Source of the DNA: Mobula hypostoma
Taxonomy: Eukaryota
Direction of reading: 5' to 3'
DNA: 64,000 nucleotides
Assembly: GCF_963921235.1 (NCBI RefSeq)
Contig: NC_086108.1
Span: forward strand, 88,600,001 to 88,664,000
This document shows, one piece after another, positions 1 through 64,000 of the stretch (positions are counted from its first letter, which is position 1; the number at the start of each line of letters is the position of its first letter). The notes beneath the pieces were generated by a model that saw only the letters and a list, made by a program, of their open reading frames with translations, did no database searches and was not told the DNA's origin. The translations under genes were made by a program, and so were the position numbers.

Positions 1-320
1 TGGTCAATGTCTCCCATCCACTATATAATGTACTGGGTGGGCACAGGAGTACATTCAGCCAGAGACTCATTCCACCGAGATGCAGCACAGAGCATCACAG
101 GAAGTCATTCCTGCCTGTGGCCATCAAACTTTACAACTCCTCCCTTGGAAGGTCAGACACCCTGAGCCAATAGGTTGGTCCTGGACTTATTTCATAATTT
201 ACTGGCATAATTTACATATTACTATTTAACCATTTATGGTTCTATTACTATTTATTATTTATGGAGCAACTGTAACGAAAACCAATTTCCCCCGGGATCA
301 ATAAAGTATGCCTATGACTA
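1..320 (+). mobile_element. Rex1/Babar-like LINE 3' end
   Basis: ORF-end pattern GCCATCAAACTTTACAAC, AT-rich UTR, GGGATCAATAAAGTA tail. Confidence 0.6.
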
Positions 321-344
321 AACTTCCTTTGCTCTCAAGGTTCT

Positions 345-760
345 AAGTTCAAAAGTAAATTTTACCATCAGAGTACACATATGTCACCACATACAACCCT
401 GAGATTCATTTTCCTGTGGGCATACTCAGCAAATCTACAGAATAGTACCATAACAGGATCATTGAGTAGAGTGCAGAAACCAACAAACTCTGAAAATGCA
501 AATATAAATAAACAGCAATAAATAGCGAGAACATGAAATAACAAGATAGAAAGTACTTAAAGTGAGATCATTGGTTGCGGGAATATCTCAATAGATGGGC
601 AAGTGTGTGTAGTTATCCCCTTTAGTTCAGGAGCCCAATGGTTGAGGAGTAGTAACTATAGGTCAAATCTGGTGGTGTGAGTCCTGAGGTTCTAGTACTT
701 CTACTAATATCAGCAGTGAGAAAAGAGCATGGCCTGGCTTGTGAGGATCTCTGATGATGG
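345..760 (-). mobile_element. Rex1-like 3' end
   Basis: Reverse complement resembles the 3' UTR at 47880-47995. Confidence 0.6.
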
Positions 761-864
761 TCAAACAGGGTTAACTAAATATCCCCTCTGGACTTTCCAC
801 TAGACTATAACAATGCACTAAAGTGCACCAAGGGAGAATATATCAGAAAGAAAACATTGCTAAG

Positions 865-1078
865 ACACACAAAATGCTGGAGGAACTCAGCAGGCCAGGC
901 AGCATCTATGGAGAAGATTTCAGGCTGACCTTTTGTCAGATTTGCCGATGAAGGGCATTGACCTGAAACATCGACTGTTTATTCTTTTCAAAAGATGCTG
1001 CCTAGCCTGTTGCATTCCTCCAGCATTTTGTGTGTGCTGCTTGGAGTTCCAGCATCTTCTGATTTTCTTGTGTTTGTG
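865..1078. mobile_element. Inverted pair of the Penelope-like repeat
   Basis: ACACACAAAATGCTGGAGGAA...TTCCTCCAGCATTTTGTGTGT arms with two degenerate hammerhead cores between them. Confidence 0.7.
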
Positions 1079-1254
1079 ATTAGTTAAGACAAATCATTTC
1101 ACAAACACGATTTAATGGCAAGATTTATAACGTTCTAATAAAAAATATTGTCACTTTATTTTTCATGATTTTTTACAAGTTACTGCAATTAACAAATATT
1201 AAATGTTAATTTTCAACAAGTTTGCTTATTAGCAACATAGTTACATCACTTTGG

Positions 1255-1391
1255 GAGCTGTTCATTGACTACAGCTCAGCATTTAATACCATCATTCCCA
1301 CAATCCCGATTGAGAAGTTGCAGAACCTGGGCCTCTGTACCTCGTTCTGTAATTAGATCCTTGACTTCCTAACCGGAAGACCACAGTCTGT
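1255..1391 (+). mobile_element. Rex1/Babar RT fragment
   Basis: [28 protein letters not shown], similar to 49620-49750. Confidence 0.8.
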
Positions 1392-1394
1392 ACA

Positions 1395-2140
1395 ATAGCC
1401 CAGTTGCAGCATAAGTAGAGTTCTACAAAGCTGCAGCCCAACTATCCAATTTTAACTCAACTCTTTGATAATCAAAGGCAAACATGTCACTCTATCAATC
1501 TGTGTAGCTATGAACTTGGACCCCAAGACTCCCTGCTCATCAGCATTGTTAAGGGCTTTGTAGTGCACTGTCTCTTTACACTTGATTTCCCAATGCCTCA
1601 CATTTGGCTGGGTTAAACTCCATCTGCCAGTTCTCTGCCCATATCTGCAACTGACCTATCTCTCATTGTATCTTTTGCCAATCTTCAACGCTATCCACAA
1701 TACCACCAATCTTTGTATCATCTGCAAACTTAACACACATCTATGATTTCAGCCAGGTCACCAACAGCAGAGGTCCCAGTACAGATCCTCTGTAGAACAA
1801 CACTAATCACAGACCTACAGCCGGAATAAATCCCATCTACAACTATCTTCTGTTTTCCATGGGAAAGACAATTCTGAATCTAAATGGCCAATTCACCATG
1901 GCTGTCATGCATCTTAATTTTCTGGATTAGCCTTCCATAAGGGACCTTGTCTAGCTCCTTATTAAGATTCACATTGACAGCATCCACAGCCCTATGTTTA
2001 TCAATAAACCTCATCACCTCCTCAGGAAATTCAATTAAGTTAGTAAGATATGACTTGTCCTGCACAAAACCATGCTGTGCAAGACGCAACTTGCCCTGCA
2101 CAAAACCATGCTGAGCAAGACACAACTTGCCCTGCACAAA
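1395..2140 (-). mobile_element. CR1 LINE RT fragment
   Basis: QHGF..SYLTNLIEF..DKVPYGRL; FADDTK-like motif. Confidence 0.8.
2053..2140. repeat. 36-bp tandem repeat, ~2.4 copies
   Basis: ACTTGYCCTGCACAAAACCATGCTGWGCAAGACRCA units start at 2053, 2089 and 2125. Confidence 0.9.
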
Positions 2141-2399
2141 GTTTGCTAAGTAGAAATAGCAAGAATCACTCACTCATTATACTAGGGCCTTTCTGCACTG
2201 GAATGTTGTTAGTAGAGCTCAAAAACAGCATGCCTTCCTCTAAAAGAAATAGGGAACCTTGGTGCAGGACAAACAAATGACAAAGAACTGTATGCTACCT
2301 CTGGTGAAATTAACATGCCTTTTATTGATCTTTTCCTTTCCCACTTTCCCAAGGCTACTCACACATACCACCAAAAAAAAGAGAGGATTCATTCTTGTT

Positions 2400-3138
2400 T
2401 AAATAGAAACATAGAAAACCTACCGCACAATACAGGCTGTAAATCTCCTCTGCACCCTTTCTATGGCTTCCACATCCTTCCTATAGTGAGGCAACAACTG
2501 AGCACAGTACTCCAAGTGGGGTCTGACCAGGGTCCTATATAGCTGCAACATTACCTCTTGGCTCCTAAACTCAATCCCACAATTGACGAAGGCCAATGCA
2601 CCATATGTTTTCTTAACCACAGAGTCAACCTGTGCAGCAGCTTTGAGTGTCCTATGGACTCGGACCCCAAGATCTCTCTGATCCTCCACACTGCCAAGAG
2701 TCTTACCATTAATACTATATTCTGCCATCATATTTGACCCACCAAAATAAACCACCTCACACTTGTCTGGGTTGAACTCCACCTACCACTTCTCAGCCCA
2801 GTTTGCATCCTATTGATGTCCTGCTGTAACCTCTGACAGCCCTCCACACTATTCACAACACCCCCAACCTTTGTGTCATCAGCAAACTTACTAACCCATC
2901 CCTCCACTTCCTCATCCAGGTCACTCATAAAAATCACGAAGAGTAGGGGTCCCAGAACAGATCCTTCAGGCACACAACTGGTCACTGACCTCCATGCAGA
3001 ATATGACCCGTCTACAACCACTCTTTGCCTTCTGTGGGCAAGCCAGTTCTGGATCCACAAAGCAATGTCCTCTTGGATCCCATGCCTCCTTACTTTCTCA
3101 ATAAGCCTTGCATGGGGTACCTTGTCAAATGCCTTGCT
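2400..3138 (-). mobile_element. CR1 LINE 3' RT fragment
   Basis: SKAFDKVPH, GSVLGPLLF, KFADDTK, LVRPHLEYC. Confidence 0.9.
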
Positions 3139-4519
3139 TACGTTACATTCACTCAATACATGGAGTGACACCGACCGACACCAACAAGGAAGTACTGTAA
3201 GTTGCTCAGGGGCATACCTAAAATTGCATTGCCCAACCTTCTCTTCCACTTAGACAGATACTAGGGACTGAGGTTGAGTTGTTTCCTCTCCACTTCTTTT
3301 ACAGCCGACTGATGACTGTGTTGGTCATTGAGTAATATATTTCACGCATGCTTTGATGTAATCCGGGAAATAAAGCTAACTTTTTTTCCTTCGTCATTCA
3401 AGAAATTAACGTTAAGGTTCAGTAAGAGTGACATTCAGGTTTGCCACTGTAGGGCTTATTCATGATTTTCCAGATCTCAGTCTCTATTCTGAGCAATGGC
3501 AAATTTCCACAAATGATATCTTTTTCTCTGGAGTGTTTACTGCATACCAAACAGCACAACGTCATGACAAGGCAGGTTCTAAGTCAAAAAAGGCAGGTTC
3601 TTAGTCAACGATAAGGAGGGGGTAAGATGATTGGAGACATATGTAGCTCTACTGCTCGTACTTATCACATCTTTCAATGCACAAACAGGACGGACAGGCA
3701 CAAGCTGTCTGCGCACACAGACATGCACAAGTTCCACACTTCTTATTCATGCCTACCCCCAACTTTTCATCTCCTTTTTCCTCATCTTCCCTTCCCTCAA
3801 TTCTATCACAATACCCACCTCACCGAGAGTCATTCTTTATGATCCAAGATACTTATATTACCACATCTGTACTTCGTGCCTCATATTCAAACTTTCACAA
3901 GATCTTTAGCAAAACCCACATGGACAACCATCATAAACAGAATGATTTTTCACATTATTGCTATTTTTTCAATTTTACAATACCGATTCCCTGGAATATC
4001 TTTGACTCATAGGAACATTCCAGCTGGTGTATTTTTGTACATTTGGCTGGAAGAATTCTCATTACCACTGTCAACCTCTAAACTAAGATCAGAAGATTGT
4101 TTGATTTGGCTGATGCATGGGGCGTAATGCAAATGCTAAAGGAATAAACTGTGAACAAGATCACTCAAGATAATTAAATACACTTCTCCAGCTCGAGTGG
4201 ATCTTCACAGTTTTATAAAAAAAAAAATTTTAAACCTTAGATGCAGACAAGAAGAAGTACATTTTGCAATAAATAGCTTGAAAGACTTTGAACTTCGAAG
4301 ATAGGTATGTGCATGCGTCAGCGGACAAGGGTGGGAAGCATCAGACATCATTCCTAAATAACTGCTGCCTCAAGCAAATTTGAATAAGTGAGTAAGCTTG
4401 TGCTTCTGATAATACTTACAGTAAAAGACCATTACTTTTAGTTTTTTTGTTTGCAGGTTATTCTTTAGACAGAAGCATCAGATTATGTATCATTCCTTTC
4501 CACTATAATCATGCATATG

Positions 4520-4926
4520 ACCTGTACTCACTAGAATCAGAAGAATGAGGGTGACCTCATTGAAACTTATCATATGGTGAATGGCCTTGATAGAGTGGAT
4601 GTTTTCTGTGGAGGGAGAGTCTAAGACCAGAGGACACAGCCTCAGAATAGAGGGGTGTCCTTTTAGAACAGAGATGAGGAGGAATTTCTTTAGCCAGAGA
4701 GTGGTGAATCTGTAGAATTCTAGGCCACAGTAAGCCGTGGAGGCCAAGTCTTTATGTAATTTAAGGCAGAGGTCGATAGATTCTTGATTGGTCAGGACAT
4801 GAAGGGATACGGGGAGAAGGAAGGAGATTGGGGCTGAGGGGGAAGATAGATCAGCCATGATTAAATGGCAGAACAGACTTGATGGGCCAAATGGCTTAAT
4901 ACTCTTCCTGTATCTTATAGTCTTAT
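4520..4926 (+). mobile_element. CR1 LINE 3' end
   Basis: RRMRGDLIE..TRGHSLRI..FFSQRVVNL followed by a TCTTAT-repeat tail. Confidence 0.85.
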
Positions 4927-5193
4927 ATGAAAACTAAAATGAACTTCTTTTAATTTGATTTGATTCAATTTGGCTCTGTGTTTGGCTGAAGGCCCTGTTC
5001 CTCTAGTGTACTGTTCCAGGTTCTAATTCTACCAGATCTAAATCCTAACATGGAAGATGTAGATAAAGTAATAAAGGAAATATCTTGGATAATTTTGCAT
5101 CAATAAAATCATAAAGACTTGTCACTTTTAAAAAAGTCAGTTACACCATAGCTATACAAAGCTGGAAATAACTAGAAGAAAGTAAACAATTAC

Positions 5194-5419
5194 CACAGAG
5201 CCTGGAGCAAGAGCTGGGGAACGGTCAGTGGGATATAGCCGACTGACAGGACATTTGAGAATTTCCAATCCATTCTCAACCATTTTGCAGTAATCCTGAA
5301 TGCACTGAAGCCACCACCAGACAGCATCCCTGCAATTATATCGTGCATATATTCCATGTCCGAGCAGATTTGGAATTAGACCATGTCGTAGAGTACCAGC
5401 AAATGCAAGGATGATATTC
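5194..5419 (-). CDS. AGL: AGL exon, last in window (approx. human exon 26)
   Basis: AG..GT, 226 nt; [44 protein letters not shown]...PGSV. Confidence 0.98.
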
Positions 5420-6643
5420 CTATAATCAAATGAAATAATTTGAGAACTGAAACAACTGACAGATTTAAAAAAAATAAAGATGTGGTTAATTTTTATTTGT
5501 ATCAAAACACAACCCAAGTCAGTAAACCAAAAGGACTGACTTGATTTGAGTACTTGATAATTTGGATTCATGTTCAGCAAATATCTTTGATCAAATTTTG
5601 AACTTGCACCAGATGATTTTAACATAAACCAGGCAATAGATAAATTATAAGGTGAAAACAAAATATTGCAGATACTTTACATTGGAGAAGGCAAGCTTTA
5701 TCATTCACAACAAAGTAGTGCCCTTACACAAAGAATGTGTTTAGAGAAAAACAGATCGATATTTAGAGACTGTCTTTAATGAACAGGTAACACAGAATGC
5801 AAATCCAAAGAATGTTCTTATTATGAAAATCTCAAACCCAACAAAGAGAATCAAGAGGTCAATCAAATAGTATGGCTTGCAATTCCTTCATGAATATACC
5901 CCAGTAGAAAATTGGGAATGGACAATAAGAGAGTTCTCACCACTTCCGATGTAATCTGGGCAATGTGCTTTTCTGTTAATAATTTTAGCTTTAAACTTGA
6001 TTTCCCAACAGTATTAACAGTATAGTATATCAAATCCACTAAATTTTAGTCACTCTGAAATAATTTACTTTTTGTAAGATACTAATGTGCTTAATTTCAG
6101 AATTATGCTTGCATTCATTAATTTATTTTTCTATTTGAATGCTAAGTGATAACATTGTAAAAAAATGTTTTCCATCTACAATCTTTATTGACCATTTTAA
6201 ATTGCGCCAGACTTCAAATGTTCTCTGGAAAAACACTACCCAGATTACAGACGGTTTCCGGCACTTTGTTTTCCTTTTAACCCAAGTTATCTCTGAGTTC
6301 AAACAGGCCAAAATGACATAATTGTATACTTCTATTGCATGCAGGTTTAATATCTGACTCACAGCATCAGGAGATTGATTATCGTCGCAATCACAGTGTG
6401 GTTAAGAATTTTTATAAGAAATGTTTGCTGACTCAATGTCTACAGTACAGAGAATGAGAGAATATGCAGAACAAAACTTAGAAGGGAAAGAAAGACCAAC
6501 ATGATCAGAAGACCCATTTCTGGCGACATAAAAAGGAGGAATGAGTTGAGAGATGCTTCTTTACCAATGACACAGGAAAACATGAAAAATAACCTCTTCA
6601 GTATTGCCATCACCTAGGATTCCGGGACATCATTTCTTCTTAC

Positions 6644-6746
6644 CTAGCTTCTATGGTACGTCCTGTGACTAGTAGTAGTCCTCTGAGAGAAATGAAAGTA
6701 TCTCTACCCCAACAGCGGAATAAGCCAGAACCAAAATGCGGCAGCC
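6644..6746 (-). CDS. AGL: AGL exon (glucosidase domain WGRD motif)
   Basis: AG..GT, 103 nt; [35 protein letters not shown]. Confidence 0.97.
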
Positions 6747-7004
6747 CTTAATAGCAAACAAGAAAACCCTTATTAGAGGAGATGGAATTGAACACTGAAA
6801 TGGCACAATAGCTTTTTGGCTTAGCAATGTAAATGAACTTTATTCTACAATATTGGGAAAGTGTTCCTTGGTAAGTGATAAATCCTGCACCTTATACAAG
6901 TTAATGCAATGAAGACTTCTATTAAAACCAAAGGTGCATTATAGAGTCAAAAGATACTCTGGTCAATGTCAGTTTGCAAAATTTTGAATAATCTTGGTAT
7001 GGAG

Positions 7005-7082
7005 CAGGGGTTCCCTACCAGGGTTCATGGATGCCTTGCTTATTGGTATTGGTTCATGGTATAAGGAAGGTTGGAACTCCTG
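7005..7082. mobile_element. Small hAT-type MITE
   Basis: TIRs CAGGGGTTCC and GGAACTCCTG; flanks GTATGGAG/TTATAGAC resemble a decayed 8-bp TSD. Confidence 0.55.
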
Positions 7083-7315
7083 TTATAGACAGTGGAAGAC
7101 CAAATATATGTAATGGTTCAAGATGTATAGCAATATCTTACATTTAACTTATGAATCATGACCTTTCTTTCAAAAGAAAAGGTTTTGAAGAAAATAGGAA
7201 ATTTTTTCAGCTTTATTGACCTCCCCCCCCCCCACCCAACCCCCAGAACTGCAACTTTGGGTATGTTTTTGTGAAACGTGTTTAGAACCAAAACATTTAA
7301 TTTTTGCTAACTTAC

Positions 7316-7491
7316 CGGCTGCTAAGGAAACACAGCACTGTTCCTTCTCACCAGTTATATAATTCGATCTATAGGGAACATTTTTCAGGGAAGATGACAG
7401 TTGTGGAAGTACAGGAAATCGGCCGATTCCACACATCTGCAGTGAAGCCATAGCAAGTTGCTTCACAAATGTTGAGCCATGCTGCACAAAG
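7316..7491 (-). CDS. AGL: AGL exon
   Basis: AG..GT, 176 nt; [21 protein letters not shown]...[11 protein letters not shown]. Confidence 0.97.
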
Positions 7492-7702
7492 CTAAGAGAA
7501 AATTACAAAAGTAGAAATCAGAGAACTAACAATTACAATTTCTTTACTAATAATCATTCATTTACCCATTTTGCTTTAAATGTCCCAGGTTTACGCATTG
7601 AATTATTGTAAAAGATAGACATATTTGAGGATTAACCAACTAAATTTTGAATGGTAATCCAATGGAAATAATTATATCTCACTAGTCATGGAAAAATATT
7701 GA

Positions 7703-8866
7703 AGACCATAAAAAATTGGAGCACAATTAGGCCATTTGGTCCATCTAGTCTGCTCTGCCACTCCATCATGGCTGACTTATTGTCCCTTTCAACCCATTCT
7801 CCTGTCTTCACACCTATAATCTTTGACACCCTTCCTAATTAAGAACCTCTCAACCTCTGCTTCAAATATACCCAATGACTTTGTCACTGTGGCAATGATT
7901 CATTATCCTCTGACTAAAGAGATTTCTCATCTCTGTTCTAAATGGACCCGCTCTATCCTGAGGCTGTGCCCTTTGGCCCTAAAGACCCCCCACTATAGAA
8001 AATATTCTCTCCACATCCACTCTATCTAGGTTTAATATTCAATAGGTTTCAATGAGATCCCCCTTCATGCAGGAGGAGAGGGAGCAGCGCGCCGTACATG
8101 CGCAGCCCTCCGGTGAAAAATGATATCGTATCCGTTAAATAGGGGCCGTGGACAATTCTGATTTGATGGAGACAGACGTGAAAGCACAGAGGAACACCTG
8201 GAGAAATTTCTGAAACGCCAGTTCGCTGCTGTTGTTACTGCGCAGTCGGGAATCTTTCAGAGGGAAGGCCTCAAAATCCCCGGCTTTGTCTGCTGTTGGC
8301 GACCGAGATTGAGGTCGAATCGTTCGGATAGAGATGGCGCTCGGTACTCGGTGTCAGAGAGCTGATCGGAGGCTCAAAGTTTTCAGATGACTCAGAGTCG
8401 GACTGTGGTCGGGCATGGCAGGGAGAATTTTTCTTCCTTCTCCCGTCTGCGTGAGATGTGGGACATTTGAGAGACTTTGAACTTTTTACTGTACTCATGG
8501 ACTTCTTCATCAAGTCATGGTATGTTGCACTGTTGTAACTATATGTTATAATTATGTGGTTTTGTTAGTTTTTTTTCAGTATTGGTCTGTCCTGTGTTTT
8601 GTGATATCACACCGGAGGAAATATTGTATCATTTCTTAATGCATGCATTACTAAATGACAATAAAAGAGGACTGCGTGTCTTCATAATCTAAATGAGTAC
8701 AGGCTCAGAGCCATCAAATGCTCAAGTTAAACCTTTCATTCTTGGAATAATTCTTGTGAATCTCCTCTAGATGTTCTCTAAAGCCAGCACAACCCTTTTA
8801 AGATAATGGGGCTAAAACTGGTCGAAAACTACAAATGCAGTCTGACCAATGCCTTATAAAGCCTCA
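7703..8866 (-). mobile_element. CR1 3' end interrupted by a ~620-bp insertion
   Basis: CR1 sequence at 7703-8068 resumes at ~8691. Confidence 0.75.
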
Positions 8867-9214
8867 ACTTTTTAAAGCATTTATAAAGGATTTTTATTCT
8901 TTTGATTTGCACTTTTGGTCCATTTCTAAACAGTGTTACAAGGTTATCTCTAACTTAGTGCACCTGCAAACACCTGATAGGCAGAATTTCACATACCCCA
9001 CCATATTTATTTATTCATTTTTGGGATCTGGGTTTTATTAGTAAAGCCTATGTTTATTATCCATCCCCACTGCTCTTCTCAAACCGAGCTGTCTTCTCAC
9101 TGGTAAAGGTAAGCCCATAATGCTGTTGGGGAAGTAGTTCTAAGATTTAGACCCAGTGATAAAGAGAGGATAGTAATTCAGCTCTAAATCATGTTCAGAG
9201 GCAATGAGGAGTCT

Positions 9215-9590
9215 TATAGAGTCATAGAAAAATACAGCACAGAAAAAGGCTCTTCAGCCCTTCTAGTCCATGCCAAACTATTTAAACTGCTTACTCCCAA
9301 TGACCTACACCAGGACCATAGCCACTATCATCCAGGCCCCTATCCAAGCTTCTCTTAAACGTTGAAATTGAGCTTGCATGCTCCACCTGTGCTAGCAGCT
9401 CATTCCACACTCTCACGATACGCTTATGTTCCCCTTAAACTTCTCACCTTTCACCCTTAACCCATGACCTCTGGCTGTAGTCCCACCCAACCTCAGTGGA
9501 AAAAGTTTGCTTGTTCTTACCCTATCTATATCTCTCATAAAGTTGTATACCTCTATCAAATCTCCCCTCAATCTTCTATATTCCAAGGAG
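9215..9590 (-). mobile_element. CR1 3' end
   Basis: TCATAGAG-like tail; TRGH-type 3' ORF remnant. Confidence 0.7.
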
Positions 9591-9599
9591 TGTACATAG

Positions 9600-11638
9600 T
9601 CAGAGTGGTGATCCTAAGGTTTAATCTCTTTGAGGCTTCACTCAGGGAAAGAAAAGCTCAAGTTTATTTTTTTTTCTTCTCTTCTTTACATCTGCTCAAC
9701 TAGGTAGAGATGACAGTGAGGATAGTGTAATGCTCCTCTTGTGGGATGTGGGAAAGGCAGGGAGACCTCCAGTACCGTTGACGACTACAACTGCGAGAAA
9801 TGCATCCAGCTGCAGCTTCTAACAAACAGCATTAAGGAGTTGGAGCTGGAACTGGATGAACTCCAGATAATTGGGGAGGCTGAAAGACTGATAGATATGA
9901 TATATAGAGAGGTAGTTACACTCAAGGTGCAGGACACAGGAAACTGGGTGATAGTAAGCGGAAAGGGGTTAAGGAGCCACTGCAGAGTGTACCTGTAGCT
10001 ATTCCCCTCAACAACAGGTATAACACTTCAGATACTGTTGGTGGGAATGACCTAACAGAAAAAGTCACAATGGTAGTCTCTGGCACTGAGTCTGCCTCTG
10101 TGACTCAGACAGGAAGGAGGAAGAAGATACACGCTGTGGTGATAGGGGATTCATTAGTTAGGGGAATGGACAAGAGGTTCTGTAGGTGAGAACGAGATTC
10201 CCAGATGGCAAGTTGCCTTCTGAGTGCCAGATGTTCAAGAAGGGAAAGAGGCAGAAGAAAGGAAACCATAGGCTAGTAAGTCTGACGTCAGTGGTTGGGA
10301 AGACGTTGGAGTTGATTATTAAGGATGGGGTCTCAGGGTACTTGGAGACACATGATAAAATAGGCCGTAGTCAGCATGGTTTCCTTAGGGGAAAATCTTG
10401 CCTGGCAAATCAGTTGTAATTCTTTGAAGACATAACAAGTAGGATAGACAAAGAGAATCAGTTGATCTTGTGTACCTGGATTTTCAGAAGGCCTTTGACA
10501 AGGTGTCATGCATGAGGCTGCTTAACAAGCTACGAGCCCATGGTATCACAGGAAAGATTGTAGCATAAATAAAGCAGTGGCTGATAGTCAGGGGGCAAAG
10601 AGTGGGATTAAAGGGAGCCTTTTCTGACTGGCTGCTGGTGACTAGTGCTGTTACACAGGGGTCTGAGTTGGGACCAATTCTTTTTGTGTGATATGTCAAT
10701 GATTTGGATGATAAAGTTGTTGACTTTGTTGCAAAGTTTGCAGATGAAATGAAGATAGGTGGAGGGGCAGGTAGTTTTGAGGAAGTAGAGAGGCTACAGA
10801 AAGACTTAGACAGATTAGGAGACAAGACAAAGAAATGGCAGATGGAATACAGTGTCGGGAAGTGTATAGTCATGTATTTTGAAATGAAATGAAAGGGTTG
10901 ACTATTTTCGAAATGGAGAGAAAATACAAAAAACTGAAACGCAAAGGGACTTGGGAGTCCTTATGCAGGATTCCCTAAATGTTAATTTGATTCTGTGGTG
11001 AGGAAGGCAAATGCAATGTTAGCATTCATTTCAAGAGGACTAGAATATAAAAGCAAGGATGTAATGTTGAACCTTTATAAAGCCCTGGTGAGGCCTCACT
11101 TGGAGGTCTGGGTCCCTTATCTTAGAAGGGATGTGCTGAAACTGGAGAGGGTTCAAAGAAGGTTCATGAAAATGATTCAAAGATTGAATGGCTTGTCATA
11201 TGAAGAGTGTTTGATGGCTCTGGGCCTGTATTTACTGGAATTCAGAAGAATGAGAGGAGACCTCATTGAAACCTATCGAATGGTGAAAGGCCTTGATGGA
11301 GTGGATGTGAAGAGGGTGTTTCCTATGGAGGGATTGTCTATGACCAGAGGCTACAGCCTCAGAATAGAGGGTCGTCCTTTTAGAATGGAGATGAGGAGGA
11401 ATTTCTTTAGCCAGAGGGTGGTGAATCTGTGGAGTTCTTTGCAGCTGTGGAGGCCAAGTCTTTATGTATATTTAAGGCAAAGGTTGATAAATTCTTGATC
11501 AGTCAGGGCATGAATGGATACGGGGAGAAGACAGTAGATTGGGGCTGAAAGGAAAATTGGATTAGCCATGATGAAATGCCAGAGCAGACCTGATGGGCCG
11601 AAAGGCCTAATTCTATTCCTATATCTTATGGTCTTATG
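9600..11638 (+). mobile_element. CR1 LINE with ORF1 joined directly to RT
   Basis: ORF1 CSSCGMWE..CEKC and VVIGDSLVRG (SGNH esterase); from ~10231 FKKG..SLTSVVGK..KFAD..; tail TCTTATGG. Confidence 0.85.
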
Positions 11639-11639
11639 A

Positions 11640-14600
11640 ATCAGTCTTATACAATCTTTCCTCATAACTCAGGTCCTCCCATCTCAGCAACATCCTTATA
11701 AATTTTCTCTGCACTCTTCCTACCTTGTTTACTTCTTCCCTGTGGATAGGTGACGAAAACTGCACACAATGCTCCAAATTCGGCCTCAACAACGTCTCAT
11801 ACAACTTCAACGTAACATCCCATCTCCTATACTCAATACTTTGATTTATGAAGGCCAATGTACCAAAAGCTTTCTTTACGACACCATCTACTTTCAATGA
11901 ATTATGTACCTGCGTTCCTAGATCCCTTTGTTCCACAGTATTCCTCAGTGTCCTAACATTCACTGTGTAAGACCTACCCTGGTTGCTCCTACTGAAATGC
12001 AACACCTTGTACTTATCTGCATTAAATTCCATCTGCACTTTTTCCAGCTGATCCAGATCCAGTTGCAAGCTCTGATATTCTTCCACTACACCCCAAATCT
12101 TGGCATCATCCACAAATTTGTCAATCTATTTAACCACATTATCATCCAGATTATTGATTATAGATGACAAACAACATCAGACCCAACACCAATTCCCATG
12201 GAACTCCACTGGTCACAGTGGAGAGGGAACCATCTACTCCCACTCCCTGGCTTCTCCCACAAAGCCAATGTCTAAATCAATTCACTACCTCATCTTGCAT
12301 GCCGAATAACTGAACCTGCTTGACTAACCTTCCATGTGGGATCTTGTCAAATGCCTTACTGAAGTCCATGTAGACAACATCCAATGCCTTGCCTTCATCA
12401 ACTTTCCAGGTAACCTCCTTGACATGACCTACCATGCTCGAAGCCATACCCTAATCAGTCTGTATTTATCCAAATACACAAATATTCTTAAGAGTTCATT
12501 CCAATAACTTTCTCACTGCTGATATCAGGCTCACCAGCCTATAATTTCCTGGTTTATCTTTAGAGCCTTTTTTAAGCAGCAGAACAACATTACTTACTCT
12601 CCAATCCTCTGGTACCTCTTCTGTTGCTAAAGATGATTTAAATATCACTGCTAGAGCCCCTGCAATTTCTGCACTTGCCTCCTGCAGGTTCAAGGGAACA
12701 CCTTGTCAGGCCCTGGCGATTTATCTACCCTAATTTGCCTCCTCCTCTGTAATCTATATAAGGTCCAAGACCTCACCACCACTTTGCCTCACTTCTGTAT
12801 CTGTCTCGCAAGCAAACATAGATGCAAAAAATTGATTTATGATCTCCCTAATCTCTTTTGGCTCCACACATGCATTACCATTCTAATCTTCCAGAGGATC
12901 AATTTTGTTCCTTGTAATCCTTTTGCTCTTAACATGTGTAGAATCCCTTAGGATTCTCCTTCACCTTGGCTGCTCTGGCAATGTCATACCTTCTTTTAGC
13001 CTTCCTGATTGCTTTCTTAAGTATTCTCTTGCATTTCTTATACTCCATAAGTACCTCATTTGGTCCTACTTGCCTATACCTGCCGTGCACCTCTTTCTTT
13101 TCTTAACCGGAACATCAATATCTCTTGAAAACCAACGTTCCCTAAATCTGTTATTTTTACCTTTTAAGCTTTATACTCTCAAAATTTCACCTTTGAAGGC
13201 CTCCCACTTACCAAGTACACCTTTGACAGAGAACAGGCTGTCCCAATTCACACCTGCCAGTTCTTTTTCTGATACCATCAAAACTGGTCTCTTCCTAATT
13301 TTGAATCTTAACCTGCAGACTAGATGTATCTTTTTGCATATTTCCTTTGAAACTAATGGCATTGTAATCACTAAATGCAAAGTGTCTCCCTATGCAAACT
13401 TATGTCACCTGCCCTGTCTCATTCCCTAATAGCAGATCAAGAAGTGCACACTCTTTCACTGGCACTTCTACATAATGATTCAGGGAACTTTGACAAACTC
13501 TGTCTCATCTAGTCCTTTTACAGTATGTCATTATATGGAAAGTCAGAATCACCTACTATAACAACCTGAAGTTTCTTGCAATGGTCTACGATCTCATTAC
13601 AGATTTGCTCCTCTAAATCCCTACGACGGTTGGATGATCTGTAATATAGACCCCTTGACGTGGTCATACCTTTCTTATTTCTCAGTTTCATTCTTAACAC
13701 CTCACTAATCGAGTTCTCTGGTCCGTCCTGATGGAGCACTGCCGCAACATTTTTCCTGACCAGTAATTCCACCCGTCTTCCTTTAATCCCTCCTCTTCTA
13801 TCGACTCCAAAACACTGAACCCTAAAACACTGAACTGTCAGTCTTGCCCCTCCTGCACTCGTCTCACTAATAAGTACAGTATTATAATCCCATGTTGATC
13901 CATGCCCTGAGCCCATCTGCCTTTCCTAAGATATTTCTTGCATTGAAATATACACAGCTCAGGACATTTGCTGCACCATGCTCAATCTTTTGATTCCCAT
14001 CTTTGTCTGAGAGCTCAGCAACATTTGTCTCCACAACCTGTTCTGGCACTCTGGTTCAAATCCCCCTGCAACTCTTGTTTAAACCTACTCCCTCCCTCCC
14101 CCACCCCCACAACCCATGCAGCACTAGCAAACTTTCCCAGTATGATATTAGTCCCCCTCCAGTGCAAGTGCAAACTGTCTCTTCTGTACATCCCACCTTC
14201 CCTGGACAAGAGCACGATGATCCAAAAATTTGATGCCCTCTCTCCTACACCAACTCCTTGGCTATCCCAGATCGAGTCCTCAGCACTCTTAAGTGGGATA
14301 GTGGATAGCCAGAGGTCATGGTCCAAGTAGAAACTGATTATATAGGTAGAAGAGTGACGAGATTCTGCAAAACTATATAAACTTTGCATTTCTGGCCTCA
14401 CTAGCATGTAGCATGGGTAGCAATACTGAGATCATGGCCCTCGAGGTCCTGCCCTTTAACTTAGCACCTAACTTCCTGAACTGACTTTGCAGAGCCTCAT
14501 CACTTTTGCTACCTATGTCATAGACCATGACCTTTTCCACCCTCCCACTTAAGAATGCCGAGGACTCTATCTGAAATACCCCAGACCCCAGCACCTGGCT

Positions 14601-14690
14601 GGCAATATCCAATCCAGGAATCTCGTTCTCATCCATAGAACCTCTTTTCTGTTCCCCCAACAAATCCCTCATCATCCCAGCTTGCCTCTT
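11640..14690 (-). mobile_element. Long decayed CR1 (ORF1 esterase, APE endonuclease, RT)
   Basis: DSLHLHWRGTNI (ORF1); RRGGIKG..YYRS..VGD (endonuclease); PEDWRV..PGNYR..; LEHCVQF. Confidence 0.85.
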
Positions 14691-15625
14691 CTGTGAGCTG
14701 GTGATGGAGGAAAGGAATAATTAGGGTTGAGGGTGGAGGATGGAGTACCAACAAAGCAGGCCACTTTGTTCTGGATAGTGTTGAGCTTCAATCTACTTAA
14801 GAGCTGCAGTGATTTTGGCTTACCAAGAGTATTCCATCACATTTATGGCTCATGCCTCCAAGGTGATGAAAAGGCTTTGGGTGATTTAGAAGGTAAGTCA
14901 TTGTTGCAGGAGACTGCTCTCATATTTATCTGATTAGTCCAGTTGAAATGCTGCTCAATGGAGACTGCTAGGATGTTGATGGCATGTGCTTCAAGATCCC
15001 AGTAATCCTCCAAACATCTCAACATCACGTCATTACACCGGGAAAATAGTCTTGTACTGAGTACATAATCAGTCACACAAGACAAGATAGGGGTGGAAGG
15101 GTGTGGATAAGAGGGAAGGACGATGAAGATGTCTGCATCTTTATGGCACATCAATGATGCAGATGGTTTGCTCGTTCTGCTCCATTTGATCACGATGTCT
15201 CACATGATGATGCTCATCGCAGCTGCTATGTGAGGTGTTACAAAGTGAGTGAAAAAAAAACAATATGGTAATAATATCTCTTCCACAAACCTCTCTAATC
15301 TCACTTTCTGTCTTTGCTTGTTTTACTGATTATAAGCCAAGTCCATTTTGTCTTCTTAAATTGATTTAAACTTCAAAGCTTGATTCATGACCCTCTCTAA
15401 TCTCCCTCGGAAACCTGGTATCAAATTTAACATCTTAATCTCTATTTAGGCAATATTCTCCATTGTGAGATGCTAACAAATTCTTGAGTGATGCATTACT
15501 AAATCCAGCAGAGCTGGTACAGATCTAGGTTATTTTTATGTGCAGACTTTTGACATGAAGTATATTTGCATAGCAGTGTTACCTTTACATGTTGATGTAT
15601 TTTTTGCTCTGTTAACAATACTCAC

Positions 15626-15759
15626 CTAGACATTCGGTCCCAAGTTATATCCATGATAACTGAGTAAGCTCCTATGAGGATTGCATCAAAGTAGCATGGA
15701 ATAAGGTAACGGGGAAGGACTTTGAGGTAAGAAAACATTGCTTCAAACCATTTACCAAC
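15626..15759 (-). CDS. AGL: AGL exon (functional copy)
   Basis: AG..GT, 134 nt; VGKWFEAMFSYLKVLPRYLIPCYFDAILIGAYSVIMDITWDRMS. Confidence 0.96.
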
Positions 15760-15854
15760 CTGGTAGAAAAGAGAACATTGAGATAATAGATTTCCAGCAA
15801 GTACAGTTAGAAGTTAACCAATTTGCGGGGTTTCAAATTAGATATTAATATCAT

Positions 15855-16160
15855 TCATAAGGAATAGGAGCAGAATTAGGCCATTTGTCCCATCGAACCT
15901 GCTATGACATTCCATCATGGCTGATATATTATCCTGCTCAACCTCATTCTCTTGCCTTCTCCCCGTATCTTTTGATGCCCTTGAACCTCCACTTGAAAAA
16001 CACCCAATCACCTGCCCTCCATAGCCATCTATAAATAAATTCCACGGATTCAGCACCCTCAGGCTAAATCAATTCCTTCTCATCCCTGTTCTAAAGGGAC
16101 AACTTTCCAATCTGAGGCTGCGTCTCAATTCTCTTGATGGGATGAATGACCCAGTTCCAC
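15855..16160 (-). mobile_element. CR1 3' end
   Basis: Reverse complement of the same 3' UTR as 4780-4926. Confidence 0.7.
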
Positions 16161-17349
16161 TCTCATGTCTTATGGACTTAAATCCTGCATCAGGACCCTG
16201 CAGCAGAGGGATGTAATATATCCCACTATCAGATTGTTAACACATTCTGATCTGTTGTGCATTATTAAATCCAGTACAGTTATTTCAGACAATTACCTAG
16301 GTTAGTTTTACATGCACTCTTGACATAAAGCACTGGAATACCCCTGTACCAGCATTATCCTTATCCACTGACATATTGTTTCTTCTACAGCATTGTAGGA
16401 AATAGTGAAATGGCTTTGTAACACTGCAGTAAAGAACAGGAGAATGTCACGCTGCAGAGAGATATATGGATACTCTAGAGCAGCCTTTCTCTGGAGGAAC
16501 CCTTGAAATAATTTTCAGGTCTCAGGGAACCCCTGCGTAAAAAAAATGTTATATCTTCAGCTCGCAGTATGATCACAGTGTGATCAGTACGTTGTATATA
16601 TAACAATGAAAAAATAATTGACAATGCTCTTTTGAGTAGGGAATGAATTTTTAGTCAACCTTTCTTGAAAAAAATAGGTAGCTAAGCTTAGCTTACTTTT
16701 CTTGAAATTAATCTTTCTTTCCCTTTCATAAATTTTAAAAACTCATAAGACAAATATAACAAGCACACATGGATTTCGCCTGCAATTGAAGTGAGACAAT
16801 TTCTATCTTTGCTCGATGCTTGTTAAACAAGAAAAAGCTTGCTCACACATATAGGAAATTGAAAATTGCAGTATAGTGTTTGTTGCTTTCGTATGAATGG
16901 CAGAATACTCCTCTTTCATAGAAATCTAGAACATGGCCAGGGGCAGGTCAGTAAATCTCATCTTGAGTGCACAATTAGAATGCACCTCACAAAGTTCTTC
17001 CTCTTCTTTCTAATTCAAGTTCTCAGGCTGAGCAGAAGATTCAGGGATAGGGTCCCTCACCCAGTCATACACTTGCATTGACAGGAAGGAAAAATATTGT
17101 TCAATTTTGTTCTGCAGTTCTTCTAGGTGGTTTTCAATATGACTCGAGACTTTCTGATATCCTTACTTACTCTCAAGCCCAACCAGCAGATTTCCTTTTG
17201 CAACATGATTTTTCCCAAAGATTCAGTTTCCTTTTAAATCCAAGAATCTTGTCACTTGAGTCAAAACATTTTCTCTAGGGTCTTGCAGAAACTTGTTCAA
17301 CTGGTTCATATGATGAAAAATGTGTTAAGTAGACAATTCTTCATCTTCA

Positions 17350-17484
<135 letters not shown>

Positions 17485-17746
17485 TTATTTTAAATCATTC
17501 TCCAGTGATCTGGTCTTTCTTTAATAAAGTTAACTACTTTTGAGGCATCATCTAGGACTTTTCTCATTACAGCTCCAAGAGTTTTTGACATCAGCACCTC
17601 TCTGTGAAGAAAGCAGTGTGTTGTGACAATGTCGGATTTTCTCCTTTTTTTAAAACATGAGAAATGAAACCTCATGGAACCAACCACTGATGGGAGACCA
17701 TCAGTACAGAGGCCAACACAGTTCCTTCAAGACAGACTTTTTGTTT

Positions 17747-19361
17747 TGTAATGGGATCCTGGATTACCTCTATTAACTGTGCTTTCGAAAAGACAGAGAG
17801 CGTTATTTAACACCGACAACTTGTTTGTAAGAGAGAGAGATGGAGAGATAGAGAGAGAGACAGACAGACACACACACGCATGGATGAAGATTAACTGTTG
17901 GCCTGTCACTTTAAGAACTGGTTAACTTTTGGATTTCTGCTGAGTTGGAGAGAGATGGCACCGAGCAGCTCAAAAGTTGCTATGGTGACGGAAGACAGGT
18001 TGTTGATACTTCAAGGACTTTTTGCCTGTTTGTGCATTTCTTCACAGAGAGGAAGGAGGGATTATTTGAATGACAGTTGATGCTCAGCATGGGAAGATAA
18101 AATAGGAGGTCAGATGGTAGACCTCAGACACATGTTCTGGACATTGAATGAGCATTGTTGTGCCCACAGAAAAAGGGGGTTTTGGAGGATCGATCAGGCG
18201 GATCGATCCATCGCTCTTGCAGTGGAAAGAGGAAAAGGTTTGACTGGTGGCGAGTTGTCCATGTGTCCACCCTTGCCTGGGGGATAGCTCCACCACAGAA
18301 AACCGGTCCTCTTTGTTAAAGTCACAGTTGGTGACTCTTAAAAGATTTCGAAGGACAACAGAAAGATCGACGGCGTCAGCTCACCTGAAGACTCAAATTT
18401 CTCCCTCTCTCTCTCTATCACTACTCAACTCAATACCACAAACCGAACTGAACTTTACTCATCATTGTAAGACTGTATCTTTTTACCCCTAGGCTTAAAG
18501 AAGCTTGGTTTTTCATACATATATTTCCACACTTACTGATATATATAATCATTGCTAACCTGTTTGATTTATCTACATTTATATTACTGTATTGGGTTGT
18601 TACTAATAAATATTATTAGTTTATAGCAATACTGGACTCCAAAGTGTTTTCCTTTTTCTTTTTAAATCTTTTTATTGAGTAAGTATACAAAAAAGGTAAG
18701 CCATATAAACATTAATACAATGTTAAAGTATAATAAAATTCCAAAAGATAACAATACCAAAAAGAAAATACTACAAACAATGTAATTTAAGCATAAGAAA
18801 CCAAGATAACATAATAGTATACTAGATTTTATATATATCAATGGAAAAAAAGAAAAAAAAAACCCCAAAAAAAAACCCACCGTGCAACTAACTAAAAGCA
18901 AAGCAAAGCAATGGGCTAACTTGAAACCAAACAGAGTTAAACTTAAAATCACGTCCTCAATCCCGACCTCCATTAAAACAGTGAAGAGAAAACAAGAAGG
19001 GTAAATATTACATTAAATGAAAATATCGAATAAAAGGTCCCCAAATCTGTTCAAATTTAAATGAAGAATCATAAAGGTTACTTCTAATTTTCTCCAGATT
19101 CAAACATAAAATCGTCTGAGAAAACCAAAAAAAGGTAGTTGGAGCATTAAGCTCTTTCCAATGTTGTAAAATACATCTTTTCGCCATTAAAGTAAGAAAT
19201 GCAATCATTCTACGGGCTGAAGGGGAAAGATTACTAGAAATTTTAGGTAGTCCAAAGATAGCAGTAATAGGGTGAGGAGAGATATCTATATTTAATACCT
19301 TAGAAATATAAAGTGTTTTCCATCTCTGCTGGTTCTTTATTCTGGTCCCGGGTCCCTCACA
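17747..19361 (+). repeat. 5' LTR (interrupted by an L1 fragment)
   Basis: Starts TGTAATGGGATCC, ends CTCACA; colinear with 23456-24545. Confidence 0.9.
18653..19309 (-). mobile_element. 5'-truncated L1 LINE inserted in the 5' LTR
   Basis: 12-bp TSD AAAGTGTTTTCC (18641-18652, 19310-19321); minus-strand AATAAA and A-rich tail; ORF2 C-terminus AKRCILQHWK..LEKIR..KFEQIWGPF. Confidence 0.88.
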
Positions 19362-19365
19362 AAAT

Positions 19366-19384
19366 TGGGGCCTGCGTCCGCGAT
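19366..19384 (+). promoter_or_regulatory. Primer binding site, tRNA-Pro-like
   Basis: TGGGGCCTGCGTCCGCGAT just after the 5' LTR, versus canonical Pro PBS TGGGGGCTCGTCCGGGAT. Confidence 0.7.
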
Positions 19385-22300
19385 ATGAACAAATTGGTCA
19401 GGAGGCTGCTTTGAATTGATTGGGGAAAATCCATTTTGATTTGGTTATGTGGAAATACAGCAAAAATGGATGTTAGTGTTGAGGAGTTTATGTTGGAACC
19501 AACCCCGGAAGAGTTGGATGATGTTACGAGGGCTGTGCTGTTGGGAATTGCTCAGAAGTTAAAACTAAAGGTGACCACAAGAATGAGGAGAGCTCAAGTG
19601 CACACGATAATAGCCCAGCATTATATAGATAAGGGAACGTTTGATGAGGAGGTGTTGAAAAGGTTCGTGGAAGGTAAACTTATTGAGAATGAGCTTCAGC
19701 TTCAGTTGGAAAAATTAAGAATGGAGTATGAATTGAAATTAAAACAGTTCAAGAGAGAGGCTAGAGAGGCAGCAAAACAGAGAGCAGAGGCAGCAGAACG
19801 GAGCGACGAGGCAGCAAAACAGAGACAAGTGGCAGCAAGACAGAGACAATAGGCAGAAAAATGGAAAGAAGAGGCAGAAAAACGGAGAGTTTGAAAGGGA
19901 GAAATGGCAACGTGAAGATCACGTGGCAGACTAGCAGAGGCTGTTCAAGCTGGAAAAGATAGAGATGTAGCAGCAAAGAGGTTTAGTGTCAGACCCTGGT
20001 GATTTTTGCAGCTTAGAAGGGCTTGTTTTGTGTGGTGAATTTAAAAGGTGTGTTCCTGATGAGGTAAGGGCATACCCAGATGCAGAGGATGCCGCTACCC
20101 TGAAGGGGTTTGATAAGAAAGCAGACGAAGAAGTTTTAACCCACGGGGTTGAGTTTACTCCAGATGAGAGTTTGCCAGAGAAAAGCTGGGAGGTTTGGGG
20201 TGACCTTGAATTTGAAATTGGGACAAAGGATGACAACCCAGAAGAGGCAGCTGTTCCGACTGAATGTGTTCAGGTTATGGAAGTACCTGTGAATTCACAG
20301 AGTTCTGAACCTTATGTTAAAGCTCAGTTAAAGTCTGAAGTGTCTGACTTGGTTGAAAAGGAATGCAGTCTTTGTGTGTCAGATGATCTTGGTTCAGTGA
20401 ATAAGGGGTTAACTTTGGTACTAGTGGAATGTGAGGATTCTCAGTCACTTGTATTAAGTAGTGTTTTAAAGGTTGGTGAAGAAGTGGAAATTGATGAGGT
20501 CAGTGTTGCTGAAAATAATGGGAAAAGTGCTGTTCCTGGACTTTTGGATAAAGTGCTGGGAAAGGTTGGATTGGTTGTGCAACCTTTGACCCTGCTTGCA
20601 GACAGAGGCCTGCTGAGAAGGGATGTGCTCGTCTGTGGAATTTTGTTTGGACATTTGGAAGTAAGCACCTGCAAGGTCATGCTGTTATTCAGTGTAATGT
20701 TCTGCAGGTAAGTCAGAGAAAGTTGATAAAGAGATTGTTTGGCCTCTTTCATAATGCATACATGATTCTCATCAGCCTGCTGATGGTACTGAGTTTTGTA
20801 AACAATGGGGGTATGTTGACACCTCTCCAAGATAAGAGTGTTTCAGCAATTCAGCTGATGAACAAAGCTGCTGTTGAGGCCTACAATAGCAAAACCAGAG
20901 GTTTAAATTATGATGTGTCACAGACTTTTCTACCTTCTAAATTTCAGCAGGACTTAGAGGGTAGTAAAGCTGAGAGGAAGAAGGAGGAAAGGAAAGGTTT
21001 GTCTTTATTGAGGAAGGAATTTATAGAGGAACAGAAGTGAGATTCTGAAATGTTGGCTTTAAAGGAGATGGCTCTCACAGGAGAAGAGGTTCAGAGAGAG
21101 TCAGCGGGATATTACCTTAAAGATGGGTGCTGATGAGGAAGTGGAGATCAGCTACAGTGCCTGCAAGTCACGTGATGGTTCTGAAAGTTTACAGGGCTGA
21201 AATTTTAAACATGGCTTACAGTATGCCTTTAGGTAGACCTCATGGAGTGAGAAAGACAGTGAACAGGATTAAGAAGAAATTTTACTGGCCTAGTTTAAGG
21301 AGGGACGTTGTGAATTTTTACAGGATCTGCCATACCTGTCAAGTTGAGGGGATATTTAATCAGGTTATTCAAGTCACCCTGCTTAAACAGATACCTGCTT
21401 TTGGTAAATCTTTCCCTAGGGTCATAGTGGATTGCGTAGGCCCACTGCAAAAGACTGCAGTTGGTTATCAGTATGTGCTGTGTCTAGGTCCCCTGAAGCA
21501 GTGTCTTTTGAAAACACCGAGGCCAAGACTGTCGTAACAGCATTCAGTAAGTTTTACACACTGGTAGGTCTACCCAAAGAAATTCAATTTGACCAGGGCA
21601 GTAACTTTACTTCGGGAACATTCTAGAGGGTAGTTAGAGAATTAGTAGCTAAGCACATGGTGTCATCTACATATCACACAGAGTCCAAGGGAGGCTTGGA
21701 ATGGTTCAACTCAACTCTTAAGACCATGATTAAAGCACATTGTGTGAGAAATGGAAAAAATTGGGATGAGGGGGTTCCCCTCCTCTTATTTATTGTTGGA
21801 GATTCGATTCAGAAGGCAGTGAAGGGTAGTTTGTTGGAAACTGTATTCAGCTACAGGCCAAAAGGATCTTTGACCCTACTGAGAATTCTGGAAGGGATTT
21901 AGTAAGCTTTGTGTCCTTGCAAAGGAAAGCTTACAAGATGGTCGAATCAAACTAAGACACTTGTTTGCTAGAATAGCAGCTGGGAGAATTGTTATGGAAC
22001 AAAATGGAGTCGTGGAATCTGATAATGAAGTGGAAAAACATGTTTACCCATTAAATCCAGACTCACCCAGATGTCAGAATTCCATTGTTTTGGAAAATAT
22101 TACTGATAAAGTCTATCAGTTGGACCCAAAATCGCAAAAACAAGTTAAAGGACTAATTGGCATTTTGAATTGGCAGTGCATCACGTCATTATAGATTCAG
22201 CCCAGCCTATGAAACGGCATCTTCACAGAGTCAATTTTGAGGAAAGTAAAAGGGTTGAAGAAGGAATTAGAAACAAGAAAGAACAAGGAAGGAGAATGGA

Positions 22301-23443
22301 TGATTGTATTGGTAGAGTGGGGAAAGCTAAAAACCTTATTAAGATTAACTTGTTAAAAGAATACTGGGGTGTTCCTTTAACAGAGAGGACTAAGGAGATA
22401 TCAGCATTTGGGATACCGTCTCGACTGTATGAATACAATGTTTTACACTTCGGGATGAAAAATGCACCAGGGACATTTCAAAGAATGATCAATTCTGTGA
22501 CTGGAGGGTTAGAAAGCACAGGGGTTTATATCAATGATTTAGTGATCTGGAATGACACGTGGGAAGAGCTTATTGCAGCGGTAGAAAAACTGTTTCACAG
22601 ACTTTCCAAGGCCAATCTTACTGTGAACCTCGCTAAAAGTGAGTTTGGCCATGCCACAGTTACATATCTGGGTTATGTGGTAGGCCAGGGCCAAATGACT
22701 CTTGTACAGGCCAAGGTTCAAGCTATTGCTGAAGTTCCTGTTTTGATGGGCAAGGAAGCTTCAAGAAGGTTTTTGGGAATGGTTAGGTATTACTATAAGT
22801 TATGTAAGAACTTTGCTGACATCGCTCTCCCCGTAACAAAACTCCCGGGGAAGAGTGAAAGATTTGTATGGAGTGACCTTTGCCAGGAGGCATTTGAATG
22901 CCTGAAAACCATCCTATGTTATCATCCTGTGCTCAAAGCACCTGATTTTTCAAAACCATTCTCAATAGCAACAGACGCTAGTGACGAAGCTGCTGGGGCA
23001 GTACTGTTACAGAAGGGTGTGGATGCCATTGAACACCCAGTGGCTTATTTCTCAAAGAAATTTAATGTGCACCAGAAAAATTATTCAACTGTTGAAAAGG
23101 AGTTGTAGCACCTATTCTGGCCTTACAACATTTTGAGGTTTATATTTGTCCTGCTCAAAGACCCCTTGTGATTTACGCAGATCATAACTGTTGGTGTTTT
23201 TAACTAAAATGAAGGTAAAGAATAGAAGGTTGTTAAATTGGAGTCTGATATTGCAAGAATGTGACTTAACAATCAAACATGTGAAAGGTACTGACAATAT
23301 TATAGCTGATTGCTTATCCACATGTTAAGTTGGAAACTGTATACATTTTCACTGTCATCTGATGATTTTTACCTGTATTGTTTCAAACTCTGTTATTTAC
23401 ATTTAGACAAAAAAAAAATCGGCTTTGTCAATTTTTTTTCTCT

Positions 23444-23455
23444 GAGGAAGGGGAG
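23444..23455 (+). promoter_or_regulatory. Polypurine tract
   Basis: GAGGAAGGGGAG immediately before the 3' LTR. Confidence 0.85.
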
Positions 23456-24545
<1,090 letters not shown>

Positions 24546-25885
24546 ATTTCCAGTTATGAAAACAAAACATTAAATATACCTTGGCCTTTGCTCGTTTCAG
24601 GCAGCTCTTTGCAGAAGAAAAAACCTTTCTTGAATTTCACCATCATTTACAAATCTTACAATATGACATTTATTGGTGAGATCTGTTGACTCATCAACCT
24701 GGATAGAGACACTATTATTTTTCAGTTTATCACACAAAACCTTTTCAGCATCATGCGATAGATAGGTCATCAAGATGTTGACTTTATGTACTATTTGAGA
24801 GTGAAACCTTTTCCAATTTCTCGGTACTGCATCTTGTCCTAGCATTTTATCCACTATAATTTTACATACTGGCATTATTAGGTTCTCACCAACTTGTGAC
24901 TTTTCCAAGTAATAAGTTCTGCTGAGTCACGGCACATAGAAATTCTTTAGAATGAAAATTTCCCTCCCATTTTCTACTACACCGGTAGAGTTTGTTCATT
25001 CCCATAAGTCAGTCAGCAGTGCTCAAGGGGAAGTTGCAGATAGTAACTCAGGAGGGAGAGGCTGACGTTACAGCCCAAGTTGGGCGAGTCCATTGAATGC
25101 CTGGAAAATGACTTCATGCTCCTCACTAGCCTACTGTCCTCCCATCCGTGCAATACAGCGCTCAACGATTATCAACGACCTCCCCTATCTCACGCCAAAA
25201 ACTGAGAATGGACTCAACCAAACACACATGGTCGTACTGTACACTCCCATATTGATCTGAGAGACCCCCAACGAGATGGTGAATGGGACTGCTCAGTCAC
25301 TGCCCAGCACTGTGAGCACTGGCATCACACAAAGTTCAAAAAAGGTGTTTATTTTTTTTTAAAGTACAATCTCTCGCAGAACTTTTAGCGACCTCTCGCT
25401 AGTAACCCCAGTTGAGAAATGATGCTCTAGAGGGTTGGTACCTGCCGTAGAAAATCTGGAACTGGTTCAAGTAAACCCAAACTGCAGCTAAAGTGAACCA
25501 TCATAAACTCATAGCTGTTTACCAGCCTAATAACAATCCCATAAACTCCAGCATGGAATTTTCCCATTGTACATACAAAGTAAAGATAGAACTGCACATA
25601 GCTAATGTAGCATACAAGGCTCTCTTAATATATAGGCACTGAAGTCTCTGCAAAAGGCTGACTTCATTCTACATATACACAGCATATGCAGGATAGAGAC
25701 AATGGGACTGTGGAGGGAATGCTGATACAAAATAGTATAAGAATAATGGAATCTTTGGATCGGGGTGTTTTCATTCCTGGACAAGTGACTCACCGTTGAT
25801 GTCAGTATGTAATAAAGAGGAAGCCCTGAAGGAAAAGGATTCCGTGTGAATTCCACCCATCTACAATTGTTAGCACAATACTCAC

Positions 25886-26010
25886 CCTGACATTCAGCTC
25901 CCGGGTTATGTCCAGTAAGCGCCCATGAGGATTGCATCACAGTACAATGGAATAATGTAACTGGGAGGGTCTTTCAGGTATGATAACATTGCTTCAAACT
26001 ATTTACCAAC
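25886..26010 (-). pseudogene. AGL: Degenerate duplicate of the AGL exon at 15626-15759
   Basis: Aligns end to end with that exon; TGG>TAG at codon 4, 10-nt deletion, 1-nt insertion; same donor GTGAGTATTG; native acceptor absent. Confidence 0.92.
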
Positions 26011-26200
26011 TACTGTACCAGACTCCAGGAGAGCTTCTATTCCACTGTTATAAGATTATTGCCCTGACCGCTACACAATAAGATGGACTCTTGACCTCAC
26101 AGTCTACCTTATCATGGCCTTGCACCCTATCATCTGCCTGCACTACACTTTCACTATAGCACTAAATTCTGCATTGTTACTATTTTCTCTTGTACTTGTC
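26011..26200 (+). mobile_element. Rex1-like 3' fragment abutting the pseudo-exon
   Basis: ACCAGACTCCAGGAGAGCTTCTATTCCACTGTTATAAGA resembles 50508-50550. Confidence 0.55.
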
Positions 26201-26789
26201 AATGAACTAATTAGAATTGAAAATACACGTGGACTAAGATGTTAACTGTCCTGTGCTATCACCAGTGGGTTCATCAGTTGATCTGTCACCTGTCTTCAGG
26301 AGTTTCGGCCCACTTATGATCAAGACTCCCTCAAGGTGGTGGGCCAGCAGTGCTAAAGCACCACCTCCCAGTGGTGAGATTAAAACTTGGCATCTGCCTC
26401 TATTAGAGTTGTTCGTCACTTCCATCCAACACATAGTCTGCTCCTCAGGTGTCTGTGCAACTACTGATGGGTTTGCAAAAGGTGTATACACTGTCTGATT
26501 ATCTGCCCCTCCAACTATATGGATGGCATGCAAAACAAAGGTTTTTACTGGACCCAAGTACATGTGACAATAATAAACCAATTTAACGATTTCATTTACT
26601 AATTTAATGCAGGGGATTAAAGTACATCATTCAATAAACCATCATCTGTTTAAAACAAAAAAGGACTACTTTTTACTGAAACTATAATTTTTTGACAACA
26701 TTTGGAATTCCATTTGTTCAAAGAAAAAAATAATGCAATTGCAAGATATTGCACAGTTAATTAAATATTTTTAAAATGAACTATTATCA

Positions 26790-27110
26790 TGGTAGGAAAC
26801 AAGGCATTAAACTTACAGAAAATTGTGGTTCTGCAAACAGTAAGTTATGCTAAAAATAATCTTATATTGTGATTTTGTTTGAAGGATAAATATTGACAAG
26901 GGTGTGGAGTAGAATGCAATGCTTTTCAAAATAGGGAAACAGGATTTTGTTTTTAACACTTAATTGAAAGAACAAATGTGGCCTCAGTTTAATGCTTCCT
27001 CTTAAAGATGCTACAACCCAACGTTGAAGAACTTCCATGGTACTGCACTGGAATGTGAGTTTAGGTTATAAACTTGTCTCCAAAATAGGGTTCACCATGG
27101 TCTAATTCAG
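26790..27110 (-). mobile_element. Ancient Deu-domain SINE (AmnSINE1/SacSINE1-like)
   Basis: Minus strand CCAGTGCAGTAC...TTAAACTGAGGCC...CAATATTTATCCTTCAA matches the recalled Deu-SINE core. Confidence 0.6.
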
Positions 27111-27149
27111 ATGACAATGTCTTCAGTTTAAAACTCAGATTGTATTTTT

Positions 27150-28915
27150 AGACCATAAGACATAGGAGCAGAAGAGTAAGCCAGTCAGCCCATCGAGTCT
27201 GCTCCGCCATTCAATCATGGGCTGATCCAATTCATCCAGTCATCCCCACTCCCCTGCCTTCTCCCCATACCTTTTGATGCCCTGGCTAATCAGGAACCTA
27301 TCTCTGCCTTAAATTCTCCCAATGACTTGGTCTCCACAGCCGCTCATGGCAACAAATTCCACAGATTTACTACCCTATTACTGAAGTAATTTCTCCGCAT
27401 CTCTGTTCTAAATGGATGTCCTTCAATGCTGAAGTCGTGCCCTCTTGTCATAGACACCCCTATCATGGGAAATAACTTCGTCATATCTAATCTGTTCAGG
27501 CCTTTTAACATTCGGAATGTTTTTATGAGATCCCCCCCCATTCTCCTAAAATCCAGGGAATACAGCCCAAGAGCTATCAGACATTCATCATACGGTAACC
27601 CTTTCATTCCTGGAATCATTCTCGTGAATCTTCTCTGAACCCTCTCCAATCTCAGTATATCCTTTTTAAAATAAGGAGCCCAAAACTGCAGACAATACTC
27701 CATGTGTGATCCCATGAGTGCCTTTTCGAGCCTCAACATCACATCCCTGCTCTGATATTCTACACCTCTAGAAATGAATGCCAACATTGCATTCGCCTTC
27801 TTCACCACTGACTCAACCTGGAGGTTAACCTTTAGGGTATCCTACACAAGGACTTCCAAGTCCCTTTGCATTTCTGCATTTTGAATTCTCTCCCTATCTA
27901 AATAATAGTCTGCCCGTTTATTTCTTCCACCAAAGTGCATGACCATATGCTTTTCAACACTGTATTGCATTTGCCACTTATTTGTCCATTCCCTAAGCTA
28001 TCCAAGTCTCTCTGCAGGCTCTCTGTTTCCTCAACACTACCTGCTCCTCCACCTATCTTTGTATCATCTGCAAACTTAGCCACAAATCTATTAATCCCAT
28101 AGTCCAACATTGACATAGATCATAAAAAGCAGCAGTCCCAACTCCGACCCCTGTGGAACTCCATTGGTAACCGGCAGCCAGCCAGAAAAGGTTCCCTTTA
28201 TTCCCACTCTCTGTTTTCTGCCGATCAGTCAATGCTCCACCCATGCTAGTAACTCCCCTCTAATTCCTTGGGCTGTTATCCCGCTAAGCAGCCTCATGTG
28301 CGGCACTTTGTCAAAGGCCTTCTGTGCAGTAGGTTTTCACATCTACTGCGTCTCCTTTGTCTACCCCACTTGTAATTTCCTCAAAGAATTGCAATAGGTT
28401 AGTTAGGCAGGATTTTCCTTTCAGGAAACCATACTGACTTCGGCCTATCATGCCAGGTGCCTCCAGGTACACCATAATCTCATCCCTAACAATCAATTCC
28501 AACAATTTCCTAACCACTGATGTCAGGCTAACAGGTCTATAGTTCCCTTTCTGCTGCTTCCCATCCTTCTTAAACAGCGGAGTAACATTTGCAGTTTTCC
28601 AGTCATCCGGTACAATGCCAGAATCTATCAATTCTTGAAAGATCAATGTTGATCAATCTCTCCAGCTACTTCCTTCAGAATCCGAGGGTGCATTCCATCA
28701 GGTCCAGGAGATTTATCCACCCTTCTCAGTTGTAATTTTCACTGCACGTACTTCATTTCCCTGACACTCTTGAATGTCCAGTATACTGCACATGTCTTCC
28801 ACTATTTCTCTGCCACCTCTGCGTATCTCATTACAATATCTCCAGCATCATTTTCTATTGGTCCTATATCTACCCTCAACTCTCCTTTATCCTTTCTATA
28901 CGTAAAAATGCTTTT
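27150..28915 (-). mobile_element. CR1 LINE, 5'-truncated
   Basis: PDDWK..GNYRPVSLTS, SCLTNLL, KFADDTK, ERVQRRFTRMIPG; 3' tail at 27150. Confidence 0.92.
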
Positions 28916-28918
28916 AGT

Positions 28919-28952
28919 GGGGGGGGGGGGAGAGAGAGGCAGAGACGGAGTA

Positions 28953-28992
<40 letters not shown>

Positions 28993-29000
28993 AGAGAGAG
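28919..29000 (+). repeat. Poly-G plus (GAGAGT)n microsatellite
   Basis: Directly visible. Confidence 0.95.
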
Positions 29001-29156
29001 AAAAAATTCAGGTGGAAAAGTGTAATTAAAAGATCAGCCATGATCTTACTGAGAGTTAGAGAAGGTACTAAGGTGAAAATTGCCTTCACTTGCTTCTATA
29101 TACAAGTTATATGCATGTGACCACATAAACAAACACACAAACCAACATCAGCTCAC

Positions 29157-29293
29157 CACTGCAAGACTGCCGCCATGTGTGATCAAACGACTACTTATGA
29201 AGTCCATCATCCAGTCTCCAGCCCGCAGGTTTTCACACAAAGGATGCCCTAGGTCATTGTTGGGTCGAATATCTGCGAGTACTGACATGAATC
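29157..29293 (-). CDS. AGL: AGL exon
   Basis: AG..GT, 137 nt; [45 protein letters not shown]. Confidence 0.96.
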
Positions 29294-30689
29294 CTAGTAA
29301 AGCACAGTAGTTCAATTACATTTACTGAGGGAAACCATTTGTATTAGAAATCCTATTATATACTAATTGTCCACTATATTTCAGTCAAAAAATACGATAT
29401 TTAAATTCAGAGCAAACAAAAAAAGTTGTGAAGGAATTCAGCAGGTCCAGCAGCATGTGCCAAGGCAGAGTGATGGTCACCATCTTTGGATCCTGCAGGG
29501 ATCCTGATTTAGGGTCCCCGTCCGAAACACCATCTACCTCAACAGATGTTGCATGACCCACCAAGTCCCCCAGCAGTTTGCATTATGCTCAAAATTACAG
29601 CATATGCTATCTCATCTCTCCATTTAACATCTGAATATTAATTTACCATAAATCTGTTTTAGATTATATCTCTCAGGAGATTGAGCATTCATTTACACAA
29701 GATTAAACTGACCCTCAAGAGGTTATTTATGTTGAATACAAGGTGTGATTAAATGGCACTGGTTTGATTTGTGAAGAATCAAGTCATTTCACCTGCGCCA
29801 TCCAGTGTGTCCAATAGGTATTACACCTGTTCAATTACCTATTCAGTACCATTTAACGCCTTGATCCTTTCTGTAAAAAGTAGTGATTATGTATCCTTAA
29901 ACATCTCACCAAATAATTAACCAGCACAGTGAATACTTCATGGGCTAATCAGTGGTGAAATGCCATCCAGATATGCACTTTCAAAATTGGTTCCTGAATA
30001 GAAACACTGGACAACAATTTTTTTTTTTGGAAAGTGCTGCTTCCTCAGATTTTTTTTTTGTTTATGATAGACTGCTTGAAGCTGAACACAAATAATAATT
30101 TCAGTCTACTTATAACATGTAGGAATTTGGAGAAACAATAAATTAACTTTTACTGAACATAATACATTTAATTGCCTAATGATGCTCCTGTTTTGTAATA
30201 ATTCAACTAAGTTAAAAATGTTTGGTTGATGATTTTTATTTGTACTCAGTGCTTGAGGCTTCTGGTTTCAATGTCCAACAATAATCAGACAGCATTAATG
30301 GATTCCAGTTGCCCTGATACGGTTTCTCCAGGACAGCAGTGTCCTGGTGAAATCTTTCACCATGCTCATTACAGACAACATCAAGATTTGCAGGGAAGTC
30401 TTCTAAATGGGAAGTCAGAAATTGAATCTTTAGTGACATGTTGCACTTCATGGCATGTTGTCAACCAGCTGCATGTAGTTTGATGCTCTGTAGTTGCCAA
30501 GAAAATTTTCAACAACATCCTTGAATGCCTTCTATGCATTTTCCCTGGTCCCACTAGAAGTTCTTCATCCTTCAATGCCTTCTACATATTTTCTCTGGTC
30601 CCACTAGAAGTTTTTCAAATTGCCTGTCACTGATGACGCGTTTGATTTGTGAACCAACAAAAATGCCTTCTTTAATCTTGGCATCAGTT

Positions 30690-30835
30690 CTGAGTTACTC
30701 CTGACGAAGGGTCTCGGCCTGAAACGTCGACTGAAACTCTTCCTATAGATGCTGCTTGGCCTGCTGCGTTCACCAGCAACTTTGATGTATGTTGCTTGAA
30801 TTTCCAGCATCTGCAGAATTCCTGTTGTTTTTGTT
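30690..30835 (+). mobile_element. Short Penelope-like terminal repeat inserted in the Chapaev3 element
   Basis: Flanked by TCAGTT (30684-30689, 30836-30841); same family as 865-1078, 43222-43338, 46340-46475, 53458-53675. Confidence 0.65.
30695..30734 (+). ncRNA. Minimal type I hammerhead ribozyme motif in a Penelope-like repeat
   Basis: CUGACGA, stem II AGG/CCU, GAAA, CGUC; stem I UUACUC/GACUGA with one mismatch; predicted cut after C30728. Confidence 0.65.
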
Positions 30836-31380
30836 TCAGTTATTCTGAATTGAATTATGAATTGAAATGACAAATATAGGCAATTACAAAAAAATGGTGT
30901 GTCATAGGGAAATTTCATAGTGATTTTCATGATCAGCAGTCCAAAATCCACAAGATAAACTCAGAAGTATTTAGGAAGCAAAGTTTTTGCTGTCCAGTGT
31001 AACCACGGAGGAAAAAAGCTGGCTAATTTGTTCCTTTGTAATCAATGTCCAGGGAAGTCCATTACAAATTCTAGCTTCTACCTTGTTGAAATCACTCAGC
31101 CCAACGTGATCAACACAAATGCTTGTTCATATGTATGGGGGGTCCAAAAGTCATGCCTTTGCAGTCCAGGGAGTACCCCGAACATTCAGTCCTAATACAC
31201 AAATATTAATATCCAACTCCTAATCTGATTAACAAGGGTTGAACCAGTCACAAATTAATCAAAGCAAATCCTTAAAAAAGCACTAAAAATATTTGACATA
31301 ATTTAATCAAAACAAAATTAATATTTAATTGTGCCTTAATTTGATTAGGCCCAGTATCCTTGCAAACCAGATTCACATAC

Positions 31381-31511
31381 CTTGCAAACCTGCATATTTC
31401 AAATGCCCAAAATTTGAAATAAAGTAGCAGCCACCACCATCTTCCTGTTCCTCACTATCACATCGATACAGTAACATGTTAAGGTCAGCCAATGTAAGAT
31501 TGGTAGTGGTT
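31381..31511 (-). CDS. AGL: AGL exon
   Basis: AG..GT, 131 nt; [43 protein letters not shown]. Confidence 0.96.
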
Positions 31512-32309
31512 CTATTGATGAAAAAGAAATAGGATAATTACTTGTTGACAAAATACCACAATACAAAATACTACTATTTACAGGAGAGTACCGCAGCTTC
31601 AACAAGTTGATAATGTGTGTTTTGTTATGTAGAAATTCAGTTTTGTCAATTCAAACTCCCATTTAACAAAGAATGATATAAAAGCAACATTCTGAGGATG
31701 ATAGGAATCTGAAATAAAACAAGCCCAAAAATACTCTGGTCAAAAGCAGTTGTAAATATTCTGCTTTAACAGCAAAGTATTTGCAGTATTTTCTGCTCTT
31801 AACATTGTCTGAATGAATAAAACACCTTAGCTTTTCCTTTCGGGAGGAACCTAGGTTCTATCCAGTTATGTGAAAAACCCACAGAAGGAACCTGTTAAGC
31901 ATTAAAACACAAATTAGATTTCCAAATAGAATTGAAGTATTGATCTTAATTAAGGGCCCATTTCCCTTTTGTTTTAATGTTTAGGAAAAGACCACAATTA
32001 TCCCCACTCAAAGACGTTTTGAAATTCAACAATTGAAGCTCTTTGATGAATTAGTCAAAGTTTATGGGAATATCAACCAAAATAATCTCTCATTAACAAA
32101 CGCTACATTAGAAGGAATACAACGTTAAAATAATTCTCGTGAATTTTGAGATTAAGACGGTTTGGTGGCCTTGTTCACAAATGACATGGAATTTCAACCA
32201 TTTTTATGATGTGTTGTTGCACAGACGGATCTGTGTTTCACCTAGGTCCACTGTTTAACAATCACCAGAGATTAACCAACAAGCAGTTGCCTCCGAATTT
32301 GTGATTCAT

Positions 32310-33370
32310 GCCCTTTTCTGGTTCGCAGATGGTGACTAGCAGTGTTCACAGGGGTCGGTGTTGGGACTGCTTCTTTTCAAGTTACACAGTATGTTGATGA
32401 TTTGGACAATGGAATTGATGACTTTGTGGACAAGTTTGCAGATGATATATGAAGATAGGTGGGGGGCAGGCAGTGTGAGGAAGCAGGAAGTCTGCAGAAG
32501 GATTTAGACAGATTAGGAGAATGGGCAAAGAAGTGGTAGTTGGAATATGGCGTAGGGAAGTCTACAGTCCTGCACTTGGGTAGAAGGAATAACAGTGTGG
32601 ACTATTTTCTAAATGTGGAGAAAATTAAGAAATCAGAGGTGTTAGTACAATGCTTTACAGTACAGGCAATTTGGATTTAACTCCTGCCGCTGCCTGTAAG
32701 GAGTTTGTACATTCTCCTCGTGACTGGGTGGATTTCTTCTCACAGTCCAAATATGTAGTAGTTGGTGGGTTAATTGGTCATTGTAAATTGTCCCGTGATT
32801 AGGTTAGGATTAAATTAAGGGATTGCTGGATGGCGTGGCTCAAAGGGTTGGAAGGTTCTACTCTGCACTGCATTTCGAACAATTAGTCAATCAATAAATA
32901 AATTATTCCAGGAATGAAAGGGTTAACACATGGGGAGTGTTTTATGGCCCTGGGCCTGTCCTCACTGGAGTTTAGAAGAATGCGGAGGATCTCATTGAAA
33001 CCTATCAAATATTGAAAGGCCTAAATAGTACGTGGATGTGGAAAGGATGTTTCCTATAGTGGGTGAGTTTAGGACTGGAAGACAGTCTCAGAATAGAAGG
33101 ATCTCCATTTAGAACAGAGATGAGGAGGGATTCCTTTATCCAGGGTATGGTGAATCTGTGGAATTCATCACCACAGACGACTCTAAATATGCCCAATGAC
33201 TTGGCCTCCAAAGCGAAAGTTGATAAGTTCTTGATTAGTCGCGTCACAAATTAGTTAGGTGGAGAAGGCGGGAGAATGGAGTTGAGAGACATAACAGATC
33301 AGCCATGATGAAATGATGGAGCAGACTTGATGGGCTGAACGGCCTAATTCAGTTCCTTTGTCTTATGGCC
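32310..33370 (+). mobile_element. CR1 fragment with a V-SINE insertion at ~32641-32900
   Basis: QGSVLG, KFADD and CR1 3' UTR on either side of the SINE. Confidence 0.8.
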
Positions 33371-33613
33371 TAAATCAGCCAGTTTCCTAATTCAAGAAAA
33401 GCAATAGATATACATACCATTGAAAAATAAAGTGAATGGTAACGATGTTTCAGAGAGACACTTATAGAAAATTGTATTAATAGAAAATATGTTGAGAAAA
33501 AAATTACAAGCTTGACTATTTCTGGTAAATAAATGATTGAATTTAAATTTTTTTGTTGAAAGCTTACTCGTCTACAAGTATATTTTAAAATCCAAAATAA
33601 ATAAGGCACTCAC

Positions 33614-33748
33614 GATATAAACGACTGAGCCAGTGCTGGCGGAGCACTCTTATCGACAATGCTGCCAGCTTTGTAAAATGGATTAAACTGGCTAAGATGA
33701 TAGCGAAGTACTCCAACTGCATGCTGAGCCTTTGGATCGAGACTCACC
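33614..33748 (-). CDS. AGL: AGL exon
   Basis: AG..GT, 135 nt; VSLDPKAQHAVGVLRYHLSQFNPFYKAGS...QSFIS. Confidence 0.95.
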
Positions 33749-33867
33749 CTGCAAACATGGTGATTATTACGTATAAAATGTTTCACAAAATCAAATGTCA
33801 CAATATAATTTTTTAAGATTACTAAACAAATTCATTTTTAGTCACTGTATGGAAGAAATTCACTTAC

Positions 33868-33977
33868 CGGAAGACAATGATGCTGCCAGGAGGAAAATTT
33901 TCAAATGCAAGTTCATAGACGTAGTCACTGCGATCCTTGGAAGTTACCTTTGCTTTAATAATCCTGCTTTCATTTAA
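33868..33977 (-). CDS. AGL: AGL exon
   Basis: AG..GT, 110 nt; LNESRIIKAKVTSKDRSDYVYELAFENFPPGSIIVFR. Confidence 0.94.
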
Positions 33978-34968
33978 CTAGAAAATAAATACAGAATTGG
34001 CTCTTGAAAAAAAATAGATATTGTGGTGTTTATTTTGCTGTAATACTGTCTTGACTGCACCTGTCTGCTGCCCAGCACTCCACTCTGCTGAACTTTATCT
34101 CGATCGAAAAGGCTGAACAAGCAAACCCTCTGACCTGAGGGCCATTCCCCTTGGTGCATTGGGCTCTGATCAGAATTCAAGCTTTAGACATCACCCCAAG
34201 GCTCCAACACAAGACCATTACGATGACGTTGGTTCAAAGGCTAGTTGCAAAAAACACTTAACACCCTCTTAAAAGGCCTGGACAACCAAAAATCATTTAA
34301 AAACTTTTCAAGTCAATGAAAACAATTAAAATGGTAAATATGTTAAAATCATTAAAATACTAACAAAAAAAGAAAATTATGGTTTCAATTAACAGAGTAA
34401 ATAAGTTTCAATGGCTTTGTTCATGAATAAGTGATTGAGAGTTAGCCCCTGGCTTGGGCGTCACTGTAGTGTTACGGCTAGTGTGGTGCCATTACAGCTT
34501 ACTGCTTAGGTGTTCGGAGTTCAATTCCAGTTTCGGATTTTCTCCGGGTACTCCAGTTTCCTCTCACAGTCCAAAGACATACCGGTTAATAGGTTAATTG
34601 GTCATTATAAATTGTCCTGTTGTTGGGTGGTGTGGCTCAAAGAGCTACAAAGTTCTACACTGCATCTCTGAATAAGGTAAATAAATGTGTAGCTGGATGT
34701 GTCCATAATGACATATAGACAGACCATGTAAGATCCTTCCCAGAAGTAGTTAGTGAATAAAATGGGTTTTTTACAACAATCTAATAATTTCATGGTCACC
34801 ATAAGTGACACTTCTAAATTGCAGATTTATTTAGTTACTGGAATTTAAATTCCTAAAATGGTACATTGGAACTTTGAAATCACACTGCCAGATCAGTAAT
34901 CCAGACCTTGTAAACTCTGTTCCAATTGCTTAATCACTATGCTACTGTAAGAAAATGTGCATCTTTAC

Positions 34969-35093
34969 CTGCAAATGTTCCTTGATATCCACCATATATT
35001 GTGGCAACCCATTAATAAAATGCTTATCTTTTTTGTAAGGAGCAGTTTTCCTTTGTACAGTCATGGCTTCCAACACAATCTCTTCTATTTTAC
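34969..35093 (-). CDS. AGL: AGL exon
   Basis: AG..GT, 125 nt; KIEEIVLEAMTVQRKTAPYKKDKHFINGLPQYMVDIKEHLQ. Confidence 0.95.
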
Positions 35094-35289
35094 CTACAAT
35101 AAAGATGAATGGTTTGAATTCTCAGTACATTCAGTCAAAACGCAATGAGAAACAAGGTGAACAAGGAGAAAGCTATATATTATGACCAAAAGTACAATTT
35201 TACATGTAACTTATCTCATTGCTGTTTGCGAGTCATTACTGCATGAAAATTGAATTCTGTGTTTGTTTACTACATTAGTGAATTATATT

Positions 35290-37510
35290 CAATAGACAAT
35301 AGGTGCAGAAGCAGGCCATTCGGCCCTTCGAGCCAGCACCACCATTCACTGTGATCATGGCTGATCATCCATAGTCAGTATCCAGTTCCTGCCTTATCCC
35401 CATAACCTTTGATTCCGCTATCTTTAAGAGCTCTATCCATCTCTTTCTTGAAAGCATCCAGACACTTGGCCTCCACAGCCTTCTGGGGCAGAGCATTCCA
35501 TATATCCACCACTCTCTGGGTGAAAAAGTTTTTCCTCAACTCCTTTCTAAATGGCCTACCACTTATTCTTAAACTGTGGCCTCTGGTTCTGGACTCACCC
35601 ATCAGCGGGAACATGCTTCCTGCCTCCAGCATGTCCAATCCCTTAATAATCTTATATGTTTCAATTTAAGATCCCCTCTCAGCCTTTAAATTCCAGAGTA
35701 TACAAGCCCAGCCACTCCAATATTTCAACATATGACAGTCCCGCCATCCCGGGAATTAACCTTGTGAACCTACGCTGCACTCCCTCAAGAACGTCCTTCC
35801 TCAAATTTGGAGACCAAAACTGCACACTGTACTCCAGGTGTGGTCTCACTAGGGCCCTATACAGCTGCAGAAGGACCTCTTTGCACTTATACTCAATTCC
35901 CCTTGTTATGAAGGCCAGCATGCCATTAGCTTTCTTCACTGCCTGCTATACTTGCATGCTTGCTTTCAGTGACTGATGTACAAGAACACCTAGATCTCGT
36001 TGTACTTCCCATTTTCCTAACTTGACTCCATTTAGATAATAATCTGCCTTCCTGTTCTTACCACCAAAGTGGATCACCTCACATTTATCCACATTAAACT
36101 GCATCTGCCATGCATCTGCCCACTCACCCAGCCTGTCCAAGTCACCCTGTATTCTCATAACATCCTCCTCACATTTCACACTGCCACCCAGCTTTGTGTC
36201 ATCGGCAAATTTGCTAATGTTACTTTTAAATCCCTCATCTAAATCATTAATATATATTGTAAACAGCTGCGGTCCCAGCACTGAACCCTGCGGTACCCCA
36301 CTGGTCACCGCCTGCCATTCCGAAAGGGACCCGTTAATCGCTACTCTTTGTTTTCTGTCAGCCAGCCAATTTTCAATCCATGTCAGTACTCTGCCCCCAA
36401 TACCATGTGCCTTAATTTTTCCCACTAATCTCCTATGTGGGACTTTATCAAAGGCTTTCTGAAAGTCCAGGTACACTACATCCACTGGCTCTCCCTTGTC
36501 CATTTTCATAGTTACATCCTCAAAAAACTCCAGAAGATTAGTCAAGCACAATTTCTCCTTTGTAAATCCATGCTGACTCGGACCAATCCTGTTACTGCTA
36601 TCCAGATGTGCTGTAATTTCATCTTTTATAATTGACTCCAGCATCTTTCCCACCACCGACTTCAGGCTAACCAGTCTATAATTCTGTTTTCTCTCTTCCT
36701 CCCTTCTTGAAGACAGGGACAACATTAGCCACCCTCCAATCCATAGGAACTGATCCTGAATCTATAGAACATTGGAAAATGATTACCAATGCATCCACGA
36801 TTTCTAAAGCCACCTCCTTAAGTACCCTGGAATGCAGACCATCAGGTCCCGGGGACTTATCAGCCTTCAGACCCAACAGTCTATCCAACACCATTTCCTG
36901 CCTAATATAAATTTCCTTCAGTTCATCCATTACCCTAGCCCTAGGTTCTTTGGCCACTATTATATCTGGGAGATTGTTTGTGTCTTCCCTAGTGAAGACA
37001 GATCCAAAGTACCTGTTCAACTCGTCTGCCATTTCCTTGTTCCCCATAATAAATTCACCCGTTTCTGTCTTCAAGGGCCCAATTTTGGTCTTAACTATTT
37101 TTTTCCTTTTCACATACCTAAAGAAGCTTTTACTATCCTCCTTCATATTCTTGGCTAGTTTACCTTCGTACCTCATTTTTTCTCTGTGTATTGCCTTTTT
37201 AGTTACCTTCTGTTGCTCTTTAAAAGTTTCCCAATCCTCCGGCTTCCCACTCCTCTTCGCTATGTTATACTTCTTCTCTTATTTTTATACTGTCCATTAC
37301 TTCCCTGGTCAGCCACAGCCTCCCCTTACTCCCCTTAGGATCTTTCTTCCTCTTTGGAATGAACTGATCCTGCACCTTCTGCATTATTCCCAGAAACACT
37401 TGCCATTGCTGTTCCACTGTCATCCCTGCTAGGGTATTGTTCCATTGAGCTTTGGCCAGCTGCTCCCTCATAGCTCCATAGTTCTCTTTGTTCAACTGTA
37501 ATACTGACAC
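35290..37510 (-). mobile_element. Relatively young 5'-truncated CR1
   Basis: Long ORF pieces with KSPGPDG, QHGF, DFQKAFDKVPH, GVPQGSVLGP, KFADDTK; CAATAGA tail at 35290. Confidence 0.95.
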
Positions 37511-38341
37511 TTCACAGAGACTTCATTGGCCGTGAGGCACTGAGGATATCATTAGGATAAATATATTAAGCTTTGGTTTTATTACAGCAGAGGTTTGGAT
37601 AACCTTTGTGCAGAAAACCAACAACCTAATTTGTGGTCTTCTGGTTTTCCCTCACCAGACCATGGAATCTCAGGAATCCACCAACCCTCCCCGATCACCC
37701 CATCATTCTCCACTATCTAATCAGGCAGGTTTCCATCAGTGCTCCTACCACTCCTCCACCCCTACAATCCTAACCACACTATCCAAAACTGGTTGGTCCT
37801 ATGGCCACTTGCTCTCATCATCTTTCCCCAACCTAGCCTCTGAAAGGCATACAAGGTGGTACAGCAGGACTTAGACAGCTTCATACACGAAGTTTCGAAC
37901 TCTTGGGGCAATGCCCCTGCATCTATCAGCTATTCTCCAAGGGAAGTTGAAGGAATATTAAAAGAAAGATTATGGATTTAAAACATAAATATACAACCCT
38001 TTCAACATTAATGAAACCTCAGTCTCATCCTTACTCTCACCAATCTGGATATCCTCATAGGATACACAAAGTTAGTTTGTCATTGGTTAAAGATTACTTC
38101 AGTCCTAGATAAAAATGCAGTGAAGGTAAAAGTACAAAACATTGCATTGTCAATGTGGACTCAATGTGGACTTGGTATTGGAAGCAACCAAGCTGATACT
38201 TAAGAGGTGCAAACTAGTTGAAGGGGTTACTTTTGTTGCTCATCTAACTTAATGATGCAAGTACTGCATTGGGAAGAATATAGAGTGTTCTCATTTTTGA
38301 TGATAAAAACACATGTTTAAAAAGAAAAGTAGAAGCAGTAC

Positions 38342-38492
38342 CTGGGATGCACATTGAAGGTAGGTCAGATTTGTAGTGATATTTTGTTGGGTCTCTAAAT
38401 GCAGTACGTGACACGGCCACTACCGAGTGGTGGGTATTTGGGCAATGTCGTGTTACTGCCACAATGTCCTCATCAACTTGATCCACATACAC
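38342..38492 (-). CDS. AGL: AGL exon
   Basis: AG..GT, 151 nt; [35 protein letters not shown]...MCIP. Confidence 0.97.
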
Positions 38493-38620
38493 CTTAAAAT
38501 ACATATCAACACAGTTGAAGAAAGATCTCGTAATCCTGATGCAATTTCAGTTCATTCAAGTCACGCAAGTTAGATCAATATTTCTGCATTTAAATAAAAA
38601 ATTGTTGCATTTTGCGTCAC

Positions 38621-38776
38621 CTGATTGAATAACTGAGCTCCTAGTTGACGATGAAGAAAGTTAATTGCTTGTTTTCCTGCAATGATTCCAGAGTTTTCAC
38701 TGATCTCCCCTGCAGATTCTGGAATAGCATCAGGATTATACTTGGGATAGAGCCTCTCTTCCCCAACCACAGATAT
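38621..38776 (-). CDS. AGL: AGL exon
   Basis: AG..GT, 156 nt; ISVVGEERLYPKYNPDAIP...LHRQLGAQLFNQ. Confidence 0.96.
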
Positions 38777-40819
38777 CTATTAACATGTAAAGGCAGAAAA
38801 CAGAAACTTCAATGTGCAGGAAATCAAAATATGTACTGTATATTGTATTTTAATTGCTCCTAGTTACTGTTACAACTTCAATTATGATAATGTCGCAGGT
38901 AGACAGGGAACAGATAAACAGGTAGTATTTAATATGCCAAAAAGCCAAGGTAAGAATATCAGAAATTCTAGTAAACCAAACAATAGAGACATGGCATGCA
39001 TGCTCAGAATTAAAAATAAATGAATAGAAATGTTTTTCTTATAATATTTAACTCACCATTATTACTGGAGGTATAAATAAACAAATTTTCAAATGAAACA
39101 CCTTCCATACATCTTTTTCCTACATGATTGCAAACATTCATGCTAAAGAATCTGGCCAAATCAAACTTACAAAGCTAATAACTGGGAAAATGCATAGCTC
39201 GGGTGGATGATAGTTGGGTTGAGTTGTCCTTTGATCTATGGATTGCTAAGATCAGAGAACACATCAACCCAACTTGCAAAGCTGATGATCTATTTTTTAT
39301 ATTGCAAATAAGAAATAGAAGTAAGAGCAAACTATCCAGCTCCCTGAGATATACCGACATAGGTCATTATCAAATCTGATCCAGTATTTCCCATCTCATT
39401 TCCCTAACATACATAATATACATAAATCTGTCAATCTCAGTCCTCGATGTGAACTGAGAATTCAGAGACATGGCTATGAGTTGAGAACTCAAAGACATAT
39501 CTATGAAAAGTTGCAAAGTTGTATGAGAAGCTATTTCAGGTTACTTTAGCGCTAATCAGCTAACCTTGAATTCTGTGACTTTATCCTCTAGTCTTTAAAC
39601 TTTCCACATATAGAAAACAGCTGACATACATCCTATATAGATAAAATAGCTTTATTTGTCACCTGTACATTAAAACTGTAGTGAAATGCGCCATTTGTGC
39701 CAACGACCAACACAGTTTGAGGATGTGCTATGTGCATCTCACAAGTTTCGCTATTCCTCTCATGCTAACATTGCATGCCCACAACATACTAACCCTTTGG
39801 AATGTGGGAGAAAATTGGAGAATCCAGAGGAAACCCACGTGGTCACGGGCAGAATGTACAAACTCCTTACAGACAGCAGTGAGAACCTTTAAGGCGTGTA
39901 TGCAATGTTGCCTTCTGATGTTTTAATACAAGGTTCTTCCAAAAGTCAGGAAAGAGGCACAACATTTATTGCTTCACAGTATATTTTTAAGTATTGATAG
40001 AAAGTTGAAACACACCGTGATAGAAGCTTGGTAAGCAAAAGGGAGACAAAAGCAAAAAGAACTAAGATGGTGCAGCTCTTTTTATACTACACAGATAAGG
40101 AAAATTCCATTTAAATTAGTAGATAAGAGTCAACCAATGAGGTACCCCCTATTCAAATAATGCAGCACTATAAGAATCCTCCAGAGCTTACCAGAATTAT
40201 ACCAAAATAACAACTAGGGGATACACTGAACAACTACATATTTACACTGTGACAACTATGAAGCATACTAGACAGTTACTTGCATATAAGCATATAAAAT
40301 ACAAGCAGACAATTAATTGTTAAACTGCAAAGAAAATATTGATTAAACAGTCGGATCCAACAATAACGAAATCTATCATACTTGTAAACTCCAACAAGCA
40401 TAGGCCAGACATGATTAGAATAATATCTGTAGTTACCACCACTTTGTACTTCATATCTGAAAAAGCACATTTTAAACTAAACTAAAAAGAATGAAATTAA
40501 AATTTGAGTTTGGAATAGAAAATGAATAAAGTATTCCAGCTTAATGGAAAGCAACCATTTCACACAATTGCTTCACTATCTTCAGAGTTAATGTTTTAGG
40601 TCAAATTTCCACCTGAAACGTTAACATTACTTCTCTTCAGCCAGATGCAGCCTGATCTGCCGAATGATCTCACCATTTGATTTTGCTTTAGATCCACCAG
40701 AACAGTTTTCTTATATTGAGAGATTCTGATTAATCAGGATTTTAATATCAGAATACGGAACAAAACTTAAAAATGCAAATATTTTCTACTTTACATAAAA
40801 TTATGCACCTCAAACTAAC

Positions 40820-40921
40820 CTGATGTGGAACTAAGTGATCAAAGCCCATTGTACTTCCTGAGGCACAGCAAGCCATTGAAATAATGGTTGCACTGGGAAG
40901 AGCATCAAATGCAGAACGGCA
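40820..40921 (-). CDS. AGL: AGL exon
   Basis: AG..GT, 102 nt; [34 protein letters not shown]. Confidence 0.96.
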
Positions 40922-41404
40922 CTGTAAACAAAAGAAAATAAATTTATGCATTATGAAGATTAGTAGACCAGTCTGAATCAAAAGGATATTATTCAGTAAC
41001 TTGTATGCCAATTGTTAATTTGTTGGTTCAAAGAAAATGAAAATATGTTCCAACATAAAAAGCAACATATTATAGTGCACTCCACGTTAGAATAGCGTTT
41101 GATCTCAGTTTCAACTCATATTGCTCAGTAATTTCCCATCAACTTGCATTCCTATTCAAATTTAGATGAGAAACATACCATCTTTGAGAAGGATTTGCAC
41201 TTTCTGAAAAATTTGATAATCACTTTGCCAGACACTTTTAAATATCAAATATCTCTTTAATCAGCAAGTAATTTAAGGCAGGTTTTCCTGATCCGATAAT
41301 TTTCCTAAGAGCATACAGACATGCAGTATGATTTAGAAAATGAAGCTGGAATTTTTGTAATACAAAGGAATTTCTGTGTCACCCAAACAACCTCTTTGAT
41401 AATT

Positions 41405-41778
41405 TATCATCATTATGTGCTGTGGCATATTACTGGGCAATTATGATCTTCCTGTCCCTAACCATGATTGTTCTTGGTACATTTTTCTACAGAAGTGGTT
41501 TGTCATTGCCTTCTCCTGGGCAGAGTCTTTACAAGATGGGTGACCCCAGCCATAATCAACACTCTTCAGAGATTGTCTGCCTGGCTTCAGTGGTTGCATA
41601 ACCAGGACCTGAGACATCCACCAACTGCCCCCTGGCTTCACGTGGCCCTGATCCGAGTGGGGGGGGCGGGGGGGGGGGAGTAAGCAGATGTTACACCTTG
41701 CCCAAGGGTCACCTGCAGGCTAGCAGAGGGAAGGAGCTTCTTACACCTCTTTTAGTAGAGATATATCTCCACCTGCCA
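41405..41778 (-). mobile_element. RTE-related short retroposon
   Basis: Minus-strand 3' motif AGAAGGCAATGACAAACCACTTC resembles RTE/BovB-type tails; ends in TGA repeats. Confidence 0.5.
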
Positions 41779-41822
41779 TTTTGTTGAGTAATGATAACAA
41801 AAATAATAATGATATGCTGTAC

Positions 41823-41986
41823 CTGAATCAATGACTCGTTGTCATGAGTAACATCCATAAACAAAGCATGTGCAATTTTTGGTACCAGAGGCCTTACAAG
41901 TAGCTGTGCGAATGATCCAACAGGCACACCACCATAACGGTAAACCAGCCTCCCTTCTTCATGGCTGTCACCTGCACTCATTGCCT
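41823..41986 (-). CDS. AGL: AGL exon carrying the THDNE motif
   Basis: AG..GT, 164 nt; [20 protein letters not shown]...[15 protein letters not shown]. Confidence 0.97.
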
Positions 41987-42139
41987 CTATTAGACAAAAA
42001 CATGAGAAAGTGAGACATATTATATAGCATACTTTAGATCTAGGTTGCTGAGTTGTTCTTTGCATTATATTTTTAAAAATTCATTTAGTTGATTTGAGTG
42101 AGCAGGTTGGGAGAGAGAAGTGAGCAACTTTTGCAAAGA

Positions 42140-43510
42140 CTAGAGGCATATAGTGTATACAGCACAAAAGCAGAACCTTCACCCCAGTTCCTCCATGCTG
42201 ACCAAGATGTCTATCTGAGCTAGTTAGTTCCATTTCTCTGCATTTGGCCCATATCCTTCAAAACCCTTTCTGTCCGTGCACCTGTCCGGATGTTACTTTA
42301 ATGGTATCCACCTTTACAGCTTCCTCTGTCGTACACTAACCACCATCTGTATGAAAAATGTGTCCCTCAGTTTCCCTTTATGTTTGTCCCCTTTCAGCTG
42401 AAACCTCTACTCCGTAAGTTTTGTCTTTCCTACTGCGGGAAAAAGACTGTGACCATCCATGTTATTTACGCTTCTCGTGATTTTATATACTTCTATAAGG
42501 TCACCTCTCAGCTTCCTACATTTCAGGGGGAAAAAAGGTCTCAGCCAATCCAGCTTCTCCTTAAGACTAAGGCCCTCCAATCCCAGTAACACCTTCATGA
42601 ATCTTTTCTATACCCTTTGCAGCTTAGTAACATCCTTTCTATAGCTGGGCAACCAGAACTGAGTAAGATACTCCAAGAGTAATATCACTCACAACTTGTA
42701 TAAACATTGGGATTTCAACTTTGTTCTCAGGGTTCCAAATGCCAATTCACCAATCTTTCTATGTTGCAACTTGCAGGGAACAGTGCATCTGTACCCTGGG
42801 TCTCTCTATTTTACATTACTCTTTAGGACCTAGCATTTCATCGTCCACTGCACCGCCAATTTTAGTGTTATCCACAGACTCTCTGACCATGTTAACAACA
42901 TTATCATTCACATCATTAGTATAGATGAGAAACAATCGTAGACCCAGCACCAGTCTGAGGCACACTACTAATCTGTGTAACAGACCTCTATTACCACTGT
43001 CTCCCTCCTTCCACAAAGCCAATTTTGTTTCCAATAGACTAGTTCACCCTAGATCCCATTTGATCTCACTTAACTTTCCAGGCTAGCCTACCATGTGGGA
43101 CCTTGTCAAAGACTTTGCTAAAGTCGATGTAGGCAACTTCCATTGCCCTGCCCTCCTCAAGCCTCCTTGGCACTGAGGCACAATTTCCTAGCACAAAACA
43201 TCACTAACTATCCCGTAACAATAGACAGATGCTGGAAATCTATCACAATGCACACAGTGAGCTGGAGGAGCTCAGCAGGTCAGGCAGCTTCAATGGATAG
43301 GAATAAACAGTCAACATTTCCGGCCGAGACCCTTCATTCCTTATCAGTTCCTGCTTTTCCAAATGGGGGTAGATCCTGTTCCTCAGCATGCCCTCCAGTA
43401 ACTTTACCACCACTGATATTAGGCTCATTGACCGGTGGTTCCCTGGCTTCTCCTTGTAGCCTTTCTTAAACAAAGGTACAACATTAACCACTATCCGGTC
43501 TTATGGTATT
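42140..43510 (-). mobile_element. Old CR1 fragment with a Penelope-like repeat inserted at 43222-43338
   Basis: VVPLFKKG..PGNHR; LRGDLIEVYKI. Confidence 0.75.
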
Positions 43511-44479
43511 TAAATAATTATTAAATCACATCCTCAATATTGAAACCTCCATTCTGTTTATAGCTGTTGATACTAAAATAAAGGCAGTGGGGTGTAAATG
43601 AATATAATTTTTTTTTCAGGGTGAATAAATCAGATGAGATTTCATAACATTTTTTCCTTCAAACTGCATCTCCCACAGAGCCATCTTAATATACAACCCA
43701 GAACATTGTATTGCTAACTCTAAGTTAATGCGTTACAGCAACTGAAAACCGTCAGCTGAAACAACTGACAGATTAGAACTGCGTAATTCAGATGCATGCT
43801 CACAATTTATGTTGAACTAGTATGCATATTGTGTGCTGGCATCCTATTTTTTTTAACCCACAAACTCTGGAGGAGGTATCAACTGGAACTATAGCTAGTC
43901 AGTTTTTGCAGAATGCTGTAAAGTTGGATTCTGAATTCAATCTGCCAGCCAGTAAGGTGTCAGGGACTTACTCCTGCTGGTAAGTTCCTCCACAATCACA
44001 GTGAAAAAGCACTTGCATATTTTCCATAACTGAGCCAAAGGAGAAGTTTAGTTAGTGGTGGCAATGCATTGAGACACAGGATACTCAGAAGCAATTCAAA
44101 AAGATGCACCAAAGAACATTTTTTTTTAGATTTATATGACACAAAGGTTGCATTAGCATCCAACTAAACTGAGATCAAAAATCCAACTAACCCACTTCAG
44201 TGCAATAATGGCTTCCTTGAGCAATATTTGTTTTTTTTTTAAAATGGCAGATTGTCTCAGCACTAGCTAACTTCTCATTATTTTAATCGCAAGATAGTGA
44301 AATTAATTTGTAAAATTTTCCATAACTCACTCAGCGCCCTGTTTGGGTAGATCCCTTTGCATGCTCATGAGCACTTTTCAGAATTCATTTCCCCCCCAGC
44401 ACTTAAATATTTCAATGGTTGGTCCTCCAGCTTAGTCACCTCAGAATACACGTTAGTTCAACACATACAAAATGCCGTT

Positions 44480-46335
44480 GTGTACATACATCTATTGATG
44501 CTTCTGGACACATCTTCAGTGATGTTCCTGGAATCATCGGGTGTTTCGGGTCTTTCAACATCATACAACCTCCTCCAGGTGACCCAGTCGGGGCAAATCA
44601 GACCCCAGCTTGTGTCCAGATGGCTAGCTACTTATGACTCCATGGCTCCCCTCTTTTGAGCCACAGCCATCTTGAGGCCCTCTCTGCCACATCGGTGGTA
44701 CTGTGGATGGCTCTCCTCTTCTTCTCTCCCTCGATGCCCAAAATGCTGAAGGCTCTAACTAAAGAATGGGCTACGAATCCCCTACAACCAACCTCCACTG
44801 GGAGACACCTCGCTCTCCATCCAGCCTGCTGACAGTTGCTGACCAGTCCTGTCTACTTGGAGAGCTTCCTTTCAAAGGCCTCCTCCAAGCTATCTTCCCA
44901 TGGGACTGCCAGCTCCAGTAGCACCACTTGCTTAGTCGATTCAGACACTAAGACCATGTCTGGTCGCAGGGTGGTGGCTGCGATATGGTTGGGGAACTTC
45001 AGCTGCCCTTCGAGGTCCACCAACAGCTGCCAGTCCCTTGCAGAGGTCAGAATGCCTGCAGATGTTCTTTTGGCAGGTATTGGCTGCTCCCCAGCTCTGA
45101 CAAAGGTAATGGTCTGCTTGGAGGCTTGGGACCACTTCACCCACTCAACTCCTGTGCTGACGGCTTCAGCGATGGTCTTCAGGACCTGATCATGCCTCCA
45201 CCTGTACCATCCCTCACCAAGTGCCCTTGCACAGCCGCTGAGGATGTGCTCCAGGGTTCCTCGCTTGGAGCACAGTGGGCATGCAGATGACTGCCTTACC
45301 CCATGTGTGCAGGTTTGATGGGCTTGGAAGCACATCGTACACTGCCTGGATGAGAAATTGGATGCGGTGTGGTTCGGCTTTCCAAAGATCAGCCCAGGTC
45401 ACTTTCCTCCCAACCGCATTCTCCCATCTTGTCCAAGCTCCCTGTTGCTTCATTCCCACCACCTTGCAGGCTCTCATCTCCTCCACTACTGCTCTCACCT
45501 CCTCCTGAACTAGATGATGCCTTTCCTTCCCTCTGGTGTCCATTTGGGGAGTTGGAAAGGATCCTAGCCCAGCTCGGCCTTGTGTGACCACTCCCACCAG
45601 CCTCCTGTGACGCAACCTCGCCTCTGCCTCCTGAACAGCTTCCTCTGTCCTCCACTTCCTGCCAGTACTTACTTGGATCCCTGCTCTAGCCACCTTTGGG
45701 CAACTTGAGTCCCTATACTGCAGCACTTCTCTGGCTCTTGTTACCTTGAATTCTTCCTCCAAGGATTTGAAGGGCAGTTGCAGTTTGTTGAGGTGTCCAT
45801 AGAGTGCGATGCTGCTCAGGCTCTTTGGCAGCCCCAGCCATCTCCTGAGGTGGTTGCTAACCCTCCTCTCTAAGGTTTTGACTGTTGAGATCGGAACCGC
45901 ATAGATGAGGAGGGGCCACAGGATTCTGGGAAGAATGCGATGCTGATACAGCCAGGCTTTAAACTTCCCAGGTAGGCCAGACTTGTCCACAGATTTCAGC
46001 CAGCCATCCAACTTGGTGCAGGTTGCCTGAATGGATGTTGTGTCCCTTAAAGAGCTGTCAAAAACTTTGCCTAAGCTCTTGACTGGCTTTTCTGTGATGG
46101 TTGGGATGGCTGTGCCTGCGATGCTGAACCAGAATTTGTTCTCCACCTTCCCTTTCCTCAGCACCATTGATCTTGATTTGGTGGGTTTGAAACGTATCCG
46201 GGCCCACTCCACCAGCTTTTCGAGCCCTTGCAGAATCCTCTGGCAGCCTGGGACTGATTCTGTGGTGACTGTGAGGTCATCCATGAATGCCCTGATAGGT
46301 GGTTGCCATTGAGCGGAATTCATTCTGGGCCCTCT
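44480..46335 (-). mobile_element. Non-LTR retrotransposon with C-terminal restriction-like endonuclease (Hero-like, R2 group), 5'-truncated
   Basis: RT motif AFMDD in ORF 45214-46323; CCHC knuckle CPLCSKRGTLEHILSGC; RPD..ELAVPWE; C-terminus AERASRWLWLKR with stop at 44628-44630; short 3' UTR. Confidence 0.85.
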
Positions 46336-47221
46336 AGACCTCCATCAGAATGAAAGGTCATCCTGATGAAACATGAACCGTTTATTCTCCTCCATAGGTG
46401 CTGCCTGACTGGCTGAGTTCCTCCAGCATTTTGTAGGTGTTGCCCCAAGATTTCCAGTATCTGCAGAATCTCTCCAGTTCTGTGGGTTTTGAGGTGACTA
46501 TTGAGGGCAATGTGGCAACTGCAGACTCTGCCTTAGGTGAAGCAGAATTTGCCCGTTGACGCAGCTTAATGGGTAGGATATCAGGCAATGTGCTGCTTAT
46601 GCTATTTTCACAGTGCTCTCATATGTCCAAATCAAGGTGCAATCCAAACTGCTTTTGTCCATCTATCATCTTCCTCAAATACAATTATGTAATCATATTC
46701 ATCAAAGGTTAAGGGGAGAAGGCCGGGAACTGGGGTTGAGGAGGAGAAATAAAAAGGATCAGCCATGATTGAATGGCGGAGCAGACTTGATGGGCCAGAT
46801 GGCCTAATTCTGCTCTGATGTCTTATGGTCCTGTTCCTCCTTTCTTCCTACACTTCCACCCAAACCATTTTGTTATCTATTCTATATATCACCCCTTACC
46901 CCACTTTGGTTTGACTATACTCCTACACTCTGATTAGGATCACCCACTTGTTCTCGACCCTATGTGCAAAATGTCATGAACACATGAGACTCTGCATATG
47001 CTGGGAATCTTGACTAACACACACAAAATACTAGATGCTGTCCGACTTGTTGAGCTCCTCCAGCATTTTGCGTGCAGCACGTCATAACTGATCGCATACA
47101 AAAACCAATATGTTGATATGCAGCTTAATCCAAACATTAAACAAAATATTCAGAAATAGTTAACAGGTGGTTGTGTATAGTAGTACTATTATTCTTACCC
47201 ACCTTGGTTAATTTTTAATTT

Positions 47222-47450
47222 AGAGATACAGCGCAGGAAGGTCAGATAAACCTGTGCCACCCAATTACACCCTTGTGGGCAATTAACCTACTAACCCTTA
47301 CATCTTTGGAATGTGAGAAGAAACCAGAGCACCCGTAGAAAATCCACACGGTCACCGGGAGAACATTCAGACTCCTTACAGGCAGTGGTGAGAATTGAAC
47401 CCAGGCCACTGTTGCTGTAAGAGTGTTATGCTAACTTCTACACTATCGTG
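47222..47450 (-). mobile_element. V-SINE (HE1-like); other copies at ~32641-32900(+), 34459-34685(+), 39790-39885(-), 51905-52100(-), 62058-62312(-)
   Basis: B-box-like GGTTCAATTC and V-domain GGAGT..TGTTCTCCC..GTGA..GGGTGCTC..TTCCAAAGA. Confidence 0.75.
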
Positions 47451-47454
47451 AACA

Positions 47455-47995
47455 GAAAATCCTACAAAAAGTAGCGGATATGGCCCAGTCCATCACAGGT
47501 AAAGCCTTCCCCACCATTGAGCACATCTACATAAAACGCTGTCACAGGAAAGCAGCTTCTATCATCAGGGACGCCACCCCCCCCCCCGCCCCACTACCCA
47601 GGACATGCCCTCTTCTCACTGCTGCCATCAGGACGAAGGTACAAAAGCCACAGGACTCACCCCCAGGTTCAGGAACAGTTTTAACCCCTCAACTGTCAGG
47701 CCCCTGAACCAAAGAGGACAACTTCACTCGCCCCACCACAACCTATGGACTTACTTTCAAGGACTCTTCATCGCATGTTCTCGATATTTATTGCTTATTT
47801 ATTATTTAATTTTTGTATTTGTATAGTTTGTTGTACAGTTTGCAGTGACTGAACACCCAATTTGGTGTGACCTTTCAATGATTCTGTTATGGTTATTATT
47901 CAATAGCTTTATCGAGCATGCCTGCAAGAAAATGATTTGCAGGGTTGTACATGGTGACATATCTGTACTTTGATAATAATTTTAAACTTTGAACC
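47455..47995 (+). mobile_element. Rex1/Babar 3' end
   Basis: AQSITGKAFPTIEHIY..RCHRKAASII; similar to 50330-50560. Confidence 0.75.
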
Positions 47996-48111
47996 ATGCC
48001 ACCCTATGATTCTGTTAGCAATAATATTTTTCATACCAAATGCACAACACAATTCAGACATACTACACTAGCTATAGTAGAATAATGTGCTGATAAAGCC
48101 AACATGCTTAC

Positions 48112-48235
48112 CTCGTATTAAAGAGCTTATGCCCAATCTGGTCACAAAGACATTATCCATCTCTTCACTTCCAGTGAACAATTCTGCCACGACATACAAA
48201 TTAGGTCTCAGTCTTCTAGCAGTGTCCAGCATGTA
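48112..48235 (-). CDS. AGL: AGL exon carrying the acid/base motif
   Basis: AG..GT, 124 nt; [41 protein letters not shown]. Confidence 0.98.
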
Positions 48236-49434
48236 CTGCAATAAAATAAACAAGAACCAAGAAAGAGAGATAAAATAGGAAAGTAGACAAAAAATATCTA
48301 CTGGGCAAAAAGCGAGATCAAAATGAAGTAATGCAAGGAAACAAAATACTTAGCAAAATAGAAAATAAGTGATTTTTTTTGCCAAGTTAGTGAGTTGTTG
48401 GAAGAAAAATACAAAATAAAAATCAATGTATTAGGTTTAGCAGATTCAATTAATAAACATGATTAAATAATTCCCACCATATGAAAGTAGAATTTGCATG
48501 TCAGAAAATTGATGGAAAAAGAATTCCAGTATGTATTCTTTAAAAGGTATTCAATACTTCCTTAACTCACATTTACGTACAAAGAAACAATAAATCCCAG
48601 ATAATTGGCAAGGATTATATCTCTGTTTCTGTAGAGTATGTGTTTGTCCAAGTAATTAAGTCAATATTTCTGGCAGATAGTAACTTATTTGCAAAAACAT
48701 ATTTTTAAATATATTCTAAAATTAAAGCATGGTGTCATTGGCCAGGATATAAGAAAATGTAAAAGCCTGCATAACTGTAGACTGGTAGCTTTAAAAAAGT
48801 AATGTCACATAATTCATTGCAGTAAAGAATTTCAGTTTAGCCTTTTAATTCGTTATTTAAAGTACTCTTAACATTTAAAAAAAATGCAACAAATTCAATT
48901 CTCTAAAAAGCAATAAATTTGATTAAAATGAAGGCTCAAACCAGGCTGACTTCATTATATTAACTGTCAAGTTGAAAAGAATTGGTTAATAAGCTTCAGA
49001 ACTTCATTTACATGGATAGTAATTAATACACATATTTTTGTTTCCATTTTACCCTCCTTTCCTTCACAAAAACAGCACTTTAAAATGGAATTAAACCGTG
49101 ATTTGAACCTACTGTCCCTTTAAAAGAGATATTCAAAAAAAGTCCCAATTTGCTACATACATAAAACTAAACATAAACTTCAATTAATATTTATAGCAAT
49201 TTTCTATTCCCTGTACTTATCAACTAAATGTTTGTACAACGTAATATGGCAATGCAAATTGGAGCACAACTGTAGCTCTGGTAGAACAATGTTAAAGACT
49301 GTCATTTTACCTGCAAAATAATTCATAAATAGAATATTAATTTCTTTTGAATGAGACACAGATATAAACATTGGATTAATTGAGTAGCACTAGTCAGTTA
49401 GCCAAGGATTCATTACAATTCCTGAAATGGAAAT

Positions 49435-50796
49435 CACTCCATCATCATGAAGTGTTTCGAGAGGCTCGTCATGAGGCACATCAAGACCCTGCTGCTCCCC
49501 TCACTGGACCCCCTGCAGTTCGTGTATCGTCCCAACCGTTCACAAGATGACGCAATTGCCATCACCCTCCACCTGGCCCTAACCCACCTGGACAAAAGAG
49601 ACACATACGTTCGAATGCTGTTCATAGACTTTAGTTCAGCATTCAACACAATCATTCCTCAGAAACTGATTGGAAAGCTGGGCCGACTGGGCCTGAACAC
49701 CTCCCTCTGCAACTGGATCCTAGACTTCTTGACTGGGAGACCCCAGTCAGTCTGGATTAGAAGCAGCATCTCCAACACCATCACACTGAAGATGGCCCCC
49801 CCCCCCCGCCACCCCAGGGCTGTGTGCTCAGTCCACTGTTGTTCACTCTGCTGACCCACGACTGTGCTGCAACACACAGCTCGAACCACATCAACAAGTT
49901 TGCCGATGACACAACCATGGTGGGTCTCATCAGCAAGAACAATGAGTCAGCATACAGAGAGGAGGTGCGGCGGCTAATGGACTGGTGCAGAGCGAAAAAC
50001 CTGTCTCTGAATGAGAACAAAAGAGATGGTTGTTGACTTCAGGAGGACACGTTATGATCACTCTCTGCTGAACATCGACAACTCCTCCGTAGACATCATT
50101 AAGAACACCAAATTCACCTGGCGGAGAATCTCACCTGGTCCCTCAACACCAGCTCCATAGCAAAGAAAGCCCAGCAGCGCCTTTACTTTCTGCGAAGCCA
50201 GAGAAAAGTCTATCTCCCACCCCCATCCTCACCATATTCTACAGAGGTTGCATTGAGAGCATCCTGAGCAGCTGCATCACTGCCTAGTTTGGAAATTGCA
50301 CCATCTCGGATCGCAAGACCCTGCAGCGGATAGTGAGGTCAACTGAGAAGATAATCGGGGTCTCTCTTCCCGCCATTACAGACATTTATACCACACGCTG
50401 CATCCGTAAAGCAAACAACATTATGAAGGACCTCCACGCATCCCTCATACAAACTCTTCTCCCTCCTGCCATCTGGCAAAAGGCACCGAAGTATTCGGGC
50501 TCTCATGACCAGACTATGTAACAGTTTCTTCCCCCAAGTCATCAGACTCCTCAATACCCAGAGCCTGGACTGACACCAACCTACTGCCCTCTACTGTGCA
50601 TATTGTCTTGTGCACCTTATGCAGTCCTGGGTAGGTCTGTAGTCTAGTGTATTTTTGTGTTGTTCTAATGTAGTTCAGTGTAGTTTTTGTATTGTTCATG
50701 TAGCACCATGGTCCTGAAAAACGCTGTCTCGTTTTTACTGTGTACTGTACCAGCAGTTATGGTCGAAATGACAATAAAAGTGACTTGACTCGACTC
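49435..50796 (+). mobile_element. Rex1/Babar LINE, 5'-truncated
   Basis: [38 protein letters not shown] followed by a GACTT-like tail. Confidence 0.88.
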
Positions 50797-51564
50797 ATGT
50801 ACTGTATAATTGGCTTAATGTAGTTACTTGGAAGAAGCATCCTTAAAGCAGACCTATCGAACTTTTGGCTACAAAACTATATAAAAACTTCAGCCACAAT
50901 AATCCAAATCTTGACTCCTGGAGACATTTTGCCCATTTGTAAAAGTTTAGCCTTACAAAATTGAGACATGACTTATTTTAGTACCAGTTGCTAATAGAGG
51001 ATAAATCTCTCAAATGGGGTCTAGAATCCAGATTTCTTTAGTTACATGTAAATTAATGTTGGGTCTTTCCTCAAGGCCCTCACCACAAGTGATATGTGCG
51101 CAGTCAAAGACAAAAAGAACCTCCAGAAGCATGCTTCATGGAAATCACAGAAGGCAAATGGATTAGACAAGATGGCACCATGAAGACAATAGTGTTCCAG
51201 CCTTACCAGGATGCTGTTTCCAAGCTCCAAAGACCAGCCTTTGGTACCGGTGTTTGCTCCAACATCTCAAAGATGAGAGAGTTGCCAGTTAAATGGCCAC
51301 TGTAATTTGTCCTGGCCGTAGGAGAATCGAGATTGTAGGGATGTGGAGGTGGTTCCTGTCTGAGTGGGTGGGTATGAATTATGGAAATTATGGATGATGC
51401 ATCAATTTACAAAAGATTTGAGTGAAGATAGGCCCAGCATTTTACAGACAATTGGAAAAAATGTCCCAAATTAAAACTGGAAACATTGTTAAATGTGACC
51501 TTGCAATACATTTCAGAGCATGTTATAAACCATAGTCACAGACAAGAGAATGCTTTATTTGTAC

Positions 51565-51752
51565 CTCAGCAACATGTATTGGTGTTGAATGGCAGTTGTC
51601 TAACCGCACGCCATGGAAGATTTTGGCCGTTATTTCTGTGTACTTCTGCATGTGAGCCCAAAGGTAAGGGCAATCTTCTGGCTTCTTTCCATATCGTAAT
51701 TTAACACTGTCACCCCAACAAATTAATTCTCTTCTTAGGTAGACATTAGAAC
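51565..51752 (-). CDS. AGL: AGL exon carrying the transferase nucleophile motif
   Basis: AG..GT, 188 nt; [21 protein letters not shown]...[16 protein letters not shown]. Confidence 0.98.
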
Positions 51753-53457
51753 CTATGACAGTACAATACAAGATGTTTATAATAGCTACTATTTTGAATT
51801 ATTTGCAAACACCTTGTAAACAAATAAAACGTTTATGGTATTTACATTAGAAGCCAAAGTATTTATTTATTTACTGAGAATAAATAAATAGGCCCTTTTT
51901 TTTAAAAAAATCCTAGCCAAATCATGGGACAATTTATAATGCCCAATTAACCTACCCACAGGTACATCTTTGAACTGGGGAAAACTGGAGCGCCCAGTGG
52001 AAACCCCCGTGGTCATGGGAAGAACATACAATCTCATTACGGGCAGCAGTGGAAACTGAATCTGGGTCACTGGTACCATATAGCGTTGTGCTGCCCACTA
52101 CACTATGTGCTGTGCCAAGCTAATGTAAAAACATTTACAATTCTGAGATAGGAGGCTTCATGGTTCAATGCATTCAACCTTTAGAGGATCTCATCACATT
52201 ATTAGGTCTTCAGAGATCTTTGATCTCATGTAAATTGGCCTGCTCGACAAAGTAAATGCATTCTAATTTACTTATTTAACTGGTTTTCTTCCTCAGTGAA
52301 TATTTTCCAAAAGAATTAGATAGCAAAGCTCAACTAAATGGACACTGCATCATACTTGTGAGGTGATAACTGGTCACAAAAAAGTTGAAGAGTATAGTCA
52401 AGGACTTTTCAGACAGCAGGATTGTCATGGCCTTAACATCATCAAGCGTTGCTTTCAACAATTTTGATGATGCCAAGGCAGAGGCTGGGTATGGAGACGG
52501 TGAACAGCACATTCAGGTTTTTAAACTCCCTTTAAATTTGACAAATGTGGAAACTCCAACATGTAACAATGGTCAGGGAACTGCAAAGGAACAATCTAAA
52601 GCTCTACGTTTACTGTCTGGGATCAGTGAAGAATGGCTCATAAAACAGCTACTGATGCACTACATCAAATGGTACATCAAATCTTAAATACCATAATCAA
52701 TTATTCAGAGGTGTCATTCTAGTGCAGCTGGAGATTCCAATAAATATTACCAGTAATTTCATAAGGCACTAAAATAATGAATTAAATGCCTCTATGAAAT
52801 AGAAATATATTTTGGAAAATGTTACACATACACAAGGAATATTGTGTATTCTAAGACACTTCAACTTCAAAATCAAGTAAATTTACGTATTTTGCATAGG
52901 TGCGTTATCTACATATTGTTGGCCAGAAAAGGTAGATTTTATGAAGAAAGCATGTCTGCTTGAGCTTAGTCATTGGCTCGAGATGTCTGCAAATGGAAGT
53001 AACTTGAGCCCAGTAAATATGTGACGTGGCTGAAATGGTTTGAATCAACCTCAGATTCGAGTCCTCATTTGGGAGCAGAGCAATGAGCTAATTTTGCCTG
53101 CAAACTTAAGCCAGATTGAAGAGGGTGAGTGGCATAGACGAGCCTGGTAAGAAGGAACCTTCAAAGTTGAAAAACAAGGGTGTAGAACTGATGAGAAAGA
53201 GACTAATAATGAAGTATTTCAGATTTTGAAGAAGTGAAAACTCTGGAAACCAATCACCACGGAAGTGGATGATCTTATGTCAGAGATGTGAAGATTAAGT
53301 CGAGATGTAGAAGCATCCTTGGCAAATGTTAACTCATGATTGACTATTTAGGGAAACCTTGTGAGTGTGGGTACAGACAATTAATCTTGTATCTAAACAG
53401 CCCGATTGGCATGTTTATTTATAAATGAATCAATAAGGATAACCAATAGTTATACAA

Positions 53458-53675
53458 GAAACACACAGAAAATGCTGGTGGAACTCAACAGCCCAGGCAG
53501 CATCTATGGAAAAGAGTACAGTCAATGTTCTGGGCCGTTTCAGTCCTACTGAAGGGTTTCGGCCCGAAACGTTGACTGTACTCTTTTCCATAAATGCTGC
53601 CTGGCCTGCTGAGTTCCTCCAGTATTTTGTGTGTGTTGCTTGGATTTCCAGCAGCTGCAGATTTTCTCTTGTTTG
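53458..53675. mobile_element. Inverted pair of the Penelope-like repeat
   Basis: Complementary arms 53461-53537 and 53560-53637; stem I CAGTC/GACTG intact, core altered to CTACTGA. Confidence 0.75.
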
Positions 53676-54235
53676 CAATAGTTGCACAGATTCTCTCTGC
53701 ACCTAACAAGCCATTGATGTGCAGTGCAGGAATACTGGCAACATTATGAACTATATTAAATATAATGTGTATGTTTACAGTGCGTATATTCTTTTCGGTA
53801 ACTTCAGTTACATGATATAATTTTAATACCCTAATTCGTGGAGTATTTATGAATTTAATTTAGATTTCTATTTCGTTTACAATGAGCATTATAAAAGCCT
53901 AATGTATAGAAGTAAAAACAAAAGCATAATAATCCAAACAACATTAGGTATAGCAGCTTGTCATTTATAAAAGGAGTCAGGGACAACACCGAGACCTTGA
54001 GCTGAGAGAAATATTAACCAACGGTTCTCCACTGCACAGAAATTAAAGCCAGAATTTGGAGCAATTTACTAAACAATTGATGGTGACACACAGATTCAAA
54101 CCAAAACAGACTAAACATCACACCTGGAGCATGTTTACTCTGTGACCAGATGGTCTACTGGTTTATACCACTTTACCCCAATTGCTTCATCTTTCATTAC
54201 AATTTTCCATCTTGATGCAAATATAATTAATTCAC

Positions 54236-54375
54236 CTGGCTCTGCAAAGTTTCTTAAAGGGTCATCACCCATCACCCAGCCATTGTGGGCCATGAAATAC
54301 ACCGCCTTTTCTGGCTGATGCATCATCAGCTCTTCCTCTTCTATAGACATGTCTTCAAAATCATATGTAAAGTAC
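54236..54375 (-). CDS. AGL: AGL exon
   Basis: AG..GT, 140 nt; YFTYDFEDM...MAHNGWVMGDDPLRNFAEP. Confidence 0.97.
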
Positions 54376-55090
54376 CTATATGTAAAGTAAGCATACAAAT
54401 TCAACCGTTTTTACTAGAAACATTTCAGAAAGTTCAATATCTAAGTTCTTATATGGCTGAAAACAGCACAGCATTAAAATCTAATGCTATTTTTCCCCAT
54501 GATAAATATTCATTATCACATAATACCTGAAGGTAAGTCATAAGTACATAGTTTCTAAGGGCGGGGGGGGGGGTGAATCCACAAAGAACAGCTCCACATT
54601 TCAGTCTGAGTCTGGGACCATGCCAAGTGGAGTGGGCTTTATGAATCATCAGTCAGATAAAATTGACTTCTTTCCTAATAATCTTAAATGTCAGACTTGA
54701 AAGTTGAATGCTTAACACACTTGCCAAGTCCATTTTATTTGAAGACTATGTCACCTCACCAATAAGTACAATACATCATCAGCAGTAGCGATCTTTCCAC
54801 ATGAACTACAGGATACAACAGGGTCTTTTAAGAGTCTCTTAGAAAGGTACATGGAGCTTAGGAAAATAAAGTGCTATGCACTAAGGAAATTCTAGGCAGT
54901 TGCTAGAGTAGGTTACACGTCGGCACAACATTGTGGGCCGAAGGGCCTGTAATATGCTGTGAATTTCTAAGTACTATGTTTACAGCATAAATCTAGTAAT
55001 AAGCAATTAATAGAAACTTTCCCGATGATAATGTAATTCTACCAATAAAAAATACTGTGCAAGTTTATGCTTAGTTATTTATAAGTGTAC

Positions 55091-55188
55091 CTGGTTACTA
55101 AGGGATCTTTTGCTGTAATGGGTCCAAGCTTGGGGCCATGGTCTGATAAGCGTTCATAGTTTATAGTCCCCAATGTACAGTTAACAGC
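55091..55188 (-). CDS. AGL: AGL exon
   Basis: AG..GT, 98 nt; [33 protein letters not shown]. Confidence 0.95.
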
Positions 55189-55298
55189 CTGAAAGTACAT
55201 AATTCAGTATTTAAAGTGCTTGTAACAAAGTCATGTGCAAAGATATGAAAAATCAATAGGGGATGTAAGGCAGAGGCAAAATGTCAAATAAGATATAC

Positions 55299-55401
55299 CT
55301 GTTCTTGATGATGATGTATTTCTTGATAATGTTCCATATTTAACTCTTCCATTCTTCTAAAGACCCAACCACAGCATTCATCTATCTCATTAGGACTATT
55401 G
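55299..55401 (-). CDS. AGL: AGL exon
   Basis: AG..GT, 103 nt; NSPNEIDECCGWVFRRMEELNMEHYQEIHHHQEQ. Confidence 0.94.
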
Positions 55402-55911
55402 CTTCAGAAAGCAAAGAAGAATAATTAGCAAAATAATAGCTATCAAAGAGCTTCTAATTGCAATTTTCATGATCTTGAGACACAGTATTTTATAAGTAGT
55501 GAAGTAGACGTAGATATTGTTTACTGCAATGAGACAGCCAAACTTTTTCTGGAAGGTCTCAAAGCTTCAAAACAATGATGAAACAACCTGTTTTGCGGAA
55601 ATGCCTGTCATAAGGTGAAGACCACACAGACACTTCCTTTACTCTCCCCACTTCATACCCTTCTATTGTCGAATCCCAAATTTTCCCAGATCTCCTCAAA
55701 TGCTACTTGACCTTGTGCATTTTCCATTTTTATTTCTGGTTTTAAAAATTGTGGTTGATGGATTCAGATTGACCAAAATGCCAAAAGAACTCACTTTTGC
55801 ATCACCCAGAATTGCAAATTAGGTTACATTTTAAATGACAAAGAAAGAATAGACTGTAATTGTGTGAATGTTCTACATTTCTAATGAGTGAGAATGGCTT
55901 CGATAACTTAC

Positions 55912-56029
55912 CCATGAGGTACAAACATTTTCAGTAATAAGCTCATATTAACACTGCAGCCAAATCTTTTAAATTCAGGGTCCTGAATAACCTTAAGTGG
56001 CTGTTTAGTGTCACAGTTTGTCTTCTCAC
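55912..56029 (-). CDS. AGL: AGL exon
   Basis: AG..GT, 118 nt; EKTNCDTKQPLKVIQDPEFKRFGCSVNMSLLLKMFVPH. Confidence 0.93.
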
Positions 56030-56158
56030 CTCAAAAAGAATGAGAGATTTAAAAATTGTTAGCTATGCAAACTACCATGTTTAACAGTAAATTCTGTAAA
56101 AACGGGGAAAAAATATCTCAAACTGTTTTTGTACATGCTAATTGGTCCTCCGCTGTAC

Positions 56159-56270
56159 CGTGCACGAGTGCATTGCGGAAGTCAGCAACAACTTTTTTAA
56201 CATTCACTTGAAAGAATTCCCATAACCGTAGTTTAGGATAGATTTCTTCCCACATGATTTGACGAACACA
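56159..56270 (-). CDS. AGL: AGL exon
   Basis: AG..GT, 112 nt; [37 protein letters not shown] (hand translated, not in ORF track). Confidence 0.95.
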
Positions 56271-56655
56271 CTGTCAAAAGAATAAACATTATTAAATCCT
56301 CTTTTAGAATTTTATCAAATGGACAACCTTAGCTTGATTTGAATGCTGTACGTAACTACTGGTGCTGCATACAGGCTTTATTCCATCTTAAGTTTTCTGA
56401 CCAAATGCTTGAAATTATTCTACTTCATGCAAGTATCTCGGTTTTCCATTATTTCTTTCATGTAATATACCACATCAACATCACGCAGAAGGAAGTTACA
56501 CACTCACCGAGGGTTAAAGTAGTTTTGTCTGAATTATTTACAGAATTAATTAGTGGCTACCTAATATTCATGGCCTCTAGGTTGGTACTGTCCATAGACA
56601 AAACTTGCCTGTGTATGGATATGATGATTTGTTTTACGAAGTGAACACATAATAA

Positions 56656-57176
56656 AGTGGCCATTTTATTATTAGGTACAGAAGGTTTGTGCTCTTCTGC
56701 TGCTGAAGTCCAAGCACTTCAAGGTTTGATGTGTTGTGTGTTTAGAGATGCTCTTCTGCACACCACTGTTGTGACACGTGATTGAGTTAATGTCTCCTTC
56801 CTATCAGCTTGAATTAATCTGGCCATTCTCCTCTGACCTCTCTCATTAATACGCCATTTTCTGCCACTCACTGGTTGCTTTATGTTTTACACACCAGTCT
56901 CTGTAAACTCTAGAGACTGTTGTGTGTGAAAGCCCCTGGAGATCGGCGGTTTCTGAGATACTCAAACTACCTCATCTGGCACCAACAATCACTCCAGGGT
57001 TTGAGTCACTTAGATCATATTTCTTCCCCATTCTAATATTTGGTCCGAACAACAGCTGAACTTTTTGACCATGTCTGTATGCTTTTATGGATTGTGTTGC
57101 TGCCACGATTGTCTAATTAGATATTTAGATTAATGGGCCGGTGAACAAGTGTATCTAATAAAGTGGCCCCTGAGTA
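56656..57176. mobile_element. Tc1/mariner non-autonomous element
   Basis: TIRs AGTGGCCATTTTATT..AGGTACA and TGTATCTAATAAAGTGGCCCCTGAG; TA flank on the right. Confidence 0.75.
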
Positions 57177-57426
57177 TACATACTATTTACCATTATAATA
57201 GCATCAACCTTATACAAACTATTTTCACTACTTACCTGCTGTGCAATTTGTGTCAAGATTGAAAGCTTAAATTCTTGAACACTAAAATTTACATAATTCA
57301 ACATCTTTTCCCCAATGTTCTAAGTGATTGGGGGCATTATCCCTATTTGAAACACAGGACGGGAAAAGTTGCTAAATTCATGACAGTTGTTATTTTAGGA
57401 CTATGCTTTTATGGCAACAATGTTAG

Positions 57427-57565
57427 TTTTATTTTGGAATTGGAAGGGGGAAGCTCTGGCCAAAATGTCTGTTCCTTATTCCAAAAATGTTAAGCTTAAA
57501 TAACATTTTTGGAATAAGTAACAGACATTTCAGCCAGAGATCCCCCTGCCAATTCCAAAATAAAA
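57427..57565. repeat. Long inverted repeat (hairpin)
   Basis: Arms 57427-57492 and 57501-57565, loop AGCTTAAA. Confidence 0.92.
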
Positions 57566-57712
57566 TTCATTTTCCCTTCTTGCAAACCTGCCTGAAGAGA
57601 AAATGATTTTTTTTTTTTAAACTGAGAAGTATTTTGAAACAGTTACTTAACCTTTACAGCAGAAATGGTCAAGAAGGAAAGTTGGGGCAAGTAAAAGTGA
57701 TCTTGCACTTAC

Positions 57713-57894
57713 ATTAAGGTGGTCTCCACTTTCAATAAGAGCAGGAAGTCCTCTATTCTTATATTTTCCTTCAGACACATCAACAGAGAAATGCCACAAT
57801 GCTCGGTCTAAAAGCCAAGCTGGTTTTAAATGGGGGGAATTCAAAATGTTGTATGAACATTCTGGGTGCTTCTTCAGCCAAATACTATTGGCAG
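57713..57894 (-). CDS. AGL: AGL exon
   Basis: AG..GT, 182 nt; [34 protein letters not shown]...GDHLN. Confidence 0.97.
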
Positions 57895-58159
57895 CTATTG
57901 AGAAAGGAGAAAGAAAAATATGAACAATGCACAACATTGCTTATTGATATTAGAATGATGAAATAGGCATGAAGTTTATTGCACCTTTTCTTCATGTTAA
58001 ATATGTAATCAGAAAAATGTTAACCGACCATAGAAAAGTAACAGGGGCAAGCCAGTGTTCTTATTTTACCCCACAGAGGAGACAGACTAAACATTTCACT
58101 CTTTTACCTGAACCTCGTTTCTTTCCTCATTTTCTTCTCTTGGGATAGAGACACAATAT

Positions 58160-58668
58160 AGAGTTATAGAATTGTACAGCATGAAAACAGGCCCTTCAGC
58201 CCAAATCATCCATGCAGACCAACTTATCCACTTGAGCTAGTCCTATTTCCCTGTGTTTAAGCCCATATCCCTCTAAGCCTTTCCCGTTCTCATATCCACC
58301 TAAATGTCTGTTAAATGTTGTAATTGTACCCACCTCCACTGCTTCCTCTGGCAGTTTCTTCCATATTCACCATCTGTGTTAAAAGTTGCCCTCAGCATTC
58401 TTTATTCCTTCCTCTCTCACAAACCTATTTTCTCCAGTGTTGGATTGCCCTACACTGGGGAAAAAGTTATGGCTATTCACCTTATCTATAGCCCTCATTA
58501 TTTTACCAAGCTCTTTAAAGTAATGCCTCAGCTTCCTACACTCCAGAGAAAAAAATTCTAACCTATCTAGTCTCTCCTCATTGGCCAAGCCCTCCAGCTT
58601 AGTGACATCCTTCCTATAGCTTGACGACGAAAACAGCACACGGTTTTCCCAGTACAATCTCACCAACA
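58160..58668 (-). mobile_element. CR1 3' end
   Basis: ERLDRLEFFSLE; UTR similar to 42140-42400. Confidence 0.7.
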
Positions 58669-59609
58669 GACATGTGTTTCACGTAATAATGAAAGTTTTA
58701 AAAAAAAACATCTTCTGATGAATAAAAAGCTAAATGCTTTAGTGCTTGTTTATGGTTGATCTATAATTTTAAGATTGGAGGTTTCAAATTAATTATATTC
58801 TTAAAACAAGTGCTAAATATTAAACAAATGGCATCTTATTATCTCGTTTACAACATCCCAATAAAGTGATTTTTCAGTTCTTAATTGTGGCTAAGTACAT
58901 CAATAAGAAACAAATGTTTTCAAATATCAATCTTAAAGTATTTCCTGTACAGTTCACAAGAAACAATTTATGAATACTAATTCTGTTCAGGAAAACAAGC
59001 TCTAGTACATAACTAAATTGCTCTTGTCGTATGAAGATCAGTTCTAACTTGCCATTTAAAAAGCCGAGTATCAAATTAATGCAGGAGCCTGACCTTTACC
59101 AAAATAAAACAAGGTCGGTGTCTGAAAGCACCAACAGCTCCGAACATCTCCTAGTATAAAGTACAGCTCCTGACATAGCAAAAATGAAATACTGAAACTT
59201 TAAATAGCTGTATTCACCTTTGACATTTTAAGCTACCTCCTACAGACTACCACTTTGAATCTAATTATTCAATGGAAGTCTTGATTTTTCTCTTTATAAT
59301 ATAATTGTAAGATTACATTTGTTTTGGAAATTCAAGTCAGGTCGCAAGTACGGCAATGCTATTTGATCTTGGGTCATAGTCATAGTGCAGTTATTGCACT
59401 AATAATCTAGAAACTAGAGTTCAGATACACGAATGGCAGCCTTCCCATTGTGAAGAATGGTTGTATTGTTAAAGCTGGCTGCAACAATGATACAGTGAGT
59501 GGTCCCTGCACTATAATCACTCAGCTCCAACTTATTACAGTTCAGTGAGTGGATTCCACTCGCTCCAGACTTATGCCAGCGCATTACCAACATGTCGTTC
59601 TTCTGTACT

Positions 59610-59962
59610 CACTGAAACCTATTGAAAGGCCTCGATAGAGTGGATATGGAGGGTATGTTTCCTATTGGGGGGGGGTGGGGAGAGTCTAAGACCAGAGGGG
59701 ACTACTTCAGAATAGAGAGGCATCCATTTAGAACTGAGATGATGACGATTTGTGGAATTTGTTGCCACAGGTGGATACTGAGGTCAAGTCTTTATGTATT
59801 TTTAAGGAAGAGGTTGATAAGATTCTTGATTGGTTATGACATAAAGGGATGGGGGAGAAGGCAATAGACTGGGGCTAAGAGAGAAAATGAATCAGCCATG
59901 ATGAAACGGCAGAGCAAACTTGACGGGCCAAGTGACCTAATTCTGCTCCTATATCTTATGGC
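59610..59962 (+). mobile_element. CR1 3' end
   Basis: KGLDRVD..TRG..FRTEM followed by the CR1 UTR and tail. Confidence 0.8.
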
Positions 59963-60084
59963 CTTTCATCCTCTGACTGTCACTTACTTACCTATGCATG
60001 TTGACACATCACTTAGTGTGCTACCTCAGAATTCCCACAACCTGGCTTATTCTATGGAATACACACTCTCAAAGGTTAATTAAT

Positions 60085-60700
60085 TATCAAAGCACACAAC
60101 TCTGAAATTCTTCATTTCTTCGGGTTGCCATGAAACCAAGAAAGAAAAGAAAGTCAGCACTGTCATCAACCCCCAAATCCCTCTTCCCGCACAAAAACTG
60201 AGCAGAAGGCTTCAGATACATCAACTCCCAAATCCCTCCTCCTGCACAAAAAACCGAAACAAAACAGATCAGCCACATTGGCCCCCAAATCCCTTCTTCC
60301 ATGTCAAAAAACGCTAAGAAGATTGGGCAAAACCCCCCACCCACAAATATAAAAGATATAAGACATAAAAAAAAGTCTATAGACCAAGTCCACATCCAAA
60401 ATGCAGAATAAACCTGGGCAACACTCTCTGGGTGCAGCGTCAGGCTCTCCTCTCTTCAGTACAGAACAACTGATTGAAAGGCAAGCTCACTCTCTGCACT
60501 CACTTCGATACTTTAATCACCCTTGTCGCTTTGATCGGCCAACAATGGAAGCTATAATCAGTGAAATGGCGTCAATCCCGCGGCCTTCTCGCCACGAGGC
60601 TTGCTCATGCTGCTTCTGCCTCCCGGAATCCTCACGGAGACTACAGAGCACTGAAGCATCCAAATGATGCAAGCAGCAAAACACAGGATCCAATAGTTCC
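60085..60700 (-). mobile_element. Unclassified non-coding retroposon-like insertion
   Basis: CpG-richer head, T-rich body and TACTTTGATAAT-like tail on the minus strand, similar to the Rex1-like tail near 47970. Confidence 0.4.
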
Positions 60701-61235
60701 AGAATCACATTCAAGATATTGCATTCAGTTTGCAACAAAGAATGCAGGCTCAGATGATGGTAGAAAAAGAACACACTTTTTACACAACATCTGTAGTTTA
60801 TGAAGTCCATTTGATGTTTATCTGGGATCATCTAATTTAAAAATTAGAATACATTTTTAAAGCATCAACAATTAAACTGTCCACTCACGATATTTATTAC
60901 AACTTCAAGTTTGTAAATTCAGTGTATTTAGGAAGTATTAAGACTCGATATAGACCAAAGTGCACTCCAGGTGTAATGGTCCTTTCTCACACATTTTGAG
61001 AATTATAATTCAAAAACTGATAGCTCAATAACACAATACAATATGTGGGAAAACAGTATTATGAGAAGTGTAGGCCTAAGGAATTGCTTGGTGTGAGGGA
61101 CCAATTTGTTGATTCCTTTCAAAAGTGATTGACTTCGCAGATTAAATATTGTGAGCAAAAGTTAAGCTTAAGAAACATCTTTTCTACTTTGTGAATCTCC
61201 TCCCAACGTAAAGAATTTGACAACTAATTCCGTAC

Positions 61236-61439
61236 CTGTGTGATTGTAGACGACATCTGTTATGCAGAGTACATTCCATTCATTCTTTAACTTATCGACC
61301 AGCCTTGCGACATCGGTCCAATTGTAAGTTTTATTAGGACGAGAAAATTCAGGGTTGAATTCCAACTGGTCAGCCAAGGAATAGCATGATCTGGATAATC
61401 CAAGAGTTTGTGTCGGGGTAAAATGGATCATATTATAAC
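61236..61439 (-). CDS. AGL: AGL exon, first in window (approx. human exon 5)
   Basis: AG..GT bounded, 204 nt; [32 protein letters not shown]...ITDVVYNHT (GH13 DVVxNH motif). Confidence 0.97.
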
Positions 61440-64000
61440 CTGTTAAAAAGAGTTATCATGTTGAATGTATTCAAATAAATTAATGTAGGGCAGTAGATCG
61501 ATGTTAAGGAACCTAAAACACTTCAATTCTGGTTTACTACCATTTTTTGAGATAAGCACCATTAAGTATTATAAAAGAAAATCCAACATTCCAGTACCAT
61601 CGAGTATTTATGAAATGATTAGTTAACCTCTTCTGGTAATGCTATTAATTCAAAGATCAATGCTGATCAGAAGCTCCCAGGCTTTCTTTGAATCCCGTTG
61701 GACAAAGTAGACATTGCCAAAGCAAAATACTTAACAAGACACGACATCAGAGACGAAGGGAAAGAAGATTCGAATGAACATGACACATTATCTTGTTTGG
61801 AATTTGGATATCACTGTTTAGAAAACTAGCAACTATAAACAAGTACAGTTTAAGATAGCCAAATAGTATAAAAAAAAGACAACATTCATTTCCAAATGTT
61901 ATATGTTCCCAGAAAAGTCAGAAACCCCTTGCCAAGGGGAAGAATCACACTGGTCAAGTTTAGAACTAAAGGCAATGACAGTAATATATAAAAGACCGTT
62001 ATTTAAAACCACACAGACCAGAGACCCCATAATTAAATGTTACAGAATAAACGTTATTTATTCAATGACAGAGCATGGAGTAGGTCCTTCCGCCTCTTCA
62101 AACCACACCACTGCAACAACCTCACAACCCGACTAACCCTAACCTAGTCACGGGACAATTTACGACAACATCTTTGGAAGGTGGGAGGAAAACGGAGCAC
62201 CCGGGAAAACCCATACAGAGACTCCTTACAGACAAGGTTGGAAGTGAACTCTGAACTCTGGATCACCATGAGCTGTAACAGCATTGCACTAACTGCTATG
62301 CTACTGCGGTGCCAATATAGTAATTGCAGTAGGATACTTGCAATCATTCTACTTTGACACAGCTTTAAAATACAAAGTGAAAGGTTGAAGGACACTACAT
62401 TGTATGCGCAAAGTCTGTTGGAAATTGAAGTAGCTTTAAACAGGTGAACCTTGGATCCCATTTTTTTTTAAAATGGAAATGTTGGTTGGATCTTCAACAA
62501 AGACTCCAGCGGATTTGGAACTTACTGCTAACCTCCATGTCACATATGGAGCTGCCATAGAGAGGTATTCTGTACATATACTTGGATAATAAATGTAATT
62601 GTACTTTAAATGTACTTTGAATGACTGTAAACTGCAATTTATTATTTTGAAAATTCATTGTTACTTTTATTTTCTAGAAACAAGAATGAATTATCATATC
62701 CAAGTAGAAATTACTTTAAGCACGAGCTTGCGTTGTGACAGTATTCTGTTTAGATGTTCTCTGTTTTGAGATCCTTTCATTTAGTATAGTAACAGTCACG
62801 AAAAACACAAGCAAACACAGGAAGGTTAGCCATTCAGAAATTTGTTAAGAAGCCAAGTGGCTATGTGAATGAAAATCCAATGTTTAATAAGGCAATATAA
62901 AATCTGTTACCTTATAATAACTTATGATATTTTATATTTGATCCATAGTTATAAAGCAGACCAATATTTTATATATTCTTATATTTTTGTAAATGTTTTG
63001 CATACATCTTCTAATTTTTTCCCCCAAAATTAAAAAAGTCACTTTATAGGTGCTTGTGTGATTGACAACTACTGTACATATTGCTAAAAACAGGTTTTGA
63101 ATTTTTATTAATTGATCATTAGTGGGAAAAAGCTAAGAGGGGTTGGAGTAAACACAAACTCATTTATCATTTGGAGCATAAATGGAAACAAACCTGGTGA
63201 TATACGCTTGATGTGTCAGAAATACAATTACTGCCTGATAGAATTGTAGGCACAGAAATCACAAAGAATTGGACATTTTTAATTAATAAACTTCTTCAAA
63301 CTCATCACTGGCAAAGCTAATATTGTGACTCAAAAAGGCACAAATATTTACATATTGGATAACTAAATGCACAGAATTACTTAAGAACGAGAGTTAAAAT
63401 ACATGACTAAATTTATCAGAATCTCAAAGAATTGTGAAGTATTAATTTTTTGTTATTTCCTTTCGTGACAACTACACAATGAAAAGAATGAGAAAAGTGT
63501 AGTGAATAAGCAGCCATGTTTTAATTAGAAAGATGGGGCAGGGAGGGGAAAACAGGATAGACCAAACATTACTATGAAATTAGCTGTAAAGGTGGTGACC
63601 ATCTTGAAATATTCTAGTTCATCTGGTGAAGGTATTCCCACAACATTGTATAATAGAGCGTTCTAAGATTTAGACTTAACAAAAATGCAGGAGTGAAAAT
63701 GTTTTTCGAAGACGGAATGGTCACAAACTTGGAGGGGCACCGGCAGTTGGTGATGTTCATTCACATGCTGCCTTCTAACTTCTTGGTTATAGAGATCACA
63801 GATTTTTAAGGTGTTGTCAGTGTGACCTTGACAACTAACTGCAGCCACAGGGCGAAGGTGCTGGATTTTAAGGGTGGTGAATGTAATGCCAATCAAGAAG
63901 AGTTCTTTGTTCTGGAAGGTGTTGAGCTCTCCAAGTGTTGCTTTACGAAGTTTATCATGATCTCAAACAGAGCTAGAAACAGAGACGGGAGAGTAAGTAG

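Follow-up and report, generated by a model that had tools for sequence, protein, structure and literature searches.

A dead copy of an AGL exon at the truncated 5' end of a Rex1-like LINE in the ray Mobula hypostoma

An intron of the glycogen debranching enzyme gene (AGL) in the ray Mobula hypostoma holds a second version of the exon that follows it, which raises the question of whether a working splice switch was lost here or whether the second version never served as an exon. The window, by which we mean the whole 64,000-nt stretch analysed (NCBI RefSeq assembly GCF_963921235.1, contig NC_086108.1, forward-strand positions 88,600,001 to 88,664,000), contains most of AGL on its minus strand. 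A ray AGL protein maps onto it in some twenty exons between 61446 and 5194, and the best fitting of six ray AGL proteins was that of M. hypostoma (1081 identities in 1227 aligned residues), in which the peptide of exon 15626-15759 is identical; this exon corresponds to residues 984-1027 of human AGL (PDB 8zeq). The second version lies in the intron between the upstream exon at 29157-29293 and this working exon, and the parts concerned are, by position in the window:

15626-15759, minus strand: working AGL exon and source of the copy, 134 nt, residues 989-1033 of ray AGL, acceptor and donor intact
25868-25885, minus strand: copied donor and first 16-18 intron bases, where homology ends (0 of 300 shuffles reach its score)
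25886-26010, minus strand: dead copy (125 nt) of the exon at 15626-15759, from self-BLASTN and alignment
26011-26016, minus strand: 6-nt spacer at the expected acceptor position, matching the upstream exon end at 4/6 letters and the real acceptor at 0/6; five of its six letters are absent in related organisms C and E
29157-29293, minus strand: upstream AGL exon; by sequence comparison, its final bases are similar to the spacer

The segment is a dead duplicate of an AGL exon. Self-BLASTN aligned it with exon 15626-15759 at 79% over 153 columns (E 1e-30), which bears out the earlier note's description of a 125-nt copy in the same intron and orientation about 10 kb upstream; the gap between the two is 10.1 kb, and 19 substitutions in 124 aligned bases leave them 85% identical. 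Alignment also confirmed that the splice donor (GTGAGTATTG) is retained and that the copy is broken, by an in-frame stop at codon 4 (26000), a 10-nt deletion and a 1-nt insertion. Two homologous exons are thus present in tandem between common flanking exons, and the duplicated unit consists of the exon and about 18 intron bases, about 150 nt in total. We detected no homology to the working exon's downstream flank past +18, and the copy has no acceptor in the window: the working acceptor scored 23 against the sequence past the LINE tail, a value equalled by 120 of 300 shuffles, and in a power check homologues simulated at 25% divergence had a median score of 94. In a comparison of 21 AGL exon regions with 25430-27140, meant to reveal further exon pieces around the copy, three exceeded the best of 20 shuffles by a few points and two equalled it, and we judged all of these to be chance. 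An Rfam search of 14000-30000 gave no match. Just downstream of the copy, a 32-nt stretch (25794-25825, minus strand) is bounded by a good-looking acceptor and donor; we rejected it as a conserved cryptic exon, since the donor GT is altered in organisms C and E (at 25793), and it is likely a chance occurrence.

Contigs from 4 of 24 listed runs, representing related organisms B, C, D and E, were compared with the window over 25430-27140, and those of three of the four span the copy. One contig of organism B does so with 7 differences in 622 nt, and contigs of C and E cover 25544-26210 with 54 and 51 differences; that of D, at low depth, holds the LINE and the right flank and ends 34 unaligned letters past 26016, leaving the copy uncovered. 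Among the differences listed, no insertion or deletion falls inside the copy in B, C or E, so both of its indels are common to them. No difference was listed at 26000 either, and the stop is likely common to B, C and E as well, to judge from how comparable neighbouring positions were listed. The suggestion that relatives might keep an intact second copy therefore found no support, as none of the three organisms that span it has an open copy among the differences listed. The copies of C and E differ from that of the window at seven positions, at five of which they carry the working exon's letter, so these changes, among them the GAT/GAC difference listed in the earlier note, are later events of the dead branch. 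All seven would fit changes in the lineage of the window (7 to 0, p 0.016 under equal rates), through faster change or by chance.

The copy keeps ray-type codons (Ser10, plus Val14 in C and E) and is thus likely younger than the split between sharks and rays. It likely arose within rays, and the contig comparison would place its origin long before C and E diverged: nonsynonymous change of about 9% in the copy predates that divergence, against a total intron divergence of 6-8% since then.

Organism B carries an identical base change in the copy (at 26004) and at the matching base of the working exon, which is absent from the contigs of C, D and E and corresponds to a Lys to Glu replacement also present in the AGL protein of Mobula birostris. 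This double change may represent a short gene conversion between dead copy and working exon, though a single shared change could also be a parallel mutation, for which we roughly approximate the chance at one given site as 0.3-0.5%. With the stop four bases from 26004 seemingly kept, a conversion tract would be about 10 nt or less. In glycophorin B, a pseudoexon reportedly may exchange letters with a working paralogous exon; the partners there belong to separate, highly similar genes, whereas the case of organism B involves a single shared change and a copy that is 85% identical.

The earlier note had observed that about half of the substitutions fall at third codon positions and saw in the copy a possible relic of a mutually exclusive exon pair. 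The count is correct (9/19), yet only 6/19 leave the amino acid unchanged, and with so few changes the share at third positions does not significantly exceed one third (p 0.15). With 13 nonsynonymous and 6 synonymous changes over 98.3 and 25.7 sites, respectively, dN/dS between the copies is 0.52, as expected for a dead copy compared with a constrained exon, and the proposed test for a synonymous excess thus spoke against the relic. The nonsynonymous distance of the copy amounts to 13-15%. In such a comparison synonymous differences accumulate on two branches and nonsynonymous ones on one, so the synonymous share expected for a copy dead from birth is 0.34, against 0.32 observed (6 changes, 6.5 expected). 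Across all 19 changes an omega of 0.1 was rejected (p 0.0003) and 0.2 narrowly so (p 0.04), and neither 0.3 (p 0.25) nor 1 was rejected. The 14 changes common to organisms C and E (9 nonsynonymous, 5 synonymous) give a dN/dS of 0.47 and reject an omega of 0.1 (p 0.005) and not 0.2 (p 0.18). Since 0.3 for all changes and 0.2 for the common ones were not rejected, a brief functional spell is compatible with these counts.

The copy has 11 altered residues, of which two are stops, and not one of the 11 occurs among the 109 distinct animal exon peptides that we obtained from 217 AGL proteins. Six of the 11 lie at positions at least 95% invariant, a count that is partly built in, because five of these positions are fixed or nearly so by our anchor pattern, whose parts W and P-R/S-Y-L are present in 210 of the 217 proteins. 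Purifying selection left no sign on the copy: dN/dS is about 0.5 for the changes that preceded the divergence from C and E and for those that followed it. The copy probably decayed without selection and likely never served as an exon.

No swap of exon 15626-15759 occurs in the 30 proteins that cover it from 22 cartilaginous fish species (31 proteins were examined, one too short), in annotation that can miss rare isoforms, and one chimaera AGL model deviates only in the last few residues of the exon peptide. Eight full-length skate transcript assemblies likewise contain no swap.

What lies on the other side of the copy is part of a LINE that was later split, and the intron has received further insertions. 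These are:

16481-25424, no strand assigned: later transposon block with nested elements, about 8.9 kb between two copies of an 8-bp repeat
26017-26210, plus strand, antisense to AGL: first piece of a 5'-truncated Rex1-like LINE, with the last 15 reverse transcriptase (RT) codons, then 3' UTR
26211-26518, no strand assigned: younger high-copy insert splitting the LINE, absent in organisms D and E, whose contigs join across
26519-26600, plus strand: LINE 3' end and degraded short tail; in other copies of the element, about 26055-26186 is joined directly to about 26518-26560

The earlier note placed a Rex1-like fragment right at the 5' edge of the exon. A LINE fragment does adjoin the copy there; it starts at 26017, six bases off, and this start is the element's own truncated 5' end. 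The translation of 26017-26061 yields 15 residues that resemble the C-terminal ends of RTs from fishes and rays at 53-67% identity, a weak match (E 0.03-0.3), and the matched proteins carry RVT_1 and ALKBH8_N domains, with no match labelled Rex1. Thousands of contigs match the 3' region of the element, which is therefore high-copy, and this region ends variably, with loose ends at 26583-26592. By its likeness, the LINE at 26017-26600 is a putative member of the Rex1 family. Rex1 elements are described, in the excerpted text of the source, as having a conserved 3' UTR followed by an oligonucleotide tail and frequent 5' truncation (PMC6274825), and the high-copy 3' region, the short tail and the truncation at 26017 fit that description. 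Copy and LINE end lie within 6 nt of each other in the window and within 1 nt in C and E, where their join has a 2-3 nt overlap. We found no target-site duplication around copy and LINE among repeats of at least 8 nt, at a site that is old, and when LINE family sequence upstream of the junction was sought, one 22-nt stretch had 0 matches in metagenome and viral contigs. The younger insert at 26211-26518 contains a 33-nt imperfect palindrome (26334-26366), and its summed contig depth is far higher in B than in C, D and E.

The block at 16481-25424 makes up most of the gap between copy and exon. The 8-bp repeats that bound it have the appearance of a target-site duplication left by a later transposon, by its likeness a putative hAT element; a Pfam search of the block returned no family support, for hAT or any other. 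Between transposase-like fragments at 24600-24926 and 17493-17726 sits a nested element about 6.8 kb long. Its direct repeats, at 17747-18652 and 23456-24535, measure about 900 bp and are 90% identical, and it also contains LINE-like pieces. Once later elements are subtracted, about 0.9-1.2 kb of older unique DNA separates the copy from the working exon. In another AGL intron stretch (44631-46344, minus strand), a 376-codon open frame and further frames resemble a non-LTR retrotransposon of another clade.

The joining of a truncated LINE end to non-LINE sequence, with an identifiable template nearby, leads us to favour, with some confidence, an origin in which the copy was captured as filler in one step when the Rex1-like LINE inserted about 1 kb from the working exon. 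The LINE would have been reverse-transcribed into the AGL intron antisense to the gene and would have stopped early, after which the other broken chromosome end would have primed on nearby AGL sequence. Copying would then have begun a short way into the downstream intron and run back across the exon for about 150 nt, and the product would have been attached to the LINE end. The copy would have been without an acceptor from the start, and later insertions would have widened its distance from the exon to 10 kb. That LINE and copy arrived in one event, and the order of these steps, we infer from the adjacency of the two, no empty site having been seen.

The main alternative to capture is an ordinary small DNA duplication that took its splice sites along and was dead at once or nearly so, with the LINE landing later at the acceptor, which was lost then or through a microhomology deletion. 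The shared orientation and intron and the kept donor agree with such an event, intronic exon duplicates are common in vertebrate genes according to the part of the Exonize survey available to us (PMC12343006), and the 2-3 nt overlap at the join in C and E fits a deletion as well as a capture. It requires, however, that LINE or deletion end at the exon's first base and that both flanks vanish, given that there is no acceptor-side homology and none past +18, where a simulated homologue would show; it also leaves the likeness of the spacer to the upstream exon unexplained. We regard this duplication as possible, though on balance unlikely. That the whole similarity is an assembly artefact or due to chance can be set aside almost entirely, in view of its E value and because the contigs of three other organisms carry the copy with its flank.

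The reading in which the copy once formed a working mutually exclusive pair with exon 15626-15759 and was killed by the LINE in this lineage is largely refuted, and we consider it very improbable. It would accord with the intact donor and the nine third-position changes, with the apparent swapped-exon pair at another AGL exon in bony vertebrates (below), and with mild constraint (omega 0.2-0.3) not being rejected on so few sites. Against it stand the dN/dS of about 0.5 on either side of the C/E split and the altered residues at invariant positions, an argument weakened by the anchor; no repair of the stop or indels in B, C or E appears among the differences listed; no swap is present in the 30 cartilaginous-fish proteins or the 8 skate assemblies; and the ray-type codons suggest that the copy postdates the shark-ray split. 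The synonymous share described above, too, is that of a dead copy.

Capture at the LINE end leaves two templates to consider. The earlier note took the retained donor as an argument for duplication at the DNA level; the donor is indeed kept, and the argument is too strong, since partly spliced nascent RNA also keeps the downstream donor, while in this copy no intron sequence precedes the exon and the six bases at the junction are similar to the end of the upstream exon. The two mismatches between the spacer (26011-26016) and that exon end are transitions. Of all 6-mers in the window, 3.6% reach this level of match, and 0.5% reach it with mismatches that are all transitions. We detected no longer match of the copy's flank to the upstream exon beyond these six bases. 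One deletion in C/E and one transition in the lineage of the window would explain both states of the spacer, and under this parsimony guess the ancestral match would have been 5/6. Some of the spacer may belong to the LINE itself, as a few other contigs of the element extend to 26014.

We tentatively propose that the template was nascent RNA of AGL itself, from which the upstream intron had been removed and the downstream intron had not, and we lean only slightly to this over nearby DNA, each taking about half of our confidence in one-step capture; the preference rests on six letters. The LINE RT, primed from the second chromosome end on the host's half-spliced transcript, would have written the exon back just upstream of itself. 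A nascent transcript would be held at the site and would leave a copy with its donor kept and its acceptor missing. An RNA template antisense to the LINE would need second-strand priming on a different RNA, and the passages available from the cited sources offer no precedent for priming on host RNA.

Captures of this general kind have been described. About half of zebrafish ZfL2-2 elements have 5' extra nucleotides, many of them templated from flanking sequence (PMC4245944, PMC4760211, as excerpted), and the AGL copy resembles these in being non-LINE sequence, templated nearby, at the 5' junction of a truncated fish LINE. It differs in length and distance, with about 150 nt comprising a whole exon and donor from about 1 kb away, against the 'several' nucleotides from flanking DNA that the excerpts mention; in addition, the element here is Rex1-like rather than L2, and its template may be RNA. 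Among L1 insertions, the accessible part of one report lists 4-312 bp of captured non-L1 sequence, including 266-bp genomic and 18-bp mRNA pieces at 5' ends (PMC1920257). These non-classical insertions likewise join non-L1 sequence to L1 ends, but the pieces described there came from other loci, whereas the present one derives from the very gene into which the LINE inserted and lies antisense to the element. Like the degenerate intronic exon duplicates found by Exonize (PMC12343006), the copy is an exon match in an intron of its own gene; compared with what the excerpt of that survey describes, it lacks any copied acceptor-side flank and is fused to a LINE end.

While surveying AGL proteins, we observed same-length isoform pairs that differ only in residues 538-579 in bichir, gar, bowfin, coelacanth, axolotl and two frogs. 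Entries from lungfish, alligator, tortoise, rattlesnake and wallaby have the second form as well, two lizard models carry it directly alongside the first in tandem, and its sequence is nearly unchanged across these groups. We found it neither in the 31 cartilaginous-fish proteins nor in the fetched placental mammal and bird entries (mostly cluster representatives), and the window sequence holds a single copy of the exon:

48113-48237, minus strand: single copy of the exon for AGL residues 538-579

For bony vertebrates, from bichir to frogs, reptiles and wallaby, these protein models point to a conserved pair of swapped exons at residues 538-579 of AGL. A search of the literature, mostly outside subscription journals and without the supplementary tables of exon-duplication surveys, found no papers on a mutually exclusive exon in AGL. 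E555, F557 and E579 of human AGL are sugar-binding residues according to the excerpt of a recent report (PMC12219210). The 538-579 exon includes E555 and F557 and ends beside E579. We presume E555 to be a catalytic residue. This pair and the dead copy have in common two homologous exon sequences in tandem in one gene; the 538-579 forms are, in contrast, open, of equal length, conserved across species and seen as isoforms, and the dead copy is none of these. In a further region of the gene, AGL of myliobatiform rays has 8 extra residues (about 321-328) that are missing from one Mobula birostris isoform; in the window (about 56150-56175, minus strand) they continue the exon frame, which suggests an alternative donor.

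Being dead, the exon copy in this intron is a genomic scar of little functional weight and should not be listed as a lost splice switch. The case also teaches that a third-position excess can mimic past selection and yet be what is expected of a dead copy compared with a constrained exon. If the RNA route is true, tandem exon copies can arise in cis through RNA, without unequal crossing over, and their signature would be an intronic exon copy on a LINE 5' end that keeps its donor and begins with a few bases of the previous exon. The swapped exon at AGL residues 538-579 lines the sugar-binding pocket and could matter more than the dead copy.

What the first reader, a model, noticed from the sequence alone, without database searches (positions are those of the whole stretch)
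30695..30734. Minimal hammerhead ribozyme carried by a dispersed intronic repeat family
Seen: UUACUC-CUGACGA-AGG-gucucgg-CCU-GAAA-CGUC-GACUGA holds the full catalytic core. Stem III is reduced to the self-complementary ACGU. The copy at 53541 has a perfect stem I (CAGUC/GACUG). At least eight family members occur in 64 kb (865, 29415, 30690, 40605, 43222, 46340, 46980, 53458), most with damaged cores. Known: Penelope-like elements carry minimal type I hammerheads thought to cleave as dimers. Inference: a high-copy ribozyme-bearing mini-element. The one intact core is antisense to AGL and the sense copies (~915, ~43310, ~53525) are broken, which could reflect selection against pre-mRNA cleavage, though the sample is tiny.
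Basis: partly seen in the sequence, partly recalled or inferred. Interest (0 to 1): 0.7.

Follow-up and report, generated by a model that had tools for sequence, protein, structure and literature searches.

The report
Penelope end stub with decayed hammerhead
The motif is a real minimal hammerhead (self-cutting RNA) signature at the end of a very abundant Penelope-type jumping gene, a known pairing; this copy has a broken stem and is likely inert, and intact copies sit in introns in both orientations about equally, so the proposed selection against cutting host RNA is not seen.

Summary
The copy is not a separate mini-element. It is a 144-bp stub (30693-30836), 137/144 identical to the 5' pseudo-LTR of a retroelement whose long copies encode RT, a CX4CxxC linker and GIY-YIG: a Penelope-like element with Neptune-type motifs. 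Such hammerheads are published (PMC4209133, PMC11167929). The "intact" copy has a C·C mismatch in stem I and fails a 4-bp stem I descriptor that 41 other family copies pass. The selection idea fails: in 1.5 Mb inside 20 genes, fully intact motifs were 19 sense and 15 antisense (p=0.61). Dispersed copies decay at CpG sites even in the core and show no excess covariation (16 vs 14.6 expected). One less ordinary point: 41 of 81 solo stubs start 0-10 nt before C3 and only 3 near the cut site, so stubs likely copy uncut RNA up to its start. The scan noted this family and the start hotspot before in other genomes (42 notes, at least 18 genomes).

The parts
30693..30836 (+). 5'-truncated solo pseudo-LTR plus tail of a Penelope-like element with Neptune-type motifs, from -8 to +136 relative to C3
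   Evidence: 137/144 identical to the 5' pLTR of full-length copy L198; 136/144 to L191, L194, L197
30696..30733 (+). Minimal type I hammerhead motif: stem I 5' strand 30696-30700 (C·C mismatch at 30698/30731), CUGACGA 30701-30707, stem II and loop 30709-30720, GAAA 30721-30724, ACGU palindrome 30724-30727, predicted cut after C30728, stem I 3' strand 30729-30733
   Evidence: sequence; column mapping; descriptor failed
30800..30836 (+). About 35-nt tail (roughly +100 to +135); in full-length copies it runs on into the 5' UTR and ORF start
30684..30692 (+). Possible left copy of a degenerate target-site duplication (TCAGTTCTG)
   Evidence: longest exact shared word 6 nt, plus a 3-nt indel by eye; weak
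30836..30847 (+). Possible right copy of the degenerate target-site duplication (TCAGTTATTCTG)
   Evidence: weak
862..1076 (.). Fold-back family copy (inverted arm plus forward pLTR stub); both cores damaged
53452..53675 (.). Fold-back family copy; forward arm has a paired stem I but two core changes
43226..43337 (-). Family copy truncated inside the core, sense to AGL
46350..46474 (+). Old family copy, truncated and decayed core
29403..29607 (.). Old family copy (29491-29607 +, three core changes) with a weak inverted arm near 29403-29456
40611..40665 (+). Very old fragment, E 0.008
46986..47074 (.). Rearranged fragment of the 3' part of the pLTR, no core
   Evidence: blastn only
29184..29330 (-). 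AGL (glycogen debranching enzyme) exon downstream of the host intron
   Evidence: PF14702, E 4.8e-16
31355..31516 (-). AGL exon upstream of the host intron
   Evidence: PF14702, E 4.2e-12

Best explanation
The motif is the minimal hammerhead of the pseudo-LTR of an abundant Penelope-like retroelement, and this 144-bp copy is a likely inert stub, probably made when the element's RT started at its downstream internal start site (about +135) and copied uncut RNA back to just before the motif (-8). Shown: family membership, element anatomy, two 3' end classes, a 5' end cluster at -10 to 0, CpG decay of cores, no strand bias. Inferred: target-primed insertion; that the two 3' ends are RT start sites (by analogy with PMC11167929); that the 5' cluster is the RNA start. 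Any cleavage would be by the parent element's RNA, as a two-motif dimer or with help from the element's protein (published for other PLEs, untested here), so single intronic stubs would cost the host little in either orientation.
For: Long copies carry an ORF ending about 320 nt upstream of the motif, with RVT_1 (E 8.9e-6, below the curated cut-off; E 3.9e-5) and GIY-YIG (E 5.7e-5, above cut-off, 1 of 2 EN-bearing proteins; the other E 0.2). The DKG motif, CX4CxxC linker and cysteines between GIY and YIG are visible in translations. 18 of 30 loci picked by the ORF's 5' end have a sense pLTR with the motif running into the 5' UTR: 12 as partial tandems, 3 starting at -10 to -2, 3 fold-back, none at the cut. 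79 of 284 sampled hits are fold-back arms. Young 3' ends cluster at +85-104 (36 of 77) and +120-144 (38 of 77). Solo 5' ends: 41 of 81 at -10..0, mode -4, and 3 of 81 at +25..32. 6 of 14 other solo stubs show 8-13 nt direct repeats at their junctions (read by eye; control words 4-8 nt). In 111 old copies G12 is 55% and C17 51% conserved, like non-core CpGs. Orientation in 1.4998 Mb of 20 genes: strict 19 sense/15 antisense, broken 66/71, all 139/145. Computed energy of the active dimer fold: +0.9 kcal/mol for this copy, -11.5 to -16.7 for three parent pLTRs. PMC11167929 (read: abstract, results, start of methods): two internal RT starts define the tail, the hammerhead cuts only with protein, and uncut RNA is the main template.
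Against: No cleavage or RNA-end data: the run search listed no RNA holder and only contigs were laid. No RT tree was built, so Neptune rests on motifs. Conservation of the motif between subfamily majorities is not significant (9/38 vs 18/63 variable positions, p=0.65). The 5' cluster could in part be a profile-boundary effect, because older subfamilies have a different upstream UTR; I filtered these only by pyrimidine content. RT stalling at the hairpin would also give it. The 3' end at about +95 lies in GU-rich sense sequence, whereas the anole start site is described as AC-rich. The copy's own target-site duplication is degenerate.
Confidence: 0.88

Rival explanations
1. The short stubs form a self-propagating non-autonomous mini-element: a stub starting at the RNA start is itself transcribed, keeps both RT start sites, and is copied again by the parent's protein.
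For: Fixed ends at both sides, direct repeats at junctions in 6 of 14 solo stubs, and stub-sized copies are about half of young hits. Internal RT starts make a short RNA a sufficient template in vitro (PMC11167929).
Against: The window copy has no sequence of its own and is 95% identical to full-length pLTRs. Cores decay. Run-off from the 5' pLTR of a full-length RNA gives the same ends. No tree of short versus long copies was built.
Confidence: 0.12
2. Intact sense-oriented motifs cut host pre-mRNA and are purged from introns.
For: In the window the only core-complete copy is antisense to AGL. A 2026 preprint reports tandem retrozymes under-represented in Xenopus introns (10.64898/2026.07.22.740005, passages read; its main text has no occurrence of 'orientation' or 'antisense').
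Against: 19 sense and 15 antisense strict copies; 95% CI of the sense fraction 0.38-0.73; myosin genes 7/6, CUB genes 12/9; solo only 15/11; Fisher against broken copies p=0.45. 5 of 6 antisense hits in the window are also broken. A single S. mansoni minimal motif showed no cleavage (PMC4209133). A mild bias, or one limited to two-motif full-length copies, is not excluded: only 1 long and 3 short pieces of the 5' UTR were in the sample.
Confidence: 0.05
3. The 5' end cluster marks RT stalling or template switching at the motif's hairpins rather than the RNA start.
For: Fold-back junctions spread over -21..+28. The motif folds into a nested hairpin in which the core pairs with the CGUC cut region.
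Against: Solo ends peak 5' of the hairpin, at -4, and three near-full-length elements also begin at -10..-2. In D. virilis Penelope the start site lies in the pLTR (PMC8557442, passage). The -8 and -4 adenines sit in Initiator-like words (consensus recalled, no call).
Confidence: 0.3
4. The motif match is chance.
For: A loose core pattern has 11 matches in the window; Rfam finds no hammerhead.
Against: The full descriptor gives 41 hits, all in this family, against 0-1 in shuffles, at the position in the pLTR where PLE hammerheads are published.
Confidence: 0.01

Closest known systems
Minimal hammerheads (min-HHR) in pLTRs of metazoan PLEs, including Neptune of fishes (Cervera and De la Pena 2014, PMC4209133; parts 1-2 of 4 read, supplements not read)
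   Same: Type I core, extra nucleotide after A9, palindromic 15.2-16.2, 4-5 bp stem I, mostly solo dispersed copies, opposite-strand pairs, thousands of copies.
   Different: Short stem II (3-4 bp, two G·U) against 7-8 bp in Schistosoma; U11.1 in over half of young copies; much higher copy number (about 190 per Mb sampled). The parts read name no shark or ray; supplements may.
Poseidon PAc of Anolis carolinensis (Frangieh et al. 2024, PMC11167929; parts 1-2 of 4 read)
   Same: Hammerhead upstream of two end classes about 35 nt apart (tail); insertions keep sequence 5' of the cut site.
   Different: This element has the CX2-5CxxC linker that Poseidon lacks; its first ATG after the tail lies at +166, well after the motif, whereas in PAc the ORF starts at stem II.
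Neptune clade of EN+ Penelope-like elements (as described in Craig et al. 2021, PMC8557442; passages read)
   Same: Single ORF RT-linker-GIY-YIG with CCHH, partial tandems, inverted 5'-truncated copies, 30-40 bp tail.
   Different: Nothing found; clade placement was not tested by tree, and Nematis shares the linker.
Non-LTR retrozymes of animals (bioRxiv 10.64898/2026.07.22.740005; part 1 of 5 and passages read)
   Same: Non-coding, type I hammerhead, derived from PLE pLTRs, solo monomers occur.
   Different: Retrozymes are defined as tandem repeats with a motif in each unit; these copies are solo or fold-back.

Membership tests
Minimal type I hammerhead | Core CUGAnGA ... GAAA ... UH | tested here: met
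   Window 30701-30728; 68 of 205 full-span sampled copies keep it
Minimal type I hammerhead | Stem II of 3 bp or more, G10.1-C11.1 typical | tested here: met
   GGGU/GCCU predicted in this copy, with G·U at 10.1-11.1 instead of G-C; G-C in 25 of 58 young copies
Minimal type I hammerhead | Stem I of 4-5 bp (this copy) | tested here: not met
   C30698·C30731 mismatch; fails the descriptor
Minimal type I hammerhead | Stem I of 4-5 bp (family) | tested here: met
   UAGUC or CAGUC with GACUG; 41 descriptor hits
Minimal type I hammerhead | Palindromic 15.1-16.1 allowing a dimer helix III | tested here: met
   ACGU at 30724-30727
Minimal type I hammerhead | Compensatory stem changes | tested here: not met
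   16 observed vs 14.6 expected over 9 pairs in 169 copies, p=0.39; copies descend from few similar masters, so power is low
Minimal type I hammerhead | Self-cleavage (dimer or protein-assisted) | not testable with these tools
   Only contigs available
EN+ Penelope-like element | Single ORF with RT and C-terminal GIY-YIG | tested here: met
   One open frame in L045 holds both; Pfam hits
EN+ Penelope-like element | pLTR / partial tandem with hammerhead | tested here: met
   18 of 30 loci with a 5' pLTR, 12 of them partial tandems
EN+ Penelope-like element | Inverted 5'-truncated copy adjacent | tested here: met
   79 of 284 hits are fold-back arms; longer inverted arms
EN+ Penelope-like element | Optional 30-40 bp tail | tested here: met
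   Two 3' end classes about 35 nt apart
Neptune clade | CX2-5CxxC linker and CCHH finger | tested here: met
   CKRNKCYTC, and CxxC between GVIY and YIG with downstream histidines, read by eye
Neptune clade | RT phylogeny groups with Neptune | not tested
   No named reference proteins were fetched
Non-LTR retrozyme | Tandem repeat with a complete motif in consecutive units | tested here: not met
   Six same-strand core-intact pairs under 4 kb, none closer than 1.7 kb, within 10-kb stretches; sample only, not genome-wide
Separate non-autonomous mini-element | Own diagnostic sequence or clade apart from the autonomous element | tested here: inconclusive
   Window copy is 95% identical to full-length pLTRs with no extra sequence; no tree built

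The most novel reading that the evidence does not exclude
The stubs are a genomic fossil map of this element's RNA: its transcript starts 4-8 nt before the hammerhead core, so the ribozyme is the very 5' end of the RNA, and start-to-RT-site stubs re-transpose on their own as a minimal Penelope-driven SINE-like family of some hundred thousand copies made from uncut RNA.
Probability: 0.2. Interest if true: 0.45.

Novelty: new member of a known kind. Interest (0 to 1): 0.2.

Why it matters
As a hammerhead in a Penelope end repeat it is ordinary. Two results have some use. First, a negative: intact single motifs sit sense in introns as often as antisense, which fits the published view that they do not cut alone. 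Second, the fixed ends give genomic support, in an element with Neptune-type motifs, for the two-start, uncut-template model so far shown in vitro for one Poseidon element, and they predict a transcription start at -8/-4 that CAGE can test.

Tried and rejected
Rfam scan of the window at E<=5: five weak hits, no hammerhead; the mir-2131 hit is the fold-back copy at 53493-53604. Sequencing-run search: no RNA holder listed. Four runs laid were contigs only and show no RNA ends, so nothing follows for expression or cleavage. Strand bias: tested overall, solo only, by gene class and in young copies; none significant. Covariation: no excess. Motif more conserved than flank between five cluster majorities: not significant. 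A full-length two-motif sense copy in L105: rejected, it is inverted pieces. A Penelope ORF fragment at window 37224: rejected; the match is to the first 29 residues of P0001, which appear to be read-through flank, and it has no DNA match to the element. No ORF-bearing piece of the element lies in the window. One search translated the wrong strand and was redone. Paper searches: hammerhead ribozyme+Penelope+shark gave one review whose only 'shark' is the shape simile; Penelope+elasmobranch gave 5 listings, none read; strand-bias terms gave 34 papers, 12 listed, none by title on PLE hammerheads. These cover open-access texts only, and supplements were not read. The strand sample holds 150 stretches of 10 kb; 10 further planned stretches were not obtained. 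Gene strand came from Pfam exon hits; nested opposite-strand genes were not excluded, and copies across stretch borders may be cut.

Full report
Observation. The sequence at 30696-30733 reads as a minimal type I hammerhead: C3 at 30701, GAAA at 30721-30724, the self-complementary ACGU at 30724-30727 and the predicted cut after C30728. A profile made from 30 genomic copies, chosen by long-range similarity and not by the core, finds nine hits at seven window loci; blastn adds the eighth near 46986-47074. AGL Pfam domains map to the - strand at window 61231-61443, 57710-57946, 51553-51750, 38313-38504, 31355-31516, 29184-29330, 6640-6753 and 5227-5421, and beyond the window start. All copies are therefore inside AGL, and the 30700 copy is antisense. 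The motif is not chance: a descriptor with 4-bp stem I and 3-bp stem II gives 41 hits in 1.5 Mb plus the window, all in this family, against 0, 0 and 1 in shuffles.

The copy is less intact than stated. Its stem I 5' strand is UACUC where the family has UAGUC, leaving a C·C mismatch, and it is not among the 41 descriptor hits. Position 11.1 is U, as in 32 of 58 young copies. The nearest-neighbour energy of the active double-hammerhead fold is +0.9 kcal/mol for this copy and -11.5, -11.5 and -16.7 for three parent pLTRs; in all four an alternative fold is lower still (the model ignores tertiary contacts, so only the ranking counts). Of the six antisense profile hits in the window, five are also broken or truncated.

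What the family is. One 34-nt variant of the motif has 1,038 exact matches in the 3.48-Gb genome and the reversed control none. Copies share a 3' end and vary at the 5' end. The longer ones carry an ORF that stops about 320 nt before the motif. One 524-residue frame holds RT, a CX4CxxC linker and a GIY-YIG domain with the internal cysteine pair (the first 20-30 residues appear to be flank). Pfam gives RVT_1 below its cut-off (E 8.9e-6 and 3.9e-5) and GIY-YIG above it in one of two proteins. Of 30 loci chosen by the ORF's 5' end, 18 have a sense pLTR with the motif running through the tail into the 5' UTR: 12 partial tandems, 3 starting at -10 to -2, 3 fold-back. These are the traits given for EN+ Penelope-like elements, with the linker of Neptune and Nematis (PMC8557442, passages). 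No tree was built. The window copy spans 30693-30836, -8 to +136 from C3, and matches the 5' pLTR plus tail of L198 at 137 of 144. That the host is a cartilaginous fish is my recall plus earlier unchecked notes; I did not test it.

Strand-bias test. I located exons of CUB-domain and myosin genes and fetched 150 stretches, 1,499,800 bases, between same-strand exons of 20 genes. The profile found 284 hits, 189 per Mb, and none in reversed sequence; extrapolated, some 6-7 x 10^5 per genome, if introns are typical. Strictly intact motifs were 19 sense and 15 antisense (p=0.61, CI 0.38-0.73); core-only 16/18; broken 66/71; truncated 38/41. Solo copies gave 15/11, myosin genes 7/6, CUB genes 12/9. 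A strong purge of sense motifs is excluded; a mild one, or one limited to two-motif copies, which were nearly absent from the sample, is not.

Selection on copies. In 111 older copies G12 is kept in 55% and C17 in 51%, as low as non-core CpG positions (51-65%); non-CpG core positions average 0.89 against 0.83 (median 0.86) downstream. Changes on both sides of a pair number 16 against 14.6 expected in 169 copies. Five cluster majorities differ in the motif only at -5, N7, loop/stem II edge and CpG sites, but the contrast with the flank is not significant. Dispersed copies look neutral.

Ends. Among 77 young hits, 3' ends fall at +85-104 (36) and +120-144 (38); of 75 with usable 5' flank, 34 start between -26 and +26, 3 between -100 and -27, none at +27-29 (fold-back arms count twice). 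Over all ages, 179 solo hits were examined; 98 continue upstream, and of the other 81, 41 start at -10..0 (mode -4) and 3 at +25..32. Six of 14 other solo stubs have 8-13-nt direct repeats at their junctions; the window copy has only a degenerate one. Earlier notes of this scan report the same hotspot in other genomes; I read them before measuring it formally, after seeing it.

Mechanism. For the anole Poseidon, RT starts at two internal sites that bound the tail, the hammerhead cuts only with the protein, core mutants still insert, and uncut RNA is the main template (PMC11167929). For the Schistosoma minimal motif, monomers do not cut and dimers cut weakly (PMC4209133). Applied here, by inference: RNA starts in the pLTR just before stem I; RT primes at about +95 or +135; priming in the 5' pLTR runs off the RNA end and leaves a 100-145-bp stub, often with an inverted arm; priming in the 3' pLTR leaves longer truncated copies. 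Stubs keep sequence 5' of the cut, so their template was uncut. They then decay. RT stalling at the hairpin is the main rival for the 5' cluster.

Verdict. A new member of a known kind. The Penelope link is confirmed, the separate mini-element is unsupported though not excluded, and the selection idea is contradicted for single motifs. Interest 0.2.

Noticed in passing
window 17747-24504: Two 91% identical repeats of about 850 bp (17830-18652, 23661-24504) flank an ORF with RVT_1 and RNase H-like hits at 22152-23108 (+): an LTR retrotransposon in an AGL intron, antisense to the gene.
   Followed up: partly
window 57427-57565: Hairpin with 65-nt arms, 78% complementary, 8-nt gap, outer 25 nt 96% complementary; no blastn match in the 1.5-Mb sample; Rfam MIR6024 hit far below threshold. 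Possibly an old MITE-like insertion or a hairpin RNA.
   Followed up: partly
window 2728-3246, 10232-11634, 27150-28725, 35294-36868, 45214-46341, 49429-49854: Many fragments of an abundant repeat (161 blastn hits in 1.5 Mb), several with RVT_1 hits; probably LINEs, family not determined.
   Followed up: partly
window 30702-30705 with 30725-30728, and family-wide: The predicted lowest-energy monomer fold pairs the core GACG/GAUG with the CGUC cut region; N7 is almost always C or U, both able to pair. This could hold monomers in an inactive fold.
   Followed up: partly
L131:9476-9594, L067:226-373, L114:7371-7454, L128:2441-2556: A distinct subfamily with a different upstream UTR, loop II and downstream flank but the same core and stem I; one copy passes the strict test at only 71% flank identity.
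   Followed up: partly
window 32689-32811, 34535-34628, 39795-39885, 47280-47446, 51927-52106: Another short dispersed repeat family (39 hits in 1.5 Mb), not identified.
   Followed up: no
G000:C64:52.88-52.97 Mb: A tandem run of near-identical CUB-domain exon pairs spaced about 7 kb apart.
   Followed up: no
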